Assembly (NCBI RefSeq): GCF_000143415.4
Contig: NW_003314274.1
Coordinates: 2,586,623-2,650,622 of the forward strand
DNA length: 64,000 nt
Origin: Selaginella moellendorffii
Lineage: Eukaryota > Plantae > Lycopodiophyta
Direction: 5' to 3'
The position numbers and the translations under genes were made by a program. Position 1 is the first letter of the stretch. Each line of letters begins with the position of its first letter. Below the pieces are notes generated by a model. The model did no database searches and was not told the origin of the DNA. It saw only the letters and a program-made list of their open reading frames with translations. Shown in pieces: positions 1 through 64,000 of the stretch.

Positions 1-344
1 AAGTTGTGTCTATTAACACATACATACACAACAGTTTATTTAATACTGTCTTATTCCTTCAGAAATGGCTTTTTTAAAAACAGTTCATGGCTTTGTCTGT
101 AAGAAAGTCGAGTAGGCTGCCATGTAGAGCTCCAATCCTTGTTCTCCACCACCTTAGCTGCCATGTACTACGCTGTGGTGATATCTCCTAAAGGTGCTGA
201 TCACCACTTTGTCACGCATGTTTAGTTTGGAAAGATTGTTGTCGAGCTTGAGATCCTGGTGTAAACGAACGTGATCACTCGAGGAAAATGCCCGTGCCCT
301 GTCCAAAAGGACACTCTCCTGGCGTTAGAGAATAACTGAGGATC

Positions 345-974
345 AAACGAAACATACCTCGCCATGTAAGATTGCACTGCCTGAGCAAAGCCAGGCTTGT
401 ACGAGAAGAGCAGCCCACAGAAGAGTTTCCCACCGATGGAGGCTTCTAGCGTGTATCCATAGTTGAATACGTCACTTTCTCTGGCCTCGAACATCTTCTC
501 GCCTAGCGGCTGAACGTGAGCTTGAAACTCTGTAGCATGAGTTTGACAGGGAAAAATTGGAGAGGTCCAAGGTTTTCCGCAGATATTTCCGTGAGATGAA
601 ACCAAGCTCTTGTCCGCATCCCTGTTGCTTGTCTAGCACGAATGGCGTGGCACAATACTCATTGCTGCCTTCTCTTAAGTTCCTTACGCATGGATAGCTT
701 TGGTTCTGATGGATCTTTCTCCCTCAGCATCTCTTCACAGAAAAACGGCAACCATATTGTCAAGAATAGCAGCAATGTCAATAAAAGAAGAAGCCTACCT
801 GTATCAAGGAAATACATGTCATCCAGAGCTTCAAGCTCTTTGTTACATCCCTCATAGACGAATAATATGCCTTGCTCTGCGTCCACAGAATCTCCTGCAA
901 GGGAGAAACCTGGAGAAGGCCTGGAACCAGAGGGATTCAAAGTTGCCCAAACACCAGTCGCTGCAAAATACATA
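345..974 (-). pseudogene. 3' fragment of a plant galactose-oxidase/kelch-repeat protein gene (At1g18610/At1g74150-like)
   Basis: Last kelch repeat WATLNPSGSRPSPGFSLAGD...LFVYEGCNKELEALDDMYFLDT, then KLSMRKELKRR and the C-terminal FEARESDVFNYGYTLEASIGGKLFCGLLFS motif typical of this family. The GG motif is changed to EG, there is a stop/frameshift near 659, and no 5' exons are seen. Confidence 0.65.
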
Positions 975-1340
975 AAAGGCTCATGAGAGACCAACAGGAA
1001 ACAAATCTACCTACAAGCGTGATACTTTTCATGGCTGATTGTTGTATGCCCGGCTCTTGGCATCAGCTCGGCACCAGTCGTCTTTACCTCCCGCCATGCC
1101 ATTGTTTCTGGATTACCACCGTCCTCGTCACCCATGACAACGAAACAGTTCTTATAGGAAGAGCAGGTATGGCTATCCCGAGGAATAGGCGAGACTCCAG
1201 TGGTAGAAATCTTCTTCCAGACAAAAGTATCTGCAGGGGAAAAAGAGTTTAGAAGAAAACAAGGAAAGAAAACAGGATATTACTCGTGTCCAAAACATGG
1301 AGGAGGGATCGCTGGATTTCTCACATCCATGTGTAAGCTG

Positions 1341-1866
1341 TGTATTGCTTACTTGTTGCTTAGTGCTTCAACAGGAATACCGGAGGAGAAGAGACATCTT
1401 GCGACAGGCCAACTATAGGCTCCATGGTTCATGTGGAGTACACAGCCTGATTATGTAGAGGAGCTGTTGATATAAATGTAGAGAAGCTAGGTGACTTTGA
1501 GCTTGAACTGAGCAGTACTTGGCCTTCTCGACACATATGTTACTGTTATGTGTGTTGGTCAGAGTGCTCACTTAGAGCAAAGAGGGAAAGACATTTGCTA
1601 TTTTTTGTAGCCAATCAAGGGTAGGAGACACCTTATATATAATGTAGTATTACAACACAAATACAATTGAATCTGGCACCACTTCACTTAATTTGTCCTC
1701 AGACGTGTGATGCTAATAGTAATTGGATTTGTACAGCACCGTGTCCCTTAAGAGAAACGCATGGTCATCATTACCACTTCTAGAGCTGCTGCTCTGGATC
1801 GCTGCCACCACGTTGAACCACTCAGAAATGGCTCCAAAGTGAGGACCTCATCAATCTCTGCTGCTC
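1341..1866 (+). repeat. Direct duplicate of 26964-27518 (shared Helitron cargo, with minus-strand exon-like pieces)
   Basis: Near-identical sequence tgtattgcttacttgttgcttagtgc...aatctctgctgctc at both sites, with small indels. Confidence 0.9.
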
Positions 1867-1871
1867 GTGGG

Positions 1872-2962
1872 TGAGAAGTACAGGGACGAAAATTTCTTTT
1901 TTTTCTNNNNNNNNNNNNNNNNNNNNNNNNNNNNNNNNNNNNNNNNNNNNNNNNNNNNNNNNNNNNNNNNNNNNNNNNNNNNNNNNNNNNNNNNNNNNNN
2001 NNNNNNACCTGGAACAAACAGGAACTTTAAGCCTCGAAAGAGAATAGCAAAAAGCAAGAGAGTGAAAAACCTTGATTCTAGTCGTGGTTCCAGCCTCGAG
2101 AACCTGGAACAAACAGGGACTTGAGAGACTCGAAAAAAATAGAGCTTAGACCCGACGGCCGTGGAGCTGTGGCTGTCCCGAGGAGAAGTACAGGGACGAA
2201 AATTTCTTTTTTTTCTCTTGGTTCCAGCCTCGAGCACCTGGAACAAACAGGAACTTTAAGCCTCGAAAGAGAATAGCAAAAAGCAAGAGAGTGAAAAACC
2301 TTGATTCTAGTCGTGGTTCCAGCCTCAAGAACCTGGAACAAACAGGGACTTGAGAGACTCGAAAAAAATCAACGGCAGTGGAGCTGTGGCTGTCCCGAGG
2401 AGAAGTACAGGGACGAAAATTTCTTTTTTTTCTCTTGGTTCCAGCCTCGAGCACCTGGAACAAACAGGAACTTTAAGCCTCGAAAGAGAATAGCAAAAAG
2501 CAAGAGAGTGAAAAACCTTGATTCTAGTCGTGGTTCCAGCCTCAAGAACCTGGAACAAACAGGGACTTGAGAGACTCGAAAAAAATCAACGGCAGTGGAG
2601 CTGTGGCTGTCCCGAGGAGAAGTACAGGGACGAAAATTTCTTTTTTTTCTCTTGGTTCCAGCCTCGAGCACCTGGAACAAACAGGAACTTTAAGCCTCGA
2701 AAGAGAATAGCAAAAAGCAAGCGAGTGAAAAACCTTGATTCTAGACGTGGTTCCAGCCTCCAGAACCTGGAACAAACAGGGACTTGAGAGACTTGAAAAA
2801 AATAGAGCTTAGACCCGACGGCTGTGGAGCTGTGGCTTTCCCGAGGAGAAGTACAGGGACGAAAATTTCTTTTTTTTTCTCTTGGTTCCAGCCTCGAGCA
2901 CCTGGAACAAACAGGAACTTTAAGCCTCGAAAGAGAATAGCAAGAGCAAGAGAGTGAAAAAC
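1872..2962. repeat. Tandem repeat with a 217-223 bp unit, at least 4 copies (contains an assembly gap)
   Basis: Identical ORF translations recur at 217/223-bp offsets (2078/2301/2518). Each unit contains two copies of tggttccagcctc.ag.acctggaacaaacagg. Confidence 0.95.
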
Positions 2963-3029
2963 CTGAGCCTTTCAATCGGTAGATCGGTAGCAGCTTCAGA
3001 TCTTCACGTACAGCTGACTGTAGCTCTGA

Positions 3030-3308
3030 GGTGCTCTGCAATGAAGACCGCATCAAACTCACACACACACAGAGGTAGAGAGAGAGAGAGAGAGAGAGAG
3101 AGTACCTTCCCACAAGCGATGATCGACGCTCTCTCCTCGTGCTCACGCGCCCTAAAAGACAATTAAAAGTTTTTATGATCCCAAAAGTCACGACTCCCCA
3201 TTGTTTAATCTCAGCCGTTAGATTTTGGCATATGCCCAGAATAAGTGACGCCAGCATATGCTATTATTATACCGGCTCTTTCGTTTAAATATATGAGTAT
3301 GATGATGA
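3030..3308 (-). mobile_element. Helitron 5' terminus (copy H1, extends leftward)
   Basis: Minus strand reads a-TCA-TCA-TCATACTCATATATTTAAACGAAAG. The ~250-bp subterminal block with a (CA)n/(GA)n tract recurs at 24030, 30700 and 31128/50384. Confidence 0.7.
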
Positions 3309-3377
3309 TAGATATTCTAAAAATGGAATATGTAATGCTGATGCCAAAATAACAAATTTAAATAAAGAGTATGATGA

Positions 3378-3441
3378 TTAGCAGAGACCCCAGCTCTGCT
3401 GGGAGATATATCACTAGCTGGGATCCCAGCTCCGCTGGGAG
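3378..3441 (-). mobile_element. Two stacked Helitron 3' termini (hairpin + CTRR)
   Basis: Hairpins CCCAGC-tct-GCTGGG (3389-3403) and CCCAGC-tcc-GCTGGG (3425-3439). On the minus strand each is followed about 7 nt later by CTAA (3378-3381) or CTAG-T (3414-3417). Confidence 0.75.
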
Positions 3442-5573
3442 AAGGACAAAATATTTTGGGCACATTAAATTTTCAAGCATTTTAGCATCAAGAGTAAGCA
3501 TTTTAAAACAATCCATTGAAAGTTATAGCTGTAAACTCTAGAAAGCAAGGTTTTGTAATTAATCAAAGCTGGCTTCATTTATTCTGCAAGTCTTGTACTT
3601 GAAATGAAAGCAAATGCCCACTTAGAAAGTTCCAAGATTCTAAATTCATCATCCTAGAGATGGAGCATAAAAAATCCATAATCAAAAGTTACAACATCTA
3701 CTTGAAAGCTTGATATCAAGGGAGGTTTCAGGTGTTCTAACATAACCCACGTGGTTTTAGATCAAAGGACCAGGATAAAAAAAAGAAGCATTCAAAAGCT
3801 GGCTTTTTCTTCTAGATTTCTTGTCTGAGTTTTAACCAGTGAAGTTCTACAGAATCTTAGANNNNNNNNNNNNNNNNNNNNNNNNNNNNNNNNNNNNNNN
3901 NNNNNNNNNNNNNNNNNNNNNNNNNNNNNNNNNNNNNNNNNNNNNNNNNNNNNNNNNNNNNCAGTGACTTTCTGTAAAGTGGCAAGAAGAAATTGAAGAG
4001 AGGTGGTGGAAGTTTATTGAGGACCCAAGCGGCTTTATTCTGCTCAATATGGATATTGAGTTCAGTTGGAACACATCAAAGGCAGTCTGGGGGTTCTTCT
4101 CATGGAGGAACTTCTTGCATGCCACAAAGCATTTGGTGTTAAGAAACTGCTAAAAGACTTTTGTGTGGACTGGTAAAGGTCGTGGCACCTAAGACGGCCC
4201 TTATGGGAAGGAGAGCTACAAGCACAGAAATGAGGAGCAGTAATGGCAGACAGGATTCGGTGGATTCCTGGAAGTTTGGAGCTTGGAGGGAGCCAAGAAC
4301 AAGAAATAGTTTGCAAGATGTAAAGCTTGCTATATGCTTCTCAATGAGCACTGAAACAGGAAAAAAAAAAAAAGAAACAACTTGTTAGATCGCTGCATGC
4401 TACACAGTCACATCTGCTGGTTTGATTGCGAAGGACAAGGAGTTCCTAGTGGAGTGGATCTGCAACCAAGCTCCCAGGCAAGTTCCAGAGATGCATTGGC
4501 ATATGCTCGCTTTAGTTGTGGGACCAACAACAACTTCTCAAAGACCAAACACTAAACACTGTAAACAGCGGTTTTGTATAAACAAAAACACTGTTTTTTT
4601 TCTAACAAAACTTTCTAAACGGGAATAAGCCGTTGATTAGAGGGACTTCAAGTTTCAACTTGGTGGTAAGGGCTGTTAAGTCTGAGGTATCAGACTTTTT
4701 TAAATACTAAATCTTAGAACTCTGTAGGTTCTTATAAAAGGAGTCATTTTGGATGTCATTTACTCCATAGAAAGAATTGCAAGGATCCAGCTACGCTAGG
4801 AGAAGCAGAGAATGGCATTGGCTTTGGCGTTGGCATTGTTCAATCTGTTTCTTTTTTATTGCTTTCTGTGAGGAGAGCCAGGCAAGTGTTTGATTACATG
4901 CCCAAAATGACCACTTATGTTGCCAATGCTCTTGTTCATCATGGCCTTCCATTTTATCCATTTTCTCCTCTGGATTATTGAGTCTTTGGTTTTTGGTCAC
5001 CAGAGACAGCCTTTTACTCCAGTCTCAGCATGTTTATTCTATAGTTTGTTTCTAAAACTTGCAGCTTTGATTGCAATCTATGCATTCTACTGCGTTACCT
5101 TATTCTACATTTCATTTTAATCATTTCTCTCCCGCACTGATTTTTTTTCTCATGACCAATTTGAGACACGAAATCACAGTCATCATGCACATTCATGTAT
5201 GATTGAAGGTACTTCAGCACTTTTTTCTTCACAGAAGATTACCCAGCAGTATCAAAAAGTGAAAACCCAGCAGTATCAAAAAGCTCTATAAACTAAACTA
5301 TAAGGATTCAAGTGATCATGAAAGGAAAAGAAAGAGTACACATTTCTCAGTGAACATTGGGGAGAGAGCAACAGACTGAATGAGAGTTTTTTTTTACATT
5401 GCAGGCACAGGAAGCAGACGGTTTTTTTTAAGACTCGTAGAAGCTATTTAGAATCGCTATGTGCAGTTGTAGGNNNNNNNNNNNNNNNNNNNNNNNNNNN
5501 NNNNNNNNNNNNNNNNNNNNNNNNNNNNNNNNNNNNNNNNNNNNNNNNNNNNNNNNNNNNNNNNNNNNNNNNN

Positions 5574-5947
5574 TATGCTAAAATAGCGCCAGACTCCGTT
5601 TAGCTCCGTTTTGCGTGCTGGTCCTGGCATTGGGATGCTGGTTGCTCCAGGACTGTTCCAAGTCGCTCCGGGCCCCTGTCCCTTCACTCCTTGGGCTGTA
5701 TGCTCGGGAGTTGCTCTGTGGTTCGGTTCCATCACTCCTTGGCTCCATGCTTGGGAGTTTGGCACTGTTCGTTCGTTCAATGGCCCAAGGCCCTGAACCT
5801 CGGGTTCCTATGAACACGTGGCATGGACACGTGGCATGTGACACGTGGCATCTGTCACGTGGCACAAAGAGGGTTTAGGTTCCGCTTCGTGGTGTTATCC
5901 TATGGTAAATCACCATAGGATAAAGGGTCAAAACCACGTGCGCTACA
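5574..5947 (+). mobile_element. 3' part of an LTR (family B, ends ...aaaaccacgtgcgctaca); left end hidden in gap
   Basis: Homologous to 35821-36194 and 44055-44430. Not followed by a PBS, so it is a 3' or solo LTR. Confidence 0.85.
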
Positions 5948-6697
5948 GCCAGCTCTAGTTCCCTTAGAGATCGAATGGTTGATGCTCCCAGTCCAAGTGT
6001 GGGTGGCACTACCTACTTGGATACCTGGCGTGGCTCAACGGAACCTCGTTTTAAGCCCATGGCTAGAGCACCCAAAGGTGGAAGGTGGGGAGAATACCCA
6101 TGAGGCTTGCATAGGGCCACGGTGTTCCGAAATGTTGTCCCAAAGTCCTAGATTGTGGAAAGGAAGAGAAGTAGCCCTTTAGTGTGGTGACCAAAGATAC
6201 AGTCACATGGTGAGGAAGTCCCAGAGGATAGTGGGACTTGGTGGTCAGGCATGTGGGCGTTGATCTAGTGGCAGTGTTAGAATACAGCCATGGACAGAAA
6301 GGGACTTGGTGGGGACCAAAAAAGGATATTAAGGAAGGCTATTCCCCATGTCTCCAGGCATCCTAAGGATGTTAGGGAGTGGATCGGGGATGACTACTCA
6401 TGAATGAATGGCCCAATCTTTGAGAGACGGGATTATGATGTAGGTGATGTTGGATCACCAGTGTGACAAAGGTGAACATACATGGCCTTAGCGTAATAGG
6501 CTGATATGTCGGTGGTACCTTTGGGTGTCGGTCATGGGACCGGACATGTGGAGCATTTAGACTAAGTGCAAAAGTTGAGTGGCAGGGATGCCATTCTCAT
6601 GGCTAGCCAACCCCAAGTCCGGAATAGAACTTATGGAGGTTGTGAGTGAGACTCCTCCAAGTGGTCAGAGGTGTGGTTAAGTGACTAAAGTAGAATG
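5948..6697 (+). mobile_element. Truncated, diverged copy of LTR family D
   Basis: Colinear with 39429-39467 + 40150-40864 and lacks the TRIM, so it represents the empty site. Ends in a short duplication gactaaagtagaa-t-gactaaagtagaa. Confidence 0.85.
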
Positions 6698-8139
6698 ACT
6701 AAAGTAGAAAAAGTGTCCACCAGATTATTAGGGAGGCTGAAACACAACAAGCAGTCGTGGAGATGATTGAACACCTCTCCACTATACATAGGTGGACTGA
6801 AAGATGTGAGAACAGAAGTGACAAGTTTGAAAGCCAGTCCTGAGTTTCTGGCCATAGCCGACTACTTGAGATGAAAAACAGAAGGAAAAAGAGCATGCAG
6901 CTCGAAAGCGTTATGAAAAATGCTTTTGAAGCTGCATTTAAGTTACAAGAGGTACGGCATCAATTTATAAAGGCTAAAGATAGCTGGAATTGGGCCATGA
7001 ATCTCCAAATTGGAATGGCTAAGGCCAAGCTCACAAAACAGACCCACCATCTCTCGTCTACAATTAAAGAGCACAACGCTCTTGTAGGTCGCATGCAAAG
7101 GCTAGGAGACGACGTTATGGGACTTATCGTTGCTATTGGAAGATGGTTCTCCGATGCATAATGAGAAAGAAATAGACAGGCTGAACAGACGGATACAGGA
7201 TATAGTAATGAAAATAGAAGAAATGGTAGGAAAAGTTAAACCATGTAGTAAATATTCTTTCGAAGGCACAGAGATGAGGAGGAAAGTTCAAAAGCTAGAA
7301 GGAGCACAACTAAATCCAGTGCGCTCCGTTGAGGAATTAAGAACACTGGTGATCTTGCATTGTCAGCATCAAGCTGGCTTCCAAAGTTTTAACATCACCT
7401 TTCAAAAGTGTGGATGCAAGGCTAGGGGTGGCGGAGGCTTCCATAAAACGGATGAAAGTAGAAAATTTTAACACTAGTGGCAATTAGTCAAATTCGCAAA
7501 GAAAACTAGAAAGCTTGGAGGATCTAATTTTCCACTTTGCTTCTGAGATAGCTAGCGAGATCTGGTACGTAGCCTATGCAAGATGATTTGAAATCAATAG
7601 AGTTCCTTCTTTGTGTTTTTTTTTTTTTCCAGTAATCTGGATATCAAAGTCCAGTAATGCAATTTAGGCGTTAAATCAGCCCTTGAAGGTGCAGCTTTGG
7701 CAGAGAAAAAATGTGGCGTTTCAGGAGGAGAAATTGTTAATGTATTTAGAATGTTTGGAAAGCTGAACGAGCTTAATGTTGGGCAAGCTGATACGACTTC
7801 CAAAGAGAAGACAGTAGGATGCAAGTCATGCTACATACAAACTCCTAAAGAATACTACAAGATAGACATGAAGTCAAAGCGTTTAAATTTTATCGAAAGT
7901 TATGCCGAAACACTATATGAGAGACGACGTTCAAAATCAAACAACAGTGTAAATTTTCTTGAACGACACAATAACGTTGGCCAGCTAAACAACAAAGTTG
8001 GAAATATAAAAGTAAGAGGTGAAAGCTGCCAGCGGACAAGCATTCGCCTTGAGGCTGGTATGTTAGAGAGGAGTGCAACTTAATTCTTTACTCATAATGA
8101 AATTGTGATGTTGATGTTTTATATAAAAGTTGCATTTGA

Positions 8140-10484
8140 TCATGGTGTTGCATCGACCATGCTAGCAATTTTGTCCTTCTTGATGGTTGTCAAATCAGTA
8201 GGGATCACTTCTTGGTCGTTTGATGGAGACGCAAGTGTAGTGTCGCCTTCCAATGGATGATAAAGTGCTAAGTTGTTGCTGCCTGAAGAGTAACGTGAGA
8301 ATGGGCTTAGTTCAAGCCGTCTTCGCAAACCATGAAGTGAGGCATTAGAATGAGCTTGATCAGCAATGAGTACGTCGAGAAAATTGAGCTGACTGAGTGC
8401 CTCAAACAATCGATCTTCAATGTGTTTCGACGGGCACTCTAAATACTTGCCTTGAAGGTGTGCTGCCTCTCTCTCCAGTGCTGCTCTGTGCTTGACGAGT
8501 TTTCTCTGTTTGAAAAAAAAAAAAAAAACACAAAGAGAACTGAGGTCTAACCAGATCCAACAATAACAGTAACCTTATCATGAGGCATCCCTATGTCTTT
8601 CCGTCTTTTGTCTCGTTCGTTCTTTCTATCTACACGAACCTTTCTGCTCCACCATGTAAATACGAAAATGACAGCTAATATGAATCCTATAAATACTGAC
8701 GGTATGCTAATATAATACTCTTTAAACTTCTTATTGGTCATATCTGAAGGTGAGAAGGAAAATAAATTCGATGTTGGAAACGTCTAATTCAGACCTGGGA
8801 GTTGGGGGATTGCCAGATTTCCAACACATGTTGCGGCTGTTGCACGCTCTAGAGATATATATATATATATATTTTTAATCAAATTTAGATAAAGCTATAT
8901 CTTACCTCCAGCTTTGCACGGGCCAGAAGTTGAAACGCCTGCAAGGTAGCACAATGTAATGGCAAACTAATAGTAGAAGAATATGATTGATTTACTTGCT
9001 GCTACTAAGGCAAGAATTAAGCTAGAATCAAAAGTGCATCCGCCCTTTGTTGATAAATCTGCATCAATGTTGCCAGCATTACTTTGTCCCGGACTACAAA
9101 CTCACTTTACCAGGAAGAAAATTCTGCCTTCGATACAGGGTTCCAGTGAAAGGGTCGATTTGCGAGACAAAAACACTCAAGGCGTCGGTGTAAGAAACAA
9201 GTGTCCTAGCACCATAACTAATATATTTGGAAGTGACCTGGACTTGTGCGACGTACAAAGCCCCGCCATTGCATTCAAGATATGGCGGCGCTTGAATAAT
9301 TGAGCTTTTTGACTCTGGTTCCAGATATTTTTAACTTCTTGACCATTGGGAGATATTGCATACAAACAGCCATCAACGGATCCAATAAAAACCCACCCTT
9401 TTGCAAAATGTGTTGTGTGAAATTCTTTTTAGAACTAGTTAAATACCTGTGAGATCAACCCGTGGAAAACAAGTAAGAACGCTCAGTGGTCCAACCTTCA
9501 CTCTCCAAAAGACATCACCGGTTTGTGCATCAAAAGCGTACACCATTTCTTGCGCTACAACTGCAGCATAGACAAGCCCATTGTTGCCAGTCGTTATACC
9601 GGCTTCAGAGGCCTCCCTGTTTAATCCAAAATTGTAGCGCCATCGGATAAATGGCTGCCAGCCAGAAATCGCATATAACCATCCATTCGAGTGTGCTATC
9701 TGCCATGCACCCTTGCACGATTACGCTCTAATTAATATGGCATGACAAAAGAGTGCTTACATATAAACTTCCATCGCACATGTCTACCGCCGGGGAATAA
9801 TGGAAGTAGCAGACACTTGAATTGCTGCTACAAAAATCTGAAAAATCGAAAGACGACTGTTGCCAATTAGAACTATTAACAATGCCCCCCAAACTCCAAC
9901 GGGGTGTGCCTTCAATAGTTACAGCATATAATCCTCCCACTCCACTATTCACATAGAACATGATAGCTGCATCAGTTTGAGAAGCTGCTAATCCAGTAAC
10001 TGGTTTTGAACCAATGCCATGACTTGTAAAGTTGTACAGGAAACTGATAGTGTACTTCTTGGTGGAATAGGAGTATGGCTTAGGGGTGACTATCTGGACA
10101 TTGTTTTGAGCTGCGAGATAAACCTGGAGGGATCTATGAATATAATCAGATTATCTTGTTTTAATGTACCCGTCCAGCACTGTCAATGATAGGAGGAATA
10201 TGGCCCTCGCAAGTTCCACTTCTTAGTGAAGCAGTCCAGTTGAGAGACATGTCTTCATTATAAGAAATCAAGTTCTTTCCAGTACAGATGTAAATCCTCC
10301 CGTCGCTTGCTATAGTAGGAACTCCAGAAATGGATAAAATACGGTTGATGTCTGTCCAATTTTCCATCTGTAAAATGGCACCTGGAAACAATTCACAGAG
10401 CATTCTTCAACTTTTGCCCTCTCGGAGGAAATACCTACGTGTGAAACCAACCAACATAATCGTAAAAATCCAAGCTTTCCCCAT
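8140..10484 (-). CDS. GEX3: GAMETE EXPRESSED 3-like membrane protein (signal peptide, PQQ-type beta-propeller ectodomain, TM, cytoplasmic tail); multi-exon with one frameshift
   Basis: Manual splicing gives MGKAWIFTIMLVGFTR..PTIASDGRIYICTGKNLISY..CYFHYSPAVDMCDGSLY..TTGNNGLVY..AFDAQTGDVFWRVKVGPL..WVFIGSVDGCLYAIS..IIQAPPYLECNGGALYVAQ..DPFTGTLY..TM FILAVIFVFTWWSRK. This matches the GEX3 motif order. GT-AG introns are about 50 bp. There is a 1-nt frameshift at the T5 run 9328-9332. Confidence 0.8.
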
Positions 10485-13299
10485 CCCAAGAACCCTAATG
10501 AGTTGTTACATGCATTCCTTTAGAAGAAAAAATCCAAAAAGTGGAGTGGACGAAAACTAAAATTTTAAATGAAAGAAAAAAGAATGAGACTGATCTATAA
10601 TGACATCCTTTTAATTTGATCATAGTTTCTTTTGTGTCTAGGTTTGTGCTCCTGAACATTCTGTCACGAACCTAGACACATAAGAAAATATCAAAGGAGA
10701 AAGAAACTCGTCAGAATATACAAAAAGAAACTTTATCCTTCAACTAAATTTATAAAGAAGTTTCGCATCTTACTCCATCCAATTTGAAGCCTTCACCTCT
10801 CGCCCAAACCACATTGAGCTCTTTGATTGCTTCACCAGTCTTCTTCTTTTTTACCCCTTGGATATTGCTCCAGAAGCCAAACGAATTTAAAGTCCAGGTG
10901 GTCGAAGGAACACAGGGTACCATAGGGAAAGTAATCAGAGTTGATGAAGATGTGGTCTGTGTCATGACAGAAGATCAGATATTCGTTCTGTTTGAAAGTT
11001 CACCATCTGGGTCGGCTGTTCTACGCTTTTCTACATTGTTCCACGCTTCTTCCTCGAGCTGGATATGGATCAATCTATAGAAGTGCGGCTGAAATGTCTT
11101 GGAGAAGTTCTCACACCATTGAAGGTATCTGCCGGATTTCAATGGAGGAGATCTCGTGCTAAGTGATCTTGTTCTCGTTTGTAAAAATTTATCGACTCTA
11201 TTACTTCCAGCCAATCGACTTTCGGGATCATTCTGACTGACCGATTTATTCTGAACATATGCTGAATCTGAGAAAATTGAACACCGGAAACAGAAACGCA
11301 GTATAGATTTACGAGCCTGTCCACTTGCCACAGGGAGAGTTAGAAAGAACAGAACTCAGGAGACTGCTTGGGCACAGCAGGGTCTTTTGCTGTCGCCATG
11401 TCTGTCATCATCAGCATCTCTGCTTTCAGCGAGACGGTATGTAAGCATGCAACTGAAAAAAGAACCTACATGAGCCGCTACAAATAGTTATAAGATATAG
11501 AATTGAACCAGACTATGAGTCCATTACGACTGGTGAAATCCAAATGCTTTTCATTCTTTTTTTTTTTTTTTGCCCCTTTTCGCCAGATGCAGTGAACCGT
11601 GGTATAGAGAATGTGGACAAGGGGCTGGGGCCGGCAATGTGGTCTACAATTCCAAGAAGATGAAAATATTGTGTCAGTGATATCAACGCCTTTAATCAAA
11701 CTTGCCCACCACCAAGACTCAGGTTTTCTGGATTTTCTTCCTTGATCAGACAAAGAAAATATTCTGAATTCCAAAGAAAGAGGGGAAATATCAACTCGGT
11801 GGAAAAGTGTCATCTGTTACGAAGTAGCTTAAGGTTCCTTTCCACATGATGGTTCTAGAAACCTTTGCAGGCCTCTTGGGAATGCATTGCCAGGGCCATG
11901 GTGTTTCATACGTGTTGGCATTGGTAATAAGAGTGCATGACACTGATTGTTTTGTGGTAAGGCCAGGATGATGGCACTGCTGTGGTATTCAACATTATGG
12001 ATGCATGCCATCTCTAGTTTTTTTCTTTCTAAATAGCTGGTGTTTTTGTGAACATATTCGTGAAGAAGAGGTTAAAGAACTGTGCTAGCCTGTTACTGCC
12101 CAGAATGGGCAAGCCGGGCACAAGCCCAGCAAGTGCATTCTGGGGATAATGAGCATGCATATGTCCTTAACTGGCCTTCATGGGGTAGCCTAAGCTCTGT
12201 TAAGACAGTGACATGTGGCATATTTAATTGGAATATAATAACAGTCCAATCGGTGTTTTTGATATGTTCATGTTCTCCAGAACATGTACTGTTTTGGAGA
12301 ACAATACCGCCACATAAGAAAACCTAAAAAATTATTATATATAATTTTTTTGATTGGCTCTCAACAACCCAATTAACTTAACGGGCGAGAGCCACGCTAT
12401 GAAGCTTGATGATTAAGCCATGTTTGATAAGATGGTAAGCCAATGCTTGATCTCGTGGAACTCAATACTAAGCCGAGCTCACATCCAACACTAGAGTTTT
12501 GTATCCAATCCCAGGAAGAACTCTCAGAGCAGTTTCATATACTGCTGCCAAGTTTACGCTGGGCTGAGAGTGTAAAGCAAAGCACTGATATTCATGGAAA
12601 TCAATCATACTATGGTATAAAAAGTCTGAAATATTCTTTTACCAGAACCAGCTTTGCTTGCCCACATAGATCAGAATTTTGTTGGAGAAAGTAATCTATT
12701 ATATTCAAGGGTCTTGGGAGCTCTGAGCGATTGTGCGGAGCTACAGTGGAGGGCGAATGCATTGCAGCGTGCTAGGGTTTTGTGATTCCAGATCTTCAAG
12801 TTCTCACAGGATTTTGCAGATTCTCGCGCAGCACTCCCGTAACAGCTAGATCTCTCCTCCCTCCTCGCTGCTCCTCCCAGCGCCCGAGCTCAATCGATAG
12901 CTCAATGAGAGGATTTGTTGTACTGTTCTAGTAATGCCACATGTGACGACCTAGAAAAACTCATGTATAATAATTATATATATAATAATAATAATCTCAG
13001 ACGGCCCTCAACAATGCAATCAACTTAAGTGCCATGGGCCAGCCCATGAAGGAGTTCCCAGGTAGGGTGAGCACGTTGTAGTGGTCTTAGAACGGCCAGG
13101 CATGTTGGGTGAGGTCGTGCCCTAGAGCTCACCTAACATGGCTAATCAAGTGAATTAACACTACTAATCTTAGTTCGTTTCAAGGCAAAATTATTTGTAT
13201 ATTCTAACTTTGGGGACTAACCATCATTTTCATTTGGAAAGAATAGGATAAACCATTGGATCACAACATGATGAGGTAATTGAGGCTCTCACCTCTAAG

Positions 13300-15150
13300 T
13301 CAAGCTCCCCCTCAAACCAAGCCCTTGATACTTTTTATCCGCTACCGATTAATTTGGGCTTAACTTCCACTTACGAGCAGCCTCTCTAATAAGAGCCTAG
13401 GAATTCTTGGACGAGACCTTTAATGGACACATGGGAGAACTTTAAAGGGGATCGAATAAAAATGGAGCACGAAGGAAACTTAATCTGGTGACAGGGCGGG
13501 ATCCAAATAGGCATCCTTCTAATCCATGTCTCAAGGAGAGCTGCTCGAAAGCATGCAAGGAATCCATTCATATCTTGCCGATTTGCCTTTTTTGAATTAG
13601 CAACGGTTCTACCCTAACCCACGTACACATGGCTTCGAGCGGTCGCAGGAATGTTAATCGCATGGTCCCTGACCGTAGGAGCAAGAAAAAGCAACCCATT
13701 TTCCAGTACTGGGGCAAGGTGCCTTTCCAAGCTTCAAGATTTTGGCATTTGTTTTTCTTGCAATCAGGTTTACAAATACCAAGACGAACAAAACGGAAAA
13801 CTTGAGTATGTGGCCGTACCTGGGGACATTCCCTGCGTTGGATATGGCGTGTCAAAATGCGCTGCGATAGAGAACGTCAGAGGGAAGATTGAATTGATGG
13901 TGAAGGAATACAAAATGCACCTTAAGTTTCCGCCAATACCGTCCCCCCCTCAAAAGATGGATGACCTACTTCACGAGACTGAAGACGGCGTGCAGAACGA
14001 AGGCCATATACTAGAACAAGAGCTTTTCTGCGTAGATATTAAGATCTGAACACAATGGGAGCAATGACAACAAGCTTCTGTAGGCCCTGACTCGTACATG
14101 AGTCTCCCAAATTTTCCCCTCCCACTCTTCCGCCTGTAGCTCCTTTACATGTTCTTTTAGCATTGCAGAGAATTCCTTCTGATGCTGGAACTTTATTATA
14201 ACTTCTGCCTCCAAGGTCCCTTTACTGAAGGCAGCAACCTTCTCCTTTTTCTCTTGAAGCTTCACGGTCAAGCCTGCCGACCTCCAACTCTGTCTGCCCC
14301 ACTACTAGTTGGCCCCCATCATGGCTTCATCCTCCTTGTTCCAACTTTAATCAATTTCTAGACTTCCAGGAGCTCCTCCTTCTCCTTTTGTAAGTGAACC
14401 TTCACAGCCCATGCTTCCAAGGCAACCAGTTCCATCTGGAGGGCCCGCTGTTTATACTTGGGCAACAGCGCTGTCAAGGTCCACCATTCAGCATCTGGAT
14501 TACCTGCCAAAGCTCCGTGCTCTCCTTCTTTAGCAGGATGTCTTTTGGGAAACCTCCCTTGTCCCTTTGCTCCAACTTTCAAATCTCCCTTTCCTGCTGC
14601 TCAATGATCTCAACAATTTTGGCTTCCATGTCCGCTGCCACATTTGCCATGGATCTCGTATCATAGGTCCATGTCATCAACTTCAGCTCCTGCTCGATCT
14701 CTGCCTGGAGGATTGTCGGAATGATAGGCTTATGGGTCGAAATGCCAGTTGCGTGCATTTTAGTCTGGGTTTGGGTAGTTCAGCGTAGTCATAATTCACC
14801 TCAGCTCCATCGGTCCACGTGCAATCTAGCATTAAACCAGAAATTACGGCCCACATCCTAATCACGTCCCCGCTCAACTGCTCCTCTCCCTCTGGTTTCT
14901 TTTCCATCTCTCGAGCCTCCCCATGACATCTACTTCTTCCCTTCCCAACTCCGAAGATTGTCACTTGAGACAACTTCTCAGGGGTCAGATCAATCTCTAT
15001 GTGCTGCCCTTCCAAGCCACCCATCTTTGGCCACACTTGCACCCTGGCAACGTAGGAACCTAAATCCTGATACTGCGGCCTTCTCAGCGGAGGACCCAAA
15101 CCAGCAGCTCCTTGGCTTTCAGATTCAAGAACCAACCCACAATATGGGTC
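13300..15150 (-). mobile_element. Possible decayed retroelement/accessory-ORF fragment with charged coiled-coil reading frames
   Basis: Intronless GC-richer island with broken E/K-rich frames (14011-14271, 14358-14582) and a PPT-like AGGGGGAG on the minus strand near 13305. No diagnostic domain was recognised. Confidence 0.25.
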
Positions 15151-18100
15151 TGCTGCCTAGGAGGACAAATACAGGGTGGTTTTATTGCATGTTTATGGTT
15201 TAGCAGTTTAAGCCACACTTTTAAATATGATTATAGGATGTATAAATATTGGTTTATGGGAATTTTAATAGTATTTTTGGTATATAAATAAATTTAATAA
15301 TACTAAAAAATCAGTTCATGATGAATCACATTCCTTTATATTGCAGTTTACTGTATTGAGTGGCTATTGTGCTAATATTATCTCAATCATTCTTATTAAT
15401 TATTTTTTTATGTATCAATAAATAAATTATTATTTTAAATAAAGTGTTAGAAATATATGATATTACAAAAATCTTAAACTACATCTGAGTAGACAAAAAG
15501 TTTAACATAATTAATTACATGAATGACTGTATTAATGAGTAACATAAGATTTTAAATAACACTAAATGTAATTTTTAAAAAAATACATATAGCTCTTCAA
15601 ATTCTCTATTTTAAGTTATGCAATACATATTCTACTATAGTAACTATTTTAACTTTATTTACTTTGAACTTAAAGTATTGTTTTTTAATATGTTTGCCAT
15701 ATACCAACATTGTATGAGCAAATTTATTAATACAGTATCAAATCAAGAAAATACTCTTTTCTCATATACAATTAAAAATATCATATAAATTTTGGGAAAT
15801 TAATTGTTTCTCTAACATTCCAAATCTTAAATTGCTTTACTTGAACTCCATAATTTGAAGCTTAATATTTTGAGAAAATGTAATCACAATACATCTAATT
15901 TGATTATTCCTCTCAATTGTAATCTTGTATAGAATTTTAATCTTATTCAATTTTACGAGTTTAAAAACAATTTAAATGTATAGTTGCAATTAGTTTTTCT
16001 ATATACATATTTATTCACTACATATAATTATCAATGATTATGTGTCATGATTCCATCATAAAGAATTGATAAGTTTTATATAATGTCACATTTACATAAT
16101 AATTAAGATTAATTGAGTTACTCTATACATGGTTTCTAGGTATTTAAATATCAAAAAATATATAAATGTTAAATATGTGAAGTTAGAAGAATAAAAACAT
16201 TTATGAATAAACTTAAATTATTAGTATTAGTATTATTGAATAGTTGTCTACATTTATAGGTAAAATTTAAAGATAGTAAACCCAATATAGTTAATAATTT
16301 TTAAAATTATTATTTTATATTTTATTATTTTACTGTGACTAGTAGTTTTCTAATAGAATTATTAAGATTTCTTTAAAAATAGCTATAATATTTATATTGG
16401 AGATGGATATCCCAATCAGAGTGTTTAAAATCAAAGTAAAGATTGAAAGATAATTAACATTATAATCTTATATGATTCATTGATATATTAATAGAAGTAT
16501 AATAATTTTGATTGCTTATCAAATCCTATATGTAAATTTACATACCATATTTCTCTTTTAACATCTTCTTTTGAATGTTATGAGCAAATAAATGAAATAC
16601 AAGTCAATCTATCATGCAAAAATTTTCAATTGTGTATATAAATAAAAAAATTTTAGATTAGGTATGTAATTTTTCTTGTGCATCATGACTTTTTCACAAA
16701 GTTATTAAATATGTGTTAAAAAATCTATAAAATATTAGTTTAAAATTTAGATATTATATGTAAACCATATAATATCGGACTAATTAGTGAAAACTTTTGA
16801 AACAATAAAAAAATAGTGTGATTTTTTAAAAGAAACCTCTAGATTATTGGTCATTTAGATAAAATTTAATTACATATTTCTAATAAAATCATATGAAGAC
16901 ACAAAATTATTTTTCTTTAAAGGGTAGAACTTAAAGAAATTTTAATCTACGAGAATCGNNNNNNNNNNNNNNNNNNNNNNNNNNNNNNNNNNNNNNNNNN
17001 NNNNNNNNNNNNNNNNNNNNNNNNNNNNNNNNNNNNNNNNNNNNNNNNNNNNNNNNNNNNNNNNNNNNNNNNNNNNNNNNNNNNNNNNNNNNNNNNNNNN
17101 NNNNNNNNNNNNNNNNNNNNNNNNNNNNNNNNNNNNNNNNNNNNNNNNNNNNNNNNNNNNNNNNNNNNNNNNNNNNNNNNNNNNNNNNNNNNNNNNNNNN
17201 NNNGCACCTCTGTAAGTTTGTATATCTTTTAGTTACTTTACTAATTTTTGGTACTCAAGATGCTGGTAACTTGGATTAGCAATGTTAATGCCACTCAGAA
17301 TATCAAGTATGATGGTTGAAGATCCACTATCAAAAGCTCAACCTTCCAAAAATATGTCATCATACATTACATTTATCTAGAATTCTAGATATTTAGAATT
17401 TAAGTATGTCTTTTTTGTCTATATCTTCATAGTCCTCTACATGTGCTATCTCTATATATGAACATTTATTTATTAATATTATTATTTACTTATTAGTTAT
17501 ATTTATTTTAAAAGATAAAATTTCATATTTTTTAACCTTTACTAAAAGCATTTGATCATATCATATCATATTTTAAATTATCAAATTATCTTATATCAAA
17601 TTATTGTCTATTAATGATGTTTTGATGTATAATTTTCTATATCTAGAATTTAATATTGAAATCACAACTTTCTATATTTCTACTTCATTAATTTTTTAAC
17701 CTAAGCATTTTTCAAAACCTTGCTCACTAGTAACAACCTTAGATCTAGCAATATTATACTTTTGACCATTTAATCAAGAATTTTCTAGGTTGTGGCAATA
17801 AGCTTACATGCACAAATTACCAAATTATCTACATGTTATTCAAAATTCTTGACCAAATTAATTCCTAGCTTCGTTGGCCAAATACATGCTCAACCAAATG
17901 TTTGCAACTTCATTGTGTTTTTACCATATTTTTCATGTTTCTTTATAGTTATTATAATTACATATTGTTTCATATATTCATAAAGAAGCTGAAGTATTAC
18001 TCTAGGAGATAAAAAAGAATATATGTTTGTTGATTTTTCACTTTTGAATAAACAGTATTAAGCATATTGTGTTTATGGTGACTTGTTCATACTATTATTT

Positions 18101-20127
18101 GATTCATTTAAATTGTATATCACCAATATATCACCATTGATATTAGCATCAGAAGGTCTTAGGAGTGGGCCTATCCTTGGGGAGTAGCAAGTCGGGAAGG
18201 CATTGCTCTCCACTATAGTTCGTGTATGAACTTGTAGACGAGATGGTGGATAGAAAAGAGCCAATAATAGAACGATTTTGGGATCTTGGGAACAGTATAA
18301 GGGTTTCCTTAGAGAGTTGAGGATGTGATCCAAATGAACATTTGACTTAGCAAACTGTTTAATGTAGTTGTGGTAAACAACTATAATTGGGATCACAGGG
18401 AAGATCGAGACTCCAAAACAACAAAAGAGTTAAAACACTACCCTCATATAGCTGATGCTGGTGCTAATGAATTTGAGACCAGAATTAATGATTGTGAGAG
18501 GTTAAATATAGATGAGGACATAAGTCCTTGAAATAATAGAGGGGGATACCTTTTATAAATGCTAAAACAAACCCAAGGAGGATTTTAGCGGTGGTGGCTT
18601 TGCAGAGTGATCCTTGTGATGGTGGTGATGCTACTGAATATGAAAAAACTGGTTTTGGATCAGCAGCAATGAGTTGGTTAGAAATGGGATTCGCCCAAAC
18701 CAACACTGAGTCTCTCGATGTCCGTGTGTGGAAAGCAAAGAACACAACCAGCATGTCTTTGATTCCATGGCAACCAAGAGCATTGTGCCAAGGAACTTAC
18801 AGCCAAGTAGAAGATATCAAGCAAGGAGAACTTTGACTCAAGAAACTTTGCCACACTCAGCAAGGGATGAGCAATTCTCACAGTCGACTTGGATGCATAA
18901 CTCCATGCAATCTCTACAACATCAAATGAGTTATATTAATTTTAAGATATGGATGCTGTAATAAAAACTAATCTTGAAGACTAAAAATAATTTGGAAAAC
19001 TATTCTTACTTATAAAAAATACTAATATTTCGAGATATCATCAATAATTTATTTTTTCAGATGTATATAACACCAAAAATGTTTTTAAATAGTAAAAATA
19101 AAATTTATTTTTAATATTAATACTAACATATATTTTNNNNNNNNNNNNNNNNNNNNNNNNNNNNNNNNNNNNNNNNNNNNNNNNNNNNNNNNNNNNNNNN
19201 NNNNNNNNNNNNNNNNNNNNNNNNNNNNNNNNNNNNTTTGATCTTTTCTTCAATAGTGATGCATAGTTTGTATAAATTCTTTGATATTGTTCTAGATTTT
19301 TTTGCAATTATATTATCTTAATCGCTAAGCATGACTAAAATATCCAGCTAGTTTAAAAGGGTAAATCAACTTTTAAAACATACAGAAGTTAATGGTTTCC
19401 AAATAGAACACAATTATGTGTCATATTTGTGAGAATGATGAAGGAAAGATAGAGAATAACATTTCTAAAAATATTTATATTAGATATTTAATAAAAGATA
19501 AAATATTAATACACCTCTAAAAGCTTTTCAACCAAAACATGCTTTAGCATTAGATCAAGCTTGTGTAAGACATTTTGTATTCATAATATATAAGATGTCT
19601 ACTATGAAAAATAAATGATGAAGAGACAAAATACTTGTGAAAGAAAAACATTGAATAAGGAGGAGGAAAGGTCATAGAAATACAAGATTAAAATACTAAA
19701 AATACTTGTTTATATGAACTTCTCATGAATAAGGAGGAGGAAAGCTCATAGAAATACATCAAAATTATAATTAGGTGATATCATGCTAGTAAACTATATA
19801 TAGAAGGTATGATTTCAAAAGCCTTTGGAAATTCTTAAACATTTCACACTTTTCTACAAGATTGTCTCTAGCCAAAAGATTCAAAATCATATATTACTAA
19901 AAATCTAGAAAAGTTAAAATACATTAGTTATAAATTATTCAATACGACTTATTATTCAGCAATTATATAAAGAAGAACATGATTATAAACATACTTAGAT
20001 CTGACATATTAATATGTTCATAATAATATTATTTTTATATGTCACTTTATTTAATGCTGTATAAGAACTTATCAATATATAATAAAACATAATATTATTT
20101 TATTTTTTATTTACATTGTGAATTAGG

Positions 20128-20545
20128 TCTTATTATTTCATTTTATCCTCTCTACTTCTTCATTCTATTGTATTATAAATTATATTATTTATAAAATAAT
20201 TATAAAATTAGATCTAACATATTACAATATTCATGAATATATTTTATATATGTTGTTGGCATAAACGTTTTTATTATCATTTGTGAATAAAGTCTTATTA
20301 TTGCATTCTATCCTCTCAACTTCTTCATTCTATTGTATTATAAATTATATTTTTATAAACTAATTATAAAATTGGATCTAACATATTACAATATTCATGA
20401 ATATATTTTATATATGTTCTTGACATAAAAAAATTTATTATCTTTTGTGCATAAAGTCTTATTATTGCATTTTATTCTCTCTACTTCTTCATTCTATTGT
20501 ATTTTAAATTAGATTTTTTATAAAATAATTATAAAATTAGATATA
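20128..20545. repeat. AT-rich tandem repeat, ~165-bp unit, about 2.5-3 copies
   Basis: tcttattatt.cattttatcctctctacttcttcattctattgtatt recurs at 20128, 20293 and 20457. Diverged relatives lie near 60400-60730. Confidence 0.8.
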
Positions 20546-21699
20546 CATTTGCGCTTGCTTCAGCCACCAAAAGAATGCATTTTTGAGTGTCTAAAAGAAG
20601 CTCTAGTGGGATAATCACAGTATCCTTTCATTCATTTTCACTATCTATAATTGCCTGGGGAGCTCAACTTCTTATAGTCCATATTGTGTTATGTCATTTA
20701 TCTTCAAAATCCACCATGATGATCTTGAGGCAGTTATAATGTGGCAAAGTATAACTGGGTCATCTTCCTCTGTTTTGAATTTAAATTTCTAGCCATACAT
20801 TTATCTGTAATTATACTTATATATGTTCTAATTAATTATAAACTACAATTTAAATGTGCAAGTTTTATTCACTATAAAATCTATAATAGCATATTCATAT
20901 AATATGATAATAATGATATATACTTTATCCAATGGCAACATTTCGAAATGCCATCCCATACATGTCCATATTTGTCTTTATACAAATGTTGAGCAAAATT
21001 ATGTTCAATACCTTGAGATAGGTGAGATAGGTGAGATACCTTCAATAATTACAATAGATGCAAATCCAAAGAAATTTTTCTTACCATAATTCCTTTTATT
21101 CACTAAATTTGTGCATACTGGATTAGATATGGCAAATTATCATCACATATGAGTCTTTAATTGTCTGTGTTGAAATTTAAAAATGTTTAAAGTCATAATA
21201 ATGTTTGAAAACAACTCTCAACACAACCTAAATAATAAGTTAAGCTTACTCTTATTAAAAGCTTGACTTTAGCAACACATTGCTATATAGCCAAATATAT
21301 CAATTTAGTTGATTGGAAATGAATGGAATGAAATTACTTGCATAGAAAGATATGTGAATTTATGGTTCATGAGTTTTATGCAGCGTAAAACTCAAGGATC
21401 AATCTAGCCAAGTAGCACTTTAGTTTTATGTTTGCAAGTTATAGCTTTCTTGCCAGGTCTGGAGCTTTGTTGCAAGATTTACAGTGATTTTGGTATTAGT
21501 AAAGACGTGAAGCATGTTTTTAGCTGTTTTGGCAAAGCTTTGGCAAAAACATGATTAAATTGTAGCAAGTCCCTACAGATTTTATTTTTTATTTGAATTT
21601 TGAGTTGTTTCATAAGATTCCTGAAAAGCATCAAAAGATCATGGAATACCGTTGAGATAAACCAACTTACTTTCCTATCCAAACTCTAGGAATTTGTAA

Positions 21700-23150
21700 A
21701 ACCGTCACCATCAAACCAGTAGCGAATCACAATTTTTCCACAGTGGAATCTGGAAGAGAAAAGCATTGGCGATGGTAAGATTTCCTTACCAAAGCTCCAG
21801 TTGCCCCAGCATTCTCAAAGTGCTTTGGAAGAGATGTTGCAAGCCTCAAGCTGCCCCGCTTCACACTCTCAAGTTGGGACATGACCACCTATCGATGTTG
21901 GACTCGTTTGTGGACACCACCTAACAAGAAATAGAACAAGTGAAAGCAACGAGCAAGCACTTCACAGTTTATACCCCTCTTCGTGGCAGGCCTGTAGCTT
22001 TTGCATCATAGAAGTGTAAAGTAGGGACCATGTATTAGCACCCACTCTGCAAAAGAGAGTCGATTAGGAAGGATTCTAGCAGTGTATCACGTCAGTGTTC
22101 ACAAGGCAGCTGTCAAAGTTGAAAGCTGCAACCTAGTCTGACAACGTTCCACTATTATCTAGCTGCAAATCGAGTAAAAGTACCGTGATCCTGTGCATTA
22201 TCATAAGAGAAGCTTACATTGTTCACGAGTAAAATGACTCCCAATGGACAGAGATGCCTCCTATGCGTCTTGAAAGATGAATACCATCCAAAAGCGTTAA
22301 TTGCCAAACGCAAACCTTGTAGCATGTAAGGAACTTGAGATGGTCCAAGCTGGACAACTTCATGCCAAGCTGTCGAGTTTCCCTTGGCACGACAGCTTTC
22401 CCCTCAGAGACAAATCTTTTTACAGCTCACTTCTCCCTGTAGCATATCCTTCATAATAGTTTGATCCGAAGCCTGTACAAATCAGAAAGCTCTCTTGTCT
22501 CATCGCATTCTGCAAAAAAAAAGTACTTTCAATGCAGCAAAGCCTTTGGCCTTGAGAACACCCATGACAGGAGAGCTTGGATCTCCAAAATGCATTTGGA
22601 GTGATGCCTTCTGCAAGAAGAAGAAAAGAAAGAAATTGCTAGAAAAGAATGGAAAATCTTTACCAGTCATGTCAATCCCGACGCCCTTGCTCACAATGCC
22701 AATCGCCCCTGGCAAGTTTGAGATTCCAATGCTTGCATGGCAACCTACCAAATAACACATACTCAACAACGAAGCCCGTGAGGGCCTACACAGGGCATCC
22801 AATCTGTAATTTGTGTAGGAGTGTCTTCACTTGAGCAGGTTGAGTGTCCGGTTGAGTTTCTATTACCTCTATCGAGAGTCTTCTTGCTTCATCTTTGGTT
22901 ATTTGGACGTTTTGTGTGCTTTCTCTGAACCTATGTTGGTAATCAGTTACAGATTGAGAAAGCTCCACGTTTCTCTTGAGTATTGAGCTCCTTTGTAATC
23001 TCTGTAATTTGCAATTTTTATGACAGCAACGCACGAATATCACCGACTTTCAGACTCTTGCGTCATCAACGCCAGCTTTTCCTTTGCAAATGTTGCACCT
23101 GCCTCATCTCGAGTGCATTCAACACGAGCTGAAGTAAGACTATGCCTGTG
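21700..23150 (-). pseudogene. Spliced, disabled gene: coiled coil followed by a possible SMC-hinge domain (DMS3/GMI1-like)
   Basis: Short introns and a coiled-coil exon (22786-23043), then GAIGIVSKGVGID, SLQMHFGD..MGVL, KKICL* and GLRLAINAF. These resemble DMS3 GVVGVVAKLG, AICLE and GFAVNMI. In-frame stops are present. Confidence 0.35.
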
Positions 23151-24029
23151 GAAAACAAATGAGAATGACAATAGTCACCTGTCGACTCCCCTTCAGCTGT
23201 TTTCATATGCTCCAGAGCAACATTGAGCTGCTTACGTCATTCATCTTAGAAGAGCTCATAAATTAACAAACGATTTGAAAGAAAACATCAAATTACATGT
23301 GATGTTTCCATTAGGCTCCTTACATCTCGTCCATACCATCTAAAAATAAGGAACGAGAAATGTAAGAAAAAAGCTACAGAAAAGAAAATGAACATAAAGG
23401 ACGTGCTCCAGGTGCTACTACAAATGTAGAACGAATTCCTCACTCCTCTTCATAGAGTCTTTTATAACCTGGATACAAAATATGTATAGACCTCTTGAGA
23501 CAAAAAGAAACTTACAGTTCCTCAGCCCTTTTCAGAACCATGGCTAGGTGCTTCGTCTTCTACCTTTTAGGCAAGACTTTAATTCTTCCTAAAACAAAAC
23601 CATCAGCAAGGCACATTTTGAGCTCTAGTCATTTACTCTCAGTTCTTGCTCCTTTTCATTTTGTTTCCACCAGAACATGTGTAAGGGCACGAAGCTTGGT
23701 GTTGAGCCATGGATATCCTTGAACGTCAACTGTAGGAAAAGAGTATCGTACAATGCAATAAATTAGACTAAAATAAATGAAACTTTCGTCCATAAAATTA
23801 AAGTGTCACTACACCAGATATTCTGGCAATGGCTGCAAAAACATCATCATATCTAGGGGGAAGAAAATAGAAGAAATACAATATGGGGTTTCTTGAATTC
23901 TCATTTGCAGATAATCTATATGCAATTGCAAGATCTCAACACCTGCCAGGGAGAGAAAAAGTCAAGAGGACAGAGAGAGATGTCAGTACTTTATGGGTCC
24001 ATGTGGCTGACTGGTTCCACAGAAACATT

Positions 24030-24053
24030 GCTCTGCAATGAAGACCTCATCAT

Positions 24054-24084
<31 letters not shown>

Positions 24085-24296
24085 TTTCCTGCTAGCGATG
24101 ACTGATGCTCTCTCCCACACCCTAAAAGACATTTGAAATTTTTTATGATCCCAAAAGTCACGACTCTCCATTATTTAATCTCAACCATTAGATTTTTGGC
24201 ATATGCCCAGAATAAGCATCCCCAGCATATGCTATTATTATACTAACCCTTTCATTTAAATATGAGTACTAGCAAAAGTCCCAGCTACGCTGGGAG
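24030..24296 (-). mobile_element. Helitron head-to-tail junction (3' hairpin + CTAG fused to TACTCATATTTAAA 5' end)
   Basis: Plus strand reads aatatGAGTA|CTAGcaaaagtCCCAGCtacGCTGGG. CTAG is at 24269-24272 and the hairpin at 24280-24294. Confidence 0.75.
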
Positions 24297-27200
24297 CATC
24301 ATATTTATTTCTGATGATTTGGTAATTTCAAAGAGTTGTAATCATAATTGTAATTTTTAACATATTTATATTAATAACATACATAGATAAACAAAATATA
24401 ATATTTATAATGAAAGTTCCTTTTACATAATATATGTTTAATATATGTTTACAATTATATATATGCTTAATATATAAATTATTATTATATTATAACATGC
24501 TATATTATAATGTATATATAAAAAATTTAGTATCATGATTTTTATGATATTAAAATATTATAGAATAAGTTATTAATATCTTAACTTATAATTTATAGTA
24601 TAATTTGTGTAACCAGAAGCCCATGCATGCATTGTCAAAGTGTGGAATACAAATAAATTTCCTATTCTATCTACATGATCAACAAGAAATAGATGTGACT
24701 CACTCTTATTGTCTAATGCTAGCTTGCAATAGTGCTGGTTGGATGGTGTCACCCTAATAACTTGGATATGAGCATACATCACTTTTTTTCTCCATGACAA
24801 GTTGGCACATTGTGGCAGCATTACATCTTGAATCTCTATCAGATTCTCATCACTATCAAGCTTCAAAAAAGCTAATCAGCTCACTACTCTGCCCTAAATT
24901 ACCCTAATGCCTGGCTAGATAAAGAAAATATATCTTAGCCCACATATCAATGTAGTGTTCAAATGGCCAGTCCCGCATGTAGAGCTTCCGCATTGGAAAC
25001 AATTTTTCAAAGATATTTGTCATCACAATGTCTGCTTTCCATTGAAAAAAAATGCAAAGGAGAAGAACATGATAATGCGTTGAGAGAAAAAAATACAAGA
25101 AACAACCTTGTGTTTCTTTAAGTTAGATTCACTGTTTGTTTCAGAGTTCAAGTAAAAAAGGTTACTCACGAAAAGAATAGCAGATTGTATAATTTATGAT
25201 GTTGAAGTACATCCACACTTTCATACTTCGCATTTATACATTTTTATAAGTACTTAAATTTATTCTCTAATATAATATCTGCAGTCAAAAAAGCTATATG
25301 TCTATTAATACCAAATTATAATAGTGCATTAGTATTTGCATCAATAGGTGCAAACATTGAAGAGATTGCAGTAGGTGGCCCTTATTATTTTAAAATACAT
25401 GGACAAGTTTATTATAATATTGGTTTATTCACAGTTATATATTTTAGATACTGCTTAAGCAGCAGAAATAAGTATGGTAAATAAGTATTGAAATAATAAA
25501 ATCAGCGATATGATTTGTGATTTTTCCAGAACATTTGCTTGTGCTTCATCAGCATTTCACTTAACAAGTTTTTGTCAACTCATCCATGATGTTTTGCATT
25601 TTATCTAACACTTATTTTGCTTTTACTTTTGATTGTTGCCTACTTGACGGTTTGTTTGCATGGTTGGTTGTGTAGAATTTATTGTCTTTATCCATCTTCC
25701 TCTTGCCACTTTTTATGCTTAGAAGCTTAATACATACATAGGTAAACTTCATGTTTATGTTAAGCATTAGTCCTTAATTCTTACCATCACATCTCACCAT
25801 TGTGGAGTTATCATTCTCCATCTCTTCAAAAATTTGGAGAGGTATCGTTTGAATCAACCTAACTTCTTTTGAGCCATCCATCAAAACTCTTATTCAGTTT
25901 CTATATAATAGTTGTGCTAACAGTGCATATACACGTGACTTAGATAGAAAATAAAGAGATAGTTTGAATTCAAGTCTTGGCAATAATGAAGCTCCTACAA
26001 AGCACAGAACTCATATGCTCACATTTCACACACTTAAGCATATCCATCGCCACCTTTTGATCATCTCTCCAAGTCCTCGTGAACTTTACAGGCACTAAGC
26101 AGTCACTAAGAAGTGAATGACATTCTCTTGATGAACCTATCTGCATCTTGTATTAGTTTAGTTCTCTTGAGAAAGTCTGCCACAGTACGTGCTCGTGTGA
26201 TAAGTCCACATTATCCACATTCTCATTATCATCAGGATCATACAAGAGTGGAAGTGCCTGGAAATTTAGAAGCAGAGAAAACATTGTTCAAGTTATTACT
26301 TTCTGATCATCCCCAGAGGAAATAAGTGAAGAGTTAGGCAGCACACTGAGTACAAGAGTCACCACATCTGTGATCCATACGCCCCAAATAGTTGAGAACC
26401 GTATGGAACTGTTTGCAGGACTTTCCCAGAGGCTGATTATTCAAAGCCAATGTTGTTGTTGTCCTTGTGTTCTCCACCACATCATATGCAGGAAAGACAA
26501 AGACAAATAGGGATCATCATAACAATCTGCTCGAGGCTACCCCACCATCTGGAGATGATTCCAGTGGAGTGGTTCCATAAAGCTTCTCGATCTAGGCCCC
26601 AAGAACATGTTATATTGAAATCCCTAGCAATGGCACTACCACAGAGAATGCTACCGCCCCAACTCCATGCTCAAGCCCTGGAAGAATGCGTGAAGCCCTA
26701 TCTTCCGCCTGCTATGAGAGTTCTAAACAGCACGGGAGGGATTTTTCTTGGTGGGTTCCTCTTCGCAGTGAATGGATTCTCTTTAGTGAGTGTGCAGTTC
26801 CATGTGCTGATATCAGTAGCACTAAAGAGGAGGAAAATTCTGTACTGGGACAGCGAGCATAACTGCGAGTGTGCTCTCATATTTACATGATTCTGACTCT
26901 GCGCAAGCGTGGAATTTAAGTAAGCTTTTGCGAAAGTGACCGTGAGTGATATGGTGTAAGGTTTGTATTGCTTACTTGTTGCTTAGTGCTTCAACAGGAA
27001 TACCGGAGGAGAAGAGACATCTTGCGACAGGCCAACTATAGGCTCCATGGTTCATGTGGAGTACACAGCCTGATTATGTAGAGGAGCTGTTGATATCAAT
27101 GTAGAGAAGCAAGGTGACTTTGAGCTTGAACTGAGCAGTGGGCTTGTACTTGGCCTTCTCAACACATATGTTACTGTTATGTGTGTTGGTCAGAGTGCTC

Positions 27201-30200
27201 ACTTAGAGCAAAGAGGGAAAGACATTTGCTATTTTTGTAGCCAGTCAAGGGTAGGAGACACCTTATATAAAATGTAGTATTACAACACAAATACAATTGA
27301 ATCTGGCACCACTTCACTTAATTTGTCCTCAGACATGTGATGCTGATAGTAATTGGATTTGTACAGCACCGTGTCCCTGTAGAGAAACGCATGGTCATCA
27401 TTACCACTTCTAGAGCTGCTGCTCTGGATCACTGCCACCACGTTGAAGCTCACCTTGCCACTCAGAAATGACTCCAAAGTGATAGAGCAAACCAGGACCT
27501 CATGAATCTCTGCTGCTCCTGGGTGATGACGGACCCTGTAAGATCTTCATCCCTGTCCCTTGTGAGATCTTCGTCCCTGTCCCTCGCACTGCCCTTCTCA
27601 CCTGGCCGCTACGTACATGTGACTGATCCCAAACTGGTGGAGGATTCTCATGGCCTTGAGATCTTCTCACTGGTGATGCTGCTGCTGCTACTGCTGTAAT
27701 TCCGACTGCAAATCTCCTCTCTCTCTCCAGCCACTGCTGTCGTTGATCAGATAGCGATATGTAGTGGTGCTTAAATTTTGTATCCTGGATCCACACGAGA
27801 ATGACGTGATAGCAAAGAGCAAGACTTACCTGTAGCATTAAGTCGACTCTACCATTGGGACTTCTAGATAGCCTTTCTGTCACCATACTGCCGTAAAAAA
27901 CTGTAACAAAACAATACCCCAACCGAAGAACTTCCTCTAGCTTTGATAGCAAAACTTACAAAGCACTATGTTTACCTGTATCCCAAGATATTCACTGACT
28001 TTCTCCAAAAAGAATAGATATCAGAGGTTCCACTCTGTAATCAAGACGAAAGGATAAATGTAAACACTGCTAACACGGCAGTATATTGATACCTGTAAGC
28101 GACAGGATCATATGGGTGAAATATGTTCATCATTTGCCTGCATGCTGGCTTTTTTTCTTCAATGCCTTCATCTTCCCAGTACTCCTGACCTGTTCTTTTG
28201 CAAACACATTCAATTTACCATGGGCTGGTAGTGGGAATTGCAAGAGGTATTGGTATGTAACATCATCATCTAATCTGGGAATTAGTGCAGTTGTTGCCAT
28301 GGTTAAGGGACCTATTTGCCCTGAATTCAAGAGGCATGACAAACCTTCCTCTTGCTATAACAGTTCTTTGGCAATCAACATTAAGAAAGCTAAGGCAATG
28401 ATCAGGTAGGCAGTTTTTCTTTGAGGTTAATAGTAAATGGATTGATCCATGAAGTGTGCAATGGGTGGCGATGGTGATGGGATGACCAGGGTCTATCACC
28501 ACTTACCTCTATTCAATGTATCTCTTGCATTTTTCTTGATGCCCATACCCAAGAATCAGTAGCATGAGTTCAACATAAAATAGTTAAATTGACATTCTTT
28601 CAGCAGGCAAAGCCCTCAATGGTGATTAGAGCTTAATTTTCCATTTCTTATGTAGAGTGTTATGCATGTCCCATCATCATGAAGCTATTATCTACAAGTT
28701 TCTCAAGTTATATTTTCATCCAGCCCAACTTGGGCTCCAGATGTTTTCCTTTGGAGGCTGCATCTCCTCTGGGATTCATAGCAGTCTTGAAGCTCTCTGA
28801 TGATTCTGGGACTTCAAATGGAAGGCAAGCACTGCCTTTGCCACTGTCACTGTCTATTATACATGATGACCAGTTTCAGAGACTATGGCTAAGTTTCTGG
28901 ACATGAGATGTAGGAGAAGTTCCTAAGTGGTGATCATTGAAAATGTGGTCACTGGTACAGAAGTGACTGAAAAGCTGAAAAGAAGTAAACTCTGACCAAC
29001 AGGCTATATGTAATGATTCTTGTGCACATAACGCATTTCAGCTTCTAAAGATGGTGATTTTCTTTAATGCACGTAAGAATGTTGCTTACAAATGATGAAC
29101 TTGTAGCTTCTTGAATTCTTCTTTTATAATTTAAGTGTATTATTTGAGTGTGAGGTTGAGGAAGGCCGACAAAGTTTCTGGTTGGTGTCTCAGCATTTAT
29201 TTTAATAGCTTCATTCATTCCATGTAATTTTTTTTTTTGCGTTTTTGTGTATGCCCAAACACAAATGGTTCAGGTGATAAGTTTCCATGACATGGAATAA
29301 ATTTTAAGTTTGTCTTGTAGAAATCTCACATCACTTTATGTTCCATGTGACAGTTTTGATTGCTGTTGGCATGGAGGCTCAATGCTTTGCTTAGCCGGAT
29401 ACAGCTCCACACGTGATGAAGTACGCTCCAAAGCTGTCCTCGGATTTTCAGGACCAGGTCTGGACCTCGCTTTGTGATCTGGTACGTTTGTTTGCAAGCA
29501 AAAATCAGGTTTGTATACAAACAATAATTTATCGAATGTTACCTCTTTCCATTGAATCCACAACTATTTTCTTCGGCATTATTTGTGAGTCTCAGTACCT
29601 CCAATCACATCATTGTTGACAATGTGGAAGCATCTAAAAGCAAAATAAAAAACGTTTATCCAGTTTAGGAAAGACAAAATCATAAGAAAAGAAGAGGAGG
29701 CTAACCTTGTCTGCAGTGTAATCACCATTGTGTCACAGAAGTACAATTAAAGTGTAATCGTCCATTGTGTCCCAACTGTAGGAGTACAATTGACGACTCA
29801 AGCATGAGAAAAACCAGTTGATTACAGCCTTAATGCATCAAAGTAAACAATCTGGAAGAATTATCAAATTAGGAATACATGCACACAAAGACTCATCTCT
29901 CACATTCACATCAATTGGGAGTGCCATCGCTCTCAATTCCATCCAAATAGCAATCTTCACATACTTCCTCCTTTGTTGAATCAGCAGTCTTGAAAGCTCC
30001 AGGACTACAAGTTCTCTGGAAAAGAATACTAAGATCGCCAAGAAGAACACATTATGTTACCAAGAGTCAGAAGAAGAAACCACGAGGGACTACATGAAAA
30101 TACCAGTCCACAACTCCAGTCTGCAATTCGTAGAACTGCTCAAGTTTTCTTCCTTGGACATTGTGCCTTAAAATGTCGTGCTCTTGGCTATGGCAAGCAC

Positions 30201-30906
30201 TGATCCCATTTGAGGTGTTTGACAAGATGCCCTGAGCATGGTACTGCAGCGGATGCTGATGGATTGGATGGATCTGCGCCAGGGCAATGGTTAGAGTAAG
30301 GGCGTAGCCACCAAGATCCTTTGGGGCTCAAGAGCAAATCCCTGCAAATTGTGGTGACTACTGGCAGCCATCTGCTGGACAAGCTGCAATGCTGCTGGGA
30401 GAAAATATGATCAACTCAAGAACACGAAAAGAGGGATTTGTTTTATCAATGGTGCAATACTTTCTGGGAAGAGATCTCAACAATCAACAGAGCTTGTGCA
30501 CAACATATCACAAAACCAAACCGGGATGCTGAGTGAAAAATGCGTACCTTATGGCCGAAAACATGCCAAGCTTTCGCTGCTGGGCTCGATACATAAGGAA
30601 AGATAAAATAGCAGCCCAGAAAAAGAGAATTGCTTATACCAGGATAAAAAATAAACAAGGTCGGGCCCTGAATCAATCCAGGGCACATGATTCCAAAGGA
30701 GAGAGAGAGAGAGAGAGCCTTCTTGCTACCAACGCTCGTCGCTTTCCTCCCTGCCCTAAAAGCTATTTGAAATTTTTTATGATCCCAAAAGTCACGACTC
30801 TCCATTGTTTAATCTCAGACGTTAGATTTTGGCATATGCCCAGAATAAGTGTTGCCAGTATATGCTATTATTATACCGGCTCTTTCATTTAAATATATGA
30901 GTATGA
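24269..30906 (-). mobile_element. Putative complete non-autonomous Helitron (~6.6 kb) with gene-fragment cargo
   Basis: 5' TC at 30906-30905 and 3' hairpin-CTAG at 24294-24269. Shares 26964-27518 with the H1 copy. No Rep/helicase was seen. Confidence 0.6.
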
Positions 30907-31195
30907 TATGATGATGATGACAATCAAAACTTACAGAGACTCACAGCCAAGTATCCAGTGGGAAGAAAACTGCAGACCTCATAGTCATATTCCTTAGTGA
31001 GTCCATCCATGTGTATACCTCTAGAGGAAGAATTTAGACGAGCAACATGATGTTTAAAATGGAATTACCTTCAAAATTGTTCCATGGTTCTTTGATTGGA
31101 AAGTATGATCTGAAATCAACTACTGAGGTGCTCTGCAATGAAGACCTCATCAAACACACACACACACACACACACACAGAGGCGCAGAGAGACAA

Positions 31196-34100
31196 TGTCG
31201 TGAATGTGACTTCGGGTATCGAAAGATACTTGTCGACCGGTCCTTACGGGACACTCTTTCCTTACTGCCATGACGCAGGGAGGTCGGTACTGCTGGTTCC
31301 CTTTATTGGCCCCTCTTGTCCAAGTGTTAGTAAACTGGACTTAGCATCTGTATTTGGCCGGAAGAGCATAAGGACGGAATTCCTAAGTGTCTATTTGGCC
31401 AAGCATACTTGGCCCGGCTTCTTAGTTCTCTTGTGCTCTGTCTTGCACTGGCTTGGCAAGAACCCTCGCGTATTGAGACTAGTCCCTCAATATCGTTGGA
31501 TGATAGCTTACCGTGTTTGCCAAACACCCTCGCTATCATACCCTTAGTGTTGGTCTCATTTCGGTCCCATATGCTATTTATAGAAAGTGTCTAGATTTGC
31601 TCATTTGGCATATCTACAGAATGTAGAGAGTGGCCTAAACACAATGGTGTTCGTCCCGTGTCCAAATTTGCAATCTAAGGCCATTCCATATTTATGTTCG
31701 ATGCTTAAGCATGTTGTTCGATCATGAGAATTTGTGTTGAGGTGAGCCTATGTGAAGTTGTTGGTAGGAGGAAGTTGGTTGAGTCTTGAAAGTTTGCAAT
31801 CCTGGACTGAGAGTCATTCTTTCTCTAGGATGGGAAATTTTCCACAAATTTTCTTAGACTTTTCCAATGGCTGATCTATTGATCATTTTGTCCGAAAACC
31901 ATTCCGTTTTTCGAAGGCCAGTACAAACTAGTGAAGAGGTTGGAGTTGACTTTGGTTGGCTTGAACCTTAGTAAATAGTTTGTATGATGCGGCCTGAAAG
32001 GGATGCTAACTTTTGGGGCTAAGGCAATTGAGTTGGATAGAGTCTGGAGTTGGTGTAGAAAAGTGGCCGTCGCGCTTTTCTAAGAAAGGTGACTCTTATG
32101 CCTTTCTTTTGTAGCATTATGCTCGGTGGCAGGTTGCACCTTGCATTTCGCTAAGACTCTATGAGAGTAGTGAGCTCTCACTGATCTTGACTTGGTCTTG
32201 GTGGCCCTGCGCCTTGGCTAAGGATGGTGATGTCCAACTTAGTTGTTTGAGGTTGAGATGTTGGTACCCGTACTATAGCTTTGTCTATGAAGAGGTTGTG
32301 TACCAATATGAGTCCATCTCATGGTCTTCACTTTAGTTTCGACTGAGTGTTGATCATGCATAGCTAGCCTCTTCAAGGCATGCTCAGAGCTATTGACTAA
32401 ATGCATTAGTGAGCTTATTGCAGTTGAGTTGGATTCGAGTGGTCATTTAGTTTGTGCTTGTCTATGAACTTTTATCTCGTACCTGAGGTATTACGTTTAT
32501 ATTGGATGAGTATATGATTCGATGATATGAGTTTAGTGTTGAGTCTTGTGAACGCAAGTTGAGGAGTGATTGTTAGTTCTCTTTTGCGACTAGTGATTAC
32601 TTGTAGACTTTATCAAGGACCGTTGACACTTGCTTCGCTCGATGATGATTTAGCAGTGGTGGGCTTGCTTTACCGGATGGTGTTGCGGAGGATCGTGTCA
32701 TTAGGCTGGCATGGTTTTTCCATGTTGGCATGTCAATTCCTTTGTCGATATCATTTGGTTACGTTTGGTCTATAATGTTGGATTTCATTGAGTCTTGGAC
32801 GTGGTGATTCACTCCTTGAGGAAGTGTTATCCGTGACTGAGTATTGTTGAGAAATTGGTCTTGGATACTGAGTAAAGTATCTCCAACTTTGATTAGCTTG
32901 GTTGCTAGAGAGTTTTGAGTGGTGATTCACTCTTGCTTTCTGCTAGCTTTGTTCTGTTGTTGATGGCATTGAAGTGATGCCTTGTCATTGACATTATTGA
33001 GGTTGAGATTCAAAGTGAAATGAGATGTCTCTCCTTAGGATTGATATTGAGTTTCATTAGGCTTGATGAAGATAGTGTTGATGATTTGGTTGTAACTCTA
33101 TGTTATTGGCATTCATGCATTTGCTAGTTAGCAATTGTATTGACATTCAAATGAACTGAGTGGCAAGTATGAGTTAGTTGTGTTCTAGATAAGATTGTTT
33201 AGCAGGGGTTGAGCTTTAGTTTTTCCTTGAAAAGTGATTCAGTCGTGAACTATGCTAACTCTACAAGCGGAAGAGTTAGTGATCGACATTGGGAAGTTTG
33301 AATCCTTATTGGGTTTGAATTGGACTATATTGATCATTGATGATTCCCTTGTGCTTGTTCCGAAGTGAGTTATGTCTTGCTATAGATGGATTCACGGAGG
33401 ATCGTTTAGTGATCACTTGTTGAGCATAGCTCCATTGTGCTTAACTTTTGGATTGATGCAGAAATGCTCTTTATTAGCTTTGGCATTATGAAGTTTGGCT
33501 TATGGATGTGTTGAAGAAGACATTGTGGATTGCACCATAATTTCTTCTTTAGCATTGAAGTTAGCTTCTATGAGACTCGTGATCATTATTAAGCAAGACT
33601 TGGCTATAGGCTTCTTCGAGCTTTGGTTCTTTGAGTTTTATGCTCATTGTTCCATTTGTTAGAAGTTGTTGGGGAAGGCATTTTTGGCTCTTTAGCTTCG
33701 ATGTTGAAGTTAGTATTTGCATCTAGCAATCATTGGTGATGATTGACTATCATCTAGGATAATTGATTATCCTTGTCGAAGGTTTTGCTTGATTATCGTT
33801 GATGTAGAATGATTTGCTATTCTTCGGAATGGTGGATTCCTTCTTAAACGGTGATTTTGCATCTCTTTATTGATAAAATGATTGATGATCTTTCATGATG
33901 GTTAGTTGTTCTCTTTGATAGCTTATGGCTTTTTGCAATACCACATGTTCTTTGTGGTTTGCTTTGGTTTGGTCTCTGGGGCTTGAGACATCAGTAGGAT
34001 GTTGTTAACACTTGCTTAGGCAACTTGAGTTCCTTGGTGTTGTTGGCTAGGATCTATTCAGATTGGCTTTTGTGATAGTTGGCAGACATGAGAGTTTGTT

Positions 34101-35582
34101 GGTCTTACCACATTCATTCTCTTCTGTTGATTGTTGCTCGAGTTAGTTTTGATAGATTTGGATGTTATTTCCCTTGGGTGATACATTCGCGAGCATTGTG
34201 CTTGTTAGTCAATGATACTTTGTGTTCTTTGAGTTCTCTCAAGTAAGTTGTTGGCTTACTGTCTACTATCTTCGGTAGTTAAGTTTCATCATTGAGTTTC
34301 CTTGATAATATACTAGCTATTGAATGTTGTTGGATAGTGATTCCTATGTTTACCAATTATAGTGATCTTGGTGGTTCCTATACTGTAATACTAGTTTATC
34401 GGATGATAACTTATTTGGAATACTTTTGTGTTCTAATCTAAGCTATATTCACTGGTAATTAAGCTTCTCAGATATCATTGTCTCTGACTTTGATATTGTC
34501 CATTTATTGCTCTTTGAGTTTGGGCCAGTATAGGCAGATTGGCTTCGGCACTTCATGTGCATGGTGAAATCTCTAGTCATGGGGTAGCTACTGTCGACTG
34601 GTCACATAACCCGCCTCTCTATCGATGTTCCTTATTTCGGTGAAAGGGCGTGACCGTGTAAACAACTCTAAACTGCCTGTTGATAGTAGTCTATCTAAAC
34701 CTTACCGACGGGTTTGGTTTCTTTGCTCAGGAGGGTTGGGGCCTCTGGCTTCTCTCTCTATGTCTCTACGGGCAGGGGCATATCACACTTTTGTACGCTG
34801 GGTGACTCCCAGAGCAGCAAGGGTGGCTGACTCCGTTGGTCATTTCCTTGTCGGCGACGGCCGGAAGGTGTCTGAGCTGGTAGCGCATCCGCGTTAGACA
34901 AAGAGGTTGCCTCCTAACTCATTTAAGTTGGTGCATTTCTCACATAGTGTGAGTACCGTGAACTTTTTTCTGGAGTTGTTTCCTTGGCAGTATTCTAGAC
35001 TCGAGTATGCATCGACGAGGATGTCGATCTTCCCAAGGGGGGGAGAGTGTCGCGAATGTGACTTTAGGTATCAAAAGTTACCTGTCGACCAGTCCTTACG
35101 GACACTCTTACCTTATTGCCACGATGGCAGGAGGTCGGTATTGCTGGACCTTTTATCAGCCCCTCTTGTTCAAGTGTTAGTAAACTGGGCTTTGCATCTG
35201 TACTTGGCCGGATGAGCATAAGGACGGAATTCCTAAGTGTCTATTCAGCCAAGCATACTTGGCCTGGCTTTTTAGTTCTCTTTTGCTCTGTCTTGCACTG
35301 GCTTGACAAGAACCCTCGCGTATTGAGATTGGTCCCTCAATATCGCTACATGATAGCTTACCGTGTCTGCCAAACACCCTCGCTATCATGCCCTTTGTGT
35401 TAGTCTCATTTCGGTCCCAAATGCTATTTATGGAAAGTGTCCAGATTTGCTCATTTGGCACATCTACGGAATGTAGAGATCGTCCTGAACACAATGGTGT
35501 TCGTCCCATGTCCAAATTCGCAATCTAAGGACATTCCATATTTAGTAAGTTTCGAGCTTGTCCCAGAGACTAACTCCTAATA
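31196..35582 (+). mobile_element. Non-autonomous LARD-like gypsy derivative (LTR family X), left arm
   Basis: LTR copies at 31196-31694 and 35048-~35582, the second preceded by PPT AAGGGGGGGAGAG. The T-rich, stop-riddled interior has a faint integrase remnant (DIIVSDFD near 34470). Confidence 0.75.
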
Positions 35583-36421
35583 CTAAGGGAGGCTTGGGGT
35601 GAAAGCCCAAAGCGTGTGTTCCTCAAGGGGGGGGGGGCTGTGGGGGGTTCCAAATGTATAGTAGGGATAGTGGGTAGGTCGGGCATGGCCGACCAACCTG
35701 AGGCATAGTCTAGCTCCCGCTTGCGTGCCTGTCCTTGTTTTGCGTCCGGCTTGGGTCTAAGCCCAAGTTCCATTCCATGCTAGCTGGTGGAGTACCCATA
35801 CTCTCACGTTAGGCCATTGGTATGCCGAAATAGCGCCAGACTCCGTTTGGCTCCGTTTTGCGTGCTGGTCCTGGCATTGGGATGCTGGTTGCTCTAGGAC
35901 TGTTCCAAGTCGCTCCGGGCCCCTGTCCCTTCGCTCCTTGGGCTATATGCTTGGGAGTTGCTCCGTGGTCCAGTTCCATCATTCCTTGGCATCACGCTTG
36001 GGAGTTTGGCACCGTTCCTTCGTTCAGTGGCCCAAGGCCCTGAACCTCGGGTTCCTGTGGACACGTGGCATGGACACGTGGCATGTGACACGTGGCATCT
36101 GTCACGTGGCACAAAGAGGGTTTAGGTTCCGCTTCATGGTGTTATCCTATGGTAAATCACCATAGGATAAAGGGTCAAAACCACGTGCGCTACAGTTGGT
36201 ATCAGAGCAAATGGCACGGGTTCGATTCCCATTGATTAGTGGCTACTTAAAAGTATAATATACCCTTGAGCAAGGTATATTCCTACCCCTAAATTTGAAA
36301 TCGTACGTATTGGGCATCCATGCGTATGTCCTTCCTCTTGTGTGGAGTATCCACGGACGAAGGTATCCACCGTGGGACTGCGGTACGGGTGGATGACTAG
36401 TTGCCTCACATGGAATAGCTA
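35583..36421 (+). mobile_element. LTR-B + tRNA-iMet PBS + TRIM-type internal domain (chimera, left arm)
   Basis: ...GCGCTACA ends at 36194 and PBS TGGTATCAGAGC is at 36197-36208. The downstream sequence is nearly identical to TRIM interior 39644-39858. Confidence 0.85.
36062..36111 (+). promoter_or_regulatory. Four tandem G-box/ABRE motifs (CACGTGGCA) in LTR-B
   Basis: cacgtggca-tgga-cacgtggca-tgtga-cacgtggca-tctgt-cacgtggca. The same array occurs at ~5815-5864 and ~44138-44187. Confidence 0.6.
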
Positions 36422-36807
36422 TGTAAGGAACCGACTCCCCGAGATGTCGTAGGCTAAAGGATCCCTAAAAGCTTGACCAAAATGACAAAGAGTTCATCGG
36501 ATGGGACCAAGTCGAGGATCGAGTCCAAGACCGACTCTAGGACCGAGTTCGAGATAGAGTCCGGAATCGAGTCTGAGACCGACTCGGGGACCAAGTTCGA
36601 GTCCGAGTTCGAGACCGAGTTCGAGACGGAGTCCGAGATCCGAAATCGGGTCCGAGACCGAGTCCGAGGTCGAGTCCGAGGTCGGGTCCAAGATCGGGTC
36701 CGAGATCGAGTCTGAGATCGAGTCCGAGACCGAATCCGAAGTCGGATCCGAAATCGGGTTCGAGATTGAGCCAGAGACTAAGTCCAAATACTAATACGGG
36801 TCAAGGG

Positions 36808-36880
36808 CACGTGTTATCCTATGGTAGATCACCATAGGATAAAGGGTCAAAACCACGTGCGCTACATTTGGTATCGGAGC
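36808..36880 (+). mobile_element. LTR-B 3' tip and PBS (TGGTATCGGAGC) of the coding gypsy element
   Basis: ...ccacgtgcgctaca (ends 36866), tt, PBS 36869-36880, then gag. Confidence 0.85.
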
Positions 36881-37006
36881 GATTGTCTTAGTGATTCCTA
36901 TCCAACTTTTGTCGGATTTTCTGACTCAAGTTGCATACGCAGAGACTTTTCTAGTAGATCCGAAGCGACCTGTGTAGGATTAGTTGGATAGCACCATTCG
37001 GTAAGA

Positions 37007-38089
37007 ATGTTGTATGCACGTTCAGTTACTGATAGAGGCATGCATGCAGCTAGCAGGATGGTGAAGAGGAACCGTGCTGATGACGCTGAAACCTCTAGAC
37101 GGGCGAATCGAGAGGAGGAAACTCCTGCTAGAGATGCTGCGGAAGAGGCTGAGGCCAAGTTGGAAGAGGATGAGCCAAATGCTGCAGCACTGCAGCGCAC
37201 GGCTCATGAAGTCGAGATCGAGAATTTGCGAAAGGAGATTTGCAAATTGAAGAAGGAGAACAAGAAGAGGAAGAAAGAAGTTGAGGCAGCTAAACCAGCT
37301 ACGCCTAAGCAACCGGACTCCTCTTCAAGTTCTGAGGATGATGAAGTTCTGCAGCCGCCCCTGGTTGCACGAGTTTCAAAGTTCAAGCCTCCGAAACCAC
37401 CCAATTTCAGAGGCATGCGGGACTATCAGGTTTTGGAAGACTGGGTCTACGATATGGAGAACTACTTCATAGCGGCAGACGTAGATGATCGTACAAAAGT
37501 TGCGTGTGCGCAATCCTTTCTCACCGATCATGCCAAAACTTGGTGGCGCCAGGTGTGTGCTGAAAAAGGGCAGACTAGAAGTTGGACCAAGATGCGGTCT
37601 CGTATCCGTAAGGAATACTTGCCGGATGATCTTGGTCTGAGACTTCACGCAGAGCTGCGGCGGTTAAAGCAGCGAGGGGACCTTATGCATTACGTTAATG
37701 CGTTTGCTCAGAAGCGCATTATGATTGCAAATATGAGTGATGAAGATGCTCGGAGTTATTTTCTAGAGGGTTTAAGTTCATTTTCTCGCAATGAGATTTT
37801 GAAGTTTAAGCCGAAGACTTACCTGGAGTGTAAGGAGGCAGCACAGCAAGTTGCCTTTAGTCACTCGCTCATGGAACAATATCAGCAACCTTATGCTGGT
37901 AACTCGGATAAGAATAGGAATTCTGGGAATAAGCAAGGTGATCGGAAACAAAGGGTGGAAGGTAGGTACTGCCCTGGTCTCACAAGCTACGGTGAATGAA
38001 GGTGGTGGTGGTTGGAGACCACCAGCAGCTTCTTCTGGTCCTAGGCCCTCTGTTCCTCCTCCTGGTGGGTACAAGCAGCAGCAACCTGC
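37007..38089 (+). CDS. gag: Ty3/gypsy Gag (Galadriel-like chromovirus type), frameshifted near 37950 and interrupted by solo LTR D
   Basis: KPPKPPNFRG..LEDWVYDMENYF..FLTDHAKTWWR..LRRLKQRGD..YVNAF..FLEGL retrotransposon Gag motifs. Confidence 0.9.
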
Positions 38090-38319
38090 TGTGAGACAGA
38101 AATCCCTAGGCCCCAAAGTGGAGCCGGAAGGGCGCCACATGGTAGTGGCCGAAGCGAGAGCCAAACGAGCGTAACACGTTTGGACCAAAAGCTCCGACTT
38201 GAAAAGTCAAGAGCGGGAGTGGAACTCCCAACGAAGTGCTCAAGGAACGAGCACGAAGCAAGCAAAAGGCGAGGCTCCAAAAAGGGACCCAAAAGGACCA
38301 ACACATGACACGTGGGAGT

Positions 38320-39200
38320 GTCCGAAATGGACTCGAGTTGGAGTCCGAAGTGGAGTCCGAGATGGACCCGAGTTGGAGTCCGAAGTGGAGTCCGAGGTGG
38401 ACCCGAGATGGACCCGAGTTGGAGTCCGAAGTGGAGTCCGAGATGGAGTCCGAGATGGAGTCCGAGATGGAGTCCGAGGTGGACCCGAGATGGACCCGAG
38501 TTGGAGTCCGAAGTGGAGTCCGAGATGGACCCGAGATGGAGTCCGAGATGGAGTCCGAGATGGAGTCCGAGGTGGACCCGAGGTGGACCCGAAATGGAGT
38601 CCGAGATGGAGTCCGAGATGGACCCGAGATGGAGTCCGAGATGGAGTCCGAGATGGACCCGAGATGGACCCGAGATGGAGTCCGAGATGGAGTCTGAGAT
38701 GGAGTCCGAGGTGGACCCGAGGTGGACCCGAAATGGAGTCCGAGATGGAGGAGTCCGAGATGGACCCGAGATGGAGTCCGAGATGGAGTCCGAGATGGAC
38801 CCGAGATGGACCCGAGATGGAGTCCGAGATGGAGTCCGAGATGGACCCGAGATGGACCCGAGATGGAGTCCGAGATGGAGTCTGAGATGGAGTCCGAGGT
38901 GGACCCGAGGTGGACCCGAAATGGAGTCCGAGATGGAGTCCGAGATGGACCCGAGATGGAGTCCGAGATGGAGTCCGAGATGGACCCGAGATGGACCCGA
39001 GATGGAGTCCGAGATGGAGTCCGAGATGGAGTCCGAAGTCGAGACCGAGACCGGGACCGAGACCGGGACCGAGACCGAGACCGAGACCGAGATCGGGACC
39101 GAGACCGAGACCGAGGCCAAGGCCGAGACCGAGCCCTAGCCCGAGTCCGAGTCCGAATCCGAGTCCGAGTCCGAGTCCGAGTCCGAGTCCGAGTCCGGAG
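38320..39200. repeat. CpG-rich minisatellite within LTR D (12-bp GATGGAGTCCGA / 11-bp GATGGACCCGA units, then 6-bp GAGACC/GAGTCC)
   Basis: Directly visible. A related hexamer array lies in LTR C (36500-36780, 43470-43740). Confidence 0.95.
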
Positions 39201-39467
39201 CCTGAGAGGGTGAAAGCCCAAAGCGTTCGTCTCCCAGACCCTGGGGGGTTTGGTGAGCCCCAAAAGTATAGTAGGGGGAGGACTGCAGTGGAGCCAGTTT
39301 GGCCAGGAAAGGCCAGTTTGGCCCAGGAAGGCCAGACCCAGTGTTGGGTGATGAATTGACCACTGGGAAGTCCAAGATTAGAGTGAATACGGACCGACAA
39401 GCGGGGTAGCTTGGTGAAGTGTTCAAGAGCCGGCTCTAGTTCCCCCGGGAGATCGACTGGCCGATGC

Positions 39468-40144
39468 TGTAGCGCATGTGATCATGGGATGAGATTTGGA
39501 TATACTGTCACCGTGGATCCTTGGAACCTTGGGAGATAAATGGGGATAAAATAGCCACTAAGGGCTCTCTCATCAAGCAATTGCCCCTTTTCCAATTGGC
39601 TTAAGGGGAGAGAGATAAGGTGCGCTACAGTTGGTATCGGAGCAAATGGCACGGGTTCGATTCCCATTGATTAGTGGCTACTTAAAAAGTATAATATACC
39701 CTTGAGCAAGGTATATTCCTACCCCTAAAAATTTGAAATCGTACGTATTGGGCATCCATGTGTACGTCCTTCCTCTTGTGTGGAGTATCCACGGACGAAG
39801 GTATCCACCGTGGGACTGCGGTACGGGTGGATGACTAGTTGCCTCACATGGAATAGCTGGTCTACACAATGGAAGGATTGGTAGATTGAGTGCGGAAATG
39901 GAGGTGCTGGTTCCCCTTGGCTTAGTAGAGGTTGTTAGTCAATAGTCAATGAGGACATTGACATCTCTGAAGGGGGGGTGAGTGTAGCGCATGTGATCAT
40001 GGGATGAGATTTGGATATACTGTCACCGTGGATCCTTAGAACCTTGGGAGATAAATGGGGATAAAATAGCCACTAAGGGCTCTCTCATCAAGCAATTGCC
40101 CCTTTTCCAATTGGCTTAAGGGGAGAGAGATAAGGTGCGCTACA
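39468..40144 (+). mobile_element. Complete TRIM, 677 bp, 162-bp LTRs, TSD GATGC
   Basis: LTRs 39468-39629 and 39983-40144 are nearly identical (TGTAGCGCA...TGCGCTACA). PBS at 39632-39643, PPT GAAGGGGGGGTGAG, GATGC on both flanks. The empty site is visible near 5981. Confidence 0.95.
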
Positions 40145-40888
40145 GATGCTCCCAGTCCAAGTGTGGGTGGCACTACCTACTTGGATACCAGGCGTGGCTC
40201 AACGGAACCTCGCTCTAAGCCCATGGCTAGAGCACCTAAAGGCGATAAGTGGGGAGAGTACCCAGGTGGCTCGCGTAAGGCCACGGTGTTCCGAAATGTC
40301 GTCCCAAAGGCCCAGACTGTGGAAAGGAAGAGGAGCAGTCCTCTGGGGTAGTGACCAAGGACACAGTCGTGTGGTGAGGAAGTCCCAGAGGACCGTGGGA
40401 CTTAGTGGTCGGGCCTGTGGGCCTCGATCCAGTGGCAGTGTTGGCAAACACGGCCAGGGGCAGAAAGGGACTTGGTAGGAACTGACAAAGGGACTTTGGG
40501 GAAGGCAATTCCCCAGGTCTGTGGGCATCCTAAGGATGCTAAGGAGTGGATCTAGGATGACCACTCGTGGACACATGGCCCAGTCTTGGAGAGACAAGGT
40601 GGTGATGCAAGTGGTGTTGAACCACTAGTGCAGCAAAGGTGAATGGGCATGGCCTTAGCGTAACGGGCCGAGATGTCAGTGGTACCTTTGGGTGTCGGTC
40701 TCAGGACCGGACACGTGGAGCACTCGGACCAGGTGCAAGTGTTGAGTGGCATGGATGCCATTCTTGGGGCTAGCAAGTCCCAAGTCCTGAATTGGACTAA
40801 TGGAGGTTGTGAATGAGACTCCTCCAAGTGGTCCGAGGTGTGGTTAAGTGACTAAAGTAGAATGGAAAAATTAGTCGCCTACACCTGC

Positions 40889-42360
40889 AAAACCTGCTCC
40901 TAGCGGAACGGGTAGTGTGGGTCATTGCTTCCATTGTGGAGAGTCGGGACATAGGTCCTCAGAATGCCCCAACAAGCATAAGACAAGGTCTCGGGTTAAT
41001 GTCATGAGGGAAGACGGTGGTGGTGAAGCCGAGTTGGTCAATGCAGACTATGAGGAAGAAGAGGTGAGTAACTTTCGTTGCTTTCCTCAAGCTTTTCTTG
41101 TAGTCAATGCAAACACTGATCCGTTAATGTATCTGGTAGGCTTTGTCCGTGGACACCGAATCCGAGTGATGATTGACACGGGAGCTACGCACAGCGTGAT
41201 ATCCGAAGACTTAGTTAAGTTGTTAGGATTGAATGCTGAGCAAATGTCGCCTATGCACTTCCGGTTTGCGGAAGGTGGGCAAGTAGCCAGAAAGTTTGTA
41301 AGTGATGTTCCAATAAAGATATCCAAGTGGAAAGAAAGAGTGGACTTGGTAGTGTTGAAGATACCAGATTTTCAGATGGTGTTTGGTATGGATTTCTTCA
41401 ACAAGTATATAAAAGGGATTTATGGTGCTGGACAAAGTTGTATCACGTTGAAGTCAAAAGGACATCCTGATGTATCCTTTCAGTTGCAAAAGCGTTCCTC
41501 AAAAGATTGGGATGCAAAGTTCCTGACTGCGAGGGCCATTCAAAAAGCAGCTAAGAGGGGATGTCAGACCTTTTGGGTTCAAGTGATGGAAGCTGAGGGT
41601 ATTGGTGACTCAGTACGAATCGGCGACGGGGTTGATCCTGTACCAAAAAGGATATTGGAGTTGTTGGCGAGGAATCAGGATATCTTTCCGAAGGATTTGC
41701 CGCCAGGGCTACCTCCTAGCCGTGAGGTTGATCATCGGATTGAGATTATTCCGGGTTCTAAACCACCTATGAAAGCTCCATATCGGTTGAACATCAAGGA
41801 GATGGCTGAACTCAAGAAGCAACTCACGGAGCTTCTTGACAAAGGTCATATCCGACCAAGCAAGTCACCTTATGGAGCGCCGGTCCTCTTCGTTATAAAA
41901 AAGGATGGAACCATGAGGATGTGTATTGACTATCGGGCACTCAATAAGATCACGGTTAAAAACAGTTATCCTTTGCCTCGCATTGATGACTTGTTTGACC
42001 AACTCTTAAATGCTAAGTATTTTACGCGACTTGATTTGCGGTCTGGATATCATCAGATACGGGTGGCGGATCAGGATGTGGAGAAAACAGCCTTTAAGAC
42101 TCGGTACGGATCTTATGAGTTCCTTGTCATGCCATTCGGGTTATGCAATGCTCCGGCAACGTTCAGCACTATGATGGATAGAATATTCGGAGATTATTTG
42201 GATGCATTTGTCGTCCTGTATATTGACGATGTTCTAGTCTTTAGTGAAACGTTGGAGGATCATTTGAAACACTTGGAGCTGGTGTTTCAGAAATTGCGCG
42301 AACACAAACTGTATGCTAAGGAAAGTAAATGCGCTGTTGGTCAATTGCGCGTAAACTTTC
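40889..42360 (+). CDS. pol: Gag zinc knuckle - aspartic protease - reverse transcriptase, truncated before RNase H/integrase
   Basis: [62 protein letters not shown]. The frame runs into an inverted TRIM LTR after LRVNFL. Confidence 0.95.
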
Positions 42361-44670
42361 TAATACCAACTGTAGCGCACCTTATCTCTCTCCCCTTAAG
42401 CCAACTAGAAAAGGGGCAATTGCTTGATGAGAGAGCCCTTAGTGGCTATTTTATCCCCATTTATCCCCCAAGGTTCCAAAGATCCATGGTGACAGTATAT
42501 CCAAATCTCATCCCATGATCACATGCGCTACACTCACCCCCCCTTCAGAGATGTCAATGTCCTCATTGACTATTGACTAACAACCCCTACTGAGCCAAGG
42601 GGAACCAGCACCTCCATTTCCGCACTCAATCTACCAATCCTTCCATTGTGTAGACTAGCTTGTAAGCCACAAATTTTTCCTTTCCAATTTGCCAGCTTAC
42701 CTCGTCTGTCCGACCAACTCTGCCTTGGCTTGTGCTAAGTTCCCTCGCCAAGGTTCTCGCCTATGGTACCAGCTCCTACTTGGTTCTACTTGGTTTCAGC
42801 TACTCACTGCACGAGCAACGGAGTGTTAGCCATCCATCTACGGATTCCCAAATCTCTCCCAATCCCCCTCCCCGGGTTAGACTGGACTTAAGGTTCGGCT
42901 ACACTCCCCGCAGGCACAAGCAGCCAAGCACACCAAGCCTCCAGATTCCTAACACCCCTTGGTACCACAAGACTTGATCATGGGACCCTCTAAATCCCAA
43001 GCCTTGGGTGCAGCACTTGCTTCGGGACGTCGGGGCGAAACACCGTGGCCTAACGGCCCGGTATGGGTACCTCTACCCCCCCTCTTCCATCCCGAAGGGA
43101 AGGCCCAAGCCCCTGGAAGGGCAAGGACCAATGAGCCACAAGGTACTCAAGTGGGGCACCACTCCACCTGAGCCGGGAGCACCGCAGTCGGTTTCCCTTT
43201 CGGGAGTGGGAGCTGCTCTTGAGCACTTCCTTGGATGGCCCCTCCGGCACCAGCCAAGTCCATGCTCACTCCCACCCAAGGCCCCTCGGTCCCAGTCTCA
43301 ACCTCAAGTCGGTTTGGAAGCCCAACTGGAGAGTCCCTTCAAAACTGGTTCCTAGACCTCACTATCCCTACTATACTTTTGGAACCCCCTGCAGCCCCCC
43401 CCCCCCCCCCCCCCTGGGAAACGCACGCTTTGGGCTTTCACCCCTTGACCCGTATTAGTATTTGGACTTAGTCTCTGGCTCAATCTCGGACCCGATTTCG
43501 GATCCGACTTCGGATTCGGTCTCGGACTCGATCTCGGACCCGATCTCGGACCCGACCTCGGACTCGACCTCGGACTCGACCTCGGACTCGGTCTCGGACC
43601 CGATTTCGGATCTCGGACTCCGTCTCGAACTCGGTCTCGAACTCGGACTTGAACTCGGTCCCCGAGTCGGTCTCAGACTCGATTCCGGACTCTATCTCGA
43701 ACTCGGTCCTAGAGTCGGTCTTGGACTCGATCCTCGACTTGGTCCCATCCGATGAACTCTTTGTCATTTTGGTCAAGCTTTTAGGGATCCTTTAGCCTAC
43801 GACATCTCGGGGAGTCGGTTCCTTACATAGCTATTCCATGTGAGGCAACTAGTCATCCACCCGTACCGCAGTCCCACGGTGGACACATTCGTCCGTGGAT
43901 ACTCCACACAAGAGGAAGGACATACGCATGGATGCCCAATACGTACGATTTCAAATTTAGGGGTAGGAATATACTTTGCTCAAGGGTATATTATACTTTT
44001 AAGTAGCCACTAATCAATGGGAATCGAACCCGTGCCATTTGCTCTGATACCAACTGTAGCGCACGTGGTTTTGACCCTTTATCCTATGGTGATTTACCAT
44101 AGGATAACACTACGAAGCGGAACCTAAACCCTCTTTGTGCCACGTGACAGATGCCACGTGTCACATGCCACGTGTCCATGCCACGTGTCCATAGGAACCT
44201 GAGGTTCAGGGCCTTGGGCCACTGAACGAAGGAATGGTGCCAAACTCCCAAGCGTGACGCCAAGGAGTGATGGAACTGAACCACAAAGCAACTCCCGAGC
44301 ATACAACCCAAGGAGCGAAGGGACAGGGGCCCGGAGCGACTTGGAACAGTCCTAGAGCAACCAGCATCCCAATGCCAGGACCAGCACACAAAACGGAGCC
44401 AAACGGAGTCTGGCGCTATTTCAGCATACCGGTGGCCTAACACGAGGACATGGGTACTCCACTAGCTAGCATGGAATGGAACTTGGGCTTAGACCCAAGC
44501 CGGACGCAGAACAAGGACAGGCACGCAAGCGGGAGCTAGACTATGCCTCAGGTTGGTCGGCCATGCCCGACCTACCCACTATCCCTACTATACATTTGGA
44601 ACCCCCCACAGCCCCCTCCCCCCCCTTGAGGAACACACGCTTTGGGCTTTCACCCCAAGCCTCCCTTAGT
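42361..44670 (-). mobile_element. Chimeric element: LTR-B - PBS - TRIM interior - PPT - TRIM LTR - PBS stub, split by solo LTR C
   Basis: LTR-B ends at 44055 and the PBS is at 44041-44052. The TRIM LTR at 42371-42532 is followed on the minus strand by GTTGGTATTA. Confidence 0.85.
42661..43827. mobile_element. Solo LTR (family C, 1167 bp), TSD TAGCT
   Basis: TAGCT|TGTAAG...CTTACA|TAGCT (42656-42660 and 43828-43832). A truncated mirror copy lies at 36422-36807. Confidence 0.9.
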
Positions 44671-44671
44671 A

Positions 44672-47600
44672 TCAGGAGTTAGTCTCTGGGACAAGCTCGA
44701 AACTTACTAAATATGGAATGTCCTTAGATTGCGAATTTGGACATGGGACGAACACCATTGTGTTCAGGACGATCTCTACATTCCGTAGATGTGCCAAATG
44801 AGCAAATCTGGACACTTTCCATAAATAGCATTTGGGACCGAAATGAGACTAACACAAAGGGCATGATAGCGAGGGTGTTTGGCAGACACGGTAAGCTATT
44901 ATGTAGCGATATTGAGGGACCAATCTCAATACGCGAGGGTTCTTGTCAAGCCAGTGCAAGACAGAGCAAAAGAGAACTAAAAAGCCAGGCCAAGTATGCT
45001 TGGCTGAATAGACACTTAGGAATTCCGTCCTTATGCTCATCTGGCCAAGTACAGATGCAAAGCCCAGTTTACTAACACTTGAACAAGAGGGGCTGATAAA
45101 AGGTCCAGCAATACCGACCTTCTGCCATCGTGGCAATAAGGTAAGAGTGTCCGTAAGGACTGGTCAACAGGTAATTTTTGATACCTGCAGTCACATTCGC
45201 GACACTCTCCCCCCGTTGGGAAGATCGACGTCCTCGTCAATGCATACTCGAGTCTAGAATACCGCCAAGGAAACAACTCCAGAAAAAAGTTCACGGTACT
45301 CACACTATGTGAGAAATGCACCAACTTAAATGAGTTAGGAGGCAACCTCTTTGTCTAATGCGGATGCGCTACCAGCTCAGACACCTTCCGGCCGTCGCCG
45401 ACAAGGAAATAACCAACGGAGTCAGCCACCCTTGTTGCTCTGGGAGTCACCCAGCGTACAAAAGTGTGATATGCCCCTGCCCGCAGAGACATAGAGAGAG
45501 AAGCCAGAGGCCCCAACCCTCCTGAGCAAAGAAACCAAACCCGTCGGTAAGGTTTAGATAGACTACTATCAACAGGCAGTTTAGAGTTGTTTACACGGTC
45601 ACGCCCTTTCACCGAAATAAGGAACATCGACAGAGAGGCGGGTTATGTGACCAGTCGACAGTAGCTACCCCATGACTAGAGATTTCACCATGCACACGAA
45701 GTGCCGAAGCCAGTCTGCCTATACTGGCCCAAACTCAAAGAGCAATAAATGGACAATATCAAAGTCAGAGACAATGATATCTGAGAAGCTTAATTACCAG
45801 TGAATATAGCTTAGATTAGAACACAAAAGTATTCCAAATAAGTTATCATCCGATAAACTAGTATTACAGTATAGGAACCACCAAGATCACTATAATTGGT
45901 AAACATAGGAATCACTATCCAACAACATTCAATAGCTAGTATATTATCAAGGAAACTCAATGATGAAACTTAACTACCGAAGATAGTAGACAGTAAGCCA
46001 ACAACTTACTTGAGAGAACTCAAAGAACACAAAGTATCATTGACTAACAAGCACAATGCTCGCGAATGTATCACCCAAGGGAAATAACATCCAAATCTAT
46101 CAAAACTAACTCGAGCAACAATCAACAGAAGAGAATGAATGTGGTAAGACCAACAAACACTCATGTCTGCCAACTATCACAAAAGCCAATCTGAATAGAT
46201 CCCAGCCAACAACACCAAGGAACTCAAGTTGCCTAAGCAAGTGTTAACAACATCCTACTGATGTCTCAAGCCCCAAAGACCAAACCAAAGCAAACCACAA
46301 AGAACATGTGGTATTGCAAAAAGCCATAAGCTATCAAAGAGAACAACTAACCATCATGAAAGATCATCAATCATTTTATCAATAAAGAGATGCAAAATCA
46401 CCGTTTAAGAAGGAATCCACCATTCCGAAGAATAGCAAATCATTCTACATCAACGATAATCAAGCAAAACCTTCGACAAGGATAATCAATTATCCTAGAT
46501 GATAGTCAATCATCACCAATGATTGCTAGATGCAAATACTAACTTCAACATCGAAGCTAAAGAGCCAAAAATGCCTTCCCCAACAACTTCTAACAAATGG
46601 AACAATGAGCATAAAACTCAAAGAACCAAAGCTCGAAGAAGCCTATAGCCAAGTCTTGCCTAATAATGATCACGAGTCTCATAGAAGCTAACTTCAATGC
46701 TAAAGAAGAAATTATGGTGCAATCCACAATGTCTTCTTCAACACATCCATAAGCCAAACTTCATAATGCCAAAGCTAATGAAGAGCATTTCTGCATCAAT
46801 CTAAAAGCTAAGCACAATGGAGCTATGCTCAACAAGTGATCACTAAACGATCCTCCGTGAATCCATCTATAGCAAGACATAACTCACTTCGGAACAAGCA
46901 CAAGGGAATCATCAATGATCAATATAGTCCAATTCAAACCCAATAAGGATTCAAACTTCCCAATGTCGATCACTAACTCTTCCGCTTGTAGAGTTAGCAT
47001 AGTTCACGACTGAATCACTTTTCAAGGAAAAGCTAAAGCTCAACCCCTACTAAACAATCTTATCTAGAACACAACTAACTCATACTTGCCACTCAGTTCA
47101 TTTGAATGTCCATACAGTTGCTAACTAGCAAATGCATGAATGCCAACAACATAGAGTTACAACCAAATCATCAACACTATCTTCATCAAGCCTAATGAAA
47201 CTCAATATCAATCCTAAGGAGAGATATCTCATTTCACCTTGAATCTCAACCTCAATAATGTCAACGACAAGGCATCACTTCAATGCCATCAACACCATAA
47301 CAAAGCTAGAAGAAAGCACAAGTGAATCACCACTCAAAACTCTCCAGCAACAAAGCTAACCAAAGTCGGAGATACTTTACTCAGTATCCAAGACCAATTT
47401 CTCAACAATACTCAGTCACAGATAACACTTCCTCAAGGAGTGAATCACCATGTCCAAGACTCAATGAAATCCAACACCACGAACTAAACGCAACCAAATG
47501 ATATCAACAAAGATAGAGTCGACATGCCAACATGGAAAACCCATGTAAGTCTAACGACACGATTCTCTGCAATACCATCCGGTAAAGCAAGCCCACCTCT

Positions 47601-50378
47601 GCTAAATCATCATCGAGCAAAGCAAGTGTCAACAGTCCTCGACAAAGTCTATAAGCAATCACTAGTCGCAAAGCAACTAACAATCACTCCTCAACTTGCG
47701 TTCACAAGACTCAACACTAAACTCATATCATCGAGTCATATACTCATCCAATATGAACGTAATACCTCAGGTAAAAGATAAAAGTTCATAGACAAGCACA
47801 AACTAAATGACCACTCGAATCCAACTCAACCGCAATAAGCTCACTAATGCATTTAGTCAATAGCTCTGAGCATGCCTTGAAGAGGCTAGCTATGCATGAT
47901 CAACACTCAGTCGAAACTAAAGTGAAGACCATGAGATGGACTCATATTGGTACACAACCTCCTCATAGACAAAGCTATAGTACGGGTACCAACATCTCAA
48001 CCTCAAACAACTAAGTTGGACATCACCATCCTCAGCCAAGGTGCAGGGCTACCAAGACTAAGTCAAGATCAGTGAGAGCTCACTACTCTCATAGAGTCTT
48101 AGCGAAATGCAAGGTGCAACCTGCCACCGAGTATAATGCTACAAAAGAAAGGCATAAGAGTCACCTTTCTTAGAAAAGCGCGACGGCCACTTTTCTACAC
48201 CAACTCCAGACTCTATCCAACTCAATTGCCTTAGCCCCAAAAGTTAGCATCCCTTTCAGGCCGCATCATACAAACTATTTACTAAGGTTCAAGCCAACCA
48301 AAGTCAACTCCAACCTCTTCACTAGTTTGTACTGGCCTTCGAAAAACGGAATGGTTTTCGGACAAAATGATCAATAGATCAGCCATTGGAAAAGTCTAAG
48401 AAAATTTGTGGAAAATTTCCCATCCTAGAGAAAGAATGACTCTCAGTCCAGGATTGCAAACTTTCAAGACTCAACCAACTTCCTCCTACCAACAACTTCA
48501 CATAGGCTCACCTCAACACAAATTCTCATGATCGAACAACATGCTTAAGCATCGAACATCTTTGCCCATATAACCGACATCCAACACTGACATCTGCAAA
48601 GTGCAAAATGAACATCCAAGGCTTGATCACGAAGACCACATCTTTGGATATCCACATTGCACTAACACTCTTCTTCAATCGCCTTTAAGATCTAATGTGA
48701 AGCCGAAACATTAAGAAAAATGACATGGAAAATCAAGGTCCAAGGAAAATTCCTCATCACTTGAAATAACAATGCCACTTCCACTAACACAAGTGTTAGT
48801 GATGTCAATGCCCCAACTACACATCTTCTCCGTCCAACAATCTACTCCAAATGCTAATGGTTCAACCGACAAGTCATAGCAAGTGAATGCTATAACCCTT
48901 TTCCAACACCTAATGGGCAAACTCAAGGAAACAAGGTACCAACTTAAGCTTAGCATAATGGACCATCTTCGAGAATTCAGTCAAAGCTACTACAATGCTA
49001 CTTCGTGCAAGTAGACTTAGCTTCTCCATCAACCACTTTGGGGTTGATCATCATTTAACCAAGCAACTTCGTAAACACATTGCTCATTATCACATGGATA
49101 TGATATAGAAATCACAATGACTTGATCATCGATTGAGCAACACCACGAGCAATGCCAATGTCATTACTTCAAAGGTTTATGTGAGTATCAAGTGCCAATT
49201 CAATTCGACAAAATGCAACATAAATGCCACTCCACCAATAGAGATTTACAACACCCAACATCGCTAACTTTTGTTCACAACACGGACAAGCTCATGCCAC
49301 TCTCTTTCCGACCAAACTCAACACTAATCCAACACCAAGCTACTCAAGGAGCAATAGCAAGGTTCCCCGGAAAAGAATTGAGCATTGCAACCCAAGTCTT
49401 CCAATAGCAAGCTTAGACAAAATGGTTTAGCGCTTCACCGCTATCCATCCCACAACTCACTATTGTAAAACCACCATCTCCAACATGCATTAAGATAGGG
49501 ACTCTTGAGTGCATGATGTGAATACAAGCAATGAGTTAACACCTCATTGCAGATCATCTCTCCAAGAAGAGAAAATGATTTACATATTTGATCCTTCGTC
49601 CCCGATGACTCTCTTTTCGGTCTCATCTTTGACCAAACCTCAAGCTTGCTTTCGCACTGCCTTCAGTTCAATCGAAGAAAAGTTTATGAGAAAGCACAGC
49701 CATGACTACTTGAACCAATAGACTAATCCCTATAGTCTTAATTGTTCCACTTATAATCATGCCTAGGAAGGATCCACTAGTGCCGTGCTAAACAGCTACG
49801 AACCAGCCTATTTGATAGTAGTCTATCTAAACCTTACCGACGGGTTTGGTTTCTTTGCTCAGGAGGGTTGGGTCTCTGGCTAAATATGGAATGGCCTTAG
49901 ATTGCGAATTTGGACATGGGACGAACACCATTGTGTTCAGGCCACTCTCTACATTCTGTAGATATGCCAAATGAGCGAATCTAGACACTTTCCATAAATA
50001 GCATATGGGACCGAAATGAGACCAACACTAAGGGTATGATAGCGAGGGTGTTTGGCAGATACGGTAAGCTATCATCCAGCAATATTGAGGGACTAGTCTC
50101 AATACGCGAGGGTTCTTGCCAAGCCAGTGCAAGACAGAGCAAAAGAGAACTAAAAAGCCAGGCCAAGTATGCTTGGCCAAATAGACACTTAGGAATTCCG
50201 TCCTTATGCTCTTCCGGCCAAGTACAGATGCTAAGTCCAGTTTACTAACACTTGGACAAGAGGGGCCAATAAAGGGAACCAGCAGTACCGACCTCCTGCC
50301 GTCATGGCAGTAAGGAAAGAGTGTCCGTAAGGACCGGTCGACAAGTATCTTTCGATACCCGAAGTCACATTTGCGACA
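44672..50378 (-). mobile_element. LARD-like element (LTR family X), right arm
   Basis: LTRs at ~49781-50378 and 44672-45204 with PPT. It carries 48559-49880, which is missing from the left arm. Confidence 0.75.
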
Positions 50379-50383
50379 GACAA

Positions 50384-50638
50384 ACACACACACACACACA
50401 CACACACACAGAGAACCTTCCCGCTAGCGATGACTGACATTCTCTCCTTGTGGTCATCCCCCCTAAAAGATATTTGAAATTTTTTATGGTCCCAAAAGTC
50501 ATGACACTCCATTGTTTAATCTTAGCCATTAAATTTTGGCATATGCCCAGAATAAGTGTCCCCATCATATGCCATTATTATATCAGCTTTTTCATTTAAA
50601 TATATGAGTACTAGTAGAGATCCCAGCTTTGTTAGGAG
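50384..50638 (-). mobile_element. Second Helitron head-to-tail junction
   Basis: aatatatGAGTA|CTAGtagagatCCCAGCtttGTTAGG, with CTAG at 50611-50614 and a degenerate hairpin. Confidence 0.7.
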
Positions 50639-51636
50639 TAGTAGAAAATACTTTCAATTTGAAAATTTGTAATTGTAATTGTTTAAACTATTTCTTTTTC
50701 ATGCTTTGTTATAGAATGTTTATTTTATAGGTTGCTACTAAGACTTACAACTTTGATTCCAATCTGTGTATTCTACAGCTTTACCAGGTTTGTAAGTCCT
50801 TCATGCCTTTTTAATAATTTCTTTACTGCACTAACTGGTTTTTCTCATGACAAGTTTGAGCTAAGAAATCATGGATATCATGCAGTGATTGTAGCAGTGA
50901 CAGTTTGGTGACCCTTCTGTGAAAATCTGCATTCACAGTTAAGTTCTTAAGCACAATTCTCAAGAATGGAGCTCTACCTCAGCTTCACAGAAATTGCTCA
51001 ATGAAAAAGCAGCACTATCAAAAAAAAATTATAAACTAAACAACAAGGAATCAAGCAAGCACACCAAGGAAAAGAAAAAGTACACATACCTCAAGTGGTC
51101 ATTAGCAACAGGAGTGGCACGAAACTGGATTGGTGCTGCGTAACATTTAAAAGGCTGCAAAACAGAGGTGAGGCACCAAACACCAAGAAAAAGAAAAAAA
51201 AAAACGAAAAAATAATCATAAGAATCATAGAACAAGAGCAAGGTAAGCCAGAAACTTGCTTAGAAATCTCAGCTGGCATAAACAGCAAAGTTTCTTACCT
51301 TGTTACTACTACCAGTTGCTACTAAGACTTACAGCTTTGATTCTAAGCTGTGCCTTCTATGGCTTTTGTTTTTCTCATGACCACAAACATCATGCAGCAA
51401 TGGAAGCAGCGACAGGTTGGTGACCCTTATGCAGAAATCCACATTTGCACTTAAGTTCTTAAGTGTTGTGTCATAACTCTCAGGAATGGAGCTCTACCTC
51501 GGCTGCATTGAAAACTAAAGAATGATTGAAATTAGCAAACATGAGGATGGTAAGCAAATTGTAAGATCAGTGTAAATGATGTACCTACTGACAAATCTTG
51601 CAGATGGTGTCCACTTTTTAGTTGCACCAGTGCTGC

Positions 51637-54600
51637 TGTTAGGTGCCAGCTTTGACCACGTGGTCAACATCAGTCAAAGGGAGGCTCAAGGGTATATTAA
51701 GGCATGTTAGGGTAAGGGACTTAACCTACCCTAGAGCTCATAGTGGAGTGGTGGTGCAGTGGAGCTTTTGAGGTAGCTTGGGGGTGGTTGGGTGGTGAGG
51801 AACCTCAAGAGGTGGCATAGCATAGTCTAGGGTGGCTAGATCTCTGTCTTTTTGCCCTGGATCATAACATTGGTATCAGAGAGAGGTTGGTTGCGATGGC
51901 TGATCAAGCTGAACGCTGGAATCCTATTGTCGATGGTGGTGCTGATGATGGTGCTGACGGAGCTGCAAAGATCTAGACCATTCAAGATGTGGTTCATGAG
52001 TTGCAAGCCCTTAATCGAAATCAACAAGAGATGCAAGACAAGATGCATGGCATGATGGATATTATGCGTGGTGTGTTGAGGCACTCGAGGCTGGACATGG
52101 TAGCGCTCCAAGTAAGCCTTCTTTGGTAGATCGACTCAAGATTCCAACCTTTTTTGGTGATGGTGGTGTGGATGAGTGTCTCGTTTGGCTAGCCAATGTG
52201 AAGAAGTTCTTGGCTGCTAGGGGAACTTTAGATACAGATGCTTTAGTGGCTATTCCAATGGTTTTGTATGATGTGAGTCTTCAATGGTGGAATTGGTTTG
52301 AGGAGTCTCATGTTGTGGATAAGAAACCACTAGTATCTACCATGGATGAGTTTGAGGCTGCTTTCTGTTTATGTTTTGCCCCTCATTACGACGTGGAGAA
52401 TGCTTATACAGAACTTCAACATTTCTAGCAAGGGAAAATGACACTTGGGGACTATATCGAGAAGCTTACTCGCTTGATTAGTCGTGTTCCAACGAAGGAT
52501 CTAGATCAGAACAAGTCCTACTTCATTGATGCCCTTCATAATGAGAACCTACGGCAACACTTGCGTCATTCTCAACATACAAAGAGTTTGGAGGAGCTCT
52601 TTGATACAGCTCATTTACTTGACAATGACAAGAACAAATCTCACAAGCGTTTGTGGAGTCTTTCTGTCGAGAATCATCGTGATGATCGCCGTGGAAACAA
52701 GGATGGGAACAAGCATCACAAGTGACTACTTTGGATGCAAAGGGCTCTAAGAAGCAGAAGTTCTTTGTGAAGAATTATAGACAAGGTTGTCATCATTGTG
52801 GCGAATTTGGACACTACAAGGTTGATTATCCATAGTTGAAGAACAAGTAGCAGGACAAGAAGAACGGCCAATCTTCTACTCATGGTAAGTCAGATACTAA
52901 AAAGTTGCAAACTTTGCAGCATGAGGATGACAAGAACAACCATTCCGGTCGAAGGAAGAGACTTTCGATCATTGCTCGTCAGCTCAACTGTGTGTGGAAC
53001 AAGATGGAGCTTGAGGATACTCGTGAATCAGCTTTAATGCTGGAGGGCGTGTTCCATGGCAATCCAGTGCGGATTTTACTGGATAGTGGGAGTGATGATA
53101 ACTTTGTTTCAGCAAAGTTTGTTGTGGAGCATGGCCTGGTCACACAAGGAGTTCTTCCATACACGGTGGAAGGTGTGCTTAACATTTCAATGCTTGTGTC
53201 AAGGGGTTGGAAGTGTTGGTTGGCAAAACCACACTTGTGGAGACTTTTTATCTCGCAGATATCCATCATGCGGATCTCATTCTTGGGATGCCATGGTTGG
53301 TGAAGGTGGATCCAAAGATAAAGTGGAATATTAAGTGTATCTTGTTGGATTACGGTGGCGTTAAAGATGTGTGGTTTGTAAAGGGAGTTCAACCACCTGT
53401 TGTTATGCTCTTTGCTACATCTTTGAAGTGGGCTTGTTGTAATGGAAAAGCACTTTCAAGTTACTTGCTATTTCTTCGTGACTTGGGGGACCAAGGCACG
53501 TGTGGGGGAGAAGTAGTAGTACGGGATGTACTTGACAAGTTCTTTTATGTCTTTCCATCTGAACTTCCTCATGGGTTGCCTCCATTACGAGGTGTGGAGC
53601 ATGGGATTACATTGGAGCCGGGGACGTAGCCAATTTACTTGCATCCATTTTAATGAAGTTATGCGGAGGAGCAAGAAATTCAACAACAAGTCAAGGAGTT
53701 ACTTGAGTTTGGATTTATTCAGCCAAGTAAGTCTTTGTTTGGTGCTCCGGTCTTGCTTGTGAAGAAGGATGGTTCAATGTGGATGTGTATTGATTACCAT
53801 GCCTTGAACAAAAAGACAGTGAAGAATAAAATGCCGATGCCACATGTGGATGATATCCTAGACAAGCTTGGTGAAGCATGAGTGTTTACCAAGATTGATC
53901 TGAGGAGTGGATATTATCAGATTGCAATGGATGATGCATCTATCTTCAAGACGGCATTCAACACAAGCTTCGGACATTTTGAGTTTATAGTTATGCCTTT
54001 TGGTTTGATGAATGCACAAGCCACATTTACTCGGTTGATGACAAAGGTATTTGGGTGTTATCTTCATGAGTTTGTGGAGATTTTCTTGGACAATATTCTT
54101 GTTTTCAGCAAGAATATGGAGGAGCATAAGGTGCATTTGCACAAGGTTCTTTTGTTACTCCGAGACAGCAAAATTTATGTGAAGAAGAGCAAATGTGAGC
54201 TTGCAAAGTCAAAGGTGGAATATCTAGGCCATATTATGACATCTAAGGGTGTCAAGACGGATCCAAGGAAGGTGGCTGTGGTGGAAAACTGATCTACACC
54301 GAATATAGTGGCCAAGTTACGCAGTTTTCTTGGTATAGCTCGCTACTACCAATGTTTCCAGCATAAGATTGCAAAGGTGTCTATTCCTTTGATGCAGTTG
54401 TTATGCAAGAATGTGTCATTCTAGTGGAAGAAAACACAAGAGGAGATTTGTGGCGCTGAAATGATTATTGAGTGAGACTCCAATGCTTCGCATTGCTAAT
54501 CCATTGAAACCTTATGAGGTAACATGCGATGCGAGTGGTTATGCACTAAGAGGAGTTCTCATGCAAGAGGGACAGCTTATTGCATTTGAGAGTCGAACAT

Positions 54601-56475
54601 TAAATTCCGCAGAGCAACGCTATTCCAGGAGTTACTCTCTATTGTTCATGCTTTGTGGACGTGGTGGCACTATCTTTATGGTGCAGTGTTCGTGGTGTTG
54701 ACAGATCACAAACCACTTGTGTATCTGAGTTGAATACTAGGCAAGCTCGTTGGATGGTCAAACTTATGGAGTTTGGGGAGTTTCCTATTAAGCATCATCC
54801 AGGAAAATCCAATGTGGTGGCAGATGCTTTATCTCATGTTCGTAATGTGACAATGTTACAAACACAACTTTGTCATCATTTGAGTAAGGTGGTCAGTGAG
54901 TTTGGGTAGTTGGTTGAGCGTGCTCAGGCTCAGAATGCTAAGGTGGCATATTTGCGAGATTAGATGGAAGCCCCTTTCTCATTCATGGATGGGATTCTCT
55001 ACTACAATGGCAGTGTATATTTGCCACAGGTGGATGCGTTAATTACTCAAGTTTTATTCCACTATCATGATTGTCTAGAGGCCAATCATTTTGGGGGGAA
55101 GAAGATGTATGAGTTGATTAAATGTAATTTTTATTGAAGGAATATGAAGGCTGATATCTTCAAGTATTGTAAATCATGCGAGCTCTATCAGCGGGTTAAG
55201 GTGCTAAGGGAGAAGCCGGGGGGGATTTTGCAACCTTTATCTATTCCTCAGAGCCATTGGTGTAGTATCTTTATGGACTTCATCACTTGTTTGCCATGAA
55301 CACAGGGGCAAAAGGAGCAAGTATGGGTCATAGTGGATCGGTTGACGAAGTATGTGCGGTTGTTGGGTCTTCGGAAGACTGTCATTGCCTCAGACTTGGC
55401 TGCGATTTACTTAGAGAAGGTTTTCCTGATGATCGAGATTCAAAGTTCACAAATGGATTTTGGAAAAGCTTTGCAAAGGCTATGCAAGTGACTTTGAAAC
55501 TCTTAAGCGGAGATCATCCTCAAATGGATGGGTAAACCGAGCGTGTGAATCAGGTGGTGGAGGATATACTACATTGTAGCATTGGTCAAAAGTAAGGATA
55601 ATGGGATTTATATCTTTCGTTGGTGCAATTTGCTTACAACAATAACCAACACAGTGGAATCAAACTAAGTCCTTACTTTGCCATGCTTGGAAGGCATCCC
55701 CAAACAACGGTGGAGTTGGGATTGCATTTGAGTAAGGACATTCAAGATAAGCTTGATTCCGAAGTGACTGATCCAGCTACAGAACTTGATGAGATTTTGG
55801 TGGTGTGCAAACAGAATTTGCAAGCAGCTCAAAATAGAGTGGAGAAGTTTGCTAATGAGCATTGTTAATTCTAGGAATATAAGGTGGGTGATCTCGTCTT
55901 CGTACGAGTGGTCTTTCTGTCAAGTGAGCGGTGGAACACCTTGGTGCCTTTATGGACAGGTAAGAGTGATAAACTTTCCCATCGATATGCTAGTCCATAT
56001 AAAGTGCTGGAGTGCATTGCTAAAGCGGCTTATCAAGTGTGGCTGCCAGTTGGGGTGAAAATTCATCCGGTATTTTATGTCAGCCAGTTGAACAGTGTAC
56101 TATTTCAGAGTGATGGCCCAATGCCTCCTTGATGTATATGGCTGTGGAAGATGGACCAGGAGCTTGAGCAGGGTTTCCCCAGAAAGAGTGATCACCAATA
56201 CAACTCGTCCTTGGGACAAGGACTTTGTTGGGGGGGAAGAATTGTTAGGCGCCAGCTTTGACCACGTGGTCAATCTTGGTCAAAGGGAGGGTCAAAGGTA
56301 TATTAAGGCATGTTAGGGTAAGGGACTTAACCTACCCTAGGGCTCACATTGGAGTGGTAGTGCAGTGGAGCTTTTGAGGTAGCTTGGGGGTGGTTGGGTG
56401 GTGAGGAATCTCAAGAGGTGGTGTAACATAGTCTAGGGCAGCTAGATCTCTGTCTTTTTGTGCCAGATCATAAAA
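51637..56475 (+). mobile_element. Full-length degenerate Ty3/gypsy retrotransposon, 233-bp LTRs, TSD GCTGC
   Basis: LTRs at 51637-51869 and 56243-56475 (about 9-10% different by eye; 3' CA changed to AA). PBS TGGTATCAGAG at 51871 and PPT near 56230. Broken gag, LDSGS protease, RT (FLDN), RNase H (CDASGY) and integrase/IHPVFYVSQL, with many stops. Confidence 0.93.
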
Positions 56476-56706
56476 GCTGCACACTTTTGAATACTACAAA
56501 ACACAAAAGAGAGAAAAAAAATGAGGAAGAGCCAGAATCTCTTAGAACTCTTAGACTCAAAGAATAAAGTCCCTACCTTCAACCTGCCACAACAAGAGCA
56601 TTGGATTTCAGGATTCCCAGCTTCGTCCTTCTCCTGCCCACCACCATCACAAGGATCACTCCATAAAGCCACCATCACTAAAATCCCAGCAGGGCAAAAA
56701 TAGAAT

Positions 56707-57005
56707 CTACTGAACATGAAAAACAGGTTTTGGATCAGTAGCGATGAGCTGGTTCCATTCTTATGGAAATAGGACTCACCCAAACCAGTGCTGAGTCTCT
56801 CAATATCTGTGTGTGGAGAGCAAAGAACACAACCAGCACGTCTTTGATTTCATGGCAGCCAGGAGCATTGTGCCATGGAACTTACAGCTGGGTAGGAGAT
56901 ATCAAACAAGGAGAACTCTGGCTTGAGAAACTTTGCCATGGTCAGCAAGGGATGAGCAATTCTCACAGTCGACTTGGATGCATAATTCCCTGCAATATCA
57001 ACAAC
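56707..57005 (+). repeat. Diverged direct duplicate of 18632-18920 (minus-strand exon-like fragment RIAHPLL..QCSWLP)
   Basis: Colinear similarity in DNA and in ORF translations. Confidence 0.8.
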
Positions 57006-60000
57006 AGCGAGCAAGCATGACAGGGAAATTGACACAAACATGACAAGGAAAAGAAAGAGTACACATACCTCAAGTGGTCATTGGGGAGAGAGCAACAGGA
57101 GTGGCAGGAGACCGGAGTTGTGCTGTGTAGCATTTAAAAGGCTGAAAACAGAGGTGAGGCATCAGACACCAAGAAAAAGAAGAAAAAAAACAAAAACAAA
57201 AGAATGATCAAAATCAGCGAATATGAGGAAAGTAAGAAAATCATAAATTCAGTGCGGATGACGTTACCTGCTGACAAATCTCGCAAATGGTGTTCTCTTA
57301 TCCTTATTCCCAGTGGCTACATTGGAAACCAAGAACTATTCCAAGTTGCAGTGCTCCTGGCCTCATGGGANNNNNNNNNNNNNNNNNNNNNNNNNNNNNN
57401 NNNNNNNNNNNNNNNNNNNNNNNNNNNNNNNNNNNNNNNNNNNNNNNNNNNNNNNNNNNNNNNNNNNNNNATCGTATGTGAATCAAGCAGCTAGAGCTCC
57501 AGAAGATTCTTTGTATTGTGCAATTTGAATGAACTTGAACTTGTACTGAAGTTTTATACATAGAACAAGATGCACACTTCACAGGTATAATGCCTTGCTT
57601 GCTGTGTCCTTAGTGTGCTACATCACGACTTTTTTTTTCTTGGGATATCTGTGTAAGTGATTCAATCCTGCTTATCAAGATTGCGAGATCAATCTCTTCT
57701 TTATCATGAGCTCACTATCTCTTAGCATCTCTTTTTCTGCTATCTTCGTGCATCGTCAGGTAACAACATTTTTTCTGCTGAGTATGAATGATTTTTTGTT
57801 TTTGTTCCAGCTGAATGGGCGCCTGCTACCTGCTTTAGTGATAGTGCTCTGCTGCATGTAATTATGCTACAGTGCATTGTCAAGTGAGCTGTGAGACTAC
57901 AATTGAATCAGAGTGCCCATGCTTGTCATGGGAATGGCCACCACACTTATCTCCGTGATATATTCTATGGACTCTTTGACTACTTTCCTGTCACTGGCAG
58001 CTCCTCCTCGCAAGGAAGGTAACATTAGAGTGACTTTGTGAGTTTTTCTACTCAATTCTTCTTCCAGAAGCCCCTTGCAACCTTTGCTCTGAAGGAGAGA
58101 TTTCAAAAACAGTAACAAACTAAGCAGCACTGGATCTGAGCACGACTTCCACGAAGCAAAGAAGCCGTCCCAGCACCGTCCTGTCACGTACATCTACTCA
58201 TTCTTTTATCTCTTGCAAGCATATACTCGGCTATGTTGCTCACCAGACTGGAGACAAGGATGCTATCGACGTTGGCTAGCCTTCAAAATGGGTCCGGATT
58301 GGCACAATGTGGTTCACAGCGGCACTATACATTTGGTTGCTCATAGCTCCACTCATTCTTCCAGATTGAGACTTCTTCTAAGCGCATGCAAAGTAAGCTC
58401 GAGTTTATTATAATGTAGTGTTGTAAATTTGGAAAAGAAATTAAAAGTCTTTGGTTGGAAACAAATTAAGAGCTTCCACCATGGATCTAGTGTTGCAGAT
58501 TGATTGTGAGAACTTTGGAGCATCTGCATGGAAGAAAAGCAAACGAATGAGGAACAAAAACTGATCAAGTTTTTCTTTGTTTTTACCTTGTTCTCCTGCA
58601 TAGATGGGGATCTCATACAGCTTTTTAGATGCCATGCCTCTAGAAGCTCGTACACATAATCATCTTCAACCTGTGACATCACACTGTCAGAACAAACACA
58701 CCCCCTAAAGGTGATAAGAGCTTATGTTTATGAGACGAATGGATCATGTGGACAGTATGGTCAAAAGGCTACTTGCTGGTGCTGCAGCGGCAGTGGTGGA
58801 TGCTGAGGTTACGGAGGTGTCACAACCATAGCTGCTGCTAGTTCTTCATAAAACCTGTTGATCAAAGATCATCCTCAACACACTTCTTTTCAGCTTTTTA
58901 ATTACCTCACATAACACTGATTGTCTAAAGAAGTTTGTTTTTTTATCAATTCCAGGATAGTCTCCAACATTAAGGAACTTATCCTATATCCTGTGGTCAA
59001 CTTCTTGAGGTCTCTGCTTGGAATTTTGGAATTTTGGGGTCAATTTCTTGGTTTTGCCACTTTTGTAGGTACCATGCTTCATCAAAATCTATAGTTTGAA
59101 CTAAAGGCTTCCTTTCTGTGGAGCACTGTCTTTAAGATTGTGGGTATAGGGATATTCCCATATATGAAGTCTTGGAAAATTACCATTTCCTTTGTCCAGA
59201 AATCCCAAATCCACCTTTAGAAGTATCACTTGATTTCTTTTGTGAAAATGTTTTTTAAGCATATATTTTATAAAGGTGGGAATATATTGATATTTTAAGT
59301 AGACTTAGTATATTTAAGAAAATTATGTAAATTTTTTATGGATCTTCAAATAAAATATAAGATTAATATAAAATAAATAGATTATAATAATATAGAATGA
59401 AATATAGAAGAATGATGGTGAAAAGTTTTGAGGGATTTCCTTCATAGTGGGTTTAGTATTCTTCAGATTCATAGAGAAGCTAATTGAGTTTTTTCTTGGA
59501 TGTAATTTTTGTTAATTAAAGCATATCACTGTTGATTACAATTAGTTATACAACACTACCACTAAATCAATCTAGTAAGAAATGTTAAGAATAAACATAT
59601 AAAATATTATTATTATATTCATAATAAGATCTAAAATTTTTAAAAGAGCATTGTATTAAGAATAAACGCTTTAAACCCATTACTAATCCATCAAAAATGA
59701 ATGTCCAAAGATTGTAACAGTAACTAAAAAAAAGAAGTGAAGCTAATGTGCACAAAGAAATTGAAGTAGTGCATTTGGAGTTTGTTAATTCTTGAAGTGT
59801 TATTACAATTAGTTAGTGAATCTGACTAATACATTATTGACACTAAATAATTTAATGAAATTTTTAGCAATTATTTTGATACACAATTATATACTCATGT
59901 TGATTAGATGTCACTACTTTTAGTTTACCTGGCTATTTAGTTTTCTTATTTCTTTTTCCTTTATTTCTTCATCTTTCAAATGCCAAAGGTTTTGGAGAAA

Positions 60001-60884
60001 ACCTTATAACTATTGCATTAGGTATAATTTTTAACATTTTAAATCACTGCACATAGAAGAAAAGAAATTTGCAATACAAATCTAGGAATCCTTGTTAGGA
60101 TTGAGGATTTTCATTGAAGAAAATTATGAATTCTTAATGGCTGTGTCAAACAGTGCATTACACTAAGAGTAGAACATATCATACCATAATTTTCTCATAA
60201 AATAAAAATATATAGATAAATGAAATCAAAGGCTACTAACTTTTAATATTTATCAATAAATTTTTAGAGAACATAAAATTACGTATAAAAGTTCTCTATA
60301 TAACTGTTTTAAAGCATGGAAAACTTTCAACAAATGAGACCATATAAGTCTGAAATATTTTGAAAACTAAACATCGATTATAAAAAAATTAAATTATTAA
60401 TTAAAAAAAGATCTAGCACATTACCATATACATAATAATATTAACATATTTTATTTATGATAATATATTTATAATAATACAATAATATTTTCAACATTTA
60501 AGATATATAAGGTTAATTTCTTTTGTATTTTCATTTCTAAAATATATACTTTTTTCTATCAAATTTATCATTTGTGATTAAAGTATTTTTTTTTTCATTT
60601 TATCAACTCTAGTTCATGATTCTCTTGTATTATAAAGTAGATTTTTCAAACCTAGATTTTACAGAATATAAAACTAAAAATTATAAAATTAGGTCTAGCA
60701 TACTACTATATGCATGAATAATTAAAATATATTTTATATTGCAATGACCACTGCTTTCTTCTAGCTGTAAGAAATTTTTGGCTTTATTAAAACTATAGAA
60801 TAACTCTATCTAGATAAAATATAAAATATATAAACTATTTTCGTTGTAGATTAAAAGAAATAAACATGTTTTCAGATGGGATTT

Positions 60885-60904
60885 ATACTACATATACATA
60901 TATA

Positions 60905-60938
<34 letters not shown>

Positions 60939-60972
60939 CATATACATATACATACATATATATATATACATA
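60885..60972. repeat. (TA)n/(TATATG)n/(TACA)n microsatellite
   Basis: Directly visible. Confidence 0.9.
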
Positions 60973-63900
60973 TTTTTCTTATTATTATTGTATTATAAAT
61001 AGTGATTATTAGTGACATGATTAACATTTTCTGAACACTATAGTGGTGAATGATATAATAAAGTTTCTTTGCTTAGAAGAAGAAGTAAACTGTAAGCTCC
61101 TGAGTTTGGACTTCCCAGAAGGTTACTTAGCCCAATACTATCCAAACCCAAGAACACTTAACCCCAAGTATCCCAAAACCCTTAACCGATTGAAAAAGAA
61201 AGTGCAATTTTATTCATGAGCCCTTTCCCTTTATATTTGAACCCTAGCAGATTGTTTCTTGAGTTGTTCTTTTTGGTTGTTTACATAAACCTGGATGGTT
61301 ATAGAAGTGTTAAAATGTCATCATGCATGACAAAATTCCATGTTTTTGTTACTTCTCTAATCCAATTTCCAATGTATGCCATTAATATTACTGCAATAGT
61401 AATATAAATATTCAGTAGCTACATTATGAATAATTAAAAAGATGTATTATTTGAATTTATAAAGATTATTGTGAAAGTTTTAAATTTTTTAATATGATCA
61501 TTTAAATTTATTATGGGAGGACCCTATCATAAATTCTAACTTTATATTTTTTTTAAGCTATCTGCTATTTGTATCACATGTTGTTTCTTCTTTTTCTCTA
61601 TCTATTTGTAATTTTTATCATGCTCATTGAATAGCCCACCACTTGATAAGATTTAACACCCTTTCAGCTGTTGAATCTGTGATAATAACAAATACAACTC
61701 AAAAACAAAATCAGTCTATGCTATCAAATTTTTACCATAGCAACTTCATGTGCTTGGATGTACCAGCAAGGACTCCTTAGCTTATGGAACTGCAGAAGGT
61801 AGCTCAAGTTTTTCTTTCATCTCTTAGAAGAAGCTAACAAAGCTTTTTCTTGTAGTAACCCGAGCATAGATGGTGAAAACTGGTGGCAAGGCCATGCACA
61901 TGCTACTCAATTCCCAGCCAAGGCACTCTTACAAGGATTGATTCACCAGGTTTAATATTTGTAGTATCACAAGTCTCCCTGCAAGCTGACTTGGTCACTC
62001 AGAGAAACTGAGAGACAGTCTACTTCGTGATTGAGTTGAAGGAACTCAAGTTGGTTGTTTGGTTGTTGTTGCTGTTTGTGGGATTGAAACACCAGAGGAT
62101 CTTCTCATAGATGGCCTGGGACACGAATGCATCCTTGCCAACACTGATTTTCAGGTGGCAGCAGCCAGAGAGCTTGCCTTCAAGCTAGACAGCCCGAGCT
62201 TCAGGTTTTGAAAGAAAAAAAAGCTTGCTCTTTGCTCATGTTGTTTTCATTTCTTTAGCAGGTAGCTCAAAAAAAATTGGTTTTTTTACTTCCATACTTG
62301 GTCCCGGTGGGAGTGTGAAAGCTTTTCTCTCAGATTTACCAGACATTTGCTGGGCGGGAATGATGGTACATATGCATGAGTCTTCTCACAAATGCTTTTT
62401 GTGACATGGTCTATAGTTTTTCAATCTCTTTCTCTTTCTTGAGCAACTATGGCAATGCTTTCCAAAACTTATACACTTATGGCGGATACAGCATTCTTCC
62501 CTGCATTGATGCTGCTATTGCCTACATCTTTGAAGATAACAGCACATAGATGATAATTTGATAACATCACTTGATATCAAATCAAAATCTGGATTTGATC
62601 ATTTGTAACCTTGCCATAAGCAAACACGTCTGTTTGGGCAGACGTTTGTTATGACAATTTACTGACAATCTCATCTGAATGAATCGTCAGCCTGTGGTAA
62701 CGAGAGTATTAACAATCTTCTTACTTCTCAAAATCACTGATTGCTGTCTTTTGATGATTCCAATGAAGTCGCATGGAACAACTTGATGTTTGTTACTATC
62801 TGAAAGTACTGAGCTCTCCTTCACGAAGGCGCAAAAACGCAGAAAAGCGAGAGTGTTGAGGCTGATATCGTCATTAAACTTGTTTTTTATGAACGCAAGA
62901 ATGCCAAGCAATCGATGCTTCGTGATTTTTTTAAAAAAAAATTGCACACATGTTTGCTCTACATAAGTACCACACGTACGTTAGTCGCCCTACCTTTCCG
63001 TCTATTCCTTTGCCTAGACTTGGATCCCAGAGGTAAGGCCACTCAAGTAAGTTTTGGTATTGCTAACTTAATACTTTCAAATTTACAGTTTCGCCCTAAT
63101 GGCTGATTCATCAAACACCACAACACCAGCACCATCTGCACCCACCCCCACGCCTACAACATCAAGTATTACAACAAATATAAGCAAGCCAGCGACACCA
63201 AGGTCTCGGGAGAGCAGTGAAAGTGCTGGATCAGATGGAGGTCGCCCACGGGGCTATATTGCCACAAGATTTTTCAGACCTTCTCTTGTGGATCTCTGTA
63301 TTCCGGTCATGGCTGCAAACTTCTTATGTTTCCCAACATTTGGCTATATTTCACTTGACCTTCGACCCAAAGTTGTTACCTTGCTACCGCTGGACTTGCC
63401 ACTGGACCTTGCAGCTTATGTAAGCAGTTTTACACACACTTATTGAAAGCATAAGAGATAACACGTATAATTTTTTGACGTAGCTCATATATGAAGATGA
63501 ATATTGGGAGAGAAGATCGAGGCTACACTGGAGTAATAGCGACATTGCAGCCCACGGACGCTCGTGGAAGCAGCTTTTTTTTGAGCGGTATTTCTCAGAC
63601 GCATTGGAAAGGTTGGTTTCATTGCTTGGTTGTAGAAGTTTCTTTTTTGTGCTCCTGGTACAGCTTTGATCCTACATGCTCTGAAGAGTCTGCACTCACG
63701 AACATGCTTCATATATGTGCGCAATACATTCACAATCTGATAATTTACCAGCTTCCATCTCGTTTAAACATATCTGTTTTTCTCGTTCCACTAGCCAGGT
63801 AATTCTGTCATGGTCACTTCGCCTGATATTCGAATGTTTTAATGTCCCAGTCAAATAGAGACACTAAAGATCGAGTATGGAAGCCGGAATGTGGGCATGG

Positions 63901-64000
63901 AGTACGATAAACTCAGGTTTGGTATGAAGACATCAGATTGTCGATCCGTGTCTGCTGCGCTAAGGGTTTCTTTAGCGCTAAGTGAACTAACGCTTTCTTA

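Follow-up and report, generated by a model that had tools for sequence, protein, structure and literature searches.

A 19-kb retrotransposon block in Selaginella moellendorffii with the same LTR end, inverted, at both boundaries

Complex LTR retrotransposon insertions within a single target-site duplication (TSD) have been described as composites and attributed to aberrant replication or integration (Sabot and Schulman 2007, PMC1950507). For retroviral integrase, two-donor (same-end) concerted integration is known from test-tube assays, according to work cited in PMC2857682. A third comparison is offered by the Ginger-type elements, of which GingerRoot occurs in lycophytes and bryophytes (PMC2836005, PMC6839031); duplications measure 4 bp in Ginger1 and in the majority of Ginger2 elements, 6–8 bp in GingerRoot, and 5 bp in TDD-4/5 alone (PMC2836005, PMC6839031). 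Our literature search on inverted LTRs with a TSD, Ty1 inverted dimers and U3–U3 integration returned just DIRS elements and unrelated papers. It yielded no report of plant LTR retrotransposons giving rise to two-donor integration products in a genome, and the searchable papers do not document same-end joining by the integrase of an LTR retrotransposon in vivo. Here, we analyzed a 64-kb stretch of the S. moellendorffii genome (the window), in which dead plant retrotransposons make up a 19-kb block whose two outer boundaries are formed by one and the same LTR end, present once in each orientation.

Inverted arms and outer junctions

Self-BLAST and a repeat search of the window recovered two inverted pairs, 31196–31694 with 49881–50378 (96.4% identity) and 31694–36807 with 43442–48559 (97.56% over 5120 columns). 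The arms at 31196–36807 and 43442–50378 are inverted copies with 97.6% identity, bearing out the mirrored arms of >5.5 kb described in an earlier, sequence-only reading of this locus. Their alignment contains 136 mismatches and five gaps, one of them 1322 bp long, and the arms are unequal in length (5612 bp on the left, 6937 bp on the right). No run of Ns lies inside the region, the nearest being at 19137–19236 and 57371–57470. A second copy of the 19-kb unit was not present within the 64-kb window.

The outer ends read ...GAGAGACAA/TGTCGTGAATG and ...CATTTGCGACA/GACAAACAC, with the slash marking the junction. Both are complete starts of an LTR that we call LTR-X (TGTCG...CGACA), and each adjoins a single GACAA (31191–31195 and 50379–50383), a direct repeat of 5 bp and putative TSD. 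GACAA occurs once per 60-bp flank, precisely at the LTR edge; the chance of two random 5-mers of the window being equal is 0.0013. When all inverted pairs in the 64 kb were screened, within a tolerance of ±8 bp, for TG..CA ends accompanied by a direct repeat of 5 bp, this pair alone was found. The outer LTRs are inverted, not direct as in a single canonical LTR element, and the TGTCG...CGACA ends conform to the TGTNR terminus of Ginger-type elements.

The insertion interrupts a dispersed repeat that resumes colinearly on the far side: the left flank stops where the paralogous copies at ∼3065 and ∼24054 read TGCTCTGCAATGAAGACC.CATCA.(CA)n, and the right flank picks up at (AC)nAGAG.ACCTTCCCGCTAGCGATGA. 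The sequence of the junctions thus agrees with the structure proposed in the sequence-only reading, namely inverted U3-side LTR-X ends, flanking direct GACAA repeats and colinear resumption of the interrupted repeat. Because the insertion site is a variable (CA)n/(GA)n microsatellite, the empty site is not reconstructible base by base from the paralogs; we infer that it would have read (CA)nGAGGCGCAGAGA-GACAA-(AC)nAGAGAACC, with one GACAA. The flanks also have a longer CAAA(CA)nGAG direct repeat in common. A duplication of ∼32 bp of CAAA(CA)nGAG with filler was considered and rejected, since GAGGCGCAGAGAGA, the supposed filler that separates the LTR from the left (CA)n, is also present in the ∼3065 paralog and is therefore target sequence.

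Composition of the arms and the centre

In each arm, a non-coding LTR element, X, which has a polypurine tract and LTRs of 499 bp, is joined to 1.26 kb from the Ty3/gypsy array that enclosed it. In the left arm, on the + strand, the 499-bp outer LTR-X (31196–31694, 'outer' subtype, from TGTCG to CCATATTTA) precedes the non-coding internal region (31695–35047), which ends in the polypurine tract AAGGGGGGGAGAG (35035–35047) directly before the inner LTR-X (35048–35544, 'inner' subtype); GTAAG rather than GACAA follows. The right arm, on the − strand, comprises the inner LTR-X (44707–45204), the internal region (45205–48558), a non-coding segment of 1.32 kb (48559–49880) and the outer LTR-X (49881–50378; 96.4% to its left counterpart). 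This segment, a leader missing from the left arm, directly adjoins the outer LTR on one side and the shared internal region on the other, and its first 100 bp recur inverted at 34650–34750. All four LTR-X copies begin at the same TGTCG and end ...CCATATTTA (TATTTA), not CGACA. The termini are TG...TA, a TGG-type primer-binding site (PBS) is absent after either outer LTR, and the non-canonical 3′ end (TA) is a point against the integrase reading given below.

Within an arm, X has the direct LTRs and the polypurine tract beside the 3′ LTR of a canonical element. It is nevertheless chimeric, with unmatched flanks (GACAA upstream, GTAAG downstream) in place of a 5-bp TSD, and its outer and inner LTRs represent two subtypes ∼10% apart, compared with 2.4% between arms. 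Beyond X, both arms continue into a flank of the gypsy-type array (35545–36807, +; mirror copy at 43442–44706, −), ordered as satellite tail, poly-G polypurine tract, LTR-Y, PBS, leader, 12-bp satellite and tail. In the left flank, LTR-Y runs to 36194 and ends GCGCTACA, the PBS TGGTATCAGAGC lies at 36197–36208 and the 12-bp satellite at 36517–36785. The unmatched flanks of X, and the gypsy-array sequence that follows it on its 3′ side in both arms, argue that the arms were copied at the DNA level from an X that was nested at another site beforehand; since they include LTR subtypes diverged by 10% as well as chromosomal flank, reverse transcription of X could not have yielded them.

The arms were duplicated from one progenitor: they have private variants in common against the family majority (G 32659, C 33287, G 36516, T 36574 and T 36767), which indicates one template for both. 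Divergence between them is patchy, in blocks of about the size of a Sanger read that include transversions and multi-base changes. Strand-coordinated hypermutation in these blocks was unsupported, as the A/G versus C/T counts track G:C content. The edge of the 1.32-kb indel coincides with that of the LTR; beside it, 18 differences separate the paired LTRs (499 bp), against none in 400 bp of adjacent internal region.

Between the arms lies an asymmetric patchwork of 6.6 kb (36808–43441), in which three or four illegitimate joins cluster. It is composed of the last 58 bp of LTR-Y (36808–36865) and then a PBS, a gag ORF (37007–37999), the 12-bp satellite (38320–39200), LTR-W (∼39262–39467 and ∼40150–40874), a truncated CCHC-protease-RT (40917–42362), a reversed TRIM fragment (42363–42660) and a reversed LTR-W′ with a polypurine tract (42661–43441). 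Past 36807 the right arm keeps the family-canonical sequence and the left arm has a locus-specific break, 36807/8 being an illegitimate join. Nested in LTR-W is a young TRIM-like element (39468–40144, +; 162-bp LTRs, TSD GATGC), whose LTR pair is 99.4% identical over 163 aligned bp and whose empty paralogous site is at 5981–5985. Its TSD indicates that 5-bp duplications are a product of LTR integrase in this genome.

The gag ORF and the truncated CCHC-protease-RT, both of Ty3/gypsy type, are the only coding pieces; an ORF and domain search of the unit found no integrase, transposase or tyrosine recombinase ORF, and Rfam gave no match in 30500–51000. Exact-protein look-up of the gag ORF and two junction-spanning ORFs, like a homology search with an LTR-borne ORF, returned no match in collections that do not contain this genome. 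The unit today is inert DNA. Given read-through transcription, and only then, its complementarity implies that hairpin RNA with a 5.6-kb stem could form.

Possible origins of the unit

Complete U3 termini, a 5-bp direct repeat and a colinear target make both outer ends look like integrase joins, and the junctions are best explained by insertion via two identical LTR ends. To this extent the proposal in the sequence-only reading that a palindromic unit was inserted in one event holds for the ends. It is not supported for the whole 19.2 kb as a ready-made unit, against which stand the LTR subtypes, the chromosomal flank, the illegitimate joins and the 1.32-kb indel. The unit is best read as the scar of an aberrant retrotransposon integration, not as a working element.

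Our preferred account, put forward tentatively, is that two U3 ends, belonging to a pair of inverted cDNAs or to a dimer, were joined by integrase and that the interior was rebuilt by homology-directed copying from an X elsewhere. An LTR-retrotransposon integrase would have joined two U3 ends of X, a high-copy, non-autonomous family, to a staggered 5-bp GACAA target in a dispersed repeat, the ends being supplied by two cDNA molecules or by a tail-to-tail (snap-back) cDNA dimer. Such same-end joining would leave inverted LTRs within a single TSD. The facing inner ends, or an unstable palindrome centre, would then have been repaired by homology-directed copying, with both ends invading one ectopic copy of X nested in a gypsy-type array. 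Copying past the 3′ LTR of that X into its flank would generate an inverted duplication of chromosomal sequence, and the extended ends, being non-complementary, would be closed by more template switches or end joining to give a patchwork centre. The ∼10% gap between outer and inner LTRs, against 2.4% between the arms, is what would be expected if a cDNA of one subtype had become joined to a template belonging to another. Alternatively, the centre could derive from nested insertions and deletions that preceded a duplication, and the patchy arm divergence could reflect ectopic gene conversion or misplaced repeat reads in the assembly instead of template switching.

Among the other explanations, it is unlikely that a palindromic unit formed elsewhere was moved as DNA by an integrase-type transposase acting at inverted TGTNR ends, as in Ginger. 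The TGTCG...CGACA ends with their 5-bp duplication are in line with this, as is the movement of DNA bounded by terminal inverted repeats (TIRs) by integrase-like enzymes in Ginger, TDD and GingerRoot, the last present in lycophytes (PMC2836005, PMC6839031). GingerRoot duplications are 6 bp, however, and its ends mostly TA..TA. The unit itself, with just gag and a truncated protease-RT, carries no integrase or transposase ORF, and no second copy lies in the 64-kb window. Moreover, LTR-retrotransposon integrases are not known to excise chromosomal DNA. We see no evidence for a new mobile element.

An assembly artefact, affecting the interior or the whole within high-copy repeats, is about equally unlikely; for example, two haplotypes of an X locus might have been placed in opposite orientation, with genuine LTR junctions on either side. 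The public S. moellendorffii assembly contains two haplotypes ∼98.5% identical, near the 97.6% of the arms, and blocks of divergence close to the size of a Sanger read would fit. Public reads were searched as low-coverage Logan contigs: the X and gypsy families are extremely abundant, which also suits an artefact, and the canonical continuation at 36807 is present among the matches listed. Depth on the unique left flank was zero, no junction was confirmed by a read or a second assembly, and the sole match in a 78-bp k-mer test across the right junction was a microsatellite word present in unrelated organisms. Against an artefact, the region is free of gaps, a clean 1.32-kb indel and dissimilar inner continuations set the arms apart, and both junction sequences must be present in reads. 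The outer flanks of the arms also differ and complete one repeat unit, which argues that one locus was not assembled twice; as different halves of that unit, they led us to reject a haplotype misjoin as the entire explanation.

Somewhat less probable still is a DNA-level rearrangement without integrase, in which a microsatellite break took up transposable element (TE) DNA, either captured or copied by folding back. The several illegitimate central joins and the inverted duplication with a spacer resemble those of fold-back inversions (PMC7467729), and the CAAA(CA)nGAG repeat common to the flanks points the same way. On this view GACAA and the exact LTR edges would have arisen by chance or when a staggered break was filled in. 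Three coincidences would have to concur, however, namely that each of the two breakpoints fell on an LTR's first base and that the 5-bp repeat involved a sequence present once per flank; moreover, the match of GAGGCGCAGAGAGA to the paralog marks it as target rather than filler.

We give even less weight, as an improbable generalization, to the idea that LTR integrases in this lycophyte genome recurrently insert via identical ends (U3/U3, U5/U5), some of the units being moved again as TIR-type DNA elements and the 19-kb unit being one member; if true, this would show, in living form, the LTR-to-TIR transition from which Ginger-like transposons are proposed to have originated. Finally, the alternative offered in the sequence-only reading is that the element inserted normally and the left end was then copied to the right when the template switched at a short TGTCG/CGACA terminal repeat. 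It has nothing besides the inverted ends themselves in its favour and can be dismissed: its premise is false, as four of four LTR-X copies end CCATATTTA without a 3′ CGACA, and no homology-driven step turns the ...TATTTA/GACAA of a normal insertion into CGACA/GACAA. Recombination or inversion between inverted copies of X was rejected because the latter junction is not derivable from the former.

If the junctions are real, insertion via two identical ends would constitute genomic evidence that an LTR-retrotransposon integrase can pair such ends in vivo. LTR finders look for direct repeats, which is why standard TE annotation does not include same-end products. A single such event would generate a long inverted repeat, a structure that is a strong source of both hairpin RNA and chromosome fragility. 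Same-end events would also provide raw material for the proposed step from LTR element to integrase-type TIR transposon.

Comparison with known systems

Like the composites of Sabot and Schulman (PMC1950507), the locus holds more than one LTR-element sequence within one TSD. Those composites are in direct orientation with a common LTR, whereas here the halves are inverted, with two U3 termini and chromosomal flank in the arms. Two-donor integration likewise places two identical LTR ends across a staggered target with the short duplication typical of the enzyme. Ginger1, Ginger2-TDD and GingerRoot resemble the unit in their inverted termini (TGTNR or TG..CA) and in their short duplications, for which an enzyme akin to gypsy integrase is responsible. 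They differ in being multicopy, with TIRs of 40–270 bp and a transposase without RT; the 'TIRs' of the 19-kb unit are whole LTR elements plus flank, it has no transposase, and one copy is known. Fold-back inversions from break repair similarly combine inverted arms, an asymmetric spacer and illegitimate central joins, but without transposon-end boundaries or a TSD, whereas the outer bounds here are LTR termini with a TSD. The inner boundaries of the unit, with the illegitimate join at 36807/8, do suit such an inversion. DIRS retrotransposons, too, are retroelements with inverted terminal repeats. In contrast to them, with their tyrosine recombinase, internal complementary region and lack of a TSD, the 19-kb unit has no such recombinase or region and carries a 5-bp direct repeat.

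Arms, outer ends and insertion site

Self-comparison of the window recovered two inverted arms, 31196–36807 on the plus strand and 43442–50378 on the minus strand, bearing out the mirrored layout described in the sequence-only reading. They enclose a centre of 6634 bp, and no runs of N lie within the region of this 19-kb foldback unit. The arms align at 97.6% identity (136 mismatches and five gaps, one of them a 1322-bp segment at 48559–49880 found only in the right arm). At five family-variable positions (32659, 33287, 36516, 36574 and 36767), both arms carry a minority base from which family copies in public contigs mostly differ, which marks the arms as true duplicates.

The 499-bp LTR-X, a non-canonical TG..TA LTR, is present in four copies, at 31196 and 35048 and, reversed, at 44707 and 49881. 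All four start with TGTCG and end in ...CCATATTTA (ends at 31694, 35544, 44707 and 49881), a shared 3′ end that contradicts the earlier suggestion of a template switch at a TGTCG/CGACA terminal repeat. No TGG-type primer-binding site (PBS) was found after the 5′ LTR-X copies. The two outer copies are 96.4% identical (18 differences in 499 bp). Between outer and inner copies, the latter deeper inside the arms, identity is only 89–92%, with the differences at shared positions; LTR-X thus comprises two subtypes, outer and inner.

The left outer junction reads GAGAGACAA followed by TGTCG, and the right one CGACA followed by GACAAACAC. GACAA, the putative 5-bp target-site duplication (TSD) that had been pointed out along with the inverted TGTCG...CGACA termini, occurs once in each 60-bp flank, precisely at the LTR edge; the probability that two random 5-mers of the window match is 0.0013. 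When every inverted pair in the window was scanned for TG..CA ends with a 5-bp repeat (slack ±8 bp), only the 31196/50378 pair was returned.

The unit lies in a dispersed repeat, a putative Helitron in the sequence-only reading, with four occurrences (3065–3313, 24054–24286, 30669–30915, and 31100–31195 plus 50379–50628). Compared with the uninterrupted copies near 3065 and 24054, the left flank stops and the right flank resumes at neighbouring positions, in agreement with the colinear resumption noted previously; a further copy lies just upstream at 30669. The insertion point falls within a highly variable (CA)n/(GA)n tract of the repeat, and for this reason we infer the empty site rather than read it. 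Two near-identical CAAA(CA)nGAG stretches, about 45 bp apart, are present in the tract at this site.

Composition of the arms and centre

Each arm starts with a complete non-coding LTR element, X, consisting of outer LTR, internal region (lacking any notable ORF), polypurine tract and inner LTR; the polypurine tract, AAGGGGGGGAGAG, adjoins the inner LTR-X. The flanks of X do not match, with GACAA upstream and GTAAG downstream. The 1.26 kb downstream of X belongs to a Ty3/gypsy-type array, in the order satellite tail, poly-G tract, LTR-Y ending GCGCTACA, PBS TGGTATCAGAGC (of the tRNA-iMet type), leader, 12-bp satellite and second tail. X had therefore been inserted into a gypsy satellite. The inverted duplication takes in X and its 3′ flank and excludes its 5′ flank. 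Because reverse transcription of X gives two identical LTRs and cannot include flanking sequence, the arms were copied as DNA.

In the right arm, the extra 1.32 kb starts directly after the last base of the LTR and ends where the shared internal sequence begins. Its first 100 bp, next to the right outer LTR (49780–49880), recur inverted within X, at 34650–34750 and 45502–45602 (90% identity). The homology breaks off at an identical first base, where LTR and leader meet, a possible trace of an older inverted join in the X family at the edge of an LTR. The segments 35545–36420 and 42363–42660 (reversed) both run in the order internal region, polypurine tract, LTR, PBS, internal region; these are elements with an LTR in common, an arrangement known from tandem or complex arrays and from copies of one-LTR circles.

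Past 36807, the right-arm sequence is GTGAAAGCCCAAAGCG, a continuation also present in 10–14 contigs of each of the public read runs X1–X3 and in one contig of X4, and hence the canonical structure of the family. The left arm jumps here to the final 58 bp of LTR-Y plus PBS, a locus-specific break. The asymmetric centre comprises this LTR-Y stub with its PBS, an ORF for gag (Retrotrans_gag, E 2e-12), 12-bp satellite, a polypurine tract, LTR-W split by a young 677-bp TRIM-like element, a truncated CCHC-protease-RT ORF (RVT_1, E 2e-37) whose best matches are plant Ty3/gypsy proteins (40–65% identity), a reversed TRIM fragment, and a reversed and diverged LTR-W′. At least three of its joins (36807/8, 42362/3 and 42660/1) do not coincide with transposon ends, and a fourth such join probably lies near 40875. 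Neither integrase nor RNase H is present in the unit.

The TRIM-like element (39468–40144) has 162-bp LTRs (TGTAGCGC..GCGCTACA), PBS TGGTATCGGAGC, polypurine tract GAAGGGGGGGTGAG and the TSD GATGC (39463–39467 and 40145–40149); a paralogous copy of the host LTR lacks the insertion, with the empty site at 5981–5985. Its LTRs are 99.4% identical over the 163-bp aligned pair, and its leader is 97% identical to that after LTR-Y at 36185–36420. In gypsy-type elements, arrays of the 12-bp satellite (GTCCGAGATGGA and related units, as many as 61 copies; 38320–39200, 36517–36785 and 43471–43744) separate gag from the polypurine tract, so the satellite is part of the element 3′ region and has spread with it; long ORFs in several frames run through it. 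Elsewhere in the window, a 217-bp tandem repeat occupies 1926–2805, with three of four copies 97–100% identical and the fourth about 61%.

Origin of the unit

Derivation of the right junction from a normal insertion via recombination, inversion or conversion is ruled out, as a normal element leaves ...TATTTA followed by GACAA. Inversion of the left junction is ruled out as well, since it brings TTGTC, not GACAA.

An integrase that pairs two U3 ends produces what is seen here, namely complete U3 termini at both ends, a 5-bp stagger and a colinear target. Such pairing is established in vitro with two donor molecules (PMC2857682 and its references 28, 30–33). The interior does not look like cDNA, since its LTR subtypes are diverged, it includes chromosomal flank and it contains illegitimate joins, and we therefore favour, tentatively and at somewhat below an even chance, an origin in two steps: insertion of X cDNA by its U3 ends, then homology-directed repair copying. 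The X cDNA, either an inverted pair or a tail-to-tail dimer, would have been inserted via its U3 ends, and a single ectopic X copy, nested within a gypsy array, would then have served as template for repair of the facing ends. As each end would copy this template in an identical direction, the outcome would be an inverted duplication of its 3′ part and flank. The new tails would be identical, not complementary, so that closure would need extra switches or end joining, which the patchwork centre would match. The two-step model would also explain the chimeric LTR subtypes, the step in divergence where the LTR ends and the indel flush with the LTR. Of its two parts, joining by integrase is the more secure and the repair route the less so.

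It is unlikely that a ready-made palindrome was moved in one piece by an integrase-like transposase: Ginger and GingerRoot elements offer a precedent (PMC2836005, PMC6839031), but the unit encodes no transposase and is without a second copy in the window, and excision activity is not known for LTR integrases.

Differences between the arms are strongly clumped (dispersion index 3.65, p about 2e-18), with none in 400 bp at 31696–32095, 37 in 400 bp at 32596–32995 (transversions and multi-base changes among them) and 17 in 200 bp at 35796–35995; base composition accounts for little of this (rho about 0.3). Ectopic conversion between family copies, template switching between them or misplacement of repeat reads in assembly could each have produced these patches. 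That the interior is an assembly artefact seems as improbable as one-piece mobilisation. The public assembly of Selaginella moellendorffii contains two haplotypes that diverge about as much as the arms do, which would favour an artefact, but the sequences outside the arms differ from each other and make up the two halves of a single repeat, so one locus assembled twice does not account for the arms. A break-repair insertion with the GACAA repeat arising by chance is also unlikely, as it would require three coincidences.

Comparison with known systems

We rate the unit as an aberrant integration product. It is not a DIRS element and, by the tests available to us, not a Ginger-type element either: it encodes no transposase and is the single known copy, and a 5-bp TSD like its own is typical only of TDD-4/5 among such elements. 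Among described products, the complex tandem LTR insertion within a single TSD (PMC1950507) comes closest; the unit differs from it in being inverted, with U3 at both of its ends.
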